Shown: piece after piece, positions 1 to 64,000 of the stretch
Position numbering within the stretch: the stretch's first letter is position 1
How the letters are laid out: every line of letters starts with the position of its first letter
IMG/VR virus record: IMGVR_UViG_3300036766_000032
Coordinates: 11,897 to 75,896 of that record
Origin: a virus
Length of the DNA: 64,000 nt
Direction: 5' to 3' (one strand)
The notes under the pieces: model-generated
The model's database searches: none
Told to the model about the DNA's origin: nothing
Seen by the model: the letters and a program-made list of their open reading frames with translations, nothing else
Made by a program: the position numbers and the translations under genes

Positions 1-8297: not shown

Positions 8298-9184
8298 ATA
8301 CAGAATCAAAGAAGGGACTGTGCATCTATCACGGAGGCGGATGCCTCGACGGTTTCACTTCGGCGTGGGTCGTCCATGAACAATTCGGGGAAGACCTTGA
8401 GTATCACCCTGGAGTATACCAAGAAGCGCCGCCGGACGTGGCCGGACGGAATGTCCTCCTGGTCGACTTCTCGTACAAGAGAGACGTGATCCTAAAGATG
8501 TTAATAAATGGGGCCAAGTCGATCATTATTCTGGATCACCACGAGTCGGCCGTAAGGGAGCTGCAACCTTTACTCGACGACGAAGTGATAGATGGGATTC
8601 TTGACACGAAGAAGTCTGGGTGTCGCCTGACGTGGGAGTGGTTCAACGGTGCGTCGACATCCGTCCCAGAGATACTCTTACGCGTCGAGGACCGCGACCT
8701 ATTCCGGTTCCAGTACGAGGACACGAACGAGGTGGTGGCCGCGCTAGCGTCATACCCGCAAGACTTCGAGACGTGGAGTGTGCTTATGAAGGATCCGACT
8801 CCAGAGATGGACTTGTCGGACGAAGGTCGCCACATACTGCGTAAGCATCACAAGGAGGTCCACGACGCAGTCAATGACCCGTCGCGAAGACTGACTCTGA
8901 CCATTGGCGAATATACCGTCCCCGCTATCAACGCTCCTCATACGCAAGCGTCTGACATCGGTCACGAACTGGCGAAGGGGGCACCGTTCGGCGTGGTGTT
9001 TCACTTAACTGCTGACGGCGGTGTTAGCTTCAGTCTGCGCTCTGAAAAGGGCAGCGGCACCGACGTCTCTCTCATAGCCGAGCAGTTTGGTGGAGGAGGG
9101 CACCGTAACGCGGCTGGGTTTAAGAGTAGTCTAGACGTTCTCTGCGGATTTATGGGCCATGGTCTTATGGGATGCGGACTATGA
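8294..9184 (+). CDS. DHH/DHHA1 family phosphoesterase
   Basis: YH..C.DG, LVDFS, ILDHH, EDRD, GGGGHRNAAGF. Confidence 0.9.
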   Translation: MNTESKKGLCIYHGGGCLDGFTSAWVVHEQFGEDLEYHPGVYQEAPPDVAGRNVLLVDFSYKRDVILKMLINGAKSIIILDHHESAVRELQPLLDDEVIDGILDTKKSGCRLTWEWFNGASTSVPEILLRVEDRDLFRFQYEDTNEVVAALASYPQDFETWSVLMKDPTPEMDLSDEGRHILRKHHKEVHDAVNDPSRRLTLTIGEYTVPAINAPHTQASDIGHELAKGAPFGVVFHLTADGGVSFSLRSEKGSGTDVSLIAEQFGGGGHRNAAGFKSSLDVLCGFMGHGLMGCGL

Positions 9185-9468
9185 ACGGAGAACTGGAACC
9201 CGGAGTCCCACATCCTTGCGCGCTCGACGCTGTTCGGTGGATCCACGAGAATCTCAGCGCGGTAGATCTGCTTCAATGGCGTGAAGCGTTCGCATCTTCA
9301 GCACTGGCGGGGAGCGTAATCGGTGACGTGTGCGGAGAGACGCTGGACCGCTTTCTAGATAACAAGCCCGTCTCGGACAGGTATGTCCTTGGACTCGCAT
9401 GGATGCTTCGTGAATGCCACGTTCCTAACGCATCCGAGAAAGACCACAGCCAGGAGGAGTCGCAGTAA
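9181..9468 (+). CDS. Hypothetical protein
   Basis: ATGA overlap with the upstream gene. Confidence 0.6.
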   Translation: MNGELEPGVPHPCALDAVRWIHENLSAVDLLQWREAFASSALAGSVIGDVCGETLDRFLDNKPVSDRYVLGLAWMLRECHVPNASEKDHSQEESQ

Positions 9469-9665
9469 TGCTTAAACATGTAGGATGTATCCTTGGGATT
9501 CATAAGTGGGTCCAGAGCCGTCCTCTAGTACAGGCCGACGCGTTCCCACCACCATTCGTGAAATACGACACACCGACGCGCAAGTGTGAGCACTGTAGTA
9601 AAGGACAGAACTGGCTCCCAGGTTACGGAGGTAGCGAATTCGGATGCTGGATAGACAAAGTATGA
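9468..9665 (+). CDS. Small Cys/His protein (DUF1660-like)
   Basis: C.LG.HKW...R.C..C; GGAGGAG RBS. Confidence 0.55.
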   Translation: MLKHVGCILGIHKWVQSRPLVQADAFPPPFVKYDTPTRKCEHCSKGQNWLPGYGGSEFGCWIDKV

Positions 9666-10546
9666 GGCCGATGCTTGCAGCCAAACTGGACGACATGCCC
9701 GCGCGCTATCCTCTCCTCGCATCCCCGAAGTTGGACGGAGTGCGTGCCTTGATCATCAACGGGGAAGTGCTGAGCCGTTCACTGAAGCCGATACCGAACC
9801 AGCACGTCCAGGAACTGTTCGGGCGTCAGGCACTAGAGGGATTCGACGGCGAGTTGATCGTCGGCTCTCCGGTAGCGTCGGACGCATACCGCGCCACGAT
9901 GAGCGGAGTCATGAGCCAGAGCGGCGAGCCGGACGTGACGTTCCACGTGTTCGACAACTACACGTTAGCGTACGAAACCTTCGATGTCCGGTTGGCTTCC
10001 GTGGTCCGCGCGATCATTAAACTGCGAAACGGAAACAGGCGCATTCACAGCGTCCCCCACATTCTGGTGTCGCACGACGAGGATCTATTACGGTACGAGA
10101 CGTGCATGCTATCAGAGGGTTATGAAGGGGTCATGCTCCGTCACCCGGACGGGGTCTACAAGCATGGGCGAGCTACCTTGCGCGAAGGGTCGCTAATGAA
10201 GTTGAAACGTTTCGAAGACTCCGAGGCCGTGGTACTGGGATGCGACGAGCTGATGCACAACGCCAACGAGGCGACGCGCGACGAATTGGGGCGTACGAAG
10301 CGATCGAGTCACAAAGCGGGTAAGGTAGGGCGTGGCACTCTCGGAGCGCTCCACGTGCGGGATGTCAAGTCTGGCGTTGAGTTTGACATCGGCACGGGAT
10401 TCGACGACGCGACGCGCAAGGCGCTGTGGGGTGTTCGCACTACCTTGCCGGGGAAACTCGTCAAGTACAAGTATTTCCCCAGCGGTTCGAAGGACAAACC
10501 CAGATTTCCCGTGTTCTTAGGTTTCCGAGACCTTACCGATCTGTAA
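9662..10546 (+). CDS. ATP-dependent DNA ligase
   Basis: PMLA, KLDGVR, FDGEL, FHVFD, EGVML, KLKRF, C-terminal OB fold. Confidence 0.95.
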   Translation: MRPMLAAKLDDMPARYPLLASPKLDGVRALIINGEVLSRSLKPIPNQHVQELFGRQALEGFDGELIVGSPVASDAYRATMSGVMSQSGEPDVTFHVFDNYTLAYETFDVRLASVVRAIIKLRNGNRRIHSVPHILVSHDEDLLRYETCMLSEGYEGVMLRHPDGVYKHGRATLREGSLMKLKRFEDSEAVVLGCDELMHNANEATRDELGRTKRSSHKAGKVGRGTLGALHVRDVKSGVEFDIGTGFDDATRKALWGVRTTLPGKLVKYKYFPSGSKDKPRFPVFLGFRDLTDL

Positions 10547-10637
10547 GTTGTTGATTGTAGGTATATTAAAACGCTTTACTTAGAGGGCTTCATCTGGTGT
10601 ATGATTAATCATACCCACTGGAGAGAAAGCCATGAAA
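10544..10637 (+). repeat. Promoter/RBS cassette A, copy 1 (IHF box, TTTACT-N19-TATGAT, 16-bp palindrome, RBS, ATG)
   Basis: 94 bp, 3 mismatches versus 13284-13377. Confidence 0.9.
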
Positions 10638-10910
10638 GCCCTAGTCCAAGCCACTGAGACCTTCCTAGATGGTTCCAACGATAAGACAAGTCGTGAAGCT
10701 ATTTCCCTCTATACACTGACTAGCAAGAAGTTCTTCCCCTGGACTAACGGAGTCCCTTCTGATCCCAACGAAGTCCTGTCGATAATGGGCATCCCGAAGA
10801 GTCTGGTCTCCGACGTTCACTACTTAATCAGCGGTAATGGCCGCGTCCTTGTTGCTACCTACAACAACGAAACCCAGCTAGTGGTCAACGTCACCCCGAT
10901 AGAGGAGTAG
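10632..10910 (+). CDS. Hypothetical early protein
   Basis: Starts at the ATG of cassette A. Confidence 0.75.
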   Translation: MKALVQATETFLDGSNDKTSREAISLYTLTSKKFFPWTNGVPSDPNEVLSIMGIPKSLVSDVHYLISGNGRVLVATYNNETQLVVNVTPIEE

Positions 10911-10915
10911 CCATC

Positions 10916-11173
10916 ATGGGAATTTACAAGTACGAAGTAATCGAGTCCCGCCGCTACGTACGCGATGACGGCGCAAAGGCTTCCATCTACGGTGCCTGTC
11001 CGTGGCAGAGCGCGGCTGAAGAAGCTCGCTGGAAGATTGAGACCGTAGGATACACGGTGCGCAATCCGTACACCGGACAAGTCGGTATCGGCCGTGCCCC
11101 CTGGAAGACTAGCGAAGAGGCGCAAGCCTTCGCCAACCAATTCCCCGCAAATCGCACTCCTATAGGAGACTAA
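10916..11173 (+). CDS. Hypothetical early protein
   Basis: GAGGAG RBS, tight operon packing. Confidence 0.7.
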   Translation: MGIYKYEVIESRRYVRDDGAKASIYGACPWQSAAEEARWKIETVGYTVRNPYTGQVGIGRAPWKTSEEAQAFANQFPANRTPIGD

Positions 11174-11174
11174 C

Positions 11175-11477
11175 ATGCCCCCAAGATCGTTCGACGACGC
11201 AATCTGCAACGCGATAGACCGAGTTCCTATCCCACCCCCGGACCACATCAAGACGCTAGGTTTCGTGTTCCAGCTCATCCAAAACTCGGAAGACTGGATG
11301 CTTTCGATCGACACGACTATACCCAAGACCATGACCGCAATAGTGCGCGAGTCCATCATGTACTACGTCGGGGTGGAGCCGACATTCACCGAGGTCAGCG
11401 CGAAAGCAGTACGCGTGACGTCCATCGGGCGTCGTGCTCAAATGTGTGAACAGTTCGTAGCGAGCATCCTCCCATGA
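11175..11477 (+). CDS. Hypothetical early protein
   Basis: AGGAG RBS. Confidence 0.65.
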   Translation: MPPRSFDDAICNAIDRVPIPPPDHIKTLGFVFQLIQNSEDWMLSIDTTIPKTMTAIVRESIMYYVGVEPTFTEVSAKAVRVTSIGRRAQMCEQFVASILP

Positions 11478-11944
11478 CGATTAAGTTCGAACTCGGTGAA
11501 CGTGTCGGCATACAACCTGCCCGCACATACGCAAACGCCGAGCTCTGGTCAACTGGGACAATAACGAGAGTCACGAAGACCTTGGTCGAAGTGACTACGG
11601 ACAGCGGGTCGAAGAAACGCTTCCGCATCTCGGACTGGCGCGACGCCGATTCTTCATCCGAGTGGAATCGAGCCTTCCTTTGCATCGAAGCGCATGCTCT
11701 GGAACACAATGTCTCGGCCAGGAAGAAGCAAGAGACTCAGCGCGCTCGCACTGAGTTAACCAAGACAATCGCGGAAGCTTCCCCTGACCACGTGCTCAGG
11801 CTCCGTGCGCTGGTGGCTGCGTTCATGGTCGATGAAGCTGAGCGTGTTAGAATTCAAGGACTCGTCGATGCGAAGTTACAGGGTGGGGGAACGACTTGCG
11901 AGGAAGCGCGCTCTGCCTCTACGGACAGCTACCTGGATAAGTGA
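11474..11944 (+). CDS. Hypothetical protein (small N-terminal beta-barrel plus helical part)
   Basis: ATGA overlap. Confidence 0.65.
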   Translation: MTIKFELGERVGIQPARTYANAELWSTGTITRVTKTLVEVTTDSGSKKRFRISDWRDADSSSEWNRAFLCIEAHALEHNVSARKKQETQRARTELTKTIAEASPDHVLRLRALVAAFMVDEAERVRIQGLVDAKLQGGGTTCEEARSASTDSYLDK

Positions 11945-12041
11945 TTGTCCTGCAATTAGATTTAGATGTTTACTTTCCTATCTAACCTGGGTGATTATTA
12001 ATCATCAGCTAGAAACAACCAGGAGAGAAGACCATGCGCAA
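11944..12041 (+). repeat. Promoter/RBS cassette B, copy 1
   Basis: ATTGTCCTGCAATTAGATTTAGATGTTTAC...TATTAATCATC...AAACAACCAGGAGAGAAGACCATGCGCAA shared with 62514-62611. Confidence 0.88.
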
Positions 12042-12162
12042 GACCCGACTCACCGACCGCCGCTACATCAAGACCCTGATCAAGATGTACCTGCGAATCA
12101 AATACGCCGAATTGATGCTGGCGCTAGACGCCGCACCCACTTCACTGAAGTTCGCCGCTTAG
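12034..12162 (+). CDS. 42-aa basic early peptide, absent from the ORF track (MRKTRLTDRRYIKTLIKMYLRIKYAELMLALDAAPTSLKFAA)
   Basis: Begins at the ATG of cassette B behind AGGAG. Confidence 0.7.
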   Translation: MRKTRLTDRRYIKTLIKMYLRIKYAELMLALDAAPTSLKFAA

Positions 12163-12173
12163 GAGAATGCAAA

Positions 12174-12422
12174 GTGTCTAACTACGAAACGTTCCTGTCT
12201 GTCTATGGAAATCACTTGAAGTACTACATTCAGAAATATCCAAACTCGTATTCATACCAAATAGAAGAAGTTCCATCAGTGGCGTTGAAAATGGTAGCCG
12301 CGCTGAAGAAAGGCTCTGCGAGCATCGTATCCCCGGCTATTCGGCAGACGTGCAAAGACTTAGACATCCGATGCAGCGTCTCAAGTATAGTGAGTTATTT
12401 AAGCGAGGAGAGAAAGCCATGA
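12174..12422 (+). CDS. Hypothetical protein (GTG start)
   Basis: AGGAG at 12161; 3' part of track ORF 11805-12422. Confidence 0.65.
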   Translation: MSNYETFLSVYGNHLKYYIQKYPNSYSYQIEEVPSVALKMVAALKKGSASIVSPAIRQTCKDLDIRCSVSSIVSYLSEERKP

Positions 12423-13069
12423 AAACATTAATCGCCGGAGTCGTTCTGCTTGTCAGTGCTGTACAGGTCCAGGCTTCATGCAAAGAATTCCTGGAAGAGG
12501 TCAAGCCTTATCAGATCAACTATGCAGTGGCCACTACGATTTTCCAACAACAAGCAGCCTTGACGGGTATGCTCCTGGTCCAGAATCAGCACTCCGGGGA
12601 AGCTTGTAAATTCGATCCCAGTGCCTACGCTGGACAGGTCGCCAAGGAGCGCGCTCGGGTTCGAAGGAACGAGGAGGAAGCTGCGCGTAGGGAGGAGGAA
12701 GAAAAGATCAAAGCCGACGTTCAATCAATAATAATGGAACACAAGAAGGCGACAAAGGAATACAACCTCTGCGTCAAGACACAGACGGGGGACGTCCTGT
12801 CATGGTGTACCGAGATAATGACCAAAGGCTCTTCGATAGAATATCTGAAGAGTCAGTCTCTGGCAAGGAAGCAACGATCCGAACAGGCTGAGACAGTCAG
12901 GATTGCCGCCGCCCGTCAGGTTGAGTCTGAGATTAAACGACGCCAAGAATTCGATCTTTGCTTGACGTCCACCAACTTCGAACTGATCAACCGCTGCCGC
13001 GAGTTACTGAGAAATAAGGAGCTCACTCTGGAGACCCTGAAAGCCAACGTCGAAGGGAGCCTCCGATGA
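12419..13069 (+). CDS. Exported helical protein with a signal peptide
   Basis: MKTLIAGVVLLVSAVQVQA; GAGGAG RBS. Confidence 0.65.
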   Translation: MKTLIAGVVLLVSAVQVQASCKEFLEEVKPYQINYAVATTIFQQQAALTGMLLVQNQHSGEACKFDPSAYAGQVAKERARVRRNEEEAARREEEEKIKADVQSIIMEHKKATKEYNLCVKTQTGDVLSWCTEIMTKGSSIEYLKSQSLARKQRSEQAETVRIAAARQVESEIKRRQEFDLCLTSTNFELINRCRELLRNKELTLETLKANVEGSLR

Positions 13070-13278
13070 GTTCCTACAGTTACTGTGTGACCTGCGAAGT
13101 CCCGATACACCCTGCTACCCTGTGGGAGATTATCGACGGAAAACAAGAGTGTGTTTCTGGGCATGTCAATCCACCGAACAGAACTAAGGACGAATTCTTA
13201 CTGGATTTGGCAGAGCGCGTACAAGTGCTTGAGATGCTGGGTCGGCAGCGTAGCGACAAATTGAAGAGTAATCTATGA
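13066..13278 (+). CDS. Small zinc-ribbon-like protein
   Basis: CxxC...CxxGH. Confidence 0.6.
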   Translation: MSSYSYCVTCEVPIHPATLWEIIDGKQECVSGHVNPPNRTKDEFLLDLAERVQVLEMLGRQRSDKLKSNL

Positions 13279-13283
13279 AGTAC

Positions 13284-13377
13284 TAAGTTGTTGATTGTAG
13301 GTATATTAAAACGCTTTACTTAGGGGACTTCATCGGGTGTATGATTAATCATACCCACTGGAGAGAAAGCCATGAAA
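13284..13377 (+). repeat. Promoter/RBS cassette A, copy 2
   Basis: Direct repeat of 10544-10637. Confidence 0.9.
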
Positions 13378-13638
13378 AACAAAGACCGAGTTGTCGAAGT
13401 CGCTGCCAAAGCTTTCAAAGTCTCGGGCCAATATAAATCTGTCCTCGAAGCCGCCCGTGCCATTGCGCAGTATCGGTCAGAATCTGAAGCCGCTTATAAA
13501 GTCTATCTGGAGTCTGAAGGTCAGGTGTCTCAGGAGGCTTACAAGGACGCAGCTCTCGCAGTACAGAGAACGAATGTAGCCTACAAGGCTTATAAAGCAT
13601 TCCTGGTCGCTGAACTTTCCGCAGCTCGCGCAAGCTAG
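13372..13638 (+). CDS. Hypothetical Ala-rich helical early protein
   Basis: Starts at the ATG of cassette A copy 2; stop codon overlaps the convergent late operon. Confidence 0.75.
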   Translation: MKNKDRVVEVAAKAFKVSGQYKSVLEAARAIAQYRSESEAAYKVYLESEGQVSQEAYKDAALAVQRTNVAYKAYKAFLVAELSAARAS

Positions 13639-13997
13639 GTCTGCTTGGCAGGGGCGTAGTACCTGCGCAGCGCCGCCTTGTCCGCGTTGCAGCGCTCTAG
13701 CGTCTTCAGCAACGCCTTTGCTTTGGTCCGGCGCGGCAGTGGGCAGTCCTCCAGCAAGTAAGCGGGTGGTGGAGGTGCGCTACGCGTCAAGGCGTCCAGC
13801 GCGGATCGCAGAGCGACGTCACCCCCCTGTAGCCGCGTGTCTCCGTCGCTCACTTGCGACGCCATGAAGCCCGTCGAACCGGTCAGCGCTGCGATGAGCG
13901 CGGTCACAGCCAGCACCGCCGTCTTCGTTCCCATCAGTTGCACGATGCCGTCCACTACGACTACAACACGGTTCTTTGGTTCTGCGGTCATGTTCAT
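13635..13997 (-). CDS. Spanin-like protein (N-terminal TM, Rz1/LysC-like C-terminus)
   Basis: PPPPAYLLEDCPLP...LERCNADKAALR; follows the endolysin. Confidence 0.6.
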   Translation of the reverse strand: MNMTAEPKNRVVVVVDGIVQLMGTKTAVLAVTALIAALTGSTGFMASQVSDGDTRLQGGDVALRSALDALTRSAPPPPAYLLEDCPLPRRTKAKALLKTLERCNADKAALRRYYAPAKQT

Positions 13998-14008
13998 GCA
14001 CTACCTCC

Positions 14009-14494
14009 TCACGTTTGCACTGTTACCGGCGCTGCGATCAGGCTGAGCAACTCAATGAACCGCCTTCTTGCTTCCGGTCCGGAGTTCGGGTACACGTACG
14101 CTCCGTCCTTGTCCCGCGCCCAGAGCGTCTTGCGTCCGTTCAATAGCGGCCTCAGGTCCAGGTGCAGCATCGGCCCCGGATGCGTGAACGGGTATAGTCC
14201 GATCCCGCCCCACCACTCCTCCATCTCCACAGCGAGCAGCCACGCCTCACTGACGTCCCCCTTGGGGAATACATCGACTGCGTCGGATAGACGTCCCACG
14301 GCGTAGTGGCGTGACGTTGGCGCCCCGTCTAGGCGTGCGAGCGCGCCCTTGGCCGGTGACGGGGTCAGTGGGTGCTTATAGATCTCGCGGAAGTTGTCGA
14401 GTAGCAGAATCAACGCCGGGTCCGCATACGTGTCCGGGTCTTCTGGGAACTCTGACGGTTTGAAGTACTTGATCTCGGTCCAGTCTATCGGCAC
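14009..14494 (-). CDS. Endolysin, peptidase M15 family
   Basis: YF..SEF, SRH...AVD, GGIGLY, HLDLR zinc motifs. Confidence 0.82.
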   Translation of the reverse strand: MPIDWTEIKYFKPSEFPEDPDTYADPALILLLDNFREIYKHPLTPSPAKGALARLDGAPTSRHYAVGRLSDAVDVFPKGDVSEAWLLAVEMEEWWGGIGLYPFTHPGPMLHLDLRPLLNGRKTLWARDKDGAYVYPNSGPEARRRFIELLSLIAAPVTVQT

Positions 14495-14509
14495 GTGGGC
14501 ATCCTCCTG

Positions 14510-15448
14510 TTAGCGAATCACACAGCCGCTGCGCACGCCGCTGTGCATTGCGGTACATGCCATCTGCCCGGCTGCGTTGAGGGCGTTGATCATGTACGTG
14601 TCGGGCAGAAGCAAGGGTAGGCCAGACGACCAGACAGCGCCGGTGCTCCCCAGCGCACCAACGTACACACCCGAGTCGTTGATGTCCGCCGCAAGCGCTC
14701 CCTCCTCCGTGTAGTGCGCACCGTCTGCGTAGTCCACGATGGACATCGGTACTCCGTAGAAGACGAACCCGACGACTGCGTCCCCATGATTGTTGATCGC
14801 AGCGGTCTTCGGAGTGCCGAAGGCGAAGAATGCCGTTGCCGAGTCCTCTGTGTCTTGGTCGCTGAATCGCGCGATGCCGTTCTCATCCGAGCCGACGATA
14901 GTCTTGTGACACACTCCGTCGCCGAGGTCATTGAGTGCGTAGACCTCTGCGCACGTCGCAGGCTTGATGTTCATGCCGTCGTACGTGAGTGCCGCCCCGC
15001 CGCTGCTGTAGGCGGTGTTGCTGACTGCGTCAACCTGCAACCCAATAACCTGCGCAGGAGCGCCGTTGGTCCATAGGGTAGCCACCGGCAGACTCGCCTT
15101 AGCCCCTTGACTAGCGCCACCGATGTGGATGCCGTCGGAGCTGACCGCTGTTACACGCGTGTCCGTCTTACCGGCGGCCGGAGTCAGCCACGCTATCTCA
15201 TTGGCGGAGTCGAACCGGAACGAGAAGTTGCGCTGGTAGCTGCAACAGAAGCGGTTGACGTACTTCTTCCATGTGTAAGTCGCGTTGCAATAAGCGTTCC
15301 CGTAGTCATCGACTGCCACACACTCCACAGAGCGAGTCGCTGTCGTTGGAACTGTAGACGTAACCGGTGGAAGAGGACTGACTTCAACGACTGCCGCCTG
15401 TGCGAAGGACAAGACGAAGCTCAACACTAACAGAATCAGAATACGCAT
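14510..15448 (-). CDS. Exported beta-propeller-like protein with HAF-type repeats
   Basis: Signal peptide; repeats AINNHGDAVVG, ADINDSGVYVG, ALNAAGQMA. Confidence 0.65.
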   Translation of the reverse strand: MRILILLVLSFVLSFAQAAVVEVSPLPPVTSTVPTTATRSVECVAVDDYGNAYCNATYTWKKYVNRFCCSYQRNFSFRFDSANEIAWLTPAAGKTDTRVTAVSSDGIHIGGASQGAKASLPVATLWTNGAPAQVIGLQVDAVSNTAYSSGGAALTYDGMNIKPATCAEVYALNDLGDGVCHKTIVGSDENGIARFSDQDTEDSATAFFAFGTPKTAAINNHGDAVVGFVFYGVPMSIVDYADGAHYTEEGALAADINDSGVYVGALGSTGAVWSSGLPLLLPDTYMINALNAAGQMACTAMHSGVRSGCVIR

Positions 15449-15472
15449 ATCTATTCTCCTTTCGTGGTTGTA

Positions 15473-16291
15473 CTACGTTGTCGGTTCACTAATAATCCAC
15501 GCTACGCTCGACGTGTCCGCTCCGCTAGTGGACGTTATGTTGAACGACGTGCCCGGTGTACGCGCGGAGACATAGAGCGCTCCAGGCGTACCCCCAACTA
15601 CATTAGAGGTCAGGAAGATGCGGCTAGTCGTCGTCACTGCCGTGGTAGGGACCGTGATCGTCCCGCCCGACAGTGCGATTAGTCCCTGTCGATCATCGCC
15701 AGCTCCCAGCTCCTTCACCTCCAGCCCCAACTTCTCCACCTTTTCATCTTGCAACTCTCGCAGCGCCGCATGCACCGTCTGGGCTATGAGTCCGCCGGTT
15801 GTAGAAGAGAACGCTACCTGCTCAGCAGTTAGAGCTATTATCTCATCATGGAGTTCCCGCAGCGCCGCACCTACCGTCTGCGCTAGTAGCCCACCCGTGG
15901 CGGAGGAGTAGGACAGGTTCTCTGCACTGTGTGCAGTGCCCGACGCTAGATGGCTGCTTAGGGCAGCGTCGACATCGAGTATCTCGTCCTGTAACTCGAT
16001 CAGCGCCGCATGCACCGTCTGGGCTATGAGTCCGCCCGTGGTGGAGGAGAACGCGATTTGACTGGCAGCTAGAGCTAATATCTCGTCCTGGAGTTCCCGC
16101 AGAGCGCCAGCTACCGTAACCGATACGATGCCTCCGGTAGCGGACGTGAACGTAATCATCGTTGCGTCGATGTAGTCAATGAAAGCAGCGAGAGTCAACT
16201 TGAAGTTGCTGCCCGCCTGAACGACCACGACCAACTCAGAACCGTCTAGCGCCGCTGCCGCTGATAGCTGACTGATCTTCTGGTTAGGCAT
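15473..16291 (-). CDS. Tail fibre/collar protein with four internal repeats
   Basis: N-terminal KISQL..A..L.G.E; 4x (F/Y)xSxTGG..xxTVxxALxELxDE. Confidence 0.7.
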   Translation of the reverse strand: MPNQKISQLSAAAALDGSELVVVVQAGSNFKLTLAAFIDYIDATMITFTSATGGIVSVTVAGALRELQDEILALAASQIAFSSTTGGLIAQTVHAALIELQDEILDVDAALSSHLASGTAHSAENLSYSSATGGLLAQTVGAALRELHDEIIALTAEQVAFSSTTGGLIAQTVHAALRELQDEKVEKLGLEVKELGAGDDRQGLIALSGGTITVPTTAVTTTSRIFLTSNVVGGTPGALYVSARTPGTSFNITSTSGADTSSVAWIISEPTT

Positions 16292-16472
16292 TGGCAGTCA
16301 CCTTCCTTAGTTCGTCGAGGATCGGACGGAACTCTATCCAGCCGTTCTCAGTCAGTTCTTCATCTGTCTTCGCCTGCATCAGCAAGCAAGTCTCAGCCGT
16401 TGCAGTCAAGGTTCCGGACCTGTCACGGCGAAGCACAAGGTCGCCTCCTACGTATTTGAGTTCCATACTCAC
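16284..16472 (-). CDS. Small hypothetical protein (possible fibre chaperone)
   Basis: Position between fibre genes, overlapping the next start. Confidence 0.5.
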   Translation of the reverse strand: MSMELKYVGGDLVLRRDRSGTLTATAETCLLMQAKTDEELTENGWIEFRPILDELRKVTANA

Positions 16473-16479
16473 ACCCCCA

Positions 16480-17097
16480 CTAAGTTAACATCCGTTGCCA
16501 CTCTAACGTGACGGCCCCGTTGCGAGCAGCCAGAGTCACATTAACTCCGTCCGACCAAAGAAACCCCATTCGCAAAGGGGAGCCAGATTCCACCCACACC
16601 CCTGAAAAATTCAGTCGTAGACGCACACCAGACCCAGAGGTGGCAAAGTTGTACCATCCTGGAGCATCCGCGACCCATCCGGTATTATTTGGCATGTACA
16701 GACTTCCTACAGTTCCGGAGGACTTGTCTACGTCTCCACCGACGAACCCGATCCCATCCTGAATGCCCGTATATGGGATCACAGCTCCATCTCCCCCGTC
16801 GTGATTGTGACTGTACCCGTTGGTCACCATCTTTGACGAAACATCAGTCGCAAGAGTTGCAGCCGTGACGCTTCCCAATGCGAACTTCTCGTCCGTAGCG
16901 GCTTGATCTCTAACGGTTGCCGCCGTCACCGCCTGAACTCCCGATCCTTGATCCAGTGCTGCTGCCTGGATCCGTGGCGCTGTCGCACCACCGTCAGAGA
17001 TCGCCAGAGGATTGTCCCGAAGCGCCACGAGCAGCGCAGACGTGATCGGGCTGCGCGGGTCAATGTCGGTCTCAATGATCGTTGTGAATGCAGTCAT
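16480..17097 (-). CDS. Short tail fibre / receptor-binding paralog 3
   Basis: Shared N-terminus MT.FTTI...SP...L.DNP.AI.(D/E)G...APR and NG.SH.H.GGDG. Confidence 0.7.
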   Translation of the reverse strand: MTAFTTIIETDIDPRSPITSALLVALRDNPLAISDGGATAPRIQAAALDQGSGVQAVTAATVRDQAATDEKFALGSVTAATLATDVSSKMVTNGYSHNHDGGDGAVIPYTGIQDGIGFVGGDVDKSSGTVGSLYMPNNTGWVADAPGWYNFATSGSGVRLRLNFSGVWVESGSPLRMGFLWSDGVNVTLAARNGAVTLEWQRMLT

Positions 17098-17101
17098 GAG
17101 C

Positions 17102-17731
17102 CTAGCCTATGGTGTAATAGTAAATGTAACGGGTGTCGCCGGACGTGTTGTAGATCCGTTGATTTTCTCCATCGTAAATGAGACTGACGCATAGTTGTGA
17201 ACTTGAAATTGATGCTACGCGCCACCCCCACGAGAAAGTGTACAGCTCCAACCTTAGTAAATTATTTGGATCTAGAAGCATGATCAATCCCGGTGGGATG
17301 GCGTCCTGCGGTAAGTAGTCATTCCCTCCGATTGTGGTCACGCCCGCATGTCCTACCCCCTTGTAGATCTTCGCATTCCGGATAGTGTTAGCTAGAATGG
17401 AGGTCGTGTTTACCTGTCCTCCATCTCCTCCGGCGTGGTCATGACTGCTACCATTAGTGACCAGACCTGCGGAGATCGCTGCCGACACTTTGGCTAGCGA
17501 CACGGCGAGTGCGCCAATCTTCGCAGTCGTAATGTCCGCATTGCGAATGTTCGCAGTCGCGACCGCCTGCGCACTCGCTACCTGATTCAGCGCCGCCGTC
17601 TGGAAGCGGGGAGCTCCCGCAGCGCCTTCTGCAATCGCGAGCGGGTTGTCACGGAGTCGCTTCTTCAACGAGTACACAATAGGACTCTCTGCGTCTACTT
17701 CCGTGCTTGCGATGGTTGTGAATATGGTCAT
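17102..17731 (-). CDS. Short tail fibre / receptor-binding paralog 2
   Basis: Same N-terminal module and HxH motif. Confidence 0.7.
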   Translation of the reverse strand: MTIFTTIASTEVDAESPIVYSLKKRLRDNPLAIAEGAAGAPRFQTAALNQVASAQAVATANIRNADITTAKIGALAVSLAKVSAAISAGLVTNGSSHDHAGGDGGQVNTTSILANTIRNAKIYKGVGHAGVTTIGGNDYLPQDAIPPGLIMLLDPNNLLRLELYTFSWGWRVASISSSQLCVSLIYDGENQRIYNTSGDTRYIYYYTIG

Positions 17732-18394
17732 CTAGTAGTCCCACTTCTGGTAATAGACATACCTGGTCGGTCCGGTAAAGTTATTGTTGTACACGTACGT
17801 GTAGAGTCCATCGAACCAGAATAGACCATTGGTCCACGCATTTATAGAGCTGAACGGTTGTCCTGGAAAGATCATAATCAGCACTACATTATCACTGACC
17901 GTGTTCCAATCCATAACGATGTTGTAGAATCCTTGTGCGGGGGTATATGCGGTGTTGGGTGGCAGGGTCCACCGACCGTTAATAACATTACCGTTCCGGT
18001 CCTGCATCAAATTAGGGTAGACCTTCGCTCCTCGAAACGCGTCCGCTGCGAAAGCTGCGTTTCCCAGCGGATCCCCACCACCCGCTCCTAGATATGATGC
18101 ATGATTGTGTGCGTCCCCGTTAGGAACCAGTTTCTGCTGTCCCGATGCGTCCAGCTTGTTCACGGCGAGCGTAGCGTTCGAGATCTTGGCAGTGGTGAAG
18201 CACCCGTCGCGCATAGTCGCCGTTGTCACCGCTGCGCTCGCTCCCGTCTGAAGCCCTCCCGACAACACCTTCGGCGCGCCTGCCGCGCCCTCCGTCATCG
18301 CGATCGGATTGTTCGCGAGTCGTTGATAGAGCGACTCCTTCAGACAGGACTCCGGGGACACTTCCGAATCTGAAATAGTTGTGTAGGCGGTCAT
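17732..18394 (-). CDS. Short tail fibre / receptor-binding paralog 1
   Basis: Same N-terminal module and HxH motif. Confidence 0.7.
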   Translation of the reverse strand: MTAYTTISDSEVSPESCLKESLYQRLANNPIAMTEGAAGAPKVLSGGLQTGASAAVTTATMRDGCFTTAKISNATLAVNKLDASGQQKLVPNGDAHNHASYLGAGGGDPLGNAAFAADAFRGAKVYPNLMQDRNGNVINGRWTLPPNTAYTPAQGFYNIVMDWNTVSDNVVLIMIFPGQPFSSINAWTNGLFWFDGLYTYVYNNNFTGPTRYVYYQKWDY

Positions 18395-18407
18395 GTGTCT
18401 CTCTCAC

Positions 18408-20723
18408 TCATGTAATCTTGTAGCACGTTGCATCGTCAGAGAACACCCCAGACTCGGGACTGATCCATGAATATTGCGCTTTAAGCGCGTCGGACGCACC
18501 GACTTCCGTAGCGGACTCCAGCATCAGAAAGAATCCAGTCTCCAAAATAATGAACGCTCCCGACTCCATGAGTAGGTAGTCGGAACTGTAGTTCGGAAGC
18601 GTCACTAAGTAAACACTCGTCCCGTCCGGAGTTACGGCCCACGGAGTGATCACTGCTGCAACGCGCGTCGCCCCCGTGTACGCGATCACTTCGTTGGTCT
18701 GCCCAGCTCCAGTGCCGGAAACGATTCGGACGACGTGGCCAACGTACACCCCATCTTCGCTAGATGCGCTGGATGCGAACGTAATCGTGTCAGGGGTAGC
18801 AGCGACTACCAGCGCGGTATCGTCGAACCCGATGACGCCGTACTTGCCGGTGAACGCGTACTCCTGCGCTAGATACTCCACCGTCGAACCGACCATCGTC
18901 TCTTTAGTTTCAAGAATGACGACGTCCATCAACAGATTTGACCCGTCGAAGTTCTGAATAGACTGAGTATCTAGCGTGTAGTATTCCCCAGTCTCGACGG
19001 AGTCCTTCGCGTCCAGACTGAATTGGATAACGCGCGGGTTGTCTTTGAACAATGTTAGCGTTCGACCTGCTAACTGGATCGACAGTGCCGCCGACGGGAT
19101 CCAACGGCTGCGAATAATGCGCGCCTTGGTCTCGTCGTACTTATCTATTCCCTCCGCGTCTACGTCGAGCTGAATATACAGGTACTGATAGTTCCACGCC
19201 TCCTTCTCAGTCCAGTCGTCCGGAGCGTACCACACCCACACCTGTGTCACGCGTTGCGCGGGGTCGTCCTTGACTGCCACCGTGTCCGCGAGCAGGTTGT
19301 TCTGGTCCGTTAGTGTTCCAACAGACTGATTCGGAGAGACAGCCTTTATTCGAACCACGGTCGCCAGTTCATCCCACCAGATAGAGAACAGGCAGTTCTC
19401 CACGAGCTCTTCTATCAGCGTGCGCACCCCGACAGGTTCCGACAACACCGAAGTTAGATTGACGGAATTCAACCATGCGACTTTCTCTGCGGTCCACCCG
19501 GTCAAGTCTAACCACACTGTAGCGAGCCCGGCGTTCCGTGTGAATCCCGGCGTCGTCTGATACGCAACGTCCAGAAGTTGCTGGAGGATCGTTACTACAT
19601 TCACCTCGTCCCACACCATACAGAACTGGATGTTGTCTCCTATCTTGTGCGCGTCTGCTGTAGTCCCTTTCTGTGCGCGCGCGGAGATTGTAATCGAAGA
19701 CACCGTGCGTGCTGAGTAAGCGAAGATCTCCCGCCCGAAGCGAGCGAAGCCGGACGTTGCGAACTTGGAGGTTTCCAGGTCCAACACTGCGACGGTGCCA
19801 ATCTGTATGTCTGTCAGGACTGCGTTAAGAGTCGCGATCGTCGGCTCCGGCACTTGCGATCGGTCGTCGTCGGCGAACTTCAATACGTCCTTGGCTGTTA
19901 TGGTGACATTCCCCGCCCGGTCGGGTCCATCGATCCGTTCTATGATGTACGTTCGAGTCTGGAAGTTGGCCGCGTCGTATGCTCCCGTCTCTGTCAGATA
20001 CCCGGTGTAGAGAACGAGTTCGCGTCCTTGGTAGTATTTGTTGCGCGTCAGGAACTTCCCCCAGAACGTTCCCTGCTCTTCCGGCGTGTACTGCCGGTTC
20101 GCTGTGTAGAGGTCTGTTCCCCGGTCGTGGTGCGCGAAGTCCTTCAGTCGTACCTGGATCGCAGCGCGATAGCCGAGCCCGACACCGAGTCCCATCCTGG
20201 TGGGCGCGCGCTCAATCCCCATAAGACACGGGGACACGAGCGCGACGTTTGGGACACTCCAGAGAGACTTCGGGAAGTCCGATGACAGTGTGGTGAAAAG
20301 GTAATTATGGGAGGTTCGGCTAGGAGCGTAGTTGGTAGAGTTCTGGCACGTTGCTCGCGTGTTGTAACACGCCGCCGTTCGGTTCACGATCACGTACTGA
20401 CTCGTCGCATCCGGGACGATAGTCCAGGTTCCCCGGATAGTGGCAACGCGCGTTCCGCCAACATAGCCGGTGATGGTCTTCTCCTGTCCGGTGCCGGTGC
20501 CTGCGTAAATCGAGACGGTGTGGCTGTTGTAGACTCCCGTCAGGCCGGAAGCGGTTGCATCGAGAGTGATCGTGTTCGAGGAGCCCGCTGTCGCCGTGCC
20601 AGAGGACGCTCTCCCCGCTGTGCATGGGCTGACTCCATACGCATTCGAACACCAGTCCAGCTTGAGCCGGATCATCTCGAATGGTCGGCGCCCTATCCTC
20701 TTCTTTTCGGCGGTGTACGTCAT
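18408..20723 (-). CDS. Tail tip / baseplate hub protein
   Basis: Second gene after tape measure; C...YG..PC...CYNT..TC N-terminus, GTFWGK. Confidence 0.75.
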   Translation of the reverse strand: MTYTAEKKRIGRRPFEMIRLKLDWCSNAYGVSPCTAGRASSGTATAGSSNTITLDATASGLTGVYNSHTVSIYAGTGTGQEKTITGYVGGTRVATIRGTWTIVPDATSQYVIVNRTAACYNTRATCQNSTNYAPSRTSHNYLFTTLSSDFPKSLWSVPNVALVSPCLMGIERAPTRMGLGVGLGYRAAIQVRLKDFAHHDRGTDLYTANRQYTPEEQGTFWGKFLTRNKYYQGRELVLYTGYLTETGAYDAANFQTRTYIIERIDGPDRAGNVTITAKDVLKFADDDRSQVPEPTIATLNAVLTDIQIGTVAVLDLETSKFATSGFARFGREIFAYSARTVSSITISARAQKGTTADAHKIGDNIQFCMVWDEVNVVTILQQLLDVAYQTTPGFTRNAGLATVWLDLTGWTAEKVAWLNSVNLTSVLSEPVGVRTLIEELVENCLFSIWWDELATVVRIKAVSPNQSVGTLTDQNNLLADTVAVKDDPAQRVTQVWVWYAPDDWTEKEAWNYQYLYIQLDVDAEGIDKYDETKARIIRSRWIPSAALSIQLAGRTLTLFKDNPRVIQFSLDAKDSVETGEYYTLDTQSIQNFDGSNLLMDVVILETKETMVGSTVEYLAQEYAFTGKYGVIGFDDTALVVAATPDTITFASSASSEDGVYVGHVVRIVSGTGAGQTNEVIAYTGATRVAAVITPWAVTPDGTSVYLVTLPNYSSDYLLMESGAFIILETGFFLMLESATEVGASDALKAQYSWISPESGVFSDDATCYKIT

Positions 20724-20724
20724 G

Positions 20725-21486
20725 TCAGTCTCGAATACCTCGGATACTTACACCGACGTCCAGAAGACTGGCCGAGCTGTACGCAGCCGGACGCGGGTTC
20801 CCCTCCATCCACGCCAAGATAGCGTCGTCGCTGTAAGCCGGGTTCCACGCGAAGAACCACGGTCTAAGCTTGGCATGCTCGACGAACGTACGCCACGCAC
20901 CGCGTACGAACGTAAGCGTTTGAAGAGTGAATACCAAGTCCGTCGCTACACCCTGCCGAATCACGGAGCGACCCAGGAATTGTCCACCCTCCGAGACCTG
21001 ATTGACGTACTTGTCGTCGTGCGCCTCATGTGGGAGTATGAAGCCGGAACCCACCGCGCGATCCAACTCCAACGCTTGACCGATGAACGCCAGTCCGATG
21101 AACGGTGCACTGCCTGTGGACGTGATGACGAGACGCCAGTAACGATACGAGGCGGAAGTGAATGTGACGAACATCGGAGCGTTGGTAGTGGGAGTCTTCA
21201 GCACCGACGCGTCGGTCCACGACGACCCATTCGAACTGTACTGAACCTTGACCGTACCACTGACGTCCGCGAGCGTGTGCGCTACTAGCGCGAAGTAGTC
21301 TGCGACGTCCGCCGAACCGCGATCCACCGTGAGATAGGCGGTGCCTGCTGCCGTTGGCGACCACCCGTCTACTGTGTTCCAGTCGTAAGCGTTCTCCTTC
21401 GGGAACCCCGATGCTTCACTGGACGCGGTGACTACGCTTCCACTCAGCGCGAAGAAGTTCTCATACCCGATGCGGGGTGCGCCCAT
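20725..21486 (-). CDS. Distal tail protein
   Basis: Directly after tape measure; discoidin-like YRYWRL segment. Confidence 0.7.
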   Translation of the reverse strand: MGAPRIGYENFFALSGSVVTASSEASGFPKENAYDWNTVDGWSPTAAGTAYLTVDRGSADVADYFALVAHTLADVSGTVKVQYSSNGSSWTDASVLKTPTTNAPMFVTFTSASYRYWRLVITSTGSAPFIGLAFIGQALELDRAVGSGFILPHEAHDDKYVNQVSEGGQFLGRSVIRQGVATDLVFTLQTLTFVRGAWRTFVEHAKLRPWFFAWNPAYSDDAILAWMEGNPRPAAYSSASLLDVGVSIRGIRD

Positions 21487-21496
21487 CGTTATATCC

Positions 21497-23905
21497 TCAC
21501 GTGACTCTAATTCCAGTGATATTCATATCCCCGGCCTCATCCCGCAGACGCTCGAACAGCCGCCTCACCGCGCTCTTGCTGATTAAGTCGTCTCCGGAGC
21601 CTAGGTTGATCGACACCCGCGCACCCCGTGGAGCACCCAGCACGGGCGTCGCCGGTAGACTGGGTGCCGACGGCTGTGCAGTTACGGGGGGTGGAGCTCC
21701 GCCCCCTGCACCACCTCTGCCGCCGCCACCTCCCGCACCACCACCACCCGCCGCAGCGCCGCCCCCACCCCCACCCCCGCCGCCTCCACCGCCTCCATAC
21801 GAGGTAGACCGGATCTTCTGCACGCGGGCCATACCGGCTGCGGTCGCCGTAGCGGCTGCCACTGCACCGAGCGCGTATCCGACGTAGGGAATGCCCGCTA
21901 GCGATTTGAACGCTGCCTGCGCGCTCGCAATTGTATCAATGACGGCTTGCGCTATTGCGATCTTCTTGCCGATCTCGAATTGCTTCTTACCCCCACTCAT
22001 CAGAACACTGGCGATGTTCCCCATCATCTGACTGACGACCTGTGCTTTCCCCTCCCACCCGGACTCCCAGAGGGCGTACTCCGCCGATTGACCCGCGTTA
22101 GTAATTGCTTGCGAGTCCGCACTGTATTGCTGTTGGAGCGCTAGCATGTCTTGGTTCTGCTGTTCCGTGCTCGCTTGGATCGCTCCGTGATACGTCGTCA
22201 ACGCTTGAGCTTTCAGTGCGTAGCTAGCGTCGAGTTCCGCTTGCTGAGAAATCGCACCCTCCGATAACGAGGCACCTTGCGCTGCGATGGAGCTGGTCAA
22301 CCCTACCCCTTGAGAGTCGAGGTGTGCGTTGACCTTTGCTGTGTACTCCTCCCAGGATATGTTTCGCATTTGAAGCTGCTTGGTCAACTCGACTGTGTAG
22401 TCCTGCTCTTCGGTCAAACTCTTGTCAGTGTTTGGCATCGGACCCGGTGCTCCTGCGACTGGAGCCTCGAGCACGGGTAATAGTTGATTAGGATTCGGCA
22501 TTCCTTTCTCAACCATCTTGTTCTGAATCCTGAGAAATTGCAGAGCAGATAGAACTCCACTATCCATGGCCTTCTGTGCCAGATCTAATTCCTGAGCGAA
22601 CAGTTCGGCCGGTGTCTTCAGATCCTCTAACGCTTTCTTAGCGTAGTCGAACACTGTCAGATCTTCCTGGCTGAGGGGTTTGTTCATTTTTCCCCACGCT
22701 ACGGATACCTTGGCGGCTCCTTCTGCACCAACAGTAGCCATGTCGCGAAGCTTGTCAGTTAACTCTACGAGCTTGGTTTTTGTGTTGTCGAGACTCTTCC
22801 CGAAGTCTCCCCAAAATTTAGGGTCTACCTTCGCGGCGATCAGGCCGTCCTGTTGCTTCTTCATAGTCTTTAGGGATGCTTCGGTTTTAAGAATCTCTTC
22901 TTGAAGTTTCCCATAGGGTGCGTTAGCCAATAGGTCAACCCCATTCATCTTCATAGCTAAGATGAGTCGATTGACGTCATCCAGTTTAGAAGGATCTATG
23001 TCGGAGACATTAAATCCATATGCCTTAATGATAGCGGCGTTCGTTTCAATGACAGATGAGAACTTCTCTTGTGCTGTGCTGTTCTCTTTTGACATTGATA
23101 TGAAGTTTCGCAGAGCGTTGGTGCCCTCCACGATTGCACCCGCGAACGTAGCCACGACGGAGGCGGCGGCAGCTTTCACGGTTCCCTCCAGCCGCGTGAA
23201 CGCGTCATTAGCTTCTTGAAGCTTCGCTAAATCGGTAGCAGAAATCTTCTGACCCATCTCGTCTATGTCAGACGTGATCTTTTTAAATCCAGAGGAACCG
23301 GATTCGATAATCCCCGCGAGCTCCTTAGCTCCTCTACCGAACACTTCCGTAGCTGCACTGGTCTTTGCTGCTTGAGTCCCCAGTTTATTGATCGCATCAG
23401 CGGCTACAAAGAACGCTTCTTCCGGCTTAAGTGTAGACAGATAGTCAACACTCAGGCCAAGATCCTGAAACTTCTTAGTCGCCTCGACTCCTCCAGATGC
23501 TGCATTGCCTAGTGTACGGTTGAAGATTGACATGGCCGAAGTCAAGTCCCCGGCGGACGCCCCGTTCAATTCGGCCATCTGGTTCAGTGCTTGAAGAGCG
23601 TCGGTAGTCACGCCCACCGAGCGCGCTGCATTGACCAAGGCGTCCCCGGATGCGATGACTTCCTTGGTGAAGTTGGCGATGTACGCCACCCCCGCCACGG
23701 CGAACGCCGTCTGGATTGCTCCCTTGACTCCGGAGATCGCCCCCGTAATGGTGTCCAGGGACTTCCCTAGACTCTTCCCGAGTCCATCTCCCATGCCCTT
23801 ACCGGCTTTCTCGGCCTCCTTCGAAGCAGCTTGGAATCCCTTCTTCAGATCCCCGAGGTCAGCCGTCAGGCGGTAGATTAAAGTTTCAACGTCTTCACTA
23901 GCCAT
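21497..23905 (-). CDS. Tape measure protein
   Basis: Long helical Ala-rich ORF after the chaperones; hydrophobic C-terminal segment and poly-Gly tract. Confidence 0.92.
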   Translation of the reverse strand: MASEDVETLIYRLTADLGDLKKGFQAASKEAEKAGKGMGDGLGKSLGKSLDTITGAISGVKGAIQTAFAVAGVAYIANFTKEVIASGDALVNAARSVGVTTDALQALNQMAELNGASAGDLTSAMSIFNRTLGNAASGGVEATKKFQDLGLSVDYLSTLKPEEAFFVAADAINKLGTQAAKTSAATEVFGRGAKELAGIIESGSSGFKKITSDIDEMGQKISATDLAKLQEANDAFTRLEGTVKAAAASVVATFAGAIVEGTNALRNFISMSKENSTAQEKFSSVIETNAAIIKAYGFNVSDIDPSKLDDVNRLILAMKMNGVDLLANAPYGKLQEEILKTEASLKTMKKQQDGLIAAKVDPKFWGDFGKSLDNTKTKLVELTDKLRDMATVGAEGAAKVSVAWGKMNKPLSQEDLTVFDYAKKALEDLKTPAELFAQELDLAQKAMDSGVLSALQFLRIQNKMVEKGMPNPNQLLPVLEAPVAGAPGPMPNTDKSLTEEQDYTVELTKQLQMRNISWEEYTAKVNAHLDSQGVGLTSSIAAQGASLSEGAISQQAELDASYALKAQALTTYHGAIQASTEQQNQDMLALQQQYSADSQAITNAGQSAEYALWESGWEGKAQVVSQMMGNIASVLMSGGKKQFEIGKKIAIAQAVIDTIASAQAAFKSLAGIPYVGYALGAVAAATATAAGMARVQKIRSTSYGGGGGGGGGGGGGAAAGGGGAGGGGGRGGAGGGAPPPVTAQPSAPSLPATPVLGAPRGARVSINLGSGDDLISKSAVRRLFERLRDEAGDMNITGIRVT

Positions 23906-23908
23906 ATC

Positions 23909-24082
23909 CTAACCCTCGTCCGGGAACTTGTCCATCAGGTCTTGGAACTCATTCGGGGTCATCCCCTCTTCTTTCTTCGGATACTGCGACGAGTGCCCGC
24001 GCGCGGCTGCGAATGTCTCGAATGACGTAGACCTCCAGAATACTTCCGGGGTCCATTTGAGCACTCCGAGCGCGAACTCCAT
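23909..24082 (-). CDS. Tail assembly chaperone C-terminal extension (gpT-like), absent from the ORF track
   Basis: MEFALGVLKWTPEVFWRST...LMDKFPD, GTA-type motif; in the -1 frame of the upstream gene. Confidence 0.85.
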   Translation of the reverse strand: MEFALGVLKWTPEVFWRSTSFETFAAARGHSSQYPKKEEGMTPNEFQDLMDKFPDEG

Positions 24083-24090
24083 GTCCCGTT

Positions 24091-24498
24091 CTACCCAGTG
24101 GCGTCCGTCGTCTGGGTTGGGACGTTTCCCGATTCACCTTCCGGCTTGGCTACGGGGGGAACGTCCGGGTCGATCCCTAATGCGCCGATCAAGAATCGAG
24201 CTAGAGTGTTCTTGCTGTCGCCGTGAGTCAGCGTCTTAATGATACCACTAGCGAAGATCTTATCACCCATCTGCTCCAGAGTGAGATCGAGCTTCGGATT
24301 AGCTGCGCTTGCCCCTGCCCAGACGATGGTTGTCATCTCGAATAGCGTCAGGCCGCGCGTACGCGTGGATACGACCAAGTCCCCCAAAGTTCGATCTAAC
24401 CGGGCTTCGATCTCAACGACTGCCGTGTATGTCGGGCGGAGCGTGAACTTCTCCGACCCGACTTCGATTTCTACTTCACCTCTGAACTTGTTTGCCAC
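24091..24498 (-). CDS. Tail assembly chaperone (GTA gp10-like)
   Basis: MAN..RGEV.I......LRPT..A..EIE; GGAGG RBS before GTG. Confidence 0.85.
   Translation of the reverse strand: MANKFRGEVEIEVGSEKFTLRPTYTAVVEIEARLDRTLGDLVVSTRTRGLTLFEMTTIVWAGASAANPKLDLTLEQMGDKIFASGIIKTLTHGDSKNTLARFLIGALGIDPDVPPVAKPEGESGNVPTQTTDATG
24124..24130 (-). promoter_or_regulatory. -1 programmed frameshift slippery heptamer G GGA AAC
   Basis: Correct X XXY YYZ phase; the -1 frame reads GKRPNPDDGRHWVERD into MEFALG with no stop. Confidence 0.85.
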
Positions 24499-24517
24499 CT
24501 TCGCTACCTCCTGTTGA

Positions 24518-25942
24518 TTAAACAATTATGTCTGCGCACGCTAATCCATACCAAGGGAAAGAAGTGAGCGGTGTGAGACTTCCCGTGATGTCAGTGAACG
24601 TATTCCCATTATTAGTGGACCGAATCGTTTCTCCATTGAAGAACCGGATCACCCAAACCCCCCCCCTGTCGCACGCTACAGCAACGGGTAGATTGATCCC
24701 AGCCAGTGGGTAGAGGGGAACCGTTCCGGGGACACTACTCCCGATGTTCGTCCACGCACCCAATCCCACCTTCCTGACAATGACGAACGCGTCAACGGCT
24801 TCAGTCACGGCCCCGACGACGATCCACGTGTCTGTGGATACGCAGTAGTCCAACGACTGAAATTCAAATCCCAGTGTCCCGAGTCCTCCTCCCCAGAAAT
24901 CTCCGGCTGCGACGTAGTCCAGCGCATACGTTGCCCCATCATCGTCCGACCTCCAAATGGTAGCCCATCCAGCCACTGCATAAGTCACACCATTAGCGCT
25001 CAAGACGTCGGGGATAGTCAGGCCCCCGGGATATGGGAGAAAGAATGAGTTCTGACTCCACGAGTTACCGAAGTTGTCCGTGTAGTAAATGCCGTAGTCT
25101 GAACCAACAACCACTCTTCCGGTGTCCGTTCTAGCCAACCCGAACAGATCATAGAGAGCATCCGTACTAGTGAAGTTCGCCGAGATGTCCGTCCATGTGA
25201 GACCGTCATCGAGTGAGCGGGCTACGTACCCCGCAACGCTAACTATGAGCCACGAACCGAACCCGTTCGAGATCACGCTACTGACATACGCCGCCCCCGG
25301 TATCGCCGGAACTGCGATCATCGCCCACGTAATCCCTCCGTCCGTGGATCGAGCGACGAAGTTTCCCGCAGTGCCCGCGAGCCACGTTCCAGTGACCGGA
25401 TCTCGGTAGGGAATTCTACCGTTGAATGTGGGTCCACCGGGACCAGCTTGAAGAGTCCACGCCAATCCATTAGTTGATCTGTCTATCCGGTCAAAGTTCA
25501 ACGCAATCCATTCTTGTGTGTAAGCGACGCCCGGAATGGGGCCGGAGCGCGCGAATATAGACATCTGGGAACTGACTAACGCGAGCGTCCATCCCTCTTC
25601 GGCGACGTGCTCGCCCGGCTTCTCGATCGTAGCGACGAAGAAGTATCCGCTAACTACGTCCCCGTTCTCGAACATAACCCTGAACTCACCCCCCACGCCC
25701 GACATCGATAGCTCCTCGATGTACTTCTGCGCGGCTGCATTCTTAAACACGGCCGCTCCACTGATACTAAGCTGACGCGCTCCAGCGTCACTCAGCAAGT
25801 CCCGCCAAGGTGCCTCGTCACTGGAGGTGGTATCGACAGTATCGTTGTCCACGACGATGGTGCGGGTTCGTATACCGGCGATCGTGGTGTATACCCCGCC
25901 GAGTAAGACCTTTACCAACACGTTTCGTCCCTTTGCGGCCAT
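24518..25942 (-). CDS. Tail tube protein paralog fused to an Asp-box (BNR) beta-propeller
   Basis: First ~135 aa paralogous to 28242-28655; several RS.D.G.TW repeats. Confidence 0.85.
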   Translation of the reverse strand: MAAKGRNVLVKVLLGGVYTTIAGIRTRTIVVDNDTVDTTSSDEAPWRDLLSDAGARQLSISGAAVFKNAAAQKYIEELSMSGVGGEFRVMFENGDVVSGYFFVATIEKPGEHVAEEGWTLALVSSQMSIFARSGPIPGVAYTQEWIALNFDRIDRSTNGLAWTLQAGPGGPTFNGRIPYRDPVTGTWLAGTAGNFVARSTDGGITWAMIAVPAIPGAAYVSSVISNGFGSWLIVSVAGYVARSLDDGLTWTDISANFTSTDALYDLFGLARTDTGRVVVGSDYGIYYTDNFGNSWSQNSFFLPYPGGLTIPDVLSANGVTYAVAGWATIWRSDDDGATYALDYVAAGDFWGGGLGTLGFEFQSLDYCVSTDTWIVVGAVTEAVDAFVIVRKVGLGAWTNIGSSVPGTVPLYPLAGINLPVAVACDRGGVWVIRFFNGETIRSTNNGNTFTDITGSLTPLTSFPWYGLACADIIV

Positions 25943-25996
25943 CGTCAATCCTGTAGAGTCTTAAATGAAACACGTGGTTTGTTTGCCACCTGTTGA

Positions 25997-28237
25997 TTAA
26001 GCCATTGCATCTACAAACCCAAGCCCACCGATACCGCTCACCAACGGTGGGTTTAAAAGCGTCGACCATGTCGATCCGTTATCCAGCGAATCCATGACAT
26101 ATAAGTCAAACCCAATCGCCCATCTTCCGTTCCCGAATTTCATGGTATACGCATGATCTATGCTCACTCCCGGTGTGATTTCGAACCACGTTAAACCATC
26201 ATCGGTCGATTTCAGTATGAACAGTTCCCCACCCGCTTCGGCATGATTTCCAACAATCATCATCACGCCGGCATCGTTCGAAATGCCGCTTACAGTCGTT
26301 CCTGTATTTACAGTTCCGATCAATGTCCATGTCGACCCTTGATCCACTGATCGCCAAACGTCCGAACCTGTCGTCCCTGAAACGCAAATGATTATTCCGG
26401 TCGCGATGTTGTGAATTAAAGTTCCACCTCCACTGTTCGCCCAACCAACAGGGGTGACATTGACCCAGTTGAATCCGCCGTTTGTTGACTTATTCAAATA
26501 GGCAGTATTCCCCAGCGAAACATAATTGCCTGCCTGACCCGCAACGACGCCGACAATGTCTTCACTCGATATCGTCGGTCCTAAGCAGGGGGTCCATGTG
26601 AACCCCTCATCTACAGACACGACCGCTGCGACGCCGCCATATCCGACGATGACGATATCAGTCCCACGATGTCCGGCGATGTGGAATGTTCCATTCGGAA
26701 GATTTCCACCTTTCGAAATAATCGACCATCCAGTCTCACCTTTCCTGTGTGTGGTCGAATAGACGATTCTTTGTTCCCACACAACAAGCCAGCGGGTTCC
26801 TGTCCAGTACGGATCGAGTAAAATCGTGACCGGACTATCCGGGCTATACGTCAGGGATGATCGATTGCCGACACCCATCTGCGCGTTCAGTGTCCATGTG
26901 CCGCCATCATCGTCCGATGTGACCGTGTTGTAATTGTCATCGGTGAACGCGAAATATCCGTCCCCGTAAACAAGAGTCTGCACGTTGCCAAGCGCGACTG
27001 ATGCTCCCAAATCAGTCCACGTCAGCCCGTTATCGTCTGACACCCATGTTCGCAAGTTCGTACCGCTGTCAACTCCGACGACTACAGCGCGGGAGCCGGG
27101 CTTGAACGCAACCTTTATGGGACTCTGGGTCGGCGAAAGAACTATCGCCCAAGTCGCGCCGCTATCTGTCGAACGAAAAACTGAAACGCTGTTACACGCG
27201 AGGAAGGTTCCGGTTATCGGGTCTACCGCTACGCCGCCACGTGACACCGTGCCCCATAATGAAGGGGTGACTACCGTCCAAGTCGCTCCAGCAACCGAAC
27301 GGATCACGCGCCCCTTACACGCGGCAACCCAATAAGACGCCCCACGCGCGAAGCCGAATATGCCGGTGTGATTCAATGATACCGACGATGCCAACCATGA
27401 TTCACCTTCGTCGTCGGAATAGTAAATTGCCTTTGCGGTTTCACCGCCTGAATAATAATTTCCGGCGACTATGCGTCCATTCACCGGATCGTACCCAAGC
27501 GCCCCGAACGAATAGCCTGCGCTCCCCAACGTTTGCCCGTTCCATCCCCAGAAATCAGCCCCTGCCTTATCGCTGGTCTTAATCACACCTCTAAAGATGT
27601 CGACTACAACCCAATTATTCCCCGTCCATATCGCATTGGCATCGGTTTCAGCCGCGCCGCTGTGATAGAACGTGGTCGGATCAAAGCCATATGCTCCATT
27701 GTACTCATCTGCCTGTGTCACGCCTGACGACATCAACACCCACGCCGCCGTAGTCAGTTGATAGAACGCGCTCCACCCATCAAAGTAAGCCGTCCAATCG
27801 ACTTCCCCCGCATAGCCGATCAACAGCCAATTGGAGTACCGTGTGAGCGTCACCGGTCCTGTGCTCGACATCGCGAAGTCAAAGTTCTGTGTGTCCCCGA
27901 CGCCTCCTGTATTCGACATGGACGTAACCCGGAAGCTGCCGTCGATGGTGTCGCCATTGCCGAATAAGATTCGGAACACTCCGCTGCGCAACCCCCACGC
28001 TAGGTCTTCCATGTGCTGCGTAGTCACTCCGGTCTTGTACGCACCAGACCCGGAGATGGAACACGATCGGAGTCCGTAGCCGCCTTGCTTCAACTGCCGC
28101 CAGTCTCCGGACTCCGAGTTCGTGATGTCCACTGTATCCCCGCCGATCGAGAACGACTTCGAGCGGACAGCGGCGACCGTAACGTACTGGCCGCTGATGT
28201 ACGCCTTAAGAAGAAAGTCTCGGCTGCGAAAAGCCAT
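25997..28237 (-). CDS. Tail tube protein paralog fused to a long Asp-box (BNR) repeat region
   Basis: Tube domain VDIT..ESG.WRQL...G.RS.SISGSG; about ten S.D.G.TW boxes. Confidence 0.85.
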   Translation of the reverse strand: MAFRSRDFLLKAYISGQYVTVAAVRSKSFSIGGDTVDITNSESGDWRQLKQGGYGLRSCSISGSGAYKTGVTTQHMEDLAWGLRSGVFRILFGNGDTIDGSFRVTSMSNTGGVGDTQNFDFAMSSTGPVTLTRYSNWLLIGYAGEVDWTAYFDGWSAFYQLTTAAWVLMSSGVTQADEYNGAYGFDPTTFYHSGAAETDANAIWTGNNWVVVDIFRGVIKTSDKAGADFWGWNGQTLGSAGYSFGALGYDPVNGRIVAGNYYSGGETAKAIYYSDDEGESWLASSVSLNHTGIFGFARGASYWVAACKGRVIRSVAGATWTVVTPSLWGTVSRGGVAVDPITGTFLACNSVSVFRSTDSGATWAIVLSPTQSPIKVAFKPGSRAVVVGVDSGTNLRTWVSDDNGLTWTDLGASVALGNVQTLVYGDGYFAFTDDNYNTVTSDDDGGTWTLNAQMGVGNRSSLTYSPDSPVTILLDPYWTGTRWLVVWEQRIVYSTTHRKGETGWSIISKGGNLPNGTFHIAGHRGTDIVIVGYGGVAAVVSVDEGFTWTPCLGPTISSEDIVGVVAGQAGNYVSLGNTAYLNKSTNGGFNWVNVTPVGWANSGGGTLIHNIATGIIICVSGTTGSDVWRSVDQGSTWTLIGTVNTGTTVSGISNDAGVMMIVGNHAEAGGELFILKSTDDGLTWFEITPGVSIDHAYTMKFGNGRWAIGFDLYVMDSLDNGSTWSTLLNPPLVSGIGGLGFVDAMA

Positions 28238-28241
28238 TTAA

Positions 28242-28655
28242 CTACGCTCGCATCAACGTTGCGATTCCTGCGCTCTCCATACTGACGGAGTAGGTCTGCT
28301 CTGAAGTGTGCTCACCCGCGTATTCAAACGAGGTTACCTGGAACAGCCCCTGAATGATGTCGCCGTTGCCGAACACCACTTGGAACTCCTCAATCAATCC
28401 ACTGAATGCCAAGTTCTCAACGGTGTTGATCGCAGCCTCGTCCTTGAAGACGCCGGAGCCGCTTAGTGACACCGAGCGCAAGCCCGTGTCACTCATCAAC
28501 TGACGCCACGGAGCGTTGTCACTGTCTGTGATGTCCACCGAATCGTTGTTGATGCTGATCGTACGCGACCGGATACCTCCGAGCGTGCTAAATGTTTGCG
28601 GGGAAACTCCATTGCCTATCTTCAAAAGTATACTGCGTCCTTTCTGAGCGGTCAA
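28242..28655 (-). CDS. Major tail tube protein (TP901-1/GTA family)
   Basis: AQKGR..LLK, VDIT.SD...WR.L...G.RS.S.SGSGVF.D, F..T..EY.G......Y....ESAG. Confidence 0.92.
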   Translation of the reverse strand: MTAQKGRSILLKIGNGVSPQTFSTLGGIRSRTISINNDSVDITDSDNAPWRQLMSDTGLRSVSLSGSGVFKDEAAINTVENLAFSGLIEEFQVVFGNGDIIQGLFQVTSFEYAGEHTSEQTYSVSMESAGIATLMRA

Positions 28656-28672
28656 GATACACCTCCTAATTT

Positions 28673-29332
28673 TTAGTCGAATATGAAAACTCGGTCAGCC
28701 CGCATTCGCAGAACCTCCCGAGCGCCTAGTGATACTAGATACTTCTCTACTGCGTCGTCCAGATATCCGAACCGCGCACCGTAGCCCTGCTTCACTTCTA
28801 CAATCACCATCGGGTGACAGGTTTTGATCATATACTCCGCGCCCTTCAACGCGAGCAGTTCCGCTCCTTCTATGTCCAGCTTCAACAGATCGACGTCCTG
28901 GATGTTTAAGTCATCGAGTCGGTTAACTGCCAGCGCGCCGCTCCCATTGACGTTCATCCGTATGTACTTCGAACCGGTGTTCCCATCCGCTTGGTGGCGC
29001 CGGTCCCATCCTATGGACGCTGTTCCGTTGACGTCACTCAGGGCGGATTCGCGGGTAGTGATGTTCGAACAGCCCCGCTCACGGATGTTGGCTACCAGAC
29101 AGTCGAACGTCTCGCGGATGGGCTCAAAGGCGTACACGCGCTCGAATGATGCTGCCATGCTGACCGCCCACGTGCCGATGTGAGCTCCGCCGTCGATCGC
29201 CGTGCGGAAGTTGTTACAGAACGAAAGCGCTTGCGCTAGTCGGTCGAGTTGGAACCCTTCCGGGTCTGTCGCCAGAAACGCTTCAAAGTAATTATCGTCG
29301 TCTGGCAAGTTCCATCCATGAATCAGTCGCAT
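28673..29332 (-). CDS. FkbM family methyltransferase
   Basis: IDGGAHIG.W, AFEP, LKLDIEGAE. Confidence 0.9.
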   Translation of the reverse strand: MRLIHGWNLPDDDNYFEAFLATDPEGFQLDRLAQALSFCNNFRTAIDGGAHIGTWAVSMAASFERVYAFEPIRETFDCLVANIRERGCSNITTRESALSDVNGTASIGWDRRHQADGNTGSKYIRMNVNGSGALAVNRLDDLNIQDVDLLKLDIEGAELLALKGAEYMIKTCHPMVIVEVKQGYGARFGYLDDAVEKYLVSLGAREVLRMRADRVFIFD

Positions 29333-30099
29333 GCGATATCTCCTCCAGGGAGTTCCGGTGATCGTCCCATACCCTTTCGATTCCCCTTCAGGTGGTCCAT
29401 GTAGGTCGCCAGCGGGGACGTGATCCAGACATGCCCGTGTAACGCACGGGACAGGTTATTGGACTTTATGCGATAGCGGCTGCGCACCACGTCGAACACG
29501 AACGAGTCGTGCCACTCCGGCAGATCGAACACGGTGCCGTTAACATAGGTGTCTGCGAAGTCAGTTACGAAGTCGCGCACATCTGAGTTGCTGAGGTCGT
29601 AGCCCACGAAGCCGCACTCGCTATGCGTGCCCTTCCTGCCGAGGTGACACATTTGATAGCCCTCCGGGATGAGCTCGTCCAGGAATTCAGCAGGCATCGG
29701 CCTTAGCGCAACGACGTCCGAGTCGACCCAGAACAGCCGACGTTCTTTAAAGCGCAGCGACGCGTCGAATATGGCGAACACTTTACGGCAAAACTTGTTA
29801 GCGTCGAAGCGGAAGTTGTACCCGACGTCTATCTCCTTCGTCTTCCACTTACCGATGCACGAGTCCTTTCCAAACACGATCGGCGCGCGGTACTTCGCAA
29901 CGAACTTTCTGTAGTAAGGAATGTCTTCTATCTCGAATACGGAGCCTGCGTCAATGCCCGGCACTTCGACCTTGTCTTCACGATAAACTACCAAGTCAAT
30001 CTCATCGAGCGGCCAGTGCTTCTGCACGGACGTCATAAAGCGGCGCCCATACTGCTCGTAGCCCTTGGCGCTGAAGCTTGTCACCACGAGAGGTTTCAC
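29323..30099 (-). CDS. GT-A fold glycosyltransferase
   Basis: KF..KVFAI, WVDSD (DxD), ECGF, EWHDS, DHLKG. Confidence 0.75.
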   Translation of the reverse strand: MKPLVVTSFSAKGYEQYGRRFMTSVQKHWPLDEIDLVVYREDKVEVPGIDAGSVFEIEDIPYYRKFVAKYRAPIVFGKDSCIGKWKTKEIDVGYNFRFDANKFCRKVFAIFDASLRFKERRLFWVDSDVVALRPMPAEFLDELIPEGYQMCHLGRKGTHSECGFVGYDLSNSDVRDFVTDFADTYVNGTVFDLPEWHDSFVFDVVRSRYRIKSNNLSRALHGHVWITSPLATYMDHLKGNRKGMGRSPELPGGDIACD

Positions 30100-30620
30100 T
30101 CACCGTCCTCCGTGAAGGACAGTCTGTACGAGGTGTCTTTGGCGCTACGCCCCGCTGCCTCGCGGACGCGCTGCTGCCACCATGCGCGCTCCCGTATCGT
30201 GACATGACAGTCGCGCCCGTCTGGCAGAGTCTTGTGTGACGGCGACGTGGAGACGCCCAAGAACACGAAGCGAGTAGCGAGTGAGAATACCGCGTCCAGC
30301 GTTGCGGCGACCTCTTCCTCAGGGACGTGCTCCATTACATCATTACAAATCACTCCGTCAAATGGTCCGTCGGGCAGAGTGCTCATGCCCATGACGCCGG
30401 GATCATAGCAGTGCGGCAATATGCCACCCCACAGCATGTGATAGCGCCGGACGAGGTACTGATGCCCGCGCCCGCACCCGTAGTCGAGAAGCGTCTCCGC
30501 CTCCGTGACACGTACGAGCTCTGCGATCTCAGTCAAGTGTCGCTTGATAGAATGCCCGTGGAACCTCTTCGGGTTCGCGTGCATCTGCTGATATTGCTTA
30601 GCTAGCGATTCCATGATCAC
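30096..30620 (-). CDS. Class I SAM-dependent methyltransferase
   Basis: LLDYGCGRG, YDPG, DVMEHVP. Confidence 0.88.
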   Translation of the reverse strand: MIMESLAKQYQQMHANPKRFHGHSIKRHLTEIAELVRVTEAETLLDYGCGRGHQYLVRRYHMLWGGILPHCYDPGVMGMSTLPDGPFDGVICNDVMEHVPEEEVAATLDAVFSLATRFVFLGVSTSPSHKTLPDGRDCHVTIRERAWWQQRVREAAGRSAKDTSYRLSFTEDGE

Positions 30621-31252
30621 CTCACATCACTGCGAACGGTAGAGAGGAAATAGTCAGGCTTCTCCAGATCAACTACTCTGTACCCAAGCTCTCTCAGATA
30701 CGCGAGAGACGTCATCTGTGCTGCGTTCATTCTTTTCTGAACCAGCCAGATAGCCGGGCGCGCCGAGATGATCAACTCGCGCGCGCCCTTCAGCACCTCC
30801 AACTCGGCGCCATTGGTATGTATCTTTAGCAGGTCTACGTTCTTGAGTTGCTCATCGTCTAAGCGCACACAAGGCACGTCGCCATCCACACTGGCGCCGC
30901 CAGCTTGCGACCCGATCCGGCCTTTCGCTCCGACCGAGAAGTGCACCAGCCCATTGACGGTCCCGCATGCTGTGTTCTTTACAACCACGTTCTTAAGAGG
31001 GCGGGTGTTCATCAAGAGCGCTTCGAAGCTCAGCGGGTCCGGCTCGTACGCAACGACGCGCTCGAACAGCCCCGCCAGCTCAGTAGTCACCGTGCCGACG
31101 AACGCCCCGATGTCTACTGCGGTGCGCCATGCGCGGCACACCTTCCGCAACCGTCCTGTCCTCCCCATCCGGTAGCCAACCTCCGCTTCGCGTAGCGTCT
31201 TCGTGCGTATTCCTGCATCCGACGGGTAGTACCAAGTGCCTATCTGAATCAT
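30617..31252 (-). CDS. FkbM family methyltransferase (variant KIHTNG in place of KIDVEG)
   Basis: VDIGAFVG, AYEP, RLDD. Confidence 0.8.
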   Translation of the reverse strand: MIQIGTWYYPSDAGIRTKTLREAEVGYRMGRTGRLRKVCRAWRTAVDIGAFVGTVTTELAGLFERVVAYEPDPLSFEALLMNTRPLKNVVVKNTACGTVNGLVHFSVGAKGRIGSQAGGASVDGDVPCVRLDDEQLKNVDLLKIHTNGAELEVLKGARELIISARPAIWLVQKRMNAAQMTSLAYLRELGYRVVDLEKPDYFLSTVRSDVR

Positions 31253-31965
31253 GGAATTGACCGTAACAGGTGCATGTTATTCTCTTCCGGTGTTGATCCA
31301 TCTACCATCTTACGCGCCTCAGCTATCCACTGGTCCGTGTACCCACTCTTCGCCCACTGCTTCCACCACGGACCCCCTAGGGTGTAGTGTACATTAGCTG
31401 GATCACTGAGCGGTGGTTCTACATCCACTAGATGGTTCCACTTGGCGGGAAGCTCTCCTATCTCTTCATCCGCCAACCAACGGAGCTTTCGCAAGTAGTC
31501 CGCTGGAACGGCGTTCACCAGTTCCGGCGTCAGCACCTTACACCGCGCACAGTTGAAAATCATAAAGCTGGTCCAATTCTTTCGTTCATACTTCGTCTGC
31601 GCCTGTCCCAGCATCTTGGTCTCTTCCACCGGACGCTGGTCATGCTTCACGACCTGTACGGAATATGCCTTGCTGCGCAACGACCAGAGTTCCTCGACGT
31701 CGTCCAGGATCAACATATCGCAATCCATGAAGAGCGCGAACCCTTGGTAGTTCATCAGATATGGAACGAGGAACCGAGTGAAGCTGAACTCGGTCGATTG
31801 CACATCGTTAGAACGGCCTTCGAAAACGCTACGGAGCTGCCGCTTAATGAGCGGGTGAATCGTCACCGGGAAACTCGCCCGTGTCATCAGGCTGTCCACC
31901 GCCACGTGGAAGGCCAAGGATTCCGAAGAATCGTATCCAATGAAGACATCAATAGGAGACATCAC
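31249..31965 (-). CDS. GT8/CDI-like glycosyltransferase
   Basis: FIGYD, STEFSFTRFLVP, FMDCDM, RKNW, HYT.GGPW. Confidence 0.85.
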   Translation of the reverse strand: MMSPIDVFIGYDSSESLAFHVAVDSLMTRASFPVTIHPLIKRQLRSVFEGRSNDVQSTEFSFTRFLVPYLMNYQGFALFMDCDMLILDDVEELWSLRSKAYSVQVVKHDQRPVEETKMLGQAQTKYERKNWTSFMIFNCARCKVLTPELVNAVPADYLRKLRWLADEEIGELPAKWNHLVDVEPPLSDPANVHYTLGGPWWKQWAKSGYTDQWIAEARKMVDGSTPEENNMHLLRSIP

Positions 31966-32783
31966 AGCGCCCTCCCCGGCTTCAGCCGTTCCCAGACCAG
32001 TCCGGATGCGATCTCCTCAAGCGTCCACTGCGAGTAGGCCAGATTGAACGCCCACTGTTCGCGGTCCGGCATTCGCGGCTCAGCTATACGATTCAGATCA
32101 CTCTCAGCCACTGGCCACGCGATCGAGCCCTGATCCATCGCAATGACCGGGATGCCCTTCAGCACCGCCAGCCCCGCACTGGTTGAGTTCCACGTCACGA
32201 CGGCCCAAGCAAAGTCCAGGTCGTCAGCGTACGACCGTACTGAGAACTGAGTTCCAGGTATCTTGGGTGTCTCGTGCACGGCTAGAGGATGAGGTCGGAA
32301 CACGACGGGGCGATCCGTCAGCTTCTGTATCGCATACGCAGTAGAGACGCACCACTCAACGATGTTGATATTCCGCACCGACCCGTCCCAAGGAACTTGC
32401 CCGATCAGTAGGACGTGATCTCCGTTGCTGCGCCACGGCTCGATCTCAATACCAAAGTCGTACCAACGGTCAGCCGGACTGCACTCATTCATGAAATCAG
32501 CGTTCCCCATGATGTCATCCCAGCCGACTGTCCAGTGGCTGAAGCCGTCCCCGAGGACTCCATAGTCCAGGAACAGCGCGCGCCCGCCTTCCCGCTCTAC
32601 GTGTTCGATGATCCAAGGGTGCGCGACAGAGGAGTAACCGAACACGACACCCACGTCGCAGTTAGTCGGCTTGTCGCGTATGTCCGCGATGCGGTAAGAC
32701 TCGCCATTAGCCGCGAGTCCTTTCGCAAACGCCATCAAGAGTTTGTGCTGAATCTTGTCCCCGGTGGTGAAGATGGTGATCAT
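31962..32783 (-). CDS. KpsC/KpsS-like (GT107-type) glycosyltransferase paralog 4
   Basis: GQVPWD, FRPHP, VVTWNS....A...GIPV. Confidence 0.75.
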   Translation of the reverse strand: MITIFTTGDKIQHKLLMAFAKGLAANGESYRIADIRDKPTNCDVGVVFGYSSVAHPWIIEHVEREGGRALFLDYGVLGDGFSHWTVGWDDIMGNADFMNECSPADRWYDFGIEIEPWRSNGDHVLLIGQVPWDGSVRNINIVEWCVSTAYAIQKLTDRPVVFRPHPLAVHETPKIPGTQFSVRSYADDLDFAWAVVTWNSTSAGLAVLKGIPVIAMDQGSIAWPVAESDLNRIAEPRMPDREQWAFNLAYSQWTLEEIASGLVWERLKPGRAL

Positions 32784-33646
32784 ACGAACCTCCTTACAAA
32801 GCGCCACATGGCGCCGCTCGCCAGCTCCGGAATGGTCCACTGCCACCAGCAGATGTTAGCGATCCACTTTTCCCGGTCTGCCTCACTTGGAACATATAGG
32901 GAGTTAATCATATCTAAACCCCGACTGGAAATCGGTCTAGCAATGCTTGGTCCCAGGGAGATAACAGGCACTCCGTCCAGCGCCGCTTCTACACACGAAT
33001 TGCTGTTGTGAACTATGAACACGCGAGCATCCGCCAATATGGAAGACAGGGTCTCAGGAGGAGTAGAGAATCTGGAACCCTTTACGGGGGCCGCCCCTCC
33101 CCAACTCTGCTTCGGACGATAGATTATCGGAGCGTCAGTCAGTTCAGTAATGGAGTCGATGACCAGATTCGCGTACTCCGTTGCGTCCCCTAATCCATGA
33201 AATTCCGCGTTCTTCTGCGAGGGACCGGCATACACCACGTTCAGTCCACATTTGCGAATGGGATGTATCATCTTCCCGAATGTTTCTTTGATTCGCTCCC
33301 ACCTATCCGCTGGTCGGGCATCCGTCATCAAGTAAGTCAGAGGTTGAAACCCATTCAAGCTGACCTTTACATATTCCATCGAGATACCATCCTCTATGGT
33401 GGACGGAAGGCGCAAGTAGCCCTTGTCCACGTACAGCACGATCTTTCCAGCAGCTCGATATTCTTCGATCACTTGACGAGTTCTTCCAACGACTCCTCTA
33501 GTAACCGCAACGTCGACTCCTGGCTCAATCCCAGCGTACTTGTCCCGAAACGAGACACGTACACCCTCCGCAGCAAACCCGCTAGCAATGGCTCCTAGCA
33601 CGACGTGATCAAAGCCTTTGTCAGACATGTAGATTGCCACTTTCAC
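32780..33646 (-). CDS. KpsC/KpsS-like glycosyltransferase paralog 3
   Basis: DKGY, YRPK, HNSN..VEA...GVPV, QW...E..SG. Confidence 0.65.
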   Translation of the reverse strand: MKVAIYMSDKGFDHVVLGAIASGFAAEGVRVSFRDKYAGIEPGVDVAVTRGVVGRTRQVIEEYRAAGKIVLYVDKGYLRLPSTIEDGISMEYVKVSLNGFQPLTYLMTDARPADRWERIKETFGKMIHPIRKCGLNVVYAGPSQKNAEFHGLGDATEYANLVIDSITELTDAPIIYRPKQSWGGAAPVKGSRFSTPPETLSSILADARVFIVHNSNSCVEAALDGVPVISLGPSIARPISSRGLDMINSLYVPSEADREKWIANICWWQWTIPELASGAMWRFVRRFV

Positions 33647-34476
33647 AAATGCTCCTCCAAGAACGACTGGAAGATACCGCGCCGCATCTCATAGACGTTC
33701 CACTGACAACACGCAACCTTCTCGAGAAAGTTCTCCACAGCTTGTACGTCCGGGCGTAGCGGAGTTTCTATCTTGTCCAGGGGACGGCTGAATCTCATCG
33801 CGATGCCGTCATCCAAGAACACCGGGACTCCGCACTCCAGAGCCTTGATAGAAGCGTTCGAGTGATGGGACACCAGTGCCCACGCACCGGGCAGCACCGC
33901 CTCTAGTTCCCCGTCATGGTACTGCGTTCCGTCGATGGGTTGCCGGTCGTCGAACGTGTGCTTTGGAACGTACACGATCTTCCTGTCCGTGTGAAGCCGC
34001 AGCGTTTCGATCGTTTCCGTTTCCCACTGCTCCGGTGCGAATCCATAGACCTTTGCCGCCTTGGCGGACTGCCCTTGCAGGACGATGTGACCCTTCCCAG
34101 TCACGGAGAAGTCCTTCAGTCGGGAAGCGAATTTCCGATATCGGCCCTTGGGGACTATCCGATCGAAGTTCGGAGTGCCGTGCAGACCGTCCACGGCGAA
34201 TCGGTGATAGCCAGTCAATCGCCCACCCTCGGTCCTTCCCCAGTAGCCAAGATCAAGAAGCACCGTCCGGCGTCCTGCGGTCATGTACGCCTTGCGAATT
34301 TCGTTAAGTCTGCCGTGTAACCCGTAGAAGATCGCTACGTCGTGGTCAGGGACGGCGAATCCGCCGTGATATATCGCGCTCGGCGAAATATGAATGTGCG
34401 GATAGCCGCCTGTCACGGCTGAGCACAGCATCCGGGAGCGCTGCTTATCATCGTAATAGAAGGCGACTGTCTTCAC
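33643..34476 (-). CDS. KpsC/KpsS-like glycosyltransferase paralog 2
   Basis: DLGY, TDR.IV..PK, HHSN....A...GVPV, QW...E...G. Confidence 0.65.
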   Translation of the reverse strand: MKTVAFYYDDKQRSRMLCSAVTGGYPHIHISPSAIYHGGFAVPDHDVAIFYGLHGRLNEIRKAYMTAGRRTVLLDLGYWGRTEGGRLTGYHRFAVDGLHGTPNFDRIVPKGRYRKFASRLKDFSVTGKGHIVLQGQSAKAAKVYGFAPEQWETETIETLRLHTDRKIVYVPKHTFDDRQPIDGTQYHDGELEAVLPGAWALVSHHSNASIKALECGVPVFLDDGIAMRFSRPLDKIETPLRPDVQAVENFLEKVACCQWNVYEMRRGIFQSFLEEHL

Positions 34477-35315
34477 TGGAGCAGCCTCCGGAACGGCTCA
34501 CCAGACTCAAGTTCTGCAACGGACCACTGCGAGTCGGCGACGTGCTCCAGGAAGTCTTCTCGGTCTTCCGGATAGTACGGAGACTCAATGGAGTCGATAG
34601 AGTGCATCGCCATGCGCCGCGCGATGCTGTACGGACCAATTACGAACACTGGTACACCGTGGATCAAAGCGAGCATAGCGGCCTTGGAGCTCCACGTCAC
34701 CAGCGCCCAACAGTCTGCAAGGAGCTGCGGAATGGGCGCTCGGTCGATCCGCACGCCGTCCCCTGTGGTATAGGGGTCTTTGCTCCCAGGCTTCGGGTGA
34801 ATGAGGATCGGGCGATCCGTACGGTGACGAAGTTCCGTATGAATTGATTCAAGCCATTTAACAGGCATAGACACCGTGGTGTCCCGATGCCCCATCTGGC
34901 CAACAACAAGAATGTGACTGCCCGTCTTCCTCCATGGCTTGATCTCGTGCCCGAGGGCGGCGAAGCGCTCTCGGTTATCGGAGCCGTGGTCCCCCCTCCC
35001 GTTGTAGCCTTCCCGCCCTACCGTGTAGACCTTCCTACCGTCTACAGGAGTCACATACCCGTTTTCCATGACGAGCCACGAACCTCCACCAGCGGCGTGC
35101 CCCTTTCCGAGCTTCTCGGCTAGAGAGCCACGCCACGGAGTCCACGTCACCAGCGCGCATTCGGGTCGGCGGTCGAACATGTTGGTTCGTCTTAGACCCA
35201 TGACAGTCATACCCTTGTCGATGCTCGCGTGGGGATACGGGTCTACCCTCCGAACCATGTTAAAGAAAGAGGTCGCGGAGGTCATGTGTGGGGGCCTACG
35301 ATGCGAAGAATGCAT
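34473..35315 (-). CDS. KpsC/KpsS-like glycosyltransferase paralog 1
   Basis: ENGY, PWR..G.HILV.GQ, HPKP, VTWSS, QW...E..SG. Confidence 0.65.
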   Translation of the reverse strand: MHSSHRRPPHMTSATSFFNMVRRVDPYPHASIDKGMTVMGLRRTNMFDRRPECALVTWTPWRGSLAEKLGKGHAAGGGSWLVMENGYVTPVDGRKVYTVGREGYNGRGDHGSDNRERFAALGHEIKPWRKTGSHILVVGQMGHRDTTVSMPVKWLESIHTELRHRTDRPILIHPKPGSKDPYTTGDGVRIDRAPIPQLLADCWALVTWSSKAAMLALIHGVPVFVIGPYSIARRMAMHSIDSIESPYYPEDREDFLEHVADSQWSVAELESGEPFRRLLQ

Positions 35316-35393
35316 GTACCTAGAGCCGGAGGAATAGCTCGCAGATTTCCGGATTTTAGAAGCTCACGTGTGTTCTCTTCACGCTGATGGACT

Positions 35394-35948
35394 CTAGCAA
35401 AATTCATCTATCGTCTCTTTTCTAAAGCACTCAAGGGCTGAGTCTGGGTTAGCGTTCACGATGTCTATTCCCAGTTCCTTAAGAGGTTCGACCAGCGTGG
35501 GGAAGAAGGCGATCATCTTCTCTATACGCCCGGACCGCACCGGATAGCCGTCATGCCAATGCGTCCGGTCCGTGTACTTCATGTCATAGCCTAGCAGAAC
35601 GATCTTGCTTGGCTTCATCTGAGCCGCCAAGTTGATCGCTGCGAATCCGCTAGAATTGCCGGTGCGTAGCTGTCCAGGAATCAAGTCTAGCCCAAATGTC
35701 CCGGTGGCTCTGTAGTTAATCACGTCCTTGTCCTTAACCTGTCTGTCCACGGTGATCTTTATCCCTGCGTGGAGGCGGAGCGCCCCCGCGTACCAGTTCC
35801 AGAACCGCGCATCGCTGAAGTATACGTACTCGGCGCATGGGACGACCTCAAACGCACGGTTGACGGCGATGACGAACTGCCCCTTCAGCACGCGCCAATC
35901 GAACCCCACCAATGAAGGGCCACCACCGACACAGAAGATGGTCTTCAT
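35394..35948 (-). CDS. Maf/DUF115/CstII-like (sialyltransferase-type fold) protein
   Basis: VGGGPSL, IAVN, D..FW, NSSG..A..LA, IVLLGYDM. Confidence 0.7.
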   Translation of the reverse strand: MKTIFCVGGGPSLVGFDWRVLKGQFVIAVNRAFEVVPCAEYVYFSDARFWNWYAGALRLHAGIKITVDRQVKDKDVINYRATGTFGLDLIPGQLRTGNSSGFAAINLAAQMKPSKIVLLGYDMKYTDRTHWHDGYPVRSGRIEKMIAFFPTLVEPLKELGIDIVNANPDSALECFRKETIDEFC

Positions 35949-36328
35949 ACGCGCACCCGAAGCGTCTTGAAGTTTAGTGACAGCTTCGGGCGATAATTTG
36001 CATCGTACCCTAACGGAGTCGGTCCGCTGCTCACGTAGACGAACGTGGAGTTTGGCAGGGCGGAGTCGTTAAGCGCTGCGAACACTCCGTCTAGCTTGGT
36101 CCGAGCATCTTCATACCTGTACGCCGCTGCGCGGACCTGTATCTGAAACGTTATCTCATCCACCCGCGTACCTTCCGTCTGGTCCGCTGGTTCGCCCCCC
36201 GTCTCTGTTACGGCTACCGCTTGATCCGGATCGGGAGGTAGGTAGCCGAGGAATAGCGTCCAGCCGGTTACACCGCCGACGACTCCCGCATTGACCAGAA
36301 CAGTTTGAATGTCCGTCAGGAGACTCAC
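35945..36328 (-). CDS. Tail terminator
   Basis: F.G..P..PD..V...ETGG, QIQVRA, LG.D.N.R; synteny. Confidence 0.8.
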   Translation of the reverse strand: MSLLTDIQTVLVNAGVVGGVTGWTLFLGYLPPDPDQAVAVTETGGEPADQTEGTRVDEITFQIQVRAAAYRYEDARTKLDGVFAALNDSALPNSTFVYVSSGPTPLGYDANYRPKLSLNFKTLRVRV

Positions 36329-36702
36329 TTCTTGCCCCCTCGAATGTCATTAAGAAGCTCCCGCTGAGCCTCCCGATAAGGACGTCCCAGATAGTCCGCT
36401 TGACCGACCTTGTGCTCCGCCAAGGCGTCCTCGTGGACGAACACGGCATAGGGTGCGGCGGGTCCGCCGTAGCCTAGCTCTACAGTAAACCGCTCCCCCT
36501 GTTCGCGGACTTGCACACTGCCAGAATCCTTCAGAGCTCCAGTGAGTACCGGGACCAGCTTCTTAGATTTCGCCATGATCTTCTCTCCGTGCTGATACAG
36601 CAATCGGCAGATGCGCTTATATTCAGAAGTCGCGCGTTTAGTCATAGCCACCTGTAATCGATCCGGGGCGAGGAGGGTCAGCGTAACGACGGGCTTAGCC
36701 AT
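36325..36702 (-). CDS. Neck / HK97 gp10-like protein
   Basis: VPV.TGAL..S, YA..VHE, GQA.YL..P. Confidence 0.85.
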   Translation of the reverse strand: MAKPVVTLTLLAPDRLQVAMTKRATSEYKRICRLLYQHGEKIMAKSKKLVPVLTGALKDSGSVQVREQGERFTVELGYGGPAAPYAVFVHEDALAEHKVGQADYLGRPYREAQRELLNDIRGGKK

Positions 36703-36707
36703 GAGCT

Positions 36708-37025
36708 CTATCCAAAGTAGATTTTGGTGTGGTGGTGCCCCACTTCATCCGACTGTCTCTCCAGCATCACAATCGCTGGAGTGCTGCCGTCTGGGAGCGT
36801 GATCCGGTCGTCCTCTTTGACCAAGACGTACACGCTCAACCAAACGTACCCATTCACCAGAATGTCCGATCCGTCGGCAGCCTTCACCTTAGACGCTTTA
36901 TGCACGACACGCGCCGAGTACGCTACTGGAGTCCCATACAGCGGTTCGCCGTGATCTGTTCTACCGATGAGCGAGGAGTGCTCTACAGTAAACGGCATCA
37001 TGTCTGCCCAGTCAGAAACCGGCAT
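36708..37025 (-). CDS. Head closure (stopper) protein
   Basis: Synteny; D.ITLPDG. Confidence 0.75.
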   Translation of the reverse strand: MPVSDWADMMPFTVEHSSLIGRTDHGEPLYGTPVAYSARVVHKASKVKAADGSDILVNGYVWLSVYVLVKEDDRITLPDGSTPAIVMLERQSDEVGHHHTKIYFG

Positions 37026-37053
37026 GGGAAGCCTCTGACCTGTACTGTGTTAG

Positions 37054-37122
37054 GACCGACCCCGCCTGACGAGTCACCATGGAGGTAGCGAAGGTCTGAC
37101 TTCTCACCAGACGGGGTCGGTT
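37054..37122. other. Long intergenic stem-loop between adaptor and stopper genes
   Basis: ACCGACCCCG(C)CTG...CAG(A)CGGGGTCGGT outer stem; followed by TTTT on the + strand. Confidence 0.65.
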
Positions 37123-37135
37123 TTCGGTTGATCGA

Positions 37136-37591
37136 TTATAGATAGTCATCATCCCGGTCCTCGTTAACTGCCGGACGAGGATTGTCATGCAGTCCTCTAC
37201 GGAAGTTCGGCTGAACTCGGTCATTGTCCCGTTCCCGCGTATCCTTGTCAGAGACACTGATGCCCCCCGAATACGGTCGTGGAGTCAGCGTACCGGCCAT
37301 CGGGTCATTGGCTGAAGCGATCAGATCCTTGGACAGTGCTAGATAGTGGTCGTACCTCTGCGAGTAGCTGATACTAAGATCGCCCACTGACCGGTCCGCT
37401 TTCCGGGCAAACTTGGCCGCGATCGCCGCCGCTACTCCGCCCGCTGCGAGTAGAGTTGTGCCGGTAGTAGTCACCGAGTACGTGATCTCTTCGTCGGAAA
37501 CCAACTGGTCAGTTGAGTCCGTATCCCCCACTAGGAAACGAACTTCGTCGACTGAAGAACTAGACGGATCGCCCGAGTATGACCACGTCAT
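37136..37591 (-). CDS. Head-tail adaptor
   Basis: WSYSGDP......VRFLVGDT.....L.SDEEI. Confidence 0.85.
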   Translation of the reverse strand: MTWSYSGDPSSSSVDEVRFLVGDTDSTDQLVSDEEITYSVTTTGTTLLAAGGVAAAIAAKFARKADRSVGDLSISYSQRYDHYLALSKDLIASANDPMAGTLTPRPYSGGISVSDKDTRERDNDRVQPNFRRGLHDNPRPAVNEDRDDDYL

Positions 37592-37602
37592 GTCGTAATC
37601 CT

Positions 37603-37902
37603 CTAGTCGTAGTACGTGACGTTAAGTATCGCCCCGGAAGCGGCCTGAATGAACTTGACCGTAGATAGATTCCCGGCATACACCATGGAGGCACCAACAG
37701 CTAGAGGCATACCCACCGTGCTAGATGGATCCACACTGTCATCCCTCCATCTAACAATCTGCGCCTCTGCCTGAATGACCGCGATCCGTGCAAAAGACGG
37801 AACCGTTAGACCGACTGCTGACGACAACGAGGTAATCTGCTGATAGCCCTTCGGCTTACGACTTGCGTCAATTGAATAGACGCGGCGCTTGTCTGCACTC
37901 AT
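37603..37902 (-). CDS. Hypothetical virion protein
   Basis: GYQQITSLS.A..LTVP, VRWRDD...P....G; late-operon position. Confidence 0.65.
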   Translation of the reverse strand: MSADKRRVYSIDASRKPKGYQQITSLSSAVGLTVPSFARIAVIQAEAQIVRWRDDSVDPSSTVGMPLAVGASMVYAGNLSTVKFIQAASGAILNVTYYD

Positions 37903-37903
37903 C

Positions 37904-38266
37904 TCATCCTCCTGTTAGTGGTCCCATAGGACTCTTCAACACCAGTCTCAGAATAACTCCAACCAAACCACTGACAAGACCCAGCATAACAGTGACCACC
38001 AGAATTCCTATCTTGAACCACCGTGAACTCTCTTCCTTTACTGTGGTCTTGATGTCTGCCTGAATCCCGTTTACAGACAGCCGTATGTCGGACCTGACTT
38101 CCTCAAAGTTATTTTGAATCTGTGCGTATCGCTCGGTACACACTTTCTCATGCCCTTCAATCTTAACCAACGACGTGGTCGCGATCTCTAATGCCCGTGT
38201 ATCTACCGACGACTGGCGCCGATCTTGGTGGTCAGCCAGCGTCACGAACTTCATCCGGCGTAGCAT
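37904..38266 (-). CDS. Coiled-coil protein with C-terminal transmembrane helix
   Basis: HEKVCTERY; hydrophobic C-terminus; start uncertain. Confidence 0.6.
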   Translation of the reverse strand: MLRRMKFVTLADHQDRRQSSVDTRALEIATTSLVKIEGHEKVCTERYAQIQNNFEEVRSDIRLSVNGIQADIKTTVKEESSRWFKIGILVVTVMLGLVSGLVGVILRLVLKSPMGPLTGG

Positions 38267-38720
38267 CTACTTCTACGATGTCCGCGAAGTTGACTTCCCA
38301 CTCGTCCTCGCCGACTGTAACTTCCGCGGTCTTGGCCGCACGAACAACTCGCTTCACGGTCCCAACTTGCTGCACTCCATCCGTCAGAAACGCAACGACT
38401 ACACCCTTGCGAAGCTTCTTAAGTACATCTGCTGAGACTGTCCCCGAATCTGGTGCTTGATTAGAGTCCAGTACTGCTTGCACAGCCCCATCACCACCTT
38501 TCTTCCTTCCTTCCAAAACGTCAATGCGAGCTTCCAATTCAATAAGCTTGTTCCACACCCCATTCTCGTCAGTGAACTCCTCAACGGTACGGGAACCAAT
38601 CAAAGCGTTCTGGACCGACGGAGAGATCGCAGCCCATTCGGACTCACTTAGCGTGTCCTGCAGAGCACGACGATTCTTCCCGCCGATCCGAACATTTTTC
38701 AAACACCGAATCACCTTCAT
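38232..38720 (-). CDS. Hypothetical protein
   Basis: GGAGGAGG RBS. Confidence 0.65.
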   Translation of the reverse strand: MKVIRCLKNVRIGGKNRRALQDTLSESEWAAISPSVQNALIGSRTVEEFTDENGVWNKLIELEARIDVLEGRKKGGDGAVQAVLDSNQAPDSGTVSADVLKKLRKGVVVAFLTDGVQQVGTVKRVVRAAKTAEVTVGEDEWEVNFADIVEVDATPDEVRDAG

Positions 38721-38753
38721 TTGACAGCCTCCTCCGATCCGATTAAAGACTGA

Positions 38754-39008
38754 TTATGCACTAGTGACCAACTTCCAGACTGGACTCGCCTTCGTCCCTC
38801 CATTGAGATACAGCTTCATGTTAGTCGTATCCGTACACTCAGAACCCGGTCCGGCCCATCCTGCACCCGTGCCAGTACCCGCTACACCGTTCGCCGGAAT
38901 GCCCACATTCGTGAACTTCCAAACACCTACTCCGATCTGGACACCTCCTTGGAAACTGCCAGCGCCCTTCGGTCCACTTGAAGAACGACGCTTCGTTGTC
39001 GCTACCAT
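38754..39008 (-). CDS. Small Gly-rich head-associated protein
   Basis: After capsid gene; GS...D.TN.KLY.N.GT..SP.W. Confidence 0.6.
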   Translation of the reverse strand: MVATTKRRSSSGPKGAGSFQGGVQIGVGVWKFTNVGIPANGVAGTGTGAGWAGPGSECTDTTNMKLYLNGGTKASPVWKLVTSA

Positions 39009-39036
39009 GACTTATCCTCCGTCTCGTTGTTAAGTC

Positions 39037-39060
39037 AGCGGCCCGCCTGAGAGGGCCGCT
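39037..39060 (-). terminator. GC-rich hairpin after the capsid gene (weak terminator or mRNA stabiliser)
   Basis: AGCGGCCC-N8-GGGCCGCT; no strong U tract. Confidence 0.5.
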
Positions 39061-39064
39061 AGCA

Positions 39065-40021
39065 TTACGCCACCGCGCCGCTGAAGAAGTAGCCTGCGTC
39101 CGTCATGACCACTTTCTGATCATAAGAGAACTCGCCTTCCACGCGGTCCGACTCCAGGTGTTCCATACGGAAGCGCTTAACACGCACGCCACCATTGGCA
39201 CCTGAGAACTTCGACCATGTGAACGAGTATCCTGCCGACGGAACCATCAGCCCAGGACTTGGCGCTACGAAGCACAACAGCGCATGCTTGCCAAGTACGA
39301 ACGCGTCGACGTCGGTCGCAGCGAGCTCTTCGCTCGTCGTGTAAGACGCTTGTGCTACGATGTACCGATCCACTTCGAAGAAGCGCGCCAATAACGCCGT
39401 AGTGATCGCATCCGACGTGGTGTGCTTGTACCGATCGGTTATGATCGGATGACGTTTCAAAGCTTGATGCACATCGTACCCGACCACGAGAGTGTTCGGA
39501 TTCAGACCGAGAGCCTTGCGGATCTTGGTCTTGCCAGCGTCGATGTCTGCTTCCGGGTCGGATCCACCGTCATCCCAAAGTGCGAAGTCGGTGCTGCCGG
39601 TCTTATCCGTTCCCCACACGCTGGTGGTGAAATACTTAGTTCCCCAGTTGACTTCTTTCTGGATCAGCATCTGCTGAGTGATGAACTCAGTGGCGCTGCG
39701 ATCCATGTCCAACGAAGGGTCCGCGTTGTTACGGATCTGGTCCGGAACGTCGTGGTGGAACGCGTATACCTCCGCTTTGTAAGTGTCAGTGTCCACGTTG
39801 AAGCCGCTACCGGCGGATTCAGCGCCAGGAGCACGAGGGCGCGCGTTGTTACGACGGAAGTCCCGGCTGCGATACTTGAAATAAGAATCGGACTGGAACT
39901 CCACGGGAACTGCCGGAAATACTTGCGTCGCGACGAAGTCGGATGCACTCTGAATAGCAGCGACAGCAATGTTAGTCAGTGAACGTACGACGTGCACGTC
40001 ACCTCGTGTGGGTTGCGGCAT
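39065..40021 (-). CDS. Major capsid protein (lambda gpE-like HK97 fold)
   Basis: LTN...A......FVA..VFP.VPV, PN.LV.G..V...L..HP; synteny. Confidence 0.92.
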   Translation of the reverse strand: MPQPTRGDVHVVRSLTNIAVAAIQSASDFVATQVFPAVPVEFQSDSYFKYRSRDFRRNNARPRAPGAESAGSGFNVDTDTYKAEVYAFHHDVPDQIRNNADPSLDMDRSATEFITQQMLIQKEVNWGTKYFTTSVWGTDKTGSTDFALWDDGGSDPEADIDAGKTKIRKALGLNPNTLVVGYDVHQALKRHPIITDRYKHTTSDAITTALLARFFEVDRYIVAQASYTTSEELAATDVDAFVLGKHALLCFVAPSPGLMVPSAGYSFTWSKFSGANGGVRVKRFRMEHLESDRVEGEFSYDQKVVMTDAGYFFSGAVA

Positions 40022-40080
40022 TGTTAAATCCTCCTAAATAAAGACTCAAAGTGGTTGGTGTACTTCTTCTACCTTACTGA

Positions 40081-40482
40081 TTACGCGTGTTCAACGATGA
40101 ACGTCGGGAACCCGACTGTTACCGTGGCCAGTTCCCCGGTCGCAGCACCGACGAGAACCTGTCCTGCCACGTAGTCACCAAGATCAGCGCCCGTGTACGT
40201 CTTCTCAACCTTCGTTGCCTTGCCTAGCGTGGTGGTCCCCCAGTAGTCACCGGCCACCAGAGCTTCTGCCGCCATGACCTTCGTCACTCCCAACACCATT
40301 ACTTCACCCGCCATGCCGGAGTCCGGCTTGTCTTGCAACACACCCAGCAGAACTTCACCGTCCGTGTCACAGAGCGAAAACTGATTGTCCGCCGACACCT
40401 TGACGCACTTGTACTGATTGCTCGCCATGCTGGCGTTCGCAACCAGTGCGCCGATACTGCCAATCTTCTGTTCCCATGCCAT
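40081..40482 (-). CDS. Capsid cement/decoration protein
   Basis: QY..VK, GVLQ.KP..G....V...GV.KV.A. Confidence 0.8.
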   Translation of the reverse strand: MAWEQKIGSIGALVANASMASNQYKCVKVSADNQFSLCDTDGEVLLGVLQDKPDSGMAGEVMVLGVTKVMAAEALVAGDYWGTTTLGKATKVEKTYTGADLGDYVAGQVLVGAATGELATVTVGFPTFIVEHA

Positions 40483-40539
40483 TGCGATTTCCTCTTCAGA
40501 TTGTTAAATAGACTACGCAGAATTCCGCTGTATTGACTA

Positions 40540-41499
40540 CTAGCGAACTTCGCGCTCCTGCCGTTCTTTCTTGGCGAGATCTGGGTGCTCATCCAGCGCC
40601 TTGAGGAACGCTTGCTCGATTGTGATTTTACCACCATCACGCTTACGGATTTCCTCAGCCTTGCGAGTGAGTTGATCCGTCGCCGTTGCACGATCGCCTT
40701 CAAGATCCCCACCGGCCGACCCAAGTTCCTTGAAACTCGCAGACATCCCTTTGTCCGCCGCTTTGAGAACTCGATCCAGTTCTTCATACATTGCAGTCGG
40801 CATAGCTTCCGAAGCAGACTTTAGCACCGGACCGAAGCGCGCGGGGTCCACTGACAGGTGTTTCAGATCCGCAGCTTTGGCGATGAATTCCTTCATCTTG
40901 CGTTCGTCACGCTCCTGCTTCAGTACAGCTTCCGACGTGGCGAGTGCCGCCGTGTTCGCACGGTTCTGCTTCCACAGTAGCTCCACGAACGGGCGCATTG
41001 CGACTGGGATCTTTTCCGAGTCCAATGAACCGTCTGCCTTCATCACAGCTTTACAGGCTTCATCCTCGGACAATGCCGGATCACCCTTTGCTTTCGATTC
41101 CATGGCCGCGTCCGGTTCCTTTGGCTCTTCCGGATACTTGTATCCCGCCATGTCGGCAAGTGTCTTGATGATGTCTTCCGGGAGTTCCCCTTTGACAGAC
41201 TCAAGAGCTTTGAGCGCGGTCTTGACTGCGGTCGTTGCATCTTCTGACAGACCTGCTTTCGCAAGAACTTCGGAAAACTTGACATCGGACTTGGCAACGC
41301 TTCGAAGAATCTTGAGTAAGCCACCGTTACCGGCAACCGACTTCAAGACTTCTGCGTCTTCATCTGTACTGACGTTCAAAATAACTTCGTTCATGAGACC
41401 TCCTGCGTTCTTCAGTAAAATAAATTTCCAGCGGTTTGCTGGGTGGTCAACAACCGAGACTTCTGCTACCTCCAAATCAACTAATTCTTTCTGCGGCAC
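40540..41499 (-). CDS. Scaffolding protein with an N-terminal protease strand (EVSVVDHPAN)
   Basis: Helical/acidic, between protease and cement genes. Confidence 0.8.
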   Translation of the reverse strand: MPQKELVDLEVAEVSVVDHPANRWKFILLKNAGGLMNEVILNVSTDEDAEVLKSVAGNGGLLKILRSVAKSDVKFSEVLAKAGLSEDATTAVKTALKALESVKGELPEDIIKTLADMAGYKYPEEPKEPDAAMESKAKGDPALSEDEACKAVMKADGSLDSEKIPVAMRPFVELLWKQNRANTAALATSEAVLKQERDERKMKEFIAKAADLKHLSVDPARFGPVLKSASEAMPTAMYEELDRVLKAADKGMSASFKELGSAGGDLEGDRATATDQLTRKAEEIRKRDGGKITIEQAFLKALDEHPDLAKKERQEREVR

Positions 41500-41507
41500 C
41501 GATCACC

Positions 41508-43775
41508 TCACCTAGTTAGCGGGCGGATAGCTTTTTCTGCAAGCCCGCCTATTGAGAATCCAGTCAATTCCCCTTTCTCTACTTTATTCCATGTTTCGTC
41601 GTCACTGACTTTAACGGTCATCATCCAAGATCCTTGTTTGATCTTTCTACCTTCTATAGTTAGAGAAACGGGAGCCACCCAGCTCTCAACCACGAAGCAG
41701 TGCGGATTCTGTTGGGCGTGCTGTACTCCCACTGCCCGACTCTTTACTAGATAATTGTGCGCAGCTTGTTCGATTACCTCGGAACTCGCATACTCATCTT
41801 GAGTGTCAAGTTCATCTGGCTCCATCACCAGTCCCGTGACGAGCCGCTTCTTCGCGTTCTTCGTAACGATGGTGACGTCGTTCTTGACCGTCTTCAGTTC
41901 TATTAGTTCTGGCTCGGTGCCCGGTTTCGCCCAGATGAGTTTATCGTGACCCCGTTTCTTCAGATCCGCCACAACGTCTTCAAGTTTCTGAGACTCTGCC
42001 ATCGGCGTTTGGTCAACCGGCTTACCGATCATCCACACTCTCCGTGCCGGACCCATCGGAACTGACGCAATGATATAGCGCCCATCGAGCTTGTCACCAT
42101 GTACGAACACTTCCGCGAAGTGGCGGTGTCGCACTCCCATCTGGTAAGTGCCGTGATCAAGCGCGAAGAACTTCGCATACGTGTTAGCGGTCGCGCCGAC
42201 GCCCGCTGGTTCCACAAGAAGCGGAGCGCGTACACCGACGTCGAGCCACGGCTTCGGCTGTGCCAGTTTGAACGTGCCTTGTAGTTTGTCGTCTGGTGGA
42301 AGATGCTCTAATCGGTCCCCTTTTCTATTCGCATCTGTGGTGCCTATGAACGCTGAGAAACCCCACAGAGCGTCGTCAGCTTCGAACCGCAGATCCCCGT
42401 GTACGCTGTGGTCCGTCTTCATGAGTTCCGCATCACTCAACCCAGTCTCATCCAATTCGTCATTCTTCAGCAACCCGCGCCAGTGGTGTTGATATACAAA
42501 TCGTCCGTTGCCAGACTTCGGGTAAGTCCGGAACCAGTTATCCCGCCAGAACTTCTCCGCTGACTCCCCATGCGTATCCCCCTCTTCACCGGCTGCCTTT
42601 TTGACTTCCTTGTCTTGCAACACACTCCCACGCTGCGCTATGTCGATCGCTTGCTTTGCTGCGTACGGAGCCTTGCGAGTGGGGTCTACGTCCATGACGT
42701 TAGCGCCGAGCCACACCAGAGTCTTCTTTTCTTCGTCGGGGATCAACTCAAGCACGCGAACGGTTATGATGTCACCGACCTTCGCTTTCACCTTGGTGTT
42801 GAATGACCACCCGAGGTCGACGAATCCGTCCTTCGCAAGCGTCACGTTTTCCCAGCCATCGCTGGGTGATGCGCTCAGTCCGCCGCGATAGTTGTACATA
42901 CCCCCGGCCACGTCCTTCGTGTCCAAAACCTGTACCTTCAATTCCGCCACCTTCTTGACCTTGCTCCACTCGTTGGTCTCGCCAACCGGGTAGGGTCCGC
43001 TCGCCGTCTTCGCCATCGCGCCTTCAGAGCGTGGGATGCTGTACGCCTGATGCACTGCGTCGACGAGTTTGTCGTGTGTGTCGACCCATTTCACGGGGGA
43101 CAGACGGATGAATCGGTCATCGAAGAATGAATTCGGAAGTTCTTCAAGCTGCTTACGACGTTCTACGAACGGAAGCTCTGATAGGTCATCCGCGTAGTAC
43201 GGCATGTCGAACAAGGTAACTACAGGAACTTCATTTACAACGAAGACGGGTTTATCGGAGTTGAGTCGCATCAGCTCCGGGCGCGCCAAGCGCTTCCCCT
43301 CCTTCTCTATTCCCAGATCAGCGTCAAAGATCCAGGATCCAGGTATCTTTGCAAATGCAGTCTTAAGATTCGGCAACGTCTCGAACAGATTACGGGAAGC
43401 GTTCCCTTCGGTCCACATCTTCAGTCTGTCACCCTTCTTTTCAACGATGACTCGGAACCCGTTCCACTTCGGCTCGATCGCGACTGGGAGCTTGTCCTTT
43501 GCCCAGTCCCACAGTTCGGTCGTCGAGAATATCTCAGTGAGTCCAGCGAGCGAAGGCTTGGCGGGAACGAACGGCTTGAACGGAGACATCGACTTCTGAA
43601 CTTCACGCTTCAACGTCACCAGCAACGGTCCAATCCGCCCTCCAGACTTTGACACCGCCAGTTGCTCAAGCTCATACAACTGACGAATCAAAGCGCGCGG
43701 ATCCGCTCCTGGCAGCTCAAGCTTACCAACTAGCTGGTCGATACAGTCAACGATCTCCGCAGTATCATCACGCAT
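41508..43775 (-). CDS. Fusion of ATP-dependent ligase, LigD-type 3'-phosphoesterase-like domain and XkdF-type prohead protease
   Basis: EPKWNGFR, FDAD, LFD, EGAMAK, WSKVK; FVYQHH..HGDLRFE, DHGTY, G.KL.GRY; LV.G.V.EPD..D.Q, QH, VESW, GSW, GFSIGG. Confidence 0.85.
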   Translation of the reverse strand: MRDDTAEIVDCIDQLVGKLELPGADPRALIRQLYELEQLAVSKSGGRIGPLLVTLKREVQKSMSPFKPFVPAKPSLAGLTEIFSTTELWDWAKDKLPVAIEPKWNGFRVIVEKKGDRLKMWTEGNASRNLFETLPNLKTAFAKIPGSWIFDADLGIEKEGKRLARPELMRLNSDKPVFVVNEVPVVTLFDMPYYADDLSELPFVERRKQLEELPNSFFDDRFIRLSPVKWVDTHDKLVDAVHQAYSIPRSEGAMAKTASGPYPVGETNEWSKVKKVAELKVQVLDTKDVAGGMYNYRGGLSASPSDGWENVTLAKDGFVDLGWSFNTKVKAKVGDIITVRVLELIPDEEKKTLVWLGANVMDVDPTRKAPYAAKQAIDIAQRGSVLQDKEVKKAAGEEGDTHGESAEKFWRDNWFRTYPKSGNGRFVYQHHWRGLLKNDELDETGLSDAELMKTDHSVHGDLRFEADDALWGFSAFIGTTDANRKGDRLEHLPPDDKLQGTFKLAQPKPWLDVGVRAPLLVEPAGVGATANTYAKFFALDHGTYQMGVRHRHFAEVFVHGDKLDGRYIIASVPMGPARRVWMIGKPVDQTPMAESQKLEDVVADLKKRGHDKLIWAKPGTEPELIELKTVKNDVTIVTKNAKKRLVTGLVMEPDELDTQDEYASSEVIEQAAHNYLVKSRAVGVQHAQQNPHCFVVESWVAPVSLTIEGRKIKQGSWMMTVKVSDDETWNKVEKGELTGFSIGGLAEKAIRPLTR

Positions 43776-46345
43776 TACGCAGCCCTCTTGTTCAGTAGTA
43801 ACAGCAACTCATCCTCTGACTTGCGGCGTCTGATGTTCGGTGCTGAGACAATTAGAGGCGCAGAGTGCAGCGTAGCCACCGCGCTTCCTCGCATAAGTAT
43901 AGGCCAGATCTCTGCAGAGTACCATAATACCGGCCTCCTGCAAGTCGGTGCACCACCTGCTACCTCTATTCCGCCGTCCGGTTCGTAGCAGTAACAGAGC
44001 GCTATTCGCGGGTGAACCGACAACCAGCCACGCGGGACGATGCTGATTTCCGCAGCCGGTAAGAAGGTGACGAGCGATGCCCCTCCAGTCTGTAATCCAC
44101 CAGACGCGGTGTATCCGCCGCCGCCTATCAGGGCAGCCTCTGCGGCCCCGCCGCTTTGCAGCCCGCCCGTCGCAGCGTAGTCCTTAGTCTTAGCCTGTGC
44201 CGCCGCGCCGCCGCTGCCTAAGCCACCACCTGCCTCGAACGCTTTGCCCTTGGCTACGCCCGCCGCGCCGCCGCTTTGCAGCCCGCCCAGCGCGGCGAAC
44301 TCCTTCGCTTTGGACACCACGGCCACGCCACCCGTCGAAGGACCGCCCGCCGCAATAAAAGACTTTACTTTTACTAAAAAAGAGTATCCGGCGACGTCTA
44401 TGCCGCCCTGTGCAGCGAAGTCCTTCGTCTTGGACCAGTCGGCGCCACTGCCCGCAGAGAGGCCAGACACGGCTGAGTACGTCTTGACCTTGACCAGCTC
44501 CGCGATGCCGCCGCTCTGAAGTCCGCCGCTCGCCGAGTATGAATACGTCTGCCCTCCCCAATAATTTGCGTATCCGTCCGTCAGCACGCCGCCGCTGGAG
44601 TCGAACGCTTTGGTCTTGGACAAGCCCGCCACACCACCCGTGAGCAATCCACCGGACGCGGAGTAGGCGAGGATGTTCGATTCTGACGTCGTGGCTGCGC
44701 CGCTTACGTCTAGACCGCCCTGCGCAGCGAAGTCCTTGGTCTTAGACCAGTCGGCACCACCGCCCGCAGAGGGACCAGACACGGCGATGTAGTCCTTGGT
44801 CTTCGAATATGGGGACGTCCCGCCTAGAACCGTGCCGCCGAGAACTTCCAGCACCTTCGTCTTGCTTAAACTGGCAGCGCCGCCGCTTTGCAGCCCGCCG
44901 CTCGCAAGGTAGGTATAGACGGCTCCTTCAGACGTGTTCGCCGCGCCGCTTGTTTGCGCGCCTCCTGAAGCTGCGAATGCTTTGGTCTTGGCGAAGTCCG
45001 CCACACCGCCGAGCAGCACGCCGCCGCTGACTGCGAACGTCTTCGCCTTCGAGAGCTCCGCCACACCGCCGAGCAGCACGCCGCCGACTCCGGCGTAAGC
45101 GTAGACGTGCGCACCGACTGAGGTGTTCGCACTGCCGCTCGTCTGTACCAGACCCGTCGCGAGAAAGTCCTTTACCTTCGCAAGCGCTGCAGAACCGGCG
45201 ACGTCCACGCCGCCTTGCGCAGCGAAGAGGACAGTCTTAGACCAGTCAGCAGAACCGCCAGTACTCGGACCCGAGACCGCTACGTAGATCTTGACCTTTA
45301 CTAGATCCGCAACGCCGCCAGTTTGAATGCCTCCAGCGGATACAGGCTCCTTCGTCTTTGAAAGACCCGCAACGCCGCCCGTGAGCAAACCCCCGGACGC
45401 GACGTAAACCCCGATGTCGTTCAGCTCAGAAGTAGTTGCCGCGCCGCCTAGACCGATACCGCCGGACGCGATGAAGTCTTTGAGCTTCTGCACACTGGCC
45501 GCACCATCGAACAGTACGCCGCCCGCGACAGCGTAGTCCTTTGTCTTTGACAGGTCAGCGGAACCGCCAGTAGATAAGCTTCCCGACGCAACGTAGGAGT
45601 AGATGTTGGACGTGGGGGAAGTGTTCGCGGCACCTCCGCTCTGCAACCCTCCAGCAGCTTCATAAGCCTTGGTCTTAGACAGGTTTGCGGCACCGCCCGT
45701 CTGGATCCCGCCCACTGCGACGTAAGCACCAACGACGAGACTCTGCTCCGTCGTCGCAATGCCTCCGGTAGAGACGCCACTGACTGCGGAATACGCCTTA
45801 GTCTTCGCGAGATCCGCAACGCCGCTAAGCCCCACCCCGCCGGACGCGATGAACGCTTTGAGCTTAGCGACGTCAGTAGTCCCGCCAGCTAGAACACCGC
45901 CGCTGACGACGTAGTCCTTCGTCTTCGCCAGATCGGCAGCGCCGCTCGCCAGCACGCCTCCAGAAGCGACGTACCCTAGGACGTTGGACTCGGAAGTTGT
46001 GGAAGCGCCGCCCGTGGACACTCCGCCGATTGAGACGTAGGTCTTGGTCTTGGATAGCGCAGGACTGCCGCCAGTGAGCAATCCACCGGAGACCACGTAG
46101 TCCTTCGTCTTGGAAAGTAGTGCTGCACCACCGGAGAGGATTCCTCCGGAAGCTGCGTAAGAACCGATGACGTTTAATTCAGAAGTGGTAGCTGTACCAC
46201 TAGTAGAAATTCCACCAGCTACAGTATAGGACTTGGTTCTTGAGAAGTCAGCTACACCACCGGTCTGGAGTCCGCCCGACCCCTCGTACACATAGGTCTG
46301 GACTACCGACCATCCAAACTGATTCCAGATCTTGACGACATGCAT
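43775..46345 (-). CDS. Gly/Ala/Ser-rich repeat protein, probable head fibre
   Basis: More than 30 repeats of ~20-23 aa: SGG(L/V)x(T/S)GGxAxLSKTKx(Y/F)xA. Confidence 0.75.
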   Translation of the reverse strand: MHVVKIWNQFGWSVVQTYVYEGSGGLQTGGVADFSRTKSYTVAGGISTSGTATTSELNVIGSYAASGGILSGGAALLSKTKDYVVSGGLLTGGSPALSKTKTYVSIGGVSTGGASTTSESNVLGYVASGGVLASGAADLAKTKDYVVSGGVLAGGTTDVAKLKAFIASGGVGLSGVADLAKTKAYSAVSGVSTGGIATTEQSLVVGAYVAVGGIQTGGAANLSKTKAYEAAGGLQSGGAANTSPTSNIYSYVASGSLSTGGSADLSKTKDYAVAGGVLFDGAASVQKLKDFIASGGIGLGGAATTSELNDIGVYVASGGLLTGGVAGLSKTKEPVSAGGIQTGGVADLVKVKIYVAVSGPSTGGSADWSKTVLFAAQGGVDVAGSAALAKVKDFLATGLVQTSGSANTSVGAHVYAYAGVGGVLLGGVAELSKAKTFAVSGGVLLGGVADFAKTKAFAASGGAQTSGAANTSEGAVYTYLASGGLQSGGAASLSKTKVLEVLGGTVLGGTSPYSKTKDYIAVSGPSAGGGADWSKTKDFAAQGGLDVSGAATTSESNILAYSASGGLLTGGVAGLSKTKAFDSSGGVLTDGYANYWGGQTYSYSASGGLQSGGIAELVKVKTYSAVSGLSAGSGADWSKTKDFAAQGGIDVAGYSFLVKVKSFIAAGGPSTGGVAVVSKAKEFAALGGLQSGGAAGVAKGKAFEAGGGLGSGGAAAQAKTKDYAATGGLQSGGAAEAALIGGGGYTASGGLQTGGASLVTFLPAAEISIVPRGWLSVHPRIALCYCYEPDGGIEVAGGAPTCRRPVLWYSAEIWPILMRGSAVATLHSAPLIVSAPNIRRRKSEDELLLLLNKRAA

Positions 46346-46351
46346 GAGCCG

Positions 46352-48055
46352 CTAGTCCGTTAATCGTTTGACGAGGATCGCCGCGAAGGCGCACCCGCTG
46401 ATTGCTCCGTGGGCGTGGATGTGAAAGTAGCTGCCAACTTCTAGTAGCCACGGCTCATGGGGAGCCCAACTGATTGTAGAGTTCGCTGGTACTCGGATGA
46501 TGACTTCCGTACCGGGCACCGTAGCGTCGTTGATGTCGTGCACTTCGCAGTAGATCGCGGCTGCGACAGAACAGGAGAACACGATTTCGAAGTCGTACAA
46601 CTCTTCATTCGCCACACGCGGAGACCTCGCAAGTGTGGTCTCATCCGCGATTGGCGAAGCGCAGATCTCCCCTTCTGTGAACATTGGTAACGTGGAGACC
46701 GATAGCGTGGCGTACCACTCCGTCGTAGCCGCACCTCCCGTCGTGACTCCTCCGGAGACGCTGGTCAACTTGTCCTTTGACACCTCCGCGACGCCGCCAG
46801 TCTGCGCACCGCCGCTGCCCGTGGGAGCTTTGGTCTTGGCGAGCGTGGCGGTGCCCGCTGTCTGCGCGCCTCCAGACGCGATGTAGCTATGCCCGAACAG
46901 CGTCTGCGCGACGCCACTCGCCGCAATACCACCGGAGACGGGGAAGTCCTTGCCCTTCGCTACAGACGCCGCACCGACTGTAGCCGCACCGCCAGAAGCG
47001 AGCGTGGCCTTTACCTTCAAAACGGCTGAGACACCGCCTGATGCCGCGCCGCCGACGCCCGTGTACAAACCCTTACTCGCGAACATCTGGGTCGTGGCGA
47101 CACCGCTCGTGGAGGCACCGCCGACACCCGTGTACGTCTTGACCACGGCGGGATTAGTGAAGTAGCCAAGCCGGTAGGAGTCTACACCCGTGTTGGAGAT
47201 GTTCCCCTGCGAGACGTACGAAGCATCAACGCCGACCGTGTCGAACGCATGTGACGCGCCGCCAGGATAGTCGAGCAGGGACGTGGCCGAGTCGTCCTTG
47301 TCGCGCACGCCGTACGTGTAAGTCGTCGCACTAGAGATCGTTTCAATGAGTTGCGCAACTGAAGCTGAGGCAGCAGCGTAGTCGATCCACGAGCCGGACG
47401 TCGATAGTGAGATGTTCGTGGCGTTGGTAGCGTACACTGCGCTCGACTTGACGTACCCGATCAGGAAATACACATCCCCGTTCGAGCCGTAAGCGTCACA
47501 GTTCTCAGTCCCGTCTACCCCGCACTCGCCCCAGATGTGCGCGTCGCACGCCTGCGTTCGATTGTCCGTTGAGCCGTTCTTGCGAAGTCCGACGTTCGCA
47601 GCGGACACGCGCTCGAAGATTGCTCCTATCGCCGTATCCGCTCCAGTGTCGGCGGAGATATCTACTCCACGCCAAGCGTCGCCCATGCCGCCGCCACTGA
47701 GTGTCTTGGATACGCCGGTGGTGAAGAACACCGCGTCGTCGGTGTGATAGCCGACGAGCCAGATCTGTACAGACGCGTTCCCGACGTACGCTTCGAAGAT
47801 GTTGCTCGCATCGACGCCCACCGCACCCATTCCCTGATAGTGGGTGCCGATGTTGGTTATGCGGTTGTCGGCCGAACCGTTCTTCCGCAGACCCACCGCG
47901 TACGAGGTGGCTGTGCTCGTGTTCTTTACGATCAGCTTGACGCCAGAGATCGATCCAGCAAGGCTGGTTACGAAGAAGCTGTCCAGGTCGACGGCTTGCC
48001 AAGACCCCGTCGTGACTGGAGTTACATTGACCGGCGTGACTGTGAAGTAGGACAT
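46352..48055 (-). CDS. Fibre-like protein (beta-rich head plus the same Gly-rich repeats)
   Basis: VGLRKNGS.DNR twice; repeats shared with 43775-46345. Confidence 0.65.
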   Translation of the reverse strand: MSYFTVTPVNVTPVTTGSWQAVDLDSFFVTSLAGSISGVKLIVKNTSTATSYAVGLRKNGSADNRITNIGTHYQGMGAVGVDASNIFEAYVGNASVQIWLVGYHTDDAVFFTTGVSKTLSGGGMGDAWRGVDISADTGADTAIGAIFERVSAANVGLRKNGSTDNRTQACDAHIWGECGVDGTENCDAYGSNGDVYFLIGYVKSSAVYATNATNISLSTSGSWIDYAAASASVAQLIETISSATTYTYGVRDKDDSATSLLDYPGGASHAFDTVGVDASYVSQGNISNTGVDSYRLGYFTNPAVVKTYTGVGGASTSGVATTQMFASKGLYTGVGGAASGGVSAVLKVKATLASGGAATVGAASVAKGKDFPVSGGIAASGVAQTLFGHSYIASGGAQTAGTATLAKTKAPTGSGGAQTGGVAEVSKDKLTSVSGGVTTGGAATTEWYATLSVSTLPMFTEGEICASPIADETTLARSPRVANEELYDFEIVFSCSVAAAIYCEVHDINDATVPGTEVIIRVPANSTISWAPHEPWLLEVGSYFHIHAHGAISGCAFAAILVKRLTD

Positions 48056-48065
48056 GACCGCTCCG

Positions 48066-49112
48066 TCAGTTCAGTCGTTCGCGAACACGCATGTTGATCG
48101 CGTAATGTGTAGACACCGTCAACGCCGTCGGCGTGCGCCACGCCACGCCAGAGCCAGGACGGATGACGACCAGCTCTTCTTCCAAACCGCCGAAGTCCAT
48201 CCGCGTATGTGCGTGGTTGTCGCTCAGCGGGAGGGTTACAGAAAGGAGCGGAGTACCGGACGTCGTGATGGTTTCGCCAGCCGCTTCCGCCCGGTACGTT
48301 GCGAGCGCCGTTGAGAAGTCTGTGTCTGTAGGTTCCGCCGTCGCCGCCGTCATCAGTACTCGGTCTGCGGATACGCGAATCAGCTCAAGTGCTAGGTTGG
48401 TGTTTGAGAATCCGCCGCCGCCGACCGGCATGTACGCTGCCGTGATCTCCACGTAGTCGAGCAGCACATCGACGCCCGTAGTGGCTGGATTCCACATCAT
48501 CATGACGCCATTGTTCAGCGCTGGAGCCGCCTCCATGTAGCGCGAAGCGAACAGGTAGCCACCGCGCACGGAGCCGGTCGCAGCTGAGCCAAGGTACTGG
48601 CTGACCGCGCTCGGCAGTACGGACGCTGCGAACCACGGGTTGAACTTCACAACGATCGACGTGCTCGGTGCTGTAGCTTCCGTGGTGACCTTGACGATCA
48701 GATATGGAATCGCTCCTGCTAGTCCGTTGACGACGCCTTCCAACTTCACTCCGCTGCGAGGACTGCGAACTACGAACGCGTCGATCGGCTTCGAGAACGC
48801 AGTCACTCCGTCCAGCGACGGGTAGACCTTTACCCAGACGTTCGTCGAGCCCGTGCCGGAAGCCTCGACGACGAGCGTGTACGCGTTGAAGCCGTCTATC
48901 CCTAGACTCGCCGCGCTCGCCGTGTACGTCGTGTTGATGGCAGGCGCCGCTTGATTAAGGAGCGTCGTAAACCCCGGCTGCATCTGACTCTGGTATGGGA
49001 TAACGCGCTCGCGATACACAAGCAAAGAAGCGACCGTGCTCGCCTCCATATCCAGACGCTTGCCGGTAGAGTCGACTGGAATCTGGACATAGGCATCAGC
49101 CCCTTGCGGCAT
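48066..49112 (-). CDS. Hypothetical beta-rich virion protein
   Basis: YVQ.P.DSTGK N-terminus; late-operon position. Confidence 0.6.
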   Translation of the reverse strand: MPQGADAYVQIPVDSTGKRLDMEASTVASLLVYRERVIPYQSQMQPGFTTLLNQAAPAINTTYTASAASLGIDGFNAYTLVVEASGTGSTNVWVKVYPSLDGVTAFSKPIDAFVVRSPRSGVKLEGVVNGLAGAIPYLIVKVTTEATAPSTSIVVKFNPWFAASVLPSAVSQYLGSAATGSVRGGYLFASRYMEAAPALNNGVMMMWNPATTGVDVLLDYVEITAAYMPVGGGGFSNTNLALELIRVSADRVLMTAATAEPTDTDFSTALATYRAEAAGETITTSGTPLLSVTLPLSDNHAHTRMDFGGLEEELVVIRPGSGVAWRTPTALTVSTHYAINMRVRERLN

Positions 49113-49113
49113 C

Positions 49114-49365
49114 TTAGTACCTGCTCTTGACCAAGTCCCACAGCGCCATGAGTAGCGCCCCCTCACCAGCATCGACGGGCAAGTCTACCAACCCGTCTAC
49201 GGAACGGTGCCCGTCCGCTGTCTTGAGCAACGCTTGAACATAGGTGCGCCGCACTTCGACCTTTCGAAGAGCCTGTTCTGAGCTCTCCCCAGACCGAAGG
49301 TGCTCAGCCCCTTCCGACGTCACGTCCCGCGCAACGGCGGAGATCAGCTTAAGCGCGACCTCCAT
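49114..49365 (-). CDS. Hypothetical protein
   Basis: Tight operon packing. Confidence 0.55.
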   Translation of the reverse strand: MEVALKLISAVARDVTSEGAEHLRSGESSEQALRKVEVRRTYVQALLKTADGHRSVDGLVDLPVDAGEGALLMALWDLVKSRY

Positions 49366-49366
49366 C

Positions 49367-49621
49367 TCAGACGTAGCCTGCTGCGGCCCCTTCTACCTTG
49401 GCTGGACGACGCAACTCTGGGATGTCTGCCAGACTCGCCTGCGTCAGCGCGGAGAGATCGGCGTCCGATAAAGTGACGACCAGCTTGGTGTTTCCTTTAT
49501 CGTCCGTCTGGTGGAATTCCTGTGCCGTGAACTCTGCACCGGACTCGTTGGTATACTTGGAAGTCGTATAGATCCCGACCTTGCCTTTCATCTTTACCCA
49601 CATACCGCGACGAAGTGCCAT
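49367..49621 (-). CDS. Hypothetical protein
   Basis: AGGAGG RBS before ATG 49621. Confidence 0.65.
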   Translation of the reverse strand: MALRRGMWVKMKGKVGIYTTSKYTNESGAEFTAQEFHQTDDKGNTKLVVTLSDADLSALTQASLADIPELRRPAKVEGAAAGYV

Positions 49622-49643
49622 TTGGTGTTTCCTCCTGCTGGTT

Positions 49644-49733
49644 GAACATCTTTTGAACTTCGGTGTTTGTGACACGTAGAACTTCGTAACCTAGCTTATT
49701 CAGAACTGTCGTACGCTTCTTGTCACGCTTTAA
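49644..49733 (-). pseudogene. Relic C-terminus of a DUF559/Vsr-like endonuclease
   Basis: Frame reads LKRDKKRTTVLNKLGYEVLRVTNTEVQKMF; upstream in-frame TAG at 49767-49769, no ATG start. Confidence 0.6.
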
Positions 49734-49770
49734 ATAGGGGGGCGTAATCGACAGCGGCGCACACCCCTAT
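49732..49770 (-). terminator. Putative hairpin/terminator
   Basis: ATAGGGG...CCCCTATTT after ORF 49779-50183. Confidence 0.4.
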
Positions 49771-49778
49771 AGCAAATC

Positions 49779-50183
49779 TTAATCCAAGGTTATTTTAGGC
49801 GTGACCTTAATCTGATCTCCGTTATTCACGACTTGGTAAGGCCCGTCAGAGAATCTCTCCGCCCACGCAATTCGTCCACTCGACGCACGAGTCATAAAAT
49901 ACCCGTAGTTATTCTGCGACTGAGAGCCTGCGGTCGATGTGAATGTTTGCTGCGCGTACGCGCCGTCCGATGGAGCTCCTTCGGTTACTACCCAACTCGC
50001 TCCTGTCAACGTCGCCGCTGAGTATCCAGTCCAAGTGGCCTCGGTGTACGTCGCAGCGGTGTCAGTTTCTGCCGGTGTGGTGTTGGATTGATAGAGCCGA
50101 AGAATTACGTTCTCCGCTGCTGAGAAATTCAAGAGATATTTGAGCATATCTCCTTCGCCATGGTTAGGCACCAGTAGAGTCAC
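49779..50183 (-). CDS. Virion structural protein (fibre-base type)
   Basis: LRLY....TP...DT...YTEA...GY, AERF, GD.I.VT. Confidence 0.7.
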   Translation of the reverse strand: MTLLVPNHGEGDMLKYLLNFSAAENVILRLYQSNTTPAETDTAATYTEATWTGYSAATLTGASWVVTEGAPSDGAYAQQTFTSTAGSQSQNNYGYFMTRASSGRIAWAERFSDGPYQVVNNGDQIKVTPKITLD

Positions 50184-50220
50184 TTTTAAATCCTCCGCCA
50201 GCTTCTAGCTGGTCATTAAG

Positions 50221-50391
50221 TTAAACGACGATACATCCACCACGCGTGTGGAGGACGCTTTCTGCACCTTCCGACTTCCCTTTAAACCGAGTCTTCTTCA
50301 AATGCGCCTTCCACTTCTCCGATAATTCAAGCCACGGCCAATCCTTATCCCATTCCTGTACCTGTACCTGACCGTCCAACCTTCTAACCAC
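50221..50391 (-). CDS. 56-aa hypothetical protein, absent from the ORF track (MVRRLDGQVQVQEWDKDWPW...)
   Basis: GTG start behind GAGGG, overlapping the upstream stop. Confidence 0.5.
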   Translation of the reverse strand: MVRRLDGQVQVQEWDKDWPWLELSEKWKAHLKKTRFKGKSEGAESVLHTRGGCIVV

Positions 50392-50560
50392 TGCCCTCGC
50401 ATTCCATATTCGGCTTGTACAAAGCCTCGTTCAACTTCGCCGCTTCCTGCTTGGCTAGTGCTTCATCGAGCGCTTTATCCAGCGCGTCGTCCCATCGATC
50501 GAACGGATCCTTACCGGGTTCCGCTGTCGACGAGCTTGGGGGTTTCTCCGGTGTTGTCAT
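50384..50560 (-). CDS. Small acidic protein, candidate antitoxin for the zeta-like domain
   Basis: GGAGG RBS; overlaps the 3' end of the polyprotein gene. Confidence 0.55.
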   Translation of the reverse strand: MTTPEKPPSSSTAEPGKDPFDRWDDALDKALDEALAKQEAAKLNEALYKPNMECEGSG

Positions 50561-53534
50561 ACTTCCTCCAGGATTTCGCATATGGTTTTAATGCGTCGTA
50601 GCTCTTATCAATACCAGACCCGAATGCCGTGGCCGCGTACACTGGCGGAACAAACCGACCCCCTTTCTTGAACCGCTCGTACGCACGTTGACCGGATTTA
50701 AGATCGCTGACGTGAACCTGCACCACGTGCACGTCGTACCCAAGTCTGGTCAACTTCTCCGCCATTTTTTCCATCTTTGTGGTATTCTTACCGGTCATAT
50801 CGAACACCGCATTGTGGCGCCCAGCGAGCACCTTACCCATGAAGTCCTTCTCCGCGATGTCCGCCGCGCGCTCGTGATACGCTCCTGCAAGTCTTGGTGT
50901 GTAGCCCGGAAGCGCTTCCATCACTTTGTCCGCGTCTACTGTAGTGTACTCTCCTTTTAGATCCAGATGCTCCTTCCGAACGGTACTCTTCCCAGATCCC
51001 GGCTTGCCCATCATTACGACTGCTTGCGGACGCTCACCCGGAGCTGCCGCAGAATTCGGGTTGATCAACTTGGTCGCAATGTCGGCGTTCTCCGCCTTCG
51101 CTTCAGGTGTGTAGTCCACACCGTTGGTCGTAACTCCAGGATCGTTCTTGTGATCGCCACGGTCCGCGTTCGCCTTGTGCGCTGCGATGACGGCTGGATC
51201 TTGCTCCACTACAATCGAGAAGTCTTTGACAGACGTAGCGGTGAGCGGAGTTACTCCGGTCTCTGTCGATCGCGTTGATGTATCCCCACCACCACCTTCC
51301 CCAAACCTGCCCGCCTCTCCACGCGGATGCAACGATTCGTCCCAACCGGCTTTCTCGACGGACTCTTCCGTGTTGACAATGCGTACGATGTCGCCTGCTG
51401 CGTTGCGCTCAACCTCCTGCACTGTGCGCGTCGGACGCGGCACGCTGACCTGGATCACTGGAGCGAGTGCTTGTGGAACGTTGACGTGCACTGTAGGCGG
51501 TTGCACACTGAGCGCCATCGACTTGGAGATCGACTCTAGCAACACCAACGTCTGAGAATAGAATTCCGGGACTGTGTCTTTAGGCCCGATCGTTAGTTGC
51601 ACAGGAGTAGGTGCGAACAGCGCACGAGCGGCGAGTAGTTTAGCACGGACCTCGTCGGTGCTGGCCGCCTTGGTGATGCCTCGCAGCGCAGTCGCTACGC
51701 GCTTCATCGTGTTGTCCGGCTTGCGCAGCACGCCATGAACGTTGATCCGATCCCCGCCGCCGATTTCTTCAAGCTCCACTTGCTCGAAACAGGGTCGATC
51801 CTCCACGAACTTCGGGTTGGTCCAGAACGCGAACGAAGACTTGTTCCAGAACGTCTTGTGGTCTGGGTGTGCGAACGCCCCTTCTCCTCGGGTGGAGGGC
51901 GTCTCGAACTCTAACGTTCCGCCGGGCTTGAGCACTCTGTAAATCTCCCGCATGATCGCGTCGGCGTCAGAACAGTGTTCCAGGAAGTGGAGCGCACGTA
52001 TCTCATCAACCGAGTCGTCCCCGCACGGGATGCCGTTCTCCAAGTCCCATGTGACGTCCGCGTCTGACTCCGGGTTAGAGTCGATGCCGACGAACCCCTC
52101 TGCCTTGGACTTGCCGCACCCGAGGTCAAGCTTCAACTCGCCGTCCTTGAGAATACGGATCGCGTCTTCCGGGATGTCGTGCTTCGGTTGTTTACTCCCA
52201 CCGGTAAGGGAGCCGCCGATGTGAACGTCCCCGAGCGTCGGTTGGGACTTCTCCGTGGGCGCTCCTTCAGCATCAGTCAACTGGACATCCTTGCCTATCT
52301 CTATCTCTGTAATGTTTAGAACCTTGCGCGCCCATTCGCGATCCTGTTCCTTCGATTCTTCACTCAACTCAGAGTACGGAACGAACAGAGTCTTCCAACG
52401 GTCTATCCGCGCTGGAGTAATCTTTTCGGTGTCCATGATATTCTTGGCCCATTGACGCCACTGCTCATGTTCCAAGTCGGCAAGCTGCTCCAGAACGGAG
52501 TCCGATTTTGTAGTTGGTTCTTGGTCATCGTCCAACGGTTCAACGTACTCCGGTCCGGCAACGATGTCGAACTCCGGGAGCGCTGACGGTAGGTCGTTGG
52601 CTCCGTCTACGCTCAGAGTGATATGCGGAGAATACCCCTCATAGTCCCATCTAGCTCCTGAGTCAATCGCAGCCTGATGCTGCGCACGCAGAACCGGATG
52701 ATCTACGAACAGCACCGGACAGCCCTCCTCACCCAGTCGACCTAGCTTGAACTTCACAGCGCTCAATTCGACCGGGTCCTCGTATGCGCGGTGCTCTACC
52801 GGCGTTCGGCTGTAGACCGTGGTAATGTGGAATTCGTTTGCCGGGTGTATGTTCTTAAGTCCATTTTCTTCACACCACGCATGCAGACGCTCAGCCGACT
52901 CAGGCTGAAGCGCGAACGCAGCATACGTCCCTCTATCTGCGGACTTCACTACCTGTACTTCTGGAGTCGGACGCTTGCGCAGTACGAGGTCGTAGACCGG
53001 CACGAAGTCGTCGTGCGCGCCTTGTGGGTTGTAGATGAAGTGACAAATCCCTTTCTTGTCCGGGTCGAACACCTTGCGACACTGTAGCCAGACGTTCTCA
53101 TCCTGAATAAGGAAGTTGCCGAAGCCGTCGTTCTTTGCGCGGAACAGAATGTCCAGGTCGCCGGGATTTTCTTTGCCCTTGACGGTGGATCCGACGAGCG
53201 ACACGAAGTTCTGCACAACGACAAGTTCGTCCGGCGCGGACTCAAATGATGAACGGACATAATCAGGAAGCGTTGCCGCTTTACCCACGATGAGCTGAGT
53301 TAGCTCGCTGCCCTCATGTTTGAATCCACGCCGATCGAACTCTTGCAACACCCAGTCTGCGGCGTTGACGTAGTCCTCAATCGCCTTCCCGTTCTCATGT
53401 GCGGTGACGTACCATTGATTGAGCCTGAGCCACGCCATGCGGATCTCATCGTCGGACGCTGCCCGCAACTTCTCCGGAGTCATGTCGACCAGCGCCATTT
53501 TGACCACGCCCCCCAAAGGAGTCACTGCGCTCAC
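50511..53534 (-). CDS. Multi-domain effector protein: Pol-beta nucleotidyltransferase, Acb1-like 2H phosphoesterase, RyR domain, SAM methyltransferase, HPR motif, zeta-toxin-like kinase
   Basis: VGS...GDLD; HITTVYS and PHITLS; LA..EH.QW...LFVPYSELSE..KE.DR; LDLGCG...HFLEH; WDESLHPRG.AGRF; GKPGSGKS...GGRFVP...YDN. Confidence 0.85.
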   Translation of the reverse strand: MSAVTPLGGVVKMALVDMTPEKLRAASDDEIRMAWLRLNQWYVTAHENGKAIEDYVNAADWVLQEFDRRGFKHEGSELTQLIVGKAATLPDYVRSSFESAPDELVVVQNFVSLVGSTVKGKENPGDLDILFRAKNDGFGNFLIQDENVWLQCRKVFDPDKKGICHFIYNPQGAHDDFVPVYDLVLRKRPTPEVQVVKSADRGTYAAFALQPESAERLHAWCEENGLKNIHPANEFHITTVYSRTPVEHRAYEDPVELSAVKFKLGRLGEEGCPVLFVDHPVLRAQHQAAIDSGARWDYEGYSPHITLSVDGANDLPSALPEFDIVAGPEYVEPLDDDQEPTTKSDSVLEQLADLEHEQWRQWAKNIMDTEKITPARIDRWKTLFVPYSELSEESKEQDREWARKVLNITEIEIGKDVQLTDAEGAPTEKSQPTLGDVHIGGSLTGGSKQPKHDIPEDAIRILKDGELKLDLGCGKSKAEGFVGIDSNPESDADVTWDLENGIPCGDDSVDEIRALHFLEHCSDADAIMREIYRVLKPGGTLEFETPSTRGEGAFAHPDHKTFWNKSSFAFWTNPKFVEDRPCFEQVELEEIGGGDRINVHGVLRKPDNTMKRVATALRGITKAASTDEVRAKLLAARALFAPTPVQLTIGPKDTVPEFYSQTLVLLESISKSMALSVQPPTVHVNVPQALAPVIQVSVPRPTRTVQEVERNAAGDIVRIVNTEESVEKAGWDESLHPRGEAGRFGEGGGGDTSTRSTETGVTPLTATSVKDFSIVVEQDPAVIAAHKANADRGDHKNDPGVTTNGVDYTPEAKAENADIATKLINPNSAAAPGERPQAVVMMGKPGSGKSTVRKEHLDLKGEYTTVDADKVMEALPGYTPRLAGAYHERAADIAEKDFMGKVLAGRHNAVFDMTGKNTTKMEKMAEKLTRLGYDVHVVQVHVSDLKSGQRAYERFKKGGRFVPPVYAATAFGSGIDKSYDALKPYAKSWRKYDNTGETPKLVDSGTR

Positions 53535-55123
53535 GGTTTGCTACCTTGCAGTTTAGATGGATCAACGATCAACTTGCTAACAATGGAATCCGCAGAAGCT
53601 TTAGGCAGATTGAATGCAACGACAAGAATATCGGACGCTGCTTCCTTCGGAATGATACCCCCTACCACGTCCCTTAGAACTTCTCTCAGGGCAGTTACCT
53701 GAGCTCCGTTCAGGGCAGTGCTCGCCAGAGGAACGTCCGGTGAGATCTGTCCGCCTTCTCCAACCTGCGGCGCGCCTTCCCCAACTGGCGGAGTCCCTTC
53801 CATACCTTGCGGCGCAGTAGGTTCGAACCCCGGCTCCTCCGTCTTGGCGGGTAGGTGAGCCACTTCGCGCAAATAGGTTTCGAGCTCCTGGTCTGGGAAC
53901 AACTCCACTCCCGACCCCGCGAGCTTAGCGATGAAGTCGCTCAGAATCGACAAATCCGGCGTCACTACTTCCCCATGTTCCAACGTTGGATAGTCTTCTT
54001 CCGCGAATCCGTTGACATCCATCAACTTCGGGATCGCGTGTGCGTTGAACACGCTCTTGATTTCTGCGAGCCACGTACCGATCGCAGAAATGAACAGTGC
54101 AGTCTTACTTGTACTAAGAGCATAGCTCCCGACTTTATCGTGCCCAAGAAGAATGAAGTCCGCGAGAATCGTCATCGCCATGCGTTGCTCATAGCGCCCG
54201 ACGATCTCAGTTGTATTGAACTGACGGGAACCCCCAGAGTTCAGCAGCACGAGTTCGAACAACCGCTTACCCGTGGTCACGTCCGAGTCACCCGGCATAA
54301 TGATGCCTTCCTGCTCATCGCGCCGGATATTAGTCACGATCTTCTTCAACTCAGAGAACAGTGCTTGATCCGCCGCTGACGCAGAAGCAGACATGATCTT
54401 AGCGGGCGCATAGATAACCGGGAGTCCTGCCAAGTCGCGCTCTATGCCGATCCCTTCGATCTCTTCAATACGCTTCTTGAAATACCACGGACGGTACGCG
54501 TTGCGCACAACGGACTTGCCTTCCGGATTCCCCTTGTTCGCCGTTGTCCGGAACAGTAGGGACCGCTCAATGGGAATGAATACTTCATTGCCCTTTACCG
54601 GATCTTGCTGCCACGCCCCCTGCACTCCGCTGTTCTCATCGAACTGCCAGCGTACGATCGTCTCCTGCGCTCGAATCGGGATTTTGCGCCATCCGATCTT
54701 ACCATCCTCGAACTTGCTTTTCGAATCTCCCTTCGCGCCGAGCCGACGCTTGTACACCACCTCGTGATATGAGAACCCGTGCGGAAGGAACGTGATGATT
54801 GAACTGATGAGTGAGTCCCAGCTCTGACTCATGTCAAGAATACAGGTGTCTAGGAAGTCTGCTGCTGTCTTTGCTGCTGGAGTGCTGGAAGCCGCTTGCA
54901 CCCGCCACTTGACTTGACGTATGAGCATCTCGATCGCGAATAGCATCGACCCTATGATCGGGTCGTTCGTAGTCATCTCATTGATGACCTTAGAACGATT
55001 GAGCCCCTTTAACTCACGGAGCCATTCCTCTTCAATGTATCCGCCGTATTGCTTGAGCCCAGTCGTACCTAGTTCGCCAATGAGGCGGGAGGGTGTTAGC
55101 GAGTCGTCTACTTTATCAACCAC
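53531..55123 (-). CDS. Portal protein (DUF935-like)
   Basis: E.G.TGL, GFS.HE.VYK, NPEG.S..R.AY..W.FK....E.E.IG.ERD..G.P. Confidence 0.92.
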   Translation of the reverse strand: MVDKVDDSLTPSRLIGELGTTGLKQYGGYIEEEWLRELKGLNRSKVINEMTTNDPIIGSMLFAIEMLIRQVKWRVQAASSTPAAKTAADFLDTCILDMSQSWDSLISSIITFLPHGFSYHEVVYKRRLGAKGDSKSKFEDGKIGWRKIPIRAQETIVRWQFDENSGVQGAWQQDPVKGNEVFIPIERSLLFRTTANKGNPEGKSVVRNAYRPWYFKKRIEEIEGIGIERDLAGLPVIYAPAKIMSASASAADQALFSELKKIVTNIRRDEQEGIIMPGDSDVTTGKRLFELVLLNSGGSRQFNTTEIVGRYEQRMAMTILADFILLGHDKVGSYALSTSKTALFISAIGTWLAEIKSVFNAHAIPKLMDVNGFAEEDYPTLEHGEVVTPDLSILSDFIAKLAGSGVELFPDQELETYLREVAHLPAKTEEPGFEPTAPQGMEGTPPVGEGAPQVGEGGQISPDVPLASTALNGAQVTALREVLRDVVGGIIPKEAASDILVVAFNLPKASADSIVSKLIVDPSKLQGSKP

Positions 55124-55125
55124 GT

Positions 55126-55647
55126 CTATGCGCTCCCCTTCTTTGCTAGCAGTTCATTCTTCTGCGCGCTGCCGTGCGAGCTGCCATAATAGTACGTGAC
55201 TATGGACGCCCATGCCGTACCGAGGGAACCGAGCATGACCAGTAATGCGTCCCCTCCCGCTTCTGGTTTTCCATGAACCAACATCCACCCGAGCGTTCCG
55301 AAGAACCCGAGCGTGACGACGAACGCCAATACACGAGGCGTCCAGTCCTGTGTCGCTGTCTCCCGCTTACGTGCGCTGTCTCGGTCCAGTACGTCTAATT
55401 CTTCGCGACGCACGCCCAGCTCTTCAAGCTTCACAGCGAGGTCCGCTTCAATCTTCTTCAACGCAGCGAGTTGCTCGCCTGTGAGCTCGGCGGTCTCCAA
55501 CGCTTTCTGTACGCGGTCTTTTGTGGGCTCCGTAATGCCTAGCATCTCGCCAAGCTGAGACACCACGGCGCCCGCCCACGGCCCTCCCAATGCCGATGCG
55601 ACCGTCGGAGCGACCTTACCTACAACAGCTCGCCAGTCTAAGTTCAT
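55126..55647 (-). CDS. Holin (3TM/GTA-type)
   Basis: APT.A.ALGGP, DRDSAR.RE, TM helices, YY.GSS.GS..K. Confidence 0.8.
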
Positions 55648-55657
55648 TGCATGACCT

Positions 55658-56122
55658 CTATGATCCAATGCACCAGCCGCCGACAAGGCGCTTGCCCTTG
55701 CCATCATATGGCCGCGCCTGCCCAGAAGCCAGTATCCGGTCGCTCAAGTCTCCGCCGTCGACCGTGACAGACGCATCCATTCTGCCCGGATACGGATCTG
55801 GCCGCATATGATACGCGGACACGACCTTAGCATCCTTGAGTACGATCTCCAGGAACAGCTTCGCCTGTAGTGCTAGCGTCTTTTCACAATCAGTCTTAGC
55901 GCTCAGCTCCGGCGTGTCAATCCCAATGATACGGATGTGCGTCTTAATGTAGACATACGGCCATGGATTGACGTACGCCTCCAACGTGTCCCCATCGATC
56001 ACTCGAATAGACGACAGCGTGTAGGGTCCATACGTTTGAACTGCTCGCGTCTGATCTGCTCGCGTCTGATCTGAGTATAGCGCGAGAAGAACTACTGCGC
56101 TTGCAAATAGAAATTTGATCAC
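55658..56122 (-). CDS. Thermonuclease (SNase-like) with a signal peptide
   Basis: RVIDGDT, IRI.GIDTPE, D.Y.GR, G.A..YDG. Confidence 0.88.
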
Positions 56123-56139
56123 TCTACTGTTCCTCTAAG

Positions 56140-57060
56140 TTATAAGTCCAACGCCTCTCCACATCGGCACCGTGGGTGTAGAGGCGGATGCTCCGCAGTC
56201 AGTCCACCGACTGACGTCCATGTATCGCCCAGTGCTTGGGACTCACCATTAAGTGATTCACACTCCGGACACAATAAGTCGTCGTCAGCCGCTATCCACG
56301 TTACCTTGACGCCAGCGGGTAACAGGTCCGCGTCGATCGCTTGCTGCCACAGTGCGCGCTGCCCGGCACTAGCTGCCCGGATCGTCTCAGTGCGCGCGAT
56401 CGTCTCAGTGCGCTGCTTCAGCAGCCGCCCGGCATACGCCTCCGTCATGCGCGCGACTTGCGCCGCCGCTCGGCCGTCTTCTATCAGCTGTGTCTCGTAC
56501 GCTGACACCGCCTGCACCTGACGCGGGAGCAGTCCGATCAGGTCGCGGATCTTCTTCGCCTGCTCGAACGGGTGTCCGCCCTTTTCAAAGGCCGTGCGGA
56601 TCGTGGTGCGGATGCCCTCAAGCGTGTTGTCGTTGATCGACTTGATCAGCCCGAACGAGTAAGTCTTCAGAAACTCCAACGAGGCTGGATTGTTCAGATC
56701 GAACCGGAAGCCAAGCTCGGCGATCTTCGCTCCGACTGCCGCTGGTAGCGCCGCTGTCGAGAGCACGCCCGCTTCGTTAAAGATATTCCGCATCTCCTGC
56801 GCGGTCATGGTTAGGTATGCCGATTCGCTGGTGATGTTCAGCACTCTAAGTATCTCTGCCACGCTCCCCGTCTGAATTGCCTTTTCCAACTTCCACAGTT
56901 GGAGGTCTGACTTCAACCGGGCAATTGCAGTAAGAATCTGCTGCCGTATCTTCGGCGCCGCGCGGTCTGCGATGACATGAAGCTTCTTGTAAAATAGAGC
57001 ATCACTCCTATCATCTTTATAGACAGGCGACTTGACACTTCGTAAACGCGAAACGAACAT
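56140..57060 (-). CDS. MuF / SPP1 gp7-like minor head protein
   Basis: TIARTE, W.A..D...CP.C..L.G, PPLHPRCRC. Confidence 0.9.
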   Translation of the reverse strand: MFVSRLRSVKSPVYKDDRSDALFYKKLHVIADRAAPKIRQQILTAIARLKSDLQLWKLEKAIQTGSVAEILRVLNITSESAYLTMTAQEMRNIFNEAGVLSTAALPAAVGAKIAELGFRFDLNNPASLEFLKTYSFGLIKSINDNTLEGIRTTIRTAFEKGGHPFEQAKKIRDLIGLLPRQVQAVSAYETQLIEDGRAAAQVARMTEAYAGRLLKQRTETIARTETIRAASAGQRALWQQAIDADLLPAGVKVTWIAADDDLLCPECESLNGESQALGDTWTSVGGLTAEHPPLHPRCRCGEALDL

Positions 57061-57064
57061 GCGG

Positions 57065-58579
57065 TCATGCCCTCGCATTAGACGAGCGAAACGTGCTCGA
57101 CTTGGTGAGGGAGTGTAGCGTGATGGGACCCTGCTGAGTAGCCTCGTGGATTCGGATATGAAGGAGGAATTGACTCATCGAATCGATCTCATCCCAGTCC
57201 TTACCCTTTGGGAAATCCTTTAGAACCACTTCCAGGTCGAACAACCACGGGACGTTCATACTGGGGTCCGGGATACTTAGAACTCCCGCTTCGATCGAAG
57301 CTAGGTGTCTCTCCATCCTCATCGGTTTGTCTCCACTCGGCTCGACCCCGAGTATTGGCAGCACCTGGGGGTCAGAGTTATGTTGAGAAGGACCCATCTC
57401 CTGAATGATCTGTTGACCGGACGCCTTGTCCTCCACCAGGATGGTATCCGGCTTGAACTTCGCGGCTAGGTTTCGGACCGCAGCTTTCAACTCAGGATAC
57501 ACCAGACGATCCTTGAACAGGTCAATCAGGAACCATTGTGATCCGACTCTCCCGAATGTCTCGCACACGGAGGGATTGTTCATGTCAGCCGCTTTGTTCG
57601 CGGTATCCCATGACTGGATTATCTCATCGAACTTATGTGGAAGAGTCTTATGTCGTCGGAACCAGTCTATCTTGATCCGGTTGCCGCCTTGGATCGTGGG
57701 CTTCTGTTGGTACTGAGAGGTATACCCATACGTTCCGATCGTCTTCTTAATCCGGGCCGTCTCATCCGGTCCTATCCTACTTGGCTGTAAGAGTTCCCCC
57801 TCGGCTCGGATCTTGCGTTTTCCAGAGCGGGGAAAGATCACGGTCGTCTTACTAGGAGATTCGTTTGGGACTATGAGGTGCTCATACCCCCCAATGTCAA
57901 GTAGGTGACCCGTCAGGTCATGGGCGTCCAGTCTCTGCATGACCAGGATTTCCACCGTCGACTTAGGGTCATCCGATCGAGTTGACCAGGTATAAGTGTA
58001 CCAGCGGTTGACCGCGTCTATCTCAGCTCGACTGAATGCCTTGTTCGGATCTATCGGGTCATCAATGATCTTGATCCGGCCGCCCTCTCCGATCGAGGAA
58101 CCCCCGACAGAGACCGCGATTCGATGTCCACCAGCGGAGGTCTCGTAACGTTTCTTCGCATCCTGGAACTCGCTGAGTCCGACGTCCGGAAACGCGCTCC
58201 TATACCACGGCTCTCTCATAACCTTCCGGGTGTCCATCGAATGCTTGAGCGAAAGGTCCGCCACTCCTGACGCTGTGAGGATACGTTCGTTCGGTTGCTG
58301 ACCATGGACCCACGCTGGAAACCCGATGGTCGTACAGATGGATTTCAAGAAACGGGGGCCGATGTTGATTATCAGGCGGAGGATCTCTCGGTGGTAGCAG
58401 GCTTCGAGATACTCACTCATCAGATCAATGTGCCAGTTGTGTCTGTACACCGCCCCCGGGTCGACGGTCCCTAGGACGCGTTTGATCATTGGGGAGAGAT
58501 GCTCCCGGATGGCCCGACGTTCGGCCAAAGCTTCTGCGGCTTCGTACGGATCGATGTCGTTGATTGGTCCCGACGTCAC
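57065..58579 (-). CDS. terL: Terminase large subunit
   Basis: NWH, IN..PR..KS, IIDDP, MQRL, QYQQ.P, SWDTA, VEDKASG, D.IDS.SQ. Confidence 0.95.
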   Translation of the reverse strand: MTSGPINDIDPYEAAEALAERRAIREHLSPMIKRVLGTVDPGAVYRHNWHIDLMSEYLEACYHREILRLIINIGPRFLKSICTTIGFPAWVHGQQPNERILTASGVADLSLKHSMDTRKVMREPWYRSAFPDVGLSEFQDAKKRYETSAGGHRIAVSVGGSSIGEGGRIKIIDDPIDPNKAFSRAEIDAVNRWYTYTWSTRSDDPKSTVEILVMQRLDAHDLTGHLLDIGGYEHLIVPNESPSKTTVIFPRSGKRKIRAEGELLQPSRIGPDETARIKKTIGTYGYTSQYQQKPTIQGGNRIKIDWFRRHKTLPHKFDEIIQSWDTANKAADMNNPSVCETFGRVGSQWFLIDLFKDRLVYPELKAAVRNLAAKFKPDTILVEDKASGQQIIQEMGPSQHNSDPQVLPILGVEPSGDKPMRMERHLASIEAGVLSIPDPSMNVPWLFDLEVVLKDFPKGKDWDEIDSMSQFLLHIRIHEATQQGPITLHSLTKSSTFRSSNARA

Positions 58580-59217
58580 GGCTCTTCTCCTTTAGAAAAC
58601 CGAGTCCGGATGATCGTCTCTAACTCCTCATCCGATAGTTGATCCGTTCCCCGTCGGGTAGTCAGGTTAGCGTTGAGCTCCATCTTCGTCTTGTACTCCG
58701 AACGTTTGGCCTGGAGCAAGAACATCAGAAGCTTATCGCTCCGCTTCTTGACCGAGTACCCGGTCGGAATTCCGTTGTTGGTGAGTTCGACATCATCCCC
58801 CTCCACGGCCCGTCGATAGAGTTCGAACTCAGCCATGTCAACGGCATCGTGGACCGCCTCATCGCAGGACAAGTCGAACATCACGTCGTTTTTTCTTAGT
58901 TTGGTGATCGCTGAATAGGGGATCGCGGAGGCAATGGCGGCCCGTTTAGGGAGACCACATAATGATAGGACTTTCAGAAAGTGTTCTATCTTAAGAGGGG
59001 TGACCGGAACGAGCCCCTTAGGACACTTGAGCCACTTCACTTTAGGGTCGTAGGGGACTTCGGACACGGTGTCCGGATCCGGACTAAGGTCGACGGAGGT
59101 GGGTTCCGGGTAGCAGAAGTCGGGATCGTGGTGAAGGGAGCGTTCATGAGCGATCGATTTTTCGAGTCGCTCCTCATCTCGGGTAAGTTGCTTTTTCTTT
59201 TTTACAGCCTTGGCCAC
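58576..59217 (-). CDS. terS: Terminase small subunit
   Basis: E.EL.RRAVEG, SD.LL.FLL.A; upstream of terL. Confidence 0.85.
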   Translation of the reverse strand: MAKAVKKKKQLTRDEERLEKSIAHERSLHHDPDFCYPEPTSVDLSPDPDTVSEVPYDPKVKWLKCPKGLVPVTPLKIEHFLKVLSLCGLPKRAAIASAIPYSAITKLRKNDVMFDLSCDEAVHDAVDMAEFELYRRAVEGDDVELTNNGIPTGYSVKKRSDKLLMFLLQAKRSEYKTKMELNANLTTRRGTDQLSDEELETIIRTRFSKGEEP

Positions 59218-59292
59218 TCTAATCCGCTCCCACCTCCCACAACTAGTCTACCCAGTTGGCAGCTCGACTACAACCGGGGAGAGGCTTGGTCG

Positions 59293-59305
59293 TAAGTCAT
59301 TGATA
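59293..59305 (-). promoter_or_regulatory. IHF consensus site in the divergent terS/primase gap
   Basis: TATCAATGACTTA matches WATCAANNNNTTR. Confidence 0.55.
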
Positions 59306-59499
59306 AGTAACAATGATTCAGTTGAGGCTTACGTTTTTCGACTGCTGTAAAATGGAAAACCCCCTCGTGAACGGATCACACGAAGGGGGGTCTTGCCACT
59401 CCCCGCTCAGTTACCAGGAGAGGTGAGAGCGGAGATCCCCCTCGGGACTATCGTCAAAGGGGGGTAATCATCTAACCATTCAACCCATCGGAGATTAAA

Positions 59500-61590
59500 G
59501 TGATTAAACGTCCAATGAAGTCTACCAAAACGAAACAGATTAAGCCACCCCAAAAAATTACCCCCCCTGAATTCCCGGAGCTACTATCCACTTATCTGGC
59601 TGACCGGGGAATCGCCCCCGAGCAGGCGGGGGAACTAGGTCTGTCTTACCTCTCCCCGGAGGAGACGAAGAAGGAGACCGGGTCGTCCATGGAGGCAATC
59701 GGGATCGAGTACCGGACCCCGGACGGTTCTAAGATCATAGAGAAGGGCGAGACGTTCCGGCGCTACCGAGTATTCCCAAAAGAGGATTCGTTCTTGGCTA
59801 AGGCCAAGGATCTCCCTAAGTTTCTACAACCGTCGGGAACCTCCAATCACTTATACTTTCCACCCGTGGTGGATTGGGAATCCGTGGTCGCTGACCCGGA
59901 TGTCACGATAGGAATAACGGAAGGGGAACTTAAAGCGATGTGCGCGTGTCTACACGACCTCAGATACATCGGTCTCGGAGGAGTGTATGGATGGATGACT
60001 CGCCAGGACGGAGTAAGCGTTCCCCTCCCCGAGTTGGATCTCATAGTCTGGAAGGACCGGAAAGTCGAGTTGACGTTTGACAACGACGTAAGTTCGAAGT
60101 TGGAGGTAAAACGAGCCCTAAGTTCCCTGCGAAAGGAGCTGATCCGCCGAGGCGCGGTCGTATCCATCGTGAAGCTTCCGGACGACGGGAAGAAGGTCGG
60201 GCTCGACGACTACTTAGTTCAGTACGGACCCGGTAAGTTTGATGCACTCCCAAGGGAAGAATTAAAGAGTGACCCGGTGATCGAAGGGATGAACAGGAAA
60301 CACGCGGCGATAATGGTCAACGGCGCCAGCTATTACCTAACCGAGGAGGGAAGGAGATTCTGTCTATCCGGGGAACGAGATATGAAGATCCAGTACGAGA
60401 GCGACTTGGTCAAGTTCACCAAGCCCGACGGGACCATTCTCCACAAGAGCCGGTTCGACTACTGGCGGACCCACCCGGATCGGCGCCAGTTCTCGGAGCT
60501 TGTGTTCCGCCCGGATGGTTGCGGGCAAAACCAGTTCAACATGTGGCGGGGGTTCACGTACGAACCGAAGCGGGGGAACTGCTCGATTTTCCTGGACCAC
60601 CTGAAACGAAACATCTGTGGGAAGGACCCGGTAGCGTACTCCTACCTGATCAAGTGGATGGCACACACCATCCAGAAGCCGGAGGAGAAGCCGGGGGTTG
60701 CCATCGTGCTGCAAGGGGACAAGGGGTCCGGGAAGAGCATCGTGGGAACGATCTTCGGGGCGTTGTTCGGGTACCACTACATTGCGATAGCGGATCCCCA
60801 GTACATCGTGGGGAACTTCAACAGTTCCCTGGAGGCGAAGTTGGTGGTCCTGGCTGACGAAGCCCTATTCGCCGGCGACCCTTCCATCGACGGGAAGTTG
60901 AAGGCATTGATCACGGAGGACCGACTGCTAATAAACAACAAGGGGATGAAAACCTATGAGACGGATAATTACCTCCGGCTAATCATCACGTCGAACGCGT
61001 TCCACGTCGTCCACGCCACGACCAAGGAACGTCGGTTCTTGGTGTTAGCCGTCCAGAACGGGAACATCCAAGACCACACCTTCTTCGGCAGGATGCGAAC
61101 CCAGATGGATACGGGGGGATACGAGGCGTTGATGTATCACCTAAAGGAGGAGGTGGACCTGACCGACTTCGACGTCCGACAAGTTCCGAAGACCGACGCC
61201 CTCGAGGAGCAGGTCGTGAAGGCCCTTACTCCCATAGAAAGTTTCCTGGTGGAGTTCGTTGTCGGGCCGGAGTTCCCCGCTGACGACGGAATCATTCCTT
61301 CAAGCCGAGTATATGGTCGCTACCAGGAAGTCGCAAGGGATCGCCGGGACCGCCACATCATGGGGGAAGCTGAGTTCGGATCACAGCTAAGAAAATATAT
61401 CCCGGGGGTGTACCGGGGAAAGAAGAGAAGCAACGGAAGACTTATCTACGTGTTGAGGTTCCCATTCCGAGAAGAATGCATGGACCTCCTGAAAGAAAAA
61501 CTAGGCGTCTCCTCTATTGAAGACCTCCTTCCTAAGTGTGAGTTCACGGATACTCCCCCAAAGCGCAAACCCTACATCCGGAAGAAGTAG
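59500..61590 (+). CDS. Primase-helicase (DUF3854 Toprim-like plus D5/DUF5906 NTPase)
   Basis: ITEGELKA, FDND, GLDDY; G.KGSGKS Walker A, ADE Walker B, TSN, RRF. Confidence 0.9.
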   Translation: MIKRPMKSTKTKQIKPPQKITPPEFPELLSTYLADRGIAPEQAGELGLSYLSPEETKKETGSSMEAIGIEYRTPDGSKIIEKGETFRRYRVFPKEDSFLAKAKDLPKFLQPSGTSNHLYFPPVVDWESVVADPDVTIGITEGELKAMCACLHDLRYIGLGGVYGWMTRQDGVSVPLPELDLIVWKDRKVELTFDNDVSSKLEVKRALSSLRKELIRRGAVVSIVKLPDDGKKVGLDDYLVQYGPGKFDALPREELKSDPVIEGMNRKHAAIMVNGASYYLTEEGRRFCLSGERDMKIQYESDLVKFTKPDGTILHKSRFDYWRTHPDRRQFSELVFRPDGCGQNQFNMWRGFTYEPKRGNCSIFLDHLKRNICGKDPVAYSYLIKWMAHTIQKPEEKPGVAIVLQGDKGSGKSIVGTIFGALFGYHYIAIADPQYIVGNFNSSLEAKLVVLADEALFAGDPSIDGKLKALITEDRLLINNKGMKTYETDNYLRLIITSNAFHVVHATTKERRFLVLAVQNGNIQDHTFFGRMRTQMDTGGYEALMYHLKEEVDLTDFDVRQVPKTDALEEQVVKALTPIESFLVEFVVGPEFPADDGIIPSSRVYGRYQEVARDRRDRHIMGEAEFGSQLRKYIPGVYRGKKRSNGRLIYVLRFPFREECMDLLKEKLGVSSIEDLLPKCEFTDTPPKRKPYIRKK

Positions 61591-61724
61591 TCCCGGTAAA
61601 AGCAAGATTCTATCCTCTAATAGTTCTAACCATATTTTTGAGTGGGAAACACCCACGAAACCTTATAGGCGAAGCATATTATGATGTGATGCCATAAATA
61701 TGCTACACCTCTTGCATCTAACCT

Positions 61725-61983
61725 TGAGGCCAGTGGGCCCCGTGGCCAGAGCACTTTTAAAATTGCCCTATAAGGGGGCCACTTTAGTGTAGAACTTCCT
61801 AGGTATATCAACTCACTGGACTCACTGGGAACGGTTCACATCAATACATATTACTCAGATTATCACTCTATTTACTTAATATACTATACCTCTTTATTAT
61901 TATTACTATAAATAGAAGATAAAAGTATAAGAAAGAATAAGGGTCAGTATTAAAAAAGCTGAGGCCAGTGAGTACCCCAGTGA
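61725..61983. other. Putative replication origin: inverted CCAGTG(AGT) iterons around an AT-rich core
   Basis: ACTCACTGG at 61811 and 61820; CCAGTGAGT at 61965; TGAGGCCAGTG at 61725 and 61960. Confidence 0.55.
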
Positions 61984-62513
61984 TTCCCCCATACTCTAAC
62001 TTTTAGTCTAATGGGGTCAGTCTCCATGCATGTATAAACCCCGTACCTCGATTGGAGACCATGTGTCCCTCTTGAGTGCTTGATCTGGAACCTCAAGAAT
62101 TATCGAACATGGCCCCTTTCACCCCGTTCGATTTCCCCCTCATAACATCCGTGGTTTGTACGAGGGGGAAGCCATTTTTCATGGTTTTCGGGCCTCTCCG
62201 GATTAATTCTCAGACCCGAAGTATCTGATACACTCCCCAAAAATAAAACTCTAACCGTCTATTTTTAACGTTTTGAGGGAAACAATTGTCTCCTAAGAGG
62301 GGTCAGTTGTAGGCGGGGGCAGGCGAACCAGATATACGCCCCAACGGCATCCCCAGAGTAGTTTAAACTGACTTTGAAGACCGCCTCCTTTCAAGGAACC
62401 ACCGTTTTAAAAAGGTGTTCCCCGTGAATTCGCGATATATGAGAACCCGTCTCCTTATTTCCATCATTAAAAAACTCGGTAAACGGGGACTATTTTCCCC
62501 AATTCCATAACCC

Positions 62514-62611
62514 ATTGTCCTGCAATTAGATTTAGATGTTTACAAGCTTCTAACCTATATGCGACTATTAATCATCCGCTAAAAACAACCAGGAGAGAAG
62601 ACCATGCGCAA
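62514..62611 (+). repeat. Promoter/RBS cassette B, copy 2
   Basis: Matches 11944-12041 except in the central spacer and a few single bases. Confidence 0.88.
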
Positions 62612-63032
62612 CTTAACTATGACATATAAAAAACTAACCCGAACGGACTACGCGACGATCGAGGAGTTCGTAAGACTACTTGGTGAATACGAGTTCATCG
62701 TATCGAAACTCATGGCGGCTCATCCGACAAGTCTCCCTGGAGGATGGGCCTATGACATGGCGATCAGCGGGAACACGCTTCTTAATTCTCTCGATGGTAT
62801 CAAGGAGTCGGTGGACTTCTTCGCGGAGTTCGACGAACCGATCAAGTTCCTGGTGACGTTCACGATCGACTCACTCAACGGGGAGGTGGCGATGGAAAGC
62901 ACAGTCCGGGCGCGATCCGCGTACGACGCCCTGGAGCTGGTCAAGGAAGCCTCGAGAGGGCACTCGTTCAAGGTGTACCGGAACCCGACGCCGGACCAGG
63001 ATACGACGTGGGTCTTGGTGCCGAGTCCATAA
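62604..63032 (+). CDS. Hypothetical early protein
   Basis: Starts at the ATG of cassette B. Confidence 0.7.
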   Translation: MRNLTMTYKKLTRTDYATIEEFVRLLGEYEFIVSKLMAAHPTSLPGGWAYDMAISGNTLLNSLDGIKESVDFFAEFDEPIKFLVTFTIDSLNGEVAMESTVRARSAYDALELVKEASRGHSFKVYRNPTPDQDTTWVLVPSP

Positions 63033-63042
63033 GTTATTGATT
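63030..63042 (-). promoter_or_regulatory. IHF consensus site
   Basis: AATCAATAACTTA matches WATCAANNNNTTR; intergenic. Confidence 0.5.
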
Positions 63043-63110
63043 CGTTAATGGATTTTTCGGTTTAACTCAGACGGAAAAAGATGTATGGTTTACGAACCAG
63101 GAGCCCACCA

Positions 63111-63428
63111 ATGTTAGAAAGATACAGTTACGAAGTCGTGGCCGACCAAGGCGCCGTCTCCGGGCAGTCCTTCAGGATCCGAGACGAAGCCGATGACCGA
63201 GTTGCTACGTGCTACACGAAAGGAGCTGCTGACCTCGTTGTCCGAGCCTTGAACGTTCTGGACTCGGCCAACGACGCGCTTACGTTCCAAGAGTGGTGGC
63301 CGACTCAACCCGCCTCCCGGCTCCCTCTCCACACAGCGGTCCAGAGAGAACGATACCAGGAGACGTGGGAGTTGTCTCGCAGGGCGTTCTCCTCGGGCCG
63401 GCTCACCACCAAAACGGAATCGGAGTAG
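63111..63428 (+). CDS. Hypothetical protein
   Basis: AGGAG RBS before ATG 63111. Confidence 0.65.
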   Translation: MLERYSYEVVADQGAVSGQSFRIRDEADDRVATCYTKGAADLVVRALNVLDSANDALTFQEWWPTQPASRLPLHTAVQRERYQETWELSRRAFSSGRLTTKTESE

Positions 63429-63435
63429 ACCTACT

Positions 63436-63921
63436 ATGATAGAAGCCAAGCTAGTCCGCGGTCTTGTTGTTGAAAGGGTCCTCGACGAGGACCCGGATAA
63501 ACTGGAGTATTCCTACTACGACCACGTCTCCTTTGCTACCGACGGGAAGGTGGTGTTACACCCGAAGAGCCAGAAGGAGATTAGGAAGGGGGTCCCCGTA
63601 ATCGAGTTGTGTAATTACGGGAAGCATAATGTCTACGTGGCTTACTCCGACGAGGTCGAGGAGCTGATCGGGGTCCCGATCCGGACGATCATGAAGGAAT
63701 TAGTCGACTCCCGTAAGTTGGTGGAGAGATTGATCGGGGAGCACGGCGCCAATTCCATAAACCGTAATCGACTGGAGGGGGTGATAACGCAGGTGAGGGG
63801 AATGGGACTCTGGGGTCGAATAAAATTCCTGTTCGGCCATCGACCCGAGTGGCTCACTTCTTACTCCTGTCCTCCCCCCAAACACTCCAACTGCCGATCA
63901 ACCATCGAGAAGTCCTCATGA
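63436..63921 (+). CDS. Hypothetical protein
   Basis: GGAG RBS. Confidence 0.65.
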   Translation: MIEAKLVRGLVVERVLDEDPDKLEYSYYDHVSFATDGKVVLHPKSQKEIRKGVPVIELCNYGKHNVYVAYSDEVEELIGVPIRTIMKELVDSRKLVERLIGEHGANSINRNRLEGVITQVRGMGLWGRIKFLFGHRPEWLTSYSCPPPKHSNCRSTIEKSS

Positions 63922-64000
63922 CAACCCTGAACGAAGCATGGCTAGAGCTCGAGAACGTAGCTTTACAGAATGCGACGATCCTGCGACGCTTAGAGGCGCA
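63918..64000 (+). CDS. 5' part of a gene truncated by the window edge
   Basis: ATGA overlap; MTTLNEAWLELENVALQNATILRRLEA open to the end. Confidence 0.5.
   Translation, partial: MTTLNEAWLELENVALQNATILRRLEA

Follow-up and report, generated by a model that had tools for sequence, protein, structure and literature searches.

A putative glycan-assembly cassette within the neck-tail operon of an uncultured phage: a candidate pathway for virion glycosylation

The bacterial Maf family is named for flagellin glycosylation with CMP-nonulosonic acids. Maf proteins (MptE-like, PF01973) and the GT42 sialyltransferase CstII both use CMP-activated nonulosonic acids, and the protein that Maf modifies builds a helical polymer. 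For the known KpsC, WbbB and GT8 enzymes, the acceptors are lipid-linked glycans and not proteins. Among phages, glycosylation of mycobacteriophage capsids and tail tubes has been described (Freeman 2023, as cited in PMC12363180 and PMC12619734). In Che8-type mycobacteriophages the glycosyltransferase genes are found close to the right end of the genome, outside the structural operon (PMC11256854), so that an initial sequence-only reading of the DNA studied here, which invoked mycobacteriophages as a precedent for glycosyltransferases of structural operons, overstated the case.

The complete 76-kb (75.9-kb) genome of an uncultured phage, of which a 64,000-nt stretch (the window) was analysed, carries a glycosylation and methylation cassette of ten minus-strand ORFs that fills positions 28673-35948. 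Upstream is the gene of a 127-aa tail terminator or head-tail connector (35945..36328, minus strand; phrog_2595, 7.8e-14), and downstream that of the 137-aa major tail (tube) protein (28242..28655, minus strand; phrog_1407, 1.2e-25), followed by two longer tube paralogs at 25997-28237 and 24518-25948. The placement and gene number given by the sequence-only reading are thus confirmed, as is its view that the genes are mostly translationally coupled inside the morphogenesis operon. At eight of the ten junctions the genes overlap by 4 nt, among them the one where the first cassette gene starts within the end of the terminator gene; the remaining two are a 10-nt overlap and a 78-nt gap, and 17 nt separate the end of the cassette from the tube gene. 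We found no convincing internal promoter or terminator within the cassette. The genes are real: for every one of them tens to thousands of homologues were found, and synteny is conserved.

The first cassette gene (35394..35948, minus strand; phrog_4603, 6.6e-35) encodes a compact, 184-aa CstII/Maf-like (GT42-like, MptE-like) putative CMP-ulosonic-acid transferase. Its score against Pfam MptE-like is 24.3 bits, under the cut-off of 34.6; its profile (A3) matches the PDB entries of CstII (2drj/1ro8) at 1.3e-4, over an alignment that takes in the GGGPSL motif. An AF2 model (pLDDT 95.7) has CstII and Maf (5mu5) as its best Foldseek matches, with a TMq of 0.66, and these results bear out the original Maf/CstII call. 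The protein consists of the nucleotide-binding core only, and the fold search also returned pyrophosphokinases. Homologues carry the annotation 'structural protein' in the PAJU2 and Eowyn records.

Four KpsC-like paralogs with pairwise identities of 24-32% follow, all on the minus strand. Paralog 4 (280 aa, 34473..35315) has the variant motifs GQMGHRD and IHPKP and weak Pfam matches to DUF6716 and Capsule_synth; its orthogroup (tree support 100/99) comes after the Maf-like gene in several phage lineages. Paralogs 3 (277 aa, 33643..34476) and 2 (288 aa, 32780..33646) lack the catalytic Asp and the HP motif, and each belongs to an orthogroup with support of 100/98. Paralog 1 (273 aa, 31962..32783), the start of which was placed at Met22 of a 294-aa ORF according to a called homologue (P0001), is the only one of the four with both QVPWD (Q129, D133) and RPHP (H165, P166), and alignment A6 shows invariant residues. 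The paralog family profile (A2) matches KpsC (6mgc) at 3.5e-5, and the alignment brings the QxxxD and HP motifs of the two into register. All top Foldseek matches of the paralog 1 model (AF2, pLDDT 95) are retaining beta-Kdo transferases, namely KpsC, WbbB and KrkA, with E values of 3e-8 to 5e-6. Profile, folds and motifs therefore uphold the description of four KpsC/KpsS-like paralogs, one with intact motifs, and make paralog 1 the best candidate for an active retaining beta-Kdo transferase. The canonical catalytic Asp is missing in the other three and in all KpsC-like proteins of three sister loci (L013-L015). Judged by the tree, the paralog orthogroups are ancient and have travelled together across lineages, as would be expected for a multi-step pathway.

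A 238-aa protein (31249..31965, minus strand; phrog_28018, 4.4e-48) with a DxD motif (FMDCDM) and HYTLGGPW is probably a GT8-like GT-A glycosyltransferase. It falls just short of the Pfam GT8 cut-off (6.3e-5; 23.1 against 24.3 bits), and its profile (alignment A5) gives a weak PDB match to GT8 (5gvv) around the DxD. A second GT-A enzyme had been proposed, and here the proposal stands less well. The 258-aa protein in question (29323..30099, minus strand) has an invariant W-x-D-x-D (alignment A4) but matched nothing in Pfam, PHROG, NCBIfam or the PDB; its 268 homologues include none with a family name or Pfam domain, and hhalign found no significant similarity between its profile and the GT8-like one, leaving it a possible GT-A protein of a family without a name. 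The three predicted methyltransferases were all recovered by profile matches. Two, with PF05050 scores of 57 and 48 bits and TIGR01444 scores of 83 and 72 bits, are FkbM-family SAM methyltransferases: one of 211 aa (30617..31252, minus strand; PF05050, 2.6e-12; TIGR01444, 9.2e-20; phrog_8156) and one of 219 aa encoded by the last cassette gene (28673..29332, minus strand; PF05050, 3e-15; TIGR01444, 2.8e-23). The third is a 174-aa class I SAM methyltransferase (30096..30620, minus strand; Methyltransf_23, 4.6e-6; phrog_24759, 1.9e-21), homologous to the methyltransferases of the CcrColossus and PAJU2 modules described below (30% identity to CcrColossus gp130, E 1e-14). Nucleotide-binding and DxD motifs are invariant over hundreds of homologues.

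Profile searches of the complete 75.9-kb genome found no PF02348, NeuB, KdsA, NTP_transferase or Epimerase, nor any other gene for CMP- or NDP-sugar synthesis, no exporter or ABC transporter scoring over cut-off, and no integrase or resolvase; none of the ten cassette proteins has a membrane segment. These results agree with the earlier statement that synthesis and export genes are lacking and support reliance on host donors. They also place manufacture of the product in the cytoplasm of a lytically infected cell, which is the site of virion assembly. No mucin-like Ser/Thr-rich tract occurs in any real gene of the window, so the fibre and tube proteins, once offered as Ser/Thr-rich candidate acceptors, are not singled out.

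Three related contigs (L013, L014 and L015) carry a cassette at the same terminator-tube position. Terminator orthologues stand ahead of it in L013 and L015, tube orthologues 76% and 61% identical follow it in L013 and L014, and the coat protein of L015 is 62% identical. Cassette content varies among the three, and the opening, Maf-like then KpsC4-type, is constant. A cassette of this kind is absent from the more distant KPP23, whose coat protein is 47% identical. The core order (Maf-like, KpsC4/KpsC3-type paralogs, GT8-like, methyltransferase) is portable and turns up again in further phage groups, within late or structural modules. Maf-like and KpsC-like genes lie between portal and neck genes in a prophage of a Rhodobacterales MAG (L033), directly 3' of the coat gene in a second prophage (L037), between the coat gene and a tail protein gene in L023, and beside a head-morphogenesis gene in L003. 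Among cultured phages, the Caulobacter phage CcrColossus has a collinear core (gp126-130) immediately past the tail protein gp125; Pseudomonas phages PAJU2 and D14C carry a Maf-like gene, a 275-aa unknown and a methyltransferase inside the neck genes; a short Maf-like set is likewise present in Pseudomonas phage D3; and in P1 the Maf-like gene, PmgO, is situated downstream of the late promoter LPpmgL. In T4-like marine phages, including Pelagibacter phage Mosig, the KpsC-like/GT8-like/258-aa/FkbM part lies among recombination, nucleotide-metabolism and replication genes, with a fatty-acid desaturase, a pyruvyl transferase, GT25 and a sulfotransferase as neighbours. The Maf-like gene is present in the modules with a structural context and absent from those with a replication context. 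Chromosomal homologues occur in Alphaproteobacteria and Planctomycetes. Coupling to neck and tail genes was found in at least six lineages, and since the adjoining structural gene differs from lineage to lineage, adjacency singles out no acceptor. The same-position relatives and the recurrence in other phage groups, cultured ones included, are new here and strengthen the earlier interpretation. As that interpretation had stated, no published characterised case of such a cassette was found in the literature searched.

We propose a model, with a probability of roughly 0.5, in which the cassette, expressed late, builds a glycan in the cytoplasm and attaches it to one or more virion proteins of the phage itself during particle assembly, drawing on host CMP-Kdo or similar donors; the decoration would probably be an acidic, methylated sugar chain. 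The acceptor, the donor sugars, the order of steps, the targets of methylation and the place of the product on the virion are what we infer. The compact CstII/Maf-like enzyme would prime the virion protein with a host CMP-activated ulosonic acid, either CMP-Kdo, to our knowledge the sole CMP-ulosonic donor common to all Gram-negative hosts, or a nonulosonic acid where the host has one. The KpsC-like proteins would then lengthen the chain, paralog 1 as a canonical retaining beta-Kdo transferase and paralogs 2-4, each an old and conserved orthogroup despite a lost or shifted catalytic Asp/His, through a changed chemistry or as partners that do not catalyse. Neutral sugars from host UDP-sugars may be added by the GT8-like enzyme and possibly also by the 258-aa DxD protein, and the two FkbM and one class I methyltransferases may O-methylate the glycan.

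Operon position, the same position in relatives, recurrence in structural modules, the family link of the Maf-like protein, production in the cytoplasm of a lytically infected cell and the joint inheritance of the paralog orthogroups all count for decoration of the virion, as does, by analogy, the mycobacteriophage precedent. Against it stand the absence of a Ser/Thr-rich acceptor, the replication context in T4-like phages, the three KpsC-like paralogs without the canonical Asp, a Maf-like protein reduced to a core that resembles pyrophosphokinases, and the fact that a glycan on these virions is predicted from genes alone. The lipid-linked substrates of the known relatives likewise count against it, and with KpsC, WbbB and KrkA, the closest solved enzymes, all using lipid-linked acceptors, they raise a real though unlikely alternative, in which a glycoconjugate of the host envelope is remodelled by the module on the cytoplasmic side of the inner membrane. 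The target could be lipid A-core, an O-antigen or capsule linked to undecaprenyl, or a KpsC-type Kdo-glycolipid; a receptor capped, truncated or altered late in infection could let progeny escape debris or block superinfection. Enzymes of the GT8, GT25 and FkbM families are typically found in LPS and O-antigen synthesis, and both the chromosomal homologues and the neighbours of the T4-like modules would fit. However, the cassette proteins have no membrane segment, the genome shows no flippase or exporter, the coupling to neck and tail genes recurs across lineages, and so late an expression leaves little time for surface export; lysogenic conversion is unlikely because the phage has no integrase or resolvase.

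It is quite unlikely that the target is instead a host protein such as flagellin or pilin, a phage non-structural protein or a small molecule, or that the cassette is largely catalytically dead and its paralogs serve as assembly chaperones or structural proteins. The missing nucleophiles, the 'structural protein' labels and the pyrophosphokinase-like fold would suit such a role, but the invariant motifs and the conservation of every paralog orthogroup across lineages argue against dead enzymes, and methyltransferases consistently occur together with glycosyltransferases, in keeping with a working glycan pathway. Glycosylation of phage DNA, for example on a hypermodified cytosine possibly made by the separate modification operon of this genome, seems very improbable. 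P1 and D3 have Maf-like homologues, and neither is known to have glycosylated DNA. About 21 kb separate the cassette from the DNA-modification operon, which is on the other strand, and the cassette belongs to the late structural operon; ten enzymes with three methyltransferases exceed any known DNA glycan pathway. The T4-like modules do sit among DNA-metabolism genes, and metagenomic phage enzymes can place Kdo and up to trisaccharides on 5hmC, but the Kdo-DNA transferase described there resembles T4 beta-GT rather than KpsC (bioRxiv 10.1101/2023.12.21.572611).

Paralog 1 has the same fold as KpsC/KpsS (GT107), the N-terminal module of WbbB (GT99) and KrkA, its QxxxD and HP align with KpsC, and its likely donor is CMP-Kdo, as for beta-Kdo transferases. 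The phage proteins differ: each is one compact domain of about 270 aa not covered by Pfam PF05159, and three of the four have no catalytic Asp and His. Unlike KpsC systems, these soluble proteins come from a phage structural operon that has no KpsMTED export genes, and their acceptor is probably other than lyso-phosphatidylglycerol. The Maf-like protein shares the nucleotide-binding core and GxGPSL motif with CstII and Maf but has neither the lid of CstII nor the large flanking domains of Maf and scores under the Pfam cut-off, and its function is putative.

CcrColossus gp126-gp131 include collinear homologues of the Maf-like, KpsC4-type, KpsC-like, GT8-like and class I methyltransferase genes, and these, like PAJU2 gp10-12, D3 orf7 and P1 PmgO, lie in late or structural regions, as here; their annotations are only hypothetical, 'alpha-2,3-sialyltransferase' or 'putative morphogenetic function'. 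The gene sets are not identical: CcrColossus has an extra GT9, PAJU2 a different 275-aa partner and P1 the Maf-like gene alone. The T4 alpha/beta-GT and 5hmC glycan clusters (Pyle et al.) also pair phage transferases with host sugar nucleotides, Kdo being among the sugars added, but those transferases adopt folds that are beta-GT-like or different again, and their genes are grouped with those for cytosine methyltransferase/dioxygenase, whereas the present enzymes are KpsC/CstII-like and belong to a morphogenesis operon. Mycobacteriophage O-glycosylation involves other enzyme families and other hosts, and its glycans have been seen by mass spectrometry whereas that of this phage is a prediction. 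In Che8, Corndog and Myrna, phage glycosyltransferases modify capsid or tail-tube subunits in the cytoplasm with host donors, which is the logic we propose here.

We propose that the ten-gene cassette glycosylates virion proteins during assembly, a reading to which we give a probability of about 0.5. The viral contig is complete (75,896 bp with direct terminal repeats, the window being its bases 11897-75896) and comes from a sediment metagenome, the only source among sequencing runs in which DNA of this phage is present; no RNA sequencing run containing phage sequence is listed. Its coat protein shares 47% identity with those of Pseudomonas phages RSP/KPP23 and 44% with that of Roseobacter phage RDJL Phi 1. 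The late operon runs along the minus strand from the coat gene (39065-40021) through small head and neck genes to a head-tail connector/terminator gene (35945-36328, phrog_2595). The cassette follows directly, from 35948 down to 28673, and leads into the major tail protein gene (28242-28655, phrog_1407), two longer tube paralogs, a chaperone gene, the tape measure gene, and tip and fibre genes, all on the same strand.

The cassette is tightly woven into this operon. The terminator gene and the first cassette gene overlap by 4 nt, seven more 4-nt overlaps and one 10-nt overlap occur within the cassette, a 78-nt gap lies behind its first gene, and 17 nt separate its last gene from the tube gene. 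Its GC content is that of the remaining genome, and a scan of the cassette for promoter and terminator consensus sequences gave nothing convincing internally, the number of sites not exceeding that in shuffled sequence. The same position is occupied in three related viral contigs. One of them (L013) has the order terminator, Maf-like gene, four KpsC-like genes, GT8-like gene, 258-aa family, FkbM gene and tube gene (76% identical), and the others (L014 and L015) have shortened versions; KPP23 has no such cassette. Tight coupling to neck and tail genes, together with a position kept across a diverged clade, argues for virion modification. A blastn search of the cassette against GenBank phages gave zero matches, and a conserved-pattern search for the Maf-like protein in viral contigs returned pattern matches alone, with no relative confirmed; in the broad KpsC alignment, conservation was too low throughout for a search of this kind. 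The nearest relative is a 45.9-kb contig encoding P0002, P0048 and P0313.

Behind the first cassette gene lie four KpsC-like genes, mutual paralogs of 24-32% identity. Paralog 1 (31962-32783), the fourth in operon order, has homologues that begin at Met22 of its open reading frame. Its profile, built from 39 sequences, matches E. coli KpsC at 3.5e-5, and HMMER aligns its QVPWD with the QTFND of KpsC, the QxxxD motif that holds the nucleophile Asp; Q129 and D133 are invariant in the family alignment (A6). Its RPHP aligns with VHP, the HP motif of KpsC, so that one paralog has both motifs intact, as the sequence-only reading had claimed. The AlphaFold2 model (pLDDT 95) has the two-domain fold of KpsC and WbbB, and the best 20-plus Foldseek matches in the PDB are all retaining beta-Kdo transferases (KpsC, WbbB and KrkA; E 3e-8 to 5e-6, TMq 0.47-0.61). 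Paralog 1 does not match the Pfam family Capsule_synth (PF05159); paralog 4 (34473-35315) alone gives a match, whose 16.1 bits fall short of the cut-off of 20.

The nucleophile Asp is absent from paralogs 2 (32780-33646) and 3 (33643-34476), and paralog 4 has a shifted GQMGHRD. The HP of paralog 4 lies two residues away from the usual position, where paralogs 2 and 3 read RPKQ and VPKH. In a maximum-likelihood tree the four paralogs fall into four orthogroups with 98-100% ultrafast bootstrap, each spread across several phage lineages, and the gene order Maf-like, C4, C3, C2 is conserved across lineages. These well-supported orthogroups and their conserved order indicate that the paralogs with missing or shifted catalytic residues are old, maintained components and not decaying copies. 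The KpsC-like family comprises 7,593 representative clusters, has no Pfam model and includes several members in the giant Tetraselmis virus 1. Such a large family, with conserved paralogs that lack the nucleophile, should be of interest to glycosyltransferase enzymology.

The first cassette gene (35394-35948) encodes a protein of 184 aa that matches phrog_4603 at 6.6e-35. It scores 24.3 bits against Pfam MptE-like (PF01973), below the gathering cut-off of 34.6, and many close homologues carry a precomputed PF01973 match. Residues 8-13, GGGPSL, form the N-terminal GxGPSL motif of the CstII/Maf nucleotide-binding fold; a profile of 48 sequences finds CstII sialyltransferases in the PDB at 1.3e-4, with this motif aligned. 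Foldseek with the AlphaFold2 model (pLDDT 95.7) ranks CstII first (7.6e-4) and gives the highest query coverage to the Maf flagellin glycosyltransferase 5mu5 (TMq 0.66). His130, nearly invariant in the family, may correspond to His188, the catalytic His of CstII. Unlike CstII and Maf, the phage protein is the nucleotide-binding core alone, without the lid of CstII or the domains that flank the core in Maf. The model points to a likely glycosyltransferase; we stop at likely because the protein is core-only and its matches also include pyrophosphokinases, which share the fold.

Of the two GT-A enzymes proposed by the sequence-only reading, one is probable. In the GT8-like protein (31249-31965) the DxD and HYTLGGPW (H-x-x-G-x-x-P-W) motifs are invariant in the family alignment (A5), the score against Pfam GT8 (PF01501) is 23.1 bits, just below the cut-off of 24.3, and the best PDB match is a GT8 enzyme, 5gvv, at a weak E of 0.12. 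The second candidate, the 258-aa protein (29323-30099), is a member of a fairly large, unnamed family in which WxDxD is invariant, and has zero matches in Pfam, PHROG, NCBIfam and the PDB; profile-profile comparison of its family with the GT8-like family is not significant, with the DxD strand alone aligning. All three methyltransferases that had been proposed are present. Two are FkbM enzymes (28673-29332 and 30617-31252), scoring 57.2 and 47.7 bits against PF05050 (cut-off 22.7) and 83 and 71.6 bits against TIGR01444 (cut-off 37.7), and beside them is one clear class I enzyme (30096-30620).

None of the ten cassette proteins has a membrane segment. Family searches of the complete genome found no CMP-sugar synthetase, NeuB or KdsA, no nucleotidyltransferase or epimerase families and zero ABC transporters above cut-off, which extends to the whole genome the earlier claim that genes for sugar-nucleotide synthesis and export are lacking. 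Sugar donors would thus come from the host, and the product would be made without an exporter. Paralog 1 would likely use host CMP-Kdo; the Maf-like enzyme may take either this donor or a nonulosonic acid of the host, the GT8-like enzyme would use a UDP-hexose, and the methyltransferases would tailor the sugars. The same genome holds no tyrosine or serine recombinase families (integrase or resolvase), so the phage is probably virulent, and we rejected lysogenic conversion as the main reading on this ground.

Related modules recur among structural genes elsewhere. When bacterial genomes were searched, the cassette core appeared in two prophages of differing architecture in alphaproteobacterial MAGs. 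One (L033) runs terminase, protease-coat fusion, portal, Maf-like gene, KpsC4-type gene, 258-aa family, KpsC3-type gene, neck, terminator and tape measure; in the other (L037) the cassette lies immediately behind the coat gene. In one further locus (L023) a KpsC1-type gene and a Maf-like gene are flanked by the coat gene and a tail protein gene, and in another (L003) they adjoin a head-morphogenesis gene. In Caulobacter phage CcrColossus, gp126-gp130 encode, in order, a Maf-like protein (7e-56 against the profile), a KpsC4-type protein, a KpsC-like protein, a GT8-like protein (4e-56) and, at 30% identity to its counterpart in the window, a class I methyltransferase; they directly follow the 1,665-aa tail protein gp125 and precede the lysis genes. 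Both proteins searched by profile, Maf-like and GT8-like, occur in twelve more Caulobacter jumbo-phage records. A Maf-like gene also lies among the neck genes of Pseudomonas phages PAJU2, D14C and D3; in PAJU2 and D14C the next genes encode an unknown 275-aa protein and a Methyltransf_23 enzyme. P1 PmgO (AF234172.1; 4444-5106 of locus L050), downstream of the late promoter LPpmgL, is of the same compact Maf-like family, and PAJU2 gp10, D3 orf7 and P1 pmgO share phrog_4603 with the first cassette gene. In a Manatee Spring podovirus (MW202713.1; 2165-6581 of locus L046), an unannotated KpsC1-type gene lies directly upstream of the large terminase gene, with an annotated TibC-type glycosyltransferase, a methyltransferase and a DegT-type sugar aminotransferase as neighbours.

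P1 pmgO is described as a 'putative morphogenetic function', and CcrColossus gp126, D3 orf7 and PmgO are named by homology or by placeholder. The searchable literature yielded no study of what this module does in any phage (a search for pmgO gave unrelated material), in keeping with the earlier statement that no characterised case was known in a proteobacterial siphovirus.

KpsC-like modules also occur outside structural genes. Seven viral loci carry several KpsC-like genes each, some adding a GT8-like gene, the 258-aa family or an FkbM gene, and the Maf-like gene is found in 0 of the 7. In one (L005) the module lies between SSB/UvsX/UvsY and the helicase and primase genes and adjoins a fatty-acid desaturase gene and GT25; in another (L004) it adds a polysaccharide pyruvyl transferase. 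These accompanying genes lie at 9052-9933 (minus strand) in the former locus and at 7211-8128 (plus strand) in the latter; the desaturase family gene matches PF00487 at 7.9e-16. In Pelagibacter phage Mosig, which is cultured, a comparable set lies amid RNR and RuvC genes, and chromosomal homologues occur in Alphaproteobacteria and Planctomycetes. Those of Mesorhizobium and an alphaproteobacterial MAG, considered as a clue, were uninformative, lying beside sulfotransferase, TamAB and transporter genes. The replication-context, chromosomal and giant-virus homologues indicate that the glycan-building enzymes are portable and not intrinsically tied to virions.

Ser/Thr-rich fibre and tube proteins had been named as candidate acceptors, a suggestion that finds no support here: within the window such tracts occur in no real gene, the sole matches being out-of-frame or antisense open reading frames. 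As the structural gene flanking the module also varies between lineages, sequence singles out no acceptor. The tail genes have features of their own. Three major-tail-protein paralogs in a row (137, 746 and 476 aa; 24518-28655, minus strand) all match phrog_1407 at their N-termini, and the two long ones have C-terminal extensions rich in S-x-D-x-G-x-T-W (Asp-box) repeats in the style of sialidase-like beta-propellers; extensions and cassette are separable, since L013 has the cassette and a short tube gene alone. Three tandem paralogs of ~205-220 aa (16480-18394, minus strand), between the tail-tip protein (771 aa) and a fibre-like protein of 272 aa, share the N-terminal segment MT.(F/Y)TTI..(T/S)E(I/V)...SP(I/C), diverge in their C-terminal halves and may be alternative receptor-binding tips. 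The fibre-like protein (15473-16291, minus strand) has four internal repeats of ~30 aa, (T/S)S(A/T)TGG(I/L)..(V/Q)TV..AL.EL.DEI, and a C-terminal part that is moderately Ser/Thr-rich, not mucin-like. The tape measure (21497-23905, minus strand) has, close to its C-terminus, a long Gly-rich run of 13 Gly in a row and then Gly with Ala/Arg, which produces a spurious poly-Pro open reading frame on the opposite strand.

Several targets other than the virion have to be weighed. Remodelling of a lipid-linked host glycan draws on the T4-like modules in replication contexts, whose neighbours include a fatty-acid desaturase, GT25 and a pyruvyl transferase; the desaturase and pyruvyl transferase hint that the module may serve a lipid or envelope glycan in that lineage. 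For the present cassette, we regard such a role as unlikely; the versions with a Maf-like gene, met repeatedly within the late or structural modules of six lineages or more, speak for virion modification, as do soluble enzymes with neither exporter nor integrase. The Maf family has a role in protein glycosylation, which favours the same reading. A non-virion target, or proteins that are largely non-catalytic, seems more improbable still. DNA glycosylation is the least probable of these alternatives, and we hold it to be a slim prospect: Kdo can be added to phage DNA (bioRxiv 10.1101/2023.12.21.572611), but the published transferase is T4 beta-GT-like and encoded beside base-modifying genes, whereas the cassette folds are KpsC-like and CstII-like and lie ~21 kb from the cytosine-modification operon of this genome (607-7784, plus strand, early region), on the opposite strand.

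Beyond this phage, it is tempting to speculate, more tentatively than for virion glycosylation in the cassette itself, that Gram-negative phages share a widespread and so far unrecognised system. A minimal Maf/CstII-like enzyme would take a CMP-ulosonic acid from the host (Kdo or nonulosonic acid) and prime structural proteins with it, and the ancient KpsC-like paralogs, GT-A enzymes and methyltransferases would then build an acidic, O-methylated coat glycan. The system would travel between unrelated phages as a cassette, and would be present in cultured Caulobacter phages (CcrColossus and its relatives) and, in a pared-down version, in Pseudomonas D3/PAJU2 and possibly in P1. The main value of the finding is that it can be tested at the bench now, since Caulobacter phages available in culture carry the core and Pseudomonas phages available in culture carry reduced Maf-like sets. 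If borne out, it would give the KpsC-like and Maf-like families a protein-directed role and would matter for how stable phages are, how they adsorb and how hosts and grazers recognise them, as well as for the immunogenicity of phages used in therapy.

The phage enzymes resemble KpsC/WbbB/KrkA and CstII/Maf, but most fall outside these families when membership is defined strictly, 0 cassette proteins reaching the Pfam cut-offs for the KpsC-type and CstII/Maf families. Phage DNA glycosylation clusters differ from the cassette, which is not grouped with base-hydroxylating enzymes and whose modelled folds are not beta-GT-like. To our knowledge, virion glycosylation by phage enzymes is established for a few mycobacteriophages only and, among large eukaryotic viruses, for chloroviruses. 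The mycobacteriophage systems are the closest in working, although the cassette enzymes are unrelated to theirs, the donor class is different and the case here is one of genomic context. If the cassette does coat virions of proteobacterial phages with a methylated glycan of Kdo type, these phages would have a second, mechanistically different route to a glycosylated virion, one that relies on CMP-ulosonic acids as donors and on enzymes of the KpsC-like and Maf-like families.

Follow-up and report, generated by a model that had tools for sequence, protein, structure and literature searches.

A predicted phage cargo polyprotein encoded beside the portal gene: Acb1-type, RyR, methyltransferase and zeta-like kinase modules joined by capsid-like junction sites

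In the window (the whole 64,000-nt stretch of DNA analyzed here), a single large gene next to the portal gene was found to encode five enzymatic or binding domains in one chain. The phage is of the portal-terminase kind and the gene stands among its virion genes; the product belongs to the known class of polyvalent proteins. The joints between the domains resemble the site where this phage's capsid protein is cut, so it is probable that the chain is taken up into the head, separated into its pieces, and delivered together with the DNA. We regard a head-packaged, protease-cut polyvalent cargo polyprotein as the best explanation of the gene, with a slightly better than even chance of being right. 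CBASS and Thoeris are two bacterial alarm-signal systems, among the commonest signaling defenses; if the pieces travel in the capsid, the phage would be armed against both before any gene expression, and the view of counter-defense timing would change.

Open reading frame and genomic context

50511..53534, minus strand: whole ORF, 1007 codons reading from GTG 53534, with the TAA stop at 50511-50513
53531..55123, minus strand: portal protein (Portal_Mu; phrog_113), immediately upstream of the large ORF
56140-57078: MuF, a separate gene of 312 aa

The source is a complete uncultured phage with a genome of 75.9 kb, in which the large gene lies within an approximately 45-kb block of minus-strand ORFs including head and tail genes, and has the portal, MuF, and terminase genes as neighbors. 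Promoter and terminator signals did not rise above chance. The frame is uninterrupted over its 1007 codons and the ORF is real; all the domains named in the first-pass annotation were located where it had placed them. That annotation had also described an overlap between the start and the portal stop (GTGA), which holds with GTG 53534 only. Judged from the gene calls, the likelier start is ATG 53498, 32 nt past the portal stop; this is the position of M13, at which both the database gene call (995 aa) and the closest homolog, P0017, begin.

An Acb1-type phosphodiesterase module

52506..52943, minus strand: module A (residues 198-343), Acb1-type 2H phosphodiesterase with Y204, H236-x-T238, and H304-x-T306

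The Acb1 profile (Pfam PF23474) matched residues 201-339 over profile positions 1-142 of 144 with an E-value of 4e-25 and 88.7 bits against a cut-off of 27, and reached 93.5 bits in the genome scan. Both HxT motifs, H236-I-T238 and H304-I-T306, are kept and aligned with those of FBB1 Acb1; the catalytic tetrad of T4 Acb1 consists of H44, T46, H113, and T115 (PMC9117128). The predicted model of this part, with pLDDT mostly 75-96, resembled PDB 7T26 (Foldseek E 1.9e-9, TM 0.84, rmsd 2.2 Å) and PDB 7T27 (Z 16.7 (VIA), rmsd 2.2 Å, 135 of 140 residues aligned). The earlier reading of 52943-52527 (residues 198-336) as a 2H phosphoesterase like that of T4 was thus borne out by both sequence and fold, and the Acb1 identity of the module is well supported.

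Module A shares with Acb1 (T4 gp57B; Erwinia phage FBB1, PDB 7T26/7T27; Hobbs et al., 2022, PMC9117128) the 2H fold, the HxT/HxT tetrad, the first stacking Tyr, and 31-32% identity, whereas Acb1 is a free 152-aa protein and module A is internal to a polyprotein encoded in a head gene block. The base-stacking aromatics of Acb1 (Y12, W74, F107, W147), Glu141, and the C-terminal lid were compared by sequence alignment alone: as far as this can tell, Y204 corresponds to Y12 and the aromatics before the second HxT are kept, whereas one stacking Trp (W74) has no aromatic residue aligned with it and the lid Trp (W147) is unmatched, no Trp occurring past the last strand.

A short RyR module and the link to Thoeris

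52248..52505, minus strand: module R (residues 344-429), short RyR/R12 (RyDEP-like; PMC13232231) domain with H356, W359, and D398

An RyR domain had been read at 52505-52311, corresponding to residues 344-408. The Pfam match (PF02026, residues 343-407: E 7.6e-4, 20.1 bits, second score 24.4) fell below the cut-off of 27.4, but the reading held through the relatives: most of 63 short RyR homologs, mostly 69-90 aa long and 50-65% identical, carry PF02026. The call is still weaker than those of Acb1, the methyltransferase, and the kinase. H356, W359, and D398 align with H75, W78, and D117 of RyDEP and show no variation across 34 sequences, DyoEdafos gp78 among them; in RyDEP, H75 and D117 form the catalytic dyad and W78 braces the adenine (PMC13232231). 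The phosphate-coordinating His100 of RyDEP is not kept, being Thr or Lys at a position that varies in the subfamily.

Phage RyR domains (RyDEP) cleave or sequester the cADPR signals of Thoeris (Lopez Rivera et al., May 2026 preprint, PMC13232231); among eight RyDEP homologs tested, six bound signals and none cleaved them (PMC13232231). Module R shares with RyDEP the His-x-x-Trp, the catalytic Asp, and a helical PF02026-family domain, but is shorter (~65-85 aa versus 138 aa), lacks the GWxYG insert as well as His100, and, unlike RyDEP, is fused beside Acb1 (PMC13232231). Because the His, Trp, and Asp of RyDEP are kept, Acb1 and RyR can be read as a tandem anti-CBASS/anti-Thoeris cassette. That RyR is now a known anti-Thoeris family had been missed in the first-pass annotation.

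The nucleotidyltransferase-methyltransferase pair

52944..53498, minus strand: module N (residues 13-197), helical subdomain (14-83) and Pol-beta-like nucleotidyltransferase core (91-193) with G115-S116, D126-x-D128, R153, G172, and D176
51705..52172, minus strand: module M (residues 455-610), class I SAM methyltransferase

The nucleotidyltransferase had been placed at 53279-52965, that is, residues 86-190, close to the core delimited here (~91-193). In alignments of 20-31 homologs, G115, D126, and D128 do not vary, S116 and D176 are retained in 90% or more, and in the structure model the signature lies between strands 105-114 and 127-131. Module N thus displays the Pol-beta signature (G[SG]-x9-13-D-x-[DE], strand-helix-strand, third acidic residue). 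No nucleotidyltransferase family of Pfam matched the large protein, and NTP_transf_2 was touched in only three of 20 homologs (best E 0.012); a PDB profile search of module N gave no match, and the fold searches were taken up by the methyltransferase. The N-terminal assignment, for which the invariant GS...DxD motif is the evidence, is the weakest of the domain calls.

The methyltransferase call proved strong in both sequence and model: Methyltransf_11 matched residues 462-608 with 35.1 bits against a cut-off of 21.2, motif I reads LDLGCG (residues 469-474), and the predicted fold resembled many class I methyltransferases (Z 12-14.5; rmsd 2.3-3.4 Å over ~135 residues). In approximately 50 cluster representatives module M follows module N directly or closely, and by this comparison the Acb1-RyR cassette is seen as an insertion into a conserved nucleotidyltransferase-methyltransferase dyad.

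The HPR-tagged zeta-like kinase and the small downstream ORF

51351..51668, minus strand: region X (residues 623-728), made up of two helices, a disordered stretch of V-N-V-P repeats, and a beta hairpin at 703-724
51300..51350, minus strand: HPR..GRF junction motif, K728↓AGWDESLHPRGEAGRFG (↓, predicted cut), residues 731-745 for HPR..GRF, with a Gly-rich stretch after it
50514..51230, minus strand: module K (residues 769-1007), zeta/PezT/AvrRxo1-like P-loop kinase
50384..50560, minus strand: small acidic ORF, 58 aa from ATG 50560, with GGAGGA before the start

P0088 also has region X, ahead of an ADP-ribosyltransferase. The HPRG.xGRF motif, already pointed out in the first-pass annotation, is present at residues 731-745, and among homologs the kinase, which occurs in phage head modules, is always preceded by this tag. 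Zeta_toxin (PF06414) matched residues 832-971 with an E-value of 4e-17 and 62.7 bits against a cut-off of 22.3; the Walker A stretch G843-K849 and D869, which aligns with Asp67 of zeta, show little or no variation across 35 sequences, D912, R950, R954, and R960 being further residues of note. The best folds were zeta (1GVN, E 1.5e-9), PezT, and AvrRxo1. Sequence and model together make a strong case for the proposed zeta-like kinase, which has the P-loop kinase fold, N-terminal helices, Walker A Lys, and catalytic Asp in common with zeta/PezT toxins and AvrRxo1 (PDB 1GVN, 3Q8X, 2P5T, 4Z8Q), but differs from them in the HPR..GRF tag, the head-module setting, the absence of a recognizable epsilon-like antitoxin, and the GTXR motif. 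GTXR is the UDP-GlcNAc-binding motif of zeta (Gly117-Thr121; PMC6362051); the E-G-T-G-R of zeta aligns with D912-M-T-G-K, the Arg position varying across the family (K, A, N, S, R), and the substrate is probably not UDP-GlcNAc.

These features bear on a reading of the gene as a MuF-type polymorphic toxin, in which the kinase would act as a UNAG-kinase toxin, delivered into hosts or competitors, with the ORF at 50384-50560 encoding its immunity protein. The Zeta_toxin match and fold are in its favor, and so is the small ORF, which is present as had been noted, overlaps the final 50 nt of the large gene, and likely starts at ATG 50560 behind a good ribosome-binding site; small ORFs follow most MuF toxin genes (PMC5576092). 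Against it, this 58-aa ORF, the only antitoxin candidate, had no family match and no relative beside 10 related kinase loci, and the UNAG-binding GTXR is not kept. Canonical epsilon and PezA antitoxin genes, moreover, lie upstream of the toxin gene, whereas the candidate lies downstream. MuF polymorphic toxins carry an N-terminal MuF on the same chain and belong to temperate phages (Jamet et al., 2017); neither mark was found here, MuF being encoded by a separate gene and no tyrosine integrase match being found in the complete 75.9-kb genome. The MuF-linked toxin with an immunity gene suggested in the first-pass annotation found no support, and we consider this reading very unlikely.

Junction sites resembling the capsid protein

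52200..52250, minus strand: linker motif K429↓SQPTLGDVHIGGSLTG, predicted prohead-protease site, which copies the N-terminus and propeptide junction of the major capsid protein (MCP)
39065..40021, minus strand: MCP, with the N-terminus MPQPTRGDVHVVRSLT that the 52200-52250 motif imitates
41508..43775, minus strand: DNA ligase - LigD-type phosphoesterase - XkdF prohead protease, 755 aa, presumed processing enzyme

The domain joints carry [IVT]-x-K↓[ASN] sites. The wider pattern [IVTL]-x-K-[ASNG] occurs 10 times in the large protein against 4.2 expected (P ~0.008), six of these sites falling in linkers, which make up 19% of the residues. At the end of module N, K197 stands within a nearly invariant VVK197↓S, even though this linker is disordered (pLDDT <50). 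K429↓SQPTLGDVHI copies the propeptide/mature junction of the MCP of this phage group; the pattern K-x-x-P-x-x-x-D-V-H-V, which equals the MCP N-terminus, itself conserved in all 73 related loci examined, occurs 14 times in related cargo proteins against 1.1 expected, and in four relatives the MCP has a propeptide of 6-14 aa ending in ...K↓ just ahead of this sequence. The fragments predicted from these sites fit the sizes of free-standing homologs (Acb1, ~146 aa; RyR, 86 versus 69-90 aa; HPR-kinase, 279 versus 280-317 aa). As sequence evidence, these features support packaging and protease processing of the large protein.

In the mechanism that we propose, a polyvalent cargo polyprotein would be made alongside the head proteins and built into the procapsid, where the XkdF-type prohead protease (41508-43775) would cut it at the [IVT]-x-K↓[A/S/N] sites of the inter-domain linkers, predicted at K197, K343, K429, K622, K728, and perhaps K85; the freed enzymes would stay inside the head and accompany the DNA into the next host. 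The predicted first piece is the nucleotidyltransferase-like domain, the second an Acb1 phosphodiesterase that would hydrolyze CBASS cyclic di- and trinucleotides, the fourth the SAM methyltransferase, forming a conserved pair with the nucleotidyltransferase, the fifth a helical/hairpin fragment, and the sixth the zeta/AvrRxo1-like kinase, with the HPR..GRF tag at its front. In T4, prohead cargo (internal proteins, Alt) bears a capsid targeting sequence, is processed by gp21 at sites of the kind that the capsid protein has, and is ejected with the DNA. The large protein likewise has sites like the maturation site of its capsid protein, with ejection as a prediction; it differs from T4 cargo in its protease family (XkdF/S78_2), in having Lys instead of Glu at P1, and in being a single polyprotein of five to six enzymes.

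A bolder and rather improbable extension would make the whole chain a pre-loaded, protease-released kit against nucleotide immune signaling: the dyad and the kinase would be undescribed virion-delivered classes disabling immune nucleotides or NAD+/NTP precursors (phosphorylation of the ribose hydroxyl needed by TIR enzymes for cyclization is one example), and the K429 peptide would also load cargo onto the scaffold.

Relatives, module shuffling, and alternative functions

In relatives, the ligase, phosphoesterase, and XkdF protease share one polypeptide with modules N and M; P0017 is a single N-Acb1-RyR-methyltransferase-ligase-XkdF protease chain, XkdF is present on 14 of 20 module-N proteins, and L001-L003 have the gene order TerL-portal-MuF-[N-M-ligase-protease]-scaffold-MCP. 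The kinase occurs together with Acb1 and MuF in P0045 and P0046, while P0013-P0016 and the solved Pam3 portal 8HDS are Acb1-portal fusions. In describing polyvalent proteins, Iyer, Burroughs, Anand, de Souza, and Aravind (2017; PMC5512222) listed zeta-like kinases, Pol-beta nucleotidyltransferases, and 2H phosphoesterases, the last with a predicted role in breaking down nucleotide signals, and proposed packaging, processing, and injection. Like that class, the large protein combines several unrelated enzymatic domains in a single chain and is encoded within the head genes of a portal-terminase phage. It differs in that its chain lacks a MuF, portal, or zincin protease hub, and PMC5512222 mentions neither the fusion of the dyad to the XkdF protease in relatives nor the RyR domain nor either junction motif.

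The same module-N relatives bear on a further alternative, a set of enzymes for repairing nucleic-acid ends, in the manner of Pnkp/Hen1 or LigD, that would mend phage DNA or host tRNA cut by defense nucleases. Healing of 2',3'-cyclic phosphates would fall to the 2H domain, phosphorylation of 5'-OH ends to the kinase, capping of the repaired junction to the methyltransferase, and nucleotide addition to the nucleotidyltransferase; the ligase and the 3'-phosphoesterase of the protease protein would be their partners. Module-N proteins do carry DNA ligase (5 of 20), LigD phosphoesterase (5), UDG (8), LigT-type 2H (2), and RNA ligase (1); among profile-to-sequence PDB matches to the kinase family, Pnkp1 ranks best (E 7e-9), on a par with zeta (1.4e-8), and PHROGs labels the 2H family "RNA ligase". 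The 2H domain, however, is far nearer to Acb1, its only Pfam match, than to LigT (Z 16.7 versus a Foldseek E of 1e-5), polynucleotide kinase is a more distant fold match for the kinase (E 8.5e-6) than zeta, PezT, and AvrRxo1 (E 1e-9), and Hen1 is absent from the top methyltransferase matches. We know of no repair role for the RyR/RyDEP domain, and judge this alternative improbable.

A third possibility is a late cytoplasmic multi-enzyme, unpackaged and acting whole or cut in the producing cell, co-expressed with head proteins because these trigger CBASS or Thoeris. Stand-alone Acb1 and RyDEP are soluble and made during infection, with the virion absent from the text of both papers (PMC9117128, PMC13232231). 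The gene's place in the late block fits as well, and Pfam found no MuF, portal, or protease domain in the large protein that could anchor it. In relatives, on the other hand, the modules form one covalent chain with prohead protease, MuF, or portal, and the junctions copy the MCP propeptide site, prohead proteases being enzymes that act inside procapsids; we consider an unpackaged enzyme unlikely. As a separate point, late co-expression with structural proteins that trigger CBASS or Thoeris could help the phage without packaging.

The virion-loaded toolbox of the first-pass annotation is supported indirectly, by comparison (head and tail gene block, XkdF fusions, portal and MuF fusions, capsid-like joint sites), shorn of its toxin/immunity and MuF-linked parts. 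The dyad and the HPR-tagged zeta-like kinase are widespread modules and candidates for new chemistry. Relatives of the capsid protein number more than 540 in IMG/VR, and the cut-site rule, [IVT]-x-K↓[A/S/N] together with K↓xxPTxxxVHV, could serve to find and delimit head-cargo enzymes in many uncultured phages.

Gene neighbourhood of the polyprotein

The source virus record (75,896 bp), which carries direct terminal repeats, was judged to be 100% complete, and no match to a tyrosine integrase was found in it. Between about 59.2 kb and about 14 kb, the long ORFs lie nearly all on the minus strand, and the features around the polyprotein gene are as follows.

Features around the polyprotein gene
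57065-58579, minus strand, large terminase
56140-57078, minus strand, MuF
55658-56122, minus strand, SNase-like nuclease (phrog_452), N-terminus apparently hydrophobic
55126-55707, minus strand, 193-aa ORF (phrog_1544), apparently membrane-associated from its sequence
53531-55123, minus strand, portal
50511-53534, minus strand, polyprotein ORF of 1007 codons
between 43775 and 50581, minus strand, several small and repeat-rich ORFs
41508-43775, minus strand, ligase/LigD-phosphoesterase/XkdF-protease, 755 aa
40540-41499, minus strand, scaffold
40081-40482, minus strand, 133-aa protein
39065-40021, minus strand, major capsid protein (MCP)

The SNase-like and phrog_1544 genes are inserted between MuF and portal, where relatives have none. 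The first-pass annotation had placed the polyprotein start over the portal stop; this holds if GTG 53534 is used but not if translation begins at M13 (ATG 53498), the start called in the database and shared by the closest homologue, which leaves the start ambiguous. A scan for sigma-70 promoters and terminators around the ORF remained at chance level.

Acb1 and RyR modules

Every domain named in the first-pass annotation was found where it had been placed. Acb1 was recognized by Pfam at residues 201-339 (E = 4e-25), and a sequence match with FBB1 Acb1 (E = 4e-7) aligned both HxT motifs as well as the first stacking Tyr. In an AF2 model of residues 1-612 (mean pLDDT 78.9), the module matched 7T26 with a TM score of 0.84 and an rmsd of 2.2 Å (Foldseek), and 7T27 with a Z score of 16.7 and an rmsd of 2.2 Å over 135 of 140 residues (VIA), while 2H enzymes of the LigT type scored far below Acb1 in Foldseek. 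Acb1 is joined to a portal in the database relatives P0013-P0016. As a separate observation, residues 488-611 of the cyanophage Pam3 portal (8HDS chain A) form an Acb1-like 2H domain at the C-terminal end, having two HxT-type motifs (H-V-T and H-I-S); the Pam3 structure paper makes no mention of this domain. A literature search for the BCSR5 phosphodiesterase gave no paper.

The RyR module (residues 343-407) scored under its Pfam cut-off. In RyDEP, the phage RyR proteins acting on Thoeris cADPR signals, His75 and Asp117 are catalytic, Trp78 acts as a brace for the adenine, and His100 makes the phosphate contacts (PMC13232231). H356, W359, and D398 of the polyprotein aligned with His75, Trp78, and Asp117 of the reference RyDEP, DyoEdafos gene 78, and no counterpart of His100 was present in this alignment. 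Equal His-to-Asp spacing as proof of an ungapped alignment with RyDEP was dropped, as MAFFT places compensating indels. Short relatives of the module amounted to 63 proteins (mostly 69-90 aa, 50-65% identical), most with PF02026, and the His, Trp, and Asp were invariant in 34 aligned sequences. The large stand-alone RyR family P0166-P0228, mostly of 69-90 aa, has the consensus LEHEQW...RW..L.VPY.ELSE..KEQDREWARKV; compared with RyDEP, it keeps the His/Trp/Asp set but has neither His100 nor the GWxYG insert. The module is thus a member of a short RyR subfamily, with either cleavage or mere binding as its putative function. Since it directly follows Acb1, the two constitute a predicted tandem anti-CBASS/anti-Thoeris cassette.

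NTase-like, methyltransferase, and kinase modules

The N-terminal module (module N), annotated earlier as a nucleotidyltransferase (NTase), gave no profile match in Pfam or in a PDB profile search, the sole PDB match being the LigD phosphoesterase of its longer homologues; the matches listed by Foldseek and VIA for the 1-612 model were all methyltransferase or Acb1. G115, D126, D128, R153, and G172 were invariant in 20 homologues, S116 and D176 were kept in at least 90% of them, and the AF2 model set the resulting GS...DxD signature on a strand-turn-strand; NTP_transf_2 was weakly touched by 3 of the 20. Based on this conserved signature and these weak contacts, a nucleotidyltransferase is plausible, but in view of the missing profile match it is unconfirmed. 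Methyltransf_11 passed its Pfam cut-off at residues 496-541, and the fold was that of a generic class I enzyme (Z = 12-14.5, VIA). NCBIfam matches to the kinase and methyltransferase were all sub-threshold.

Zeta_toxin was identified by Pfam at residues 832-971 (E = 4e-17), along with AAA_33, and a structure model of residues 600-1007 reached pLDDT >96 from residue 769. Its best folds were zeta 1GVN (E = 1.5e-9), PezT, and AvrRxo1, polynucleotide kinases following later (8.5e-6). The kinase retains Lys849 of Walker A as well as Asp869, the counterpart of zeta Asp67. These results bore out the zeta-like kinase of the first-pass annotation. They did not extend to a UNAG-kinase toxin, an assignment left unsupported because the GTXR motif with which zeta binds UNAG (motif definition, PMC6362051) aligned to M-T-G-K and its Arg position varies within the family. 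If the kinase were a toxin and the small acidic ORF (50384-50560, minus strand) its immunity gene, the good ribosome-binding site of the latter would fit; however, this ORF showed no family match and no relative beside related kinases at 10 related kinase loci, and such a toxin-immunity pair seems highly improbable. PADLOC returned no match for the polyprotein or the small ORF.

Module shuffling among relatives

A full HMMER scan with the polyprotein gave 13,917 matches, none of which was a second full-length protein; query modules were mapped on the best 150. A tblastn search of 50,697 phage records revealed no full-length relative; its matches, to T4-like phages and others, covered the Acb1 part alone. 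Module N and the methyltransferase were adjacent, or split by a short insert only, in about 50 cluster representatives, and form a conserved dyad of 47-57% identity. The second unit, comprising the HPR..GRF motif (residues 731-745), a linker, and the kinase, is also found free-standing, in proteins 280-317 aa long.

The closest relative, P0017 (1367 aa), reads N-Acb1-RyR-methyltransferase-DNA ligase-XkdF protease, and 14 of 20 N-containing proteins bear the XkdF prohead protease, with UDG, ligase, or LigD phosphoesterase on the others. The related loci L001-L003 are arranged as TerL-portal-MuF-[N-M-ligase-protease]-scaffold-MCP. Since relatives fuse the dyad to the protease, while this phage encodes ligase-protease separately, some 7 kb from the polyprotein gene, the polyprotein resembles the N-terminal cargo part, now detached, of a protease polyprotein of the P0017/L001-L003 kind. 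The Acb1-RyR cassette looks to have been inserted between N and the methyltransferase, and the C-terminal end to have gained region X, the HPR motif, and the kinase. The company of ligase, phosphoesterase, and UDG in N-containing relatives, together with a Pnkp1 match of the kinase, would suit an end-repair kit of the Pnkp/Hen1 or LigD type, a reading we consider quite unlikely.

Other arrangements were also seen: two relatives of more than 2000 aa (P0045 and P0046) combine the kinase, two Acb1 copies, ART-PolyVal, and MuF, and in locus L004 a protein with 2H, motif, and kinase lies between MuF and the protease. The 755-aa protein of this phage consists of an ATP-dependent DNA ligase, a LigD-type 3'-phosphoesterase, and an XkdF prohead protease, and relatives of this chain also bear the NTase-methyltransferase dyad, UDG, or LigT-type 2H domains; these fusions mark the head protease as a carrier of nucleic-acid enzymes. 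Region X (51351-51668, minus strand; residues 623-728) combines helices with a stretch of P-x-V-x-V-N-V-P repeats and a hairpin containing E-R-N-x-x-G-D-I-x-R-I. It is conserved with residues ~200-270 of P0088, where the HPR motif and an ADP-ribosyltransferase come after it, and its role may be to anchor the cargo in the procapsid.

Junction sites and the capsid protein

The AF2 models contained disordered linkers at residues 86-89, 194-200, 338-345, 407-452, 643-655, 676-699, and 745-758. The pattern [IVTL]-x-K-[ASNG] occurred 10 times in the polyprotein against 4.2 ± 2.0 in shuffles (P ~0.008), and 6 of the 10 sites (K85, K197, K343, K429, K622, and K728) fell inside linkers, which hold 19% of residues. 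K197 was nearly invariant across homologues despite a linker pLDDT of <50. The peptide headed by K429 (SQPTLGDVHIGGSLT) recurred as the MCP N-terminus of this phage (MPQPTRGDVHVVRSLT); in related proteins, K-x-x-P-x-x-x-D-V-H-V was observed 14 times against 1.1 in shuffles, and the L004 cargo copy GDVHVNRPL was identical to that phage's own MCP. The MCP N-terminus M-P-Q-P-T-x-x-x-V-H-V/I-D/N-x-x-L-T-N-I-S was kept in every one of the 73 related IMG/VR loci examined (within L016-L095), and in four relatives (six loci, L026/L027, L028/L029, L077, and L080, with two identical pairs) a propeptide of 6-14 aa ended in ...[I/L]-x-K right before it. Judged from sequence, this junction looks like a maturation site at which a short propeptide would be removed by the prohead protease. 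Seven more head-module ORFs in these loci carried internal K|xxP...VHV copies, and we infer that the protease would cut after Lys in MCP propeptide and cargo alike.

The HPR..GRF motif was found 36 times against 0.6 in shuffles, with five copies in P0011 and four spread over three adjacent head genes of L004 (2081-9633). It usually stood 7-8 residues past a Lys. Furthermore, the predicted fragments matched free-standing homologues in size (Acb1 146 aa, RyR 86 aa, HPR-kinase 279 aa). This junction syntax is the strongest argument for head loading; a late cytoplasmic enzyme that is never packaged appears unlikely. We lean modestly toward head loading, in which the polyprotein would be packed into the phage head and cleaved into five or six enzymes that are ejected together with the DNA, whereupon Acb1 would act on CBASS signals, RyR on Thoeris signals, and the NTase-methyltransferase dyad and kinase on further substrates.

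The polyprotein is a member of the polyvalent protein class described in 2017, in which MuF- and portal-borne 2H domains were predicted to degrade nucleotide signals and zeta-like kinases were already listed (PMC5512222). New here are the Acb1-RyR tandem, its insertion into an NTase-methyltransferase dyad borne by the protease, and the direct resemblance of a cargo joint to the MCP propeptide junction. The HPR..GRF motif was found in no Pfam family and was described neither in Iyer 2017 (PMC5512222) or Jamet 2017 (PMC5576092) nor in sources found by word search. Its full form, [WF]-[DE]-E-x-x-[HQ]-P-R-x3-G-[RKQ]-[FW] with a Gly-rich stretch behind it, stands between unrelated modules in P0011, P0045, P0046, P0088, and other relatives.
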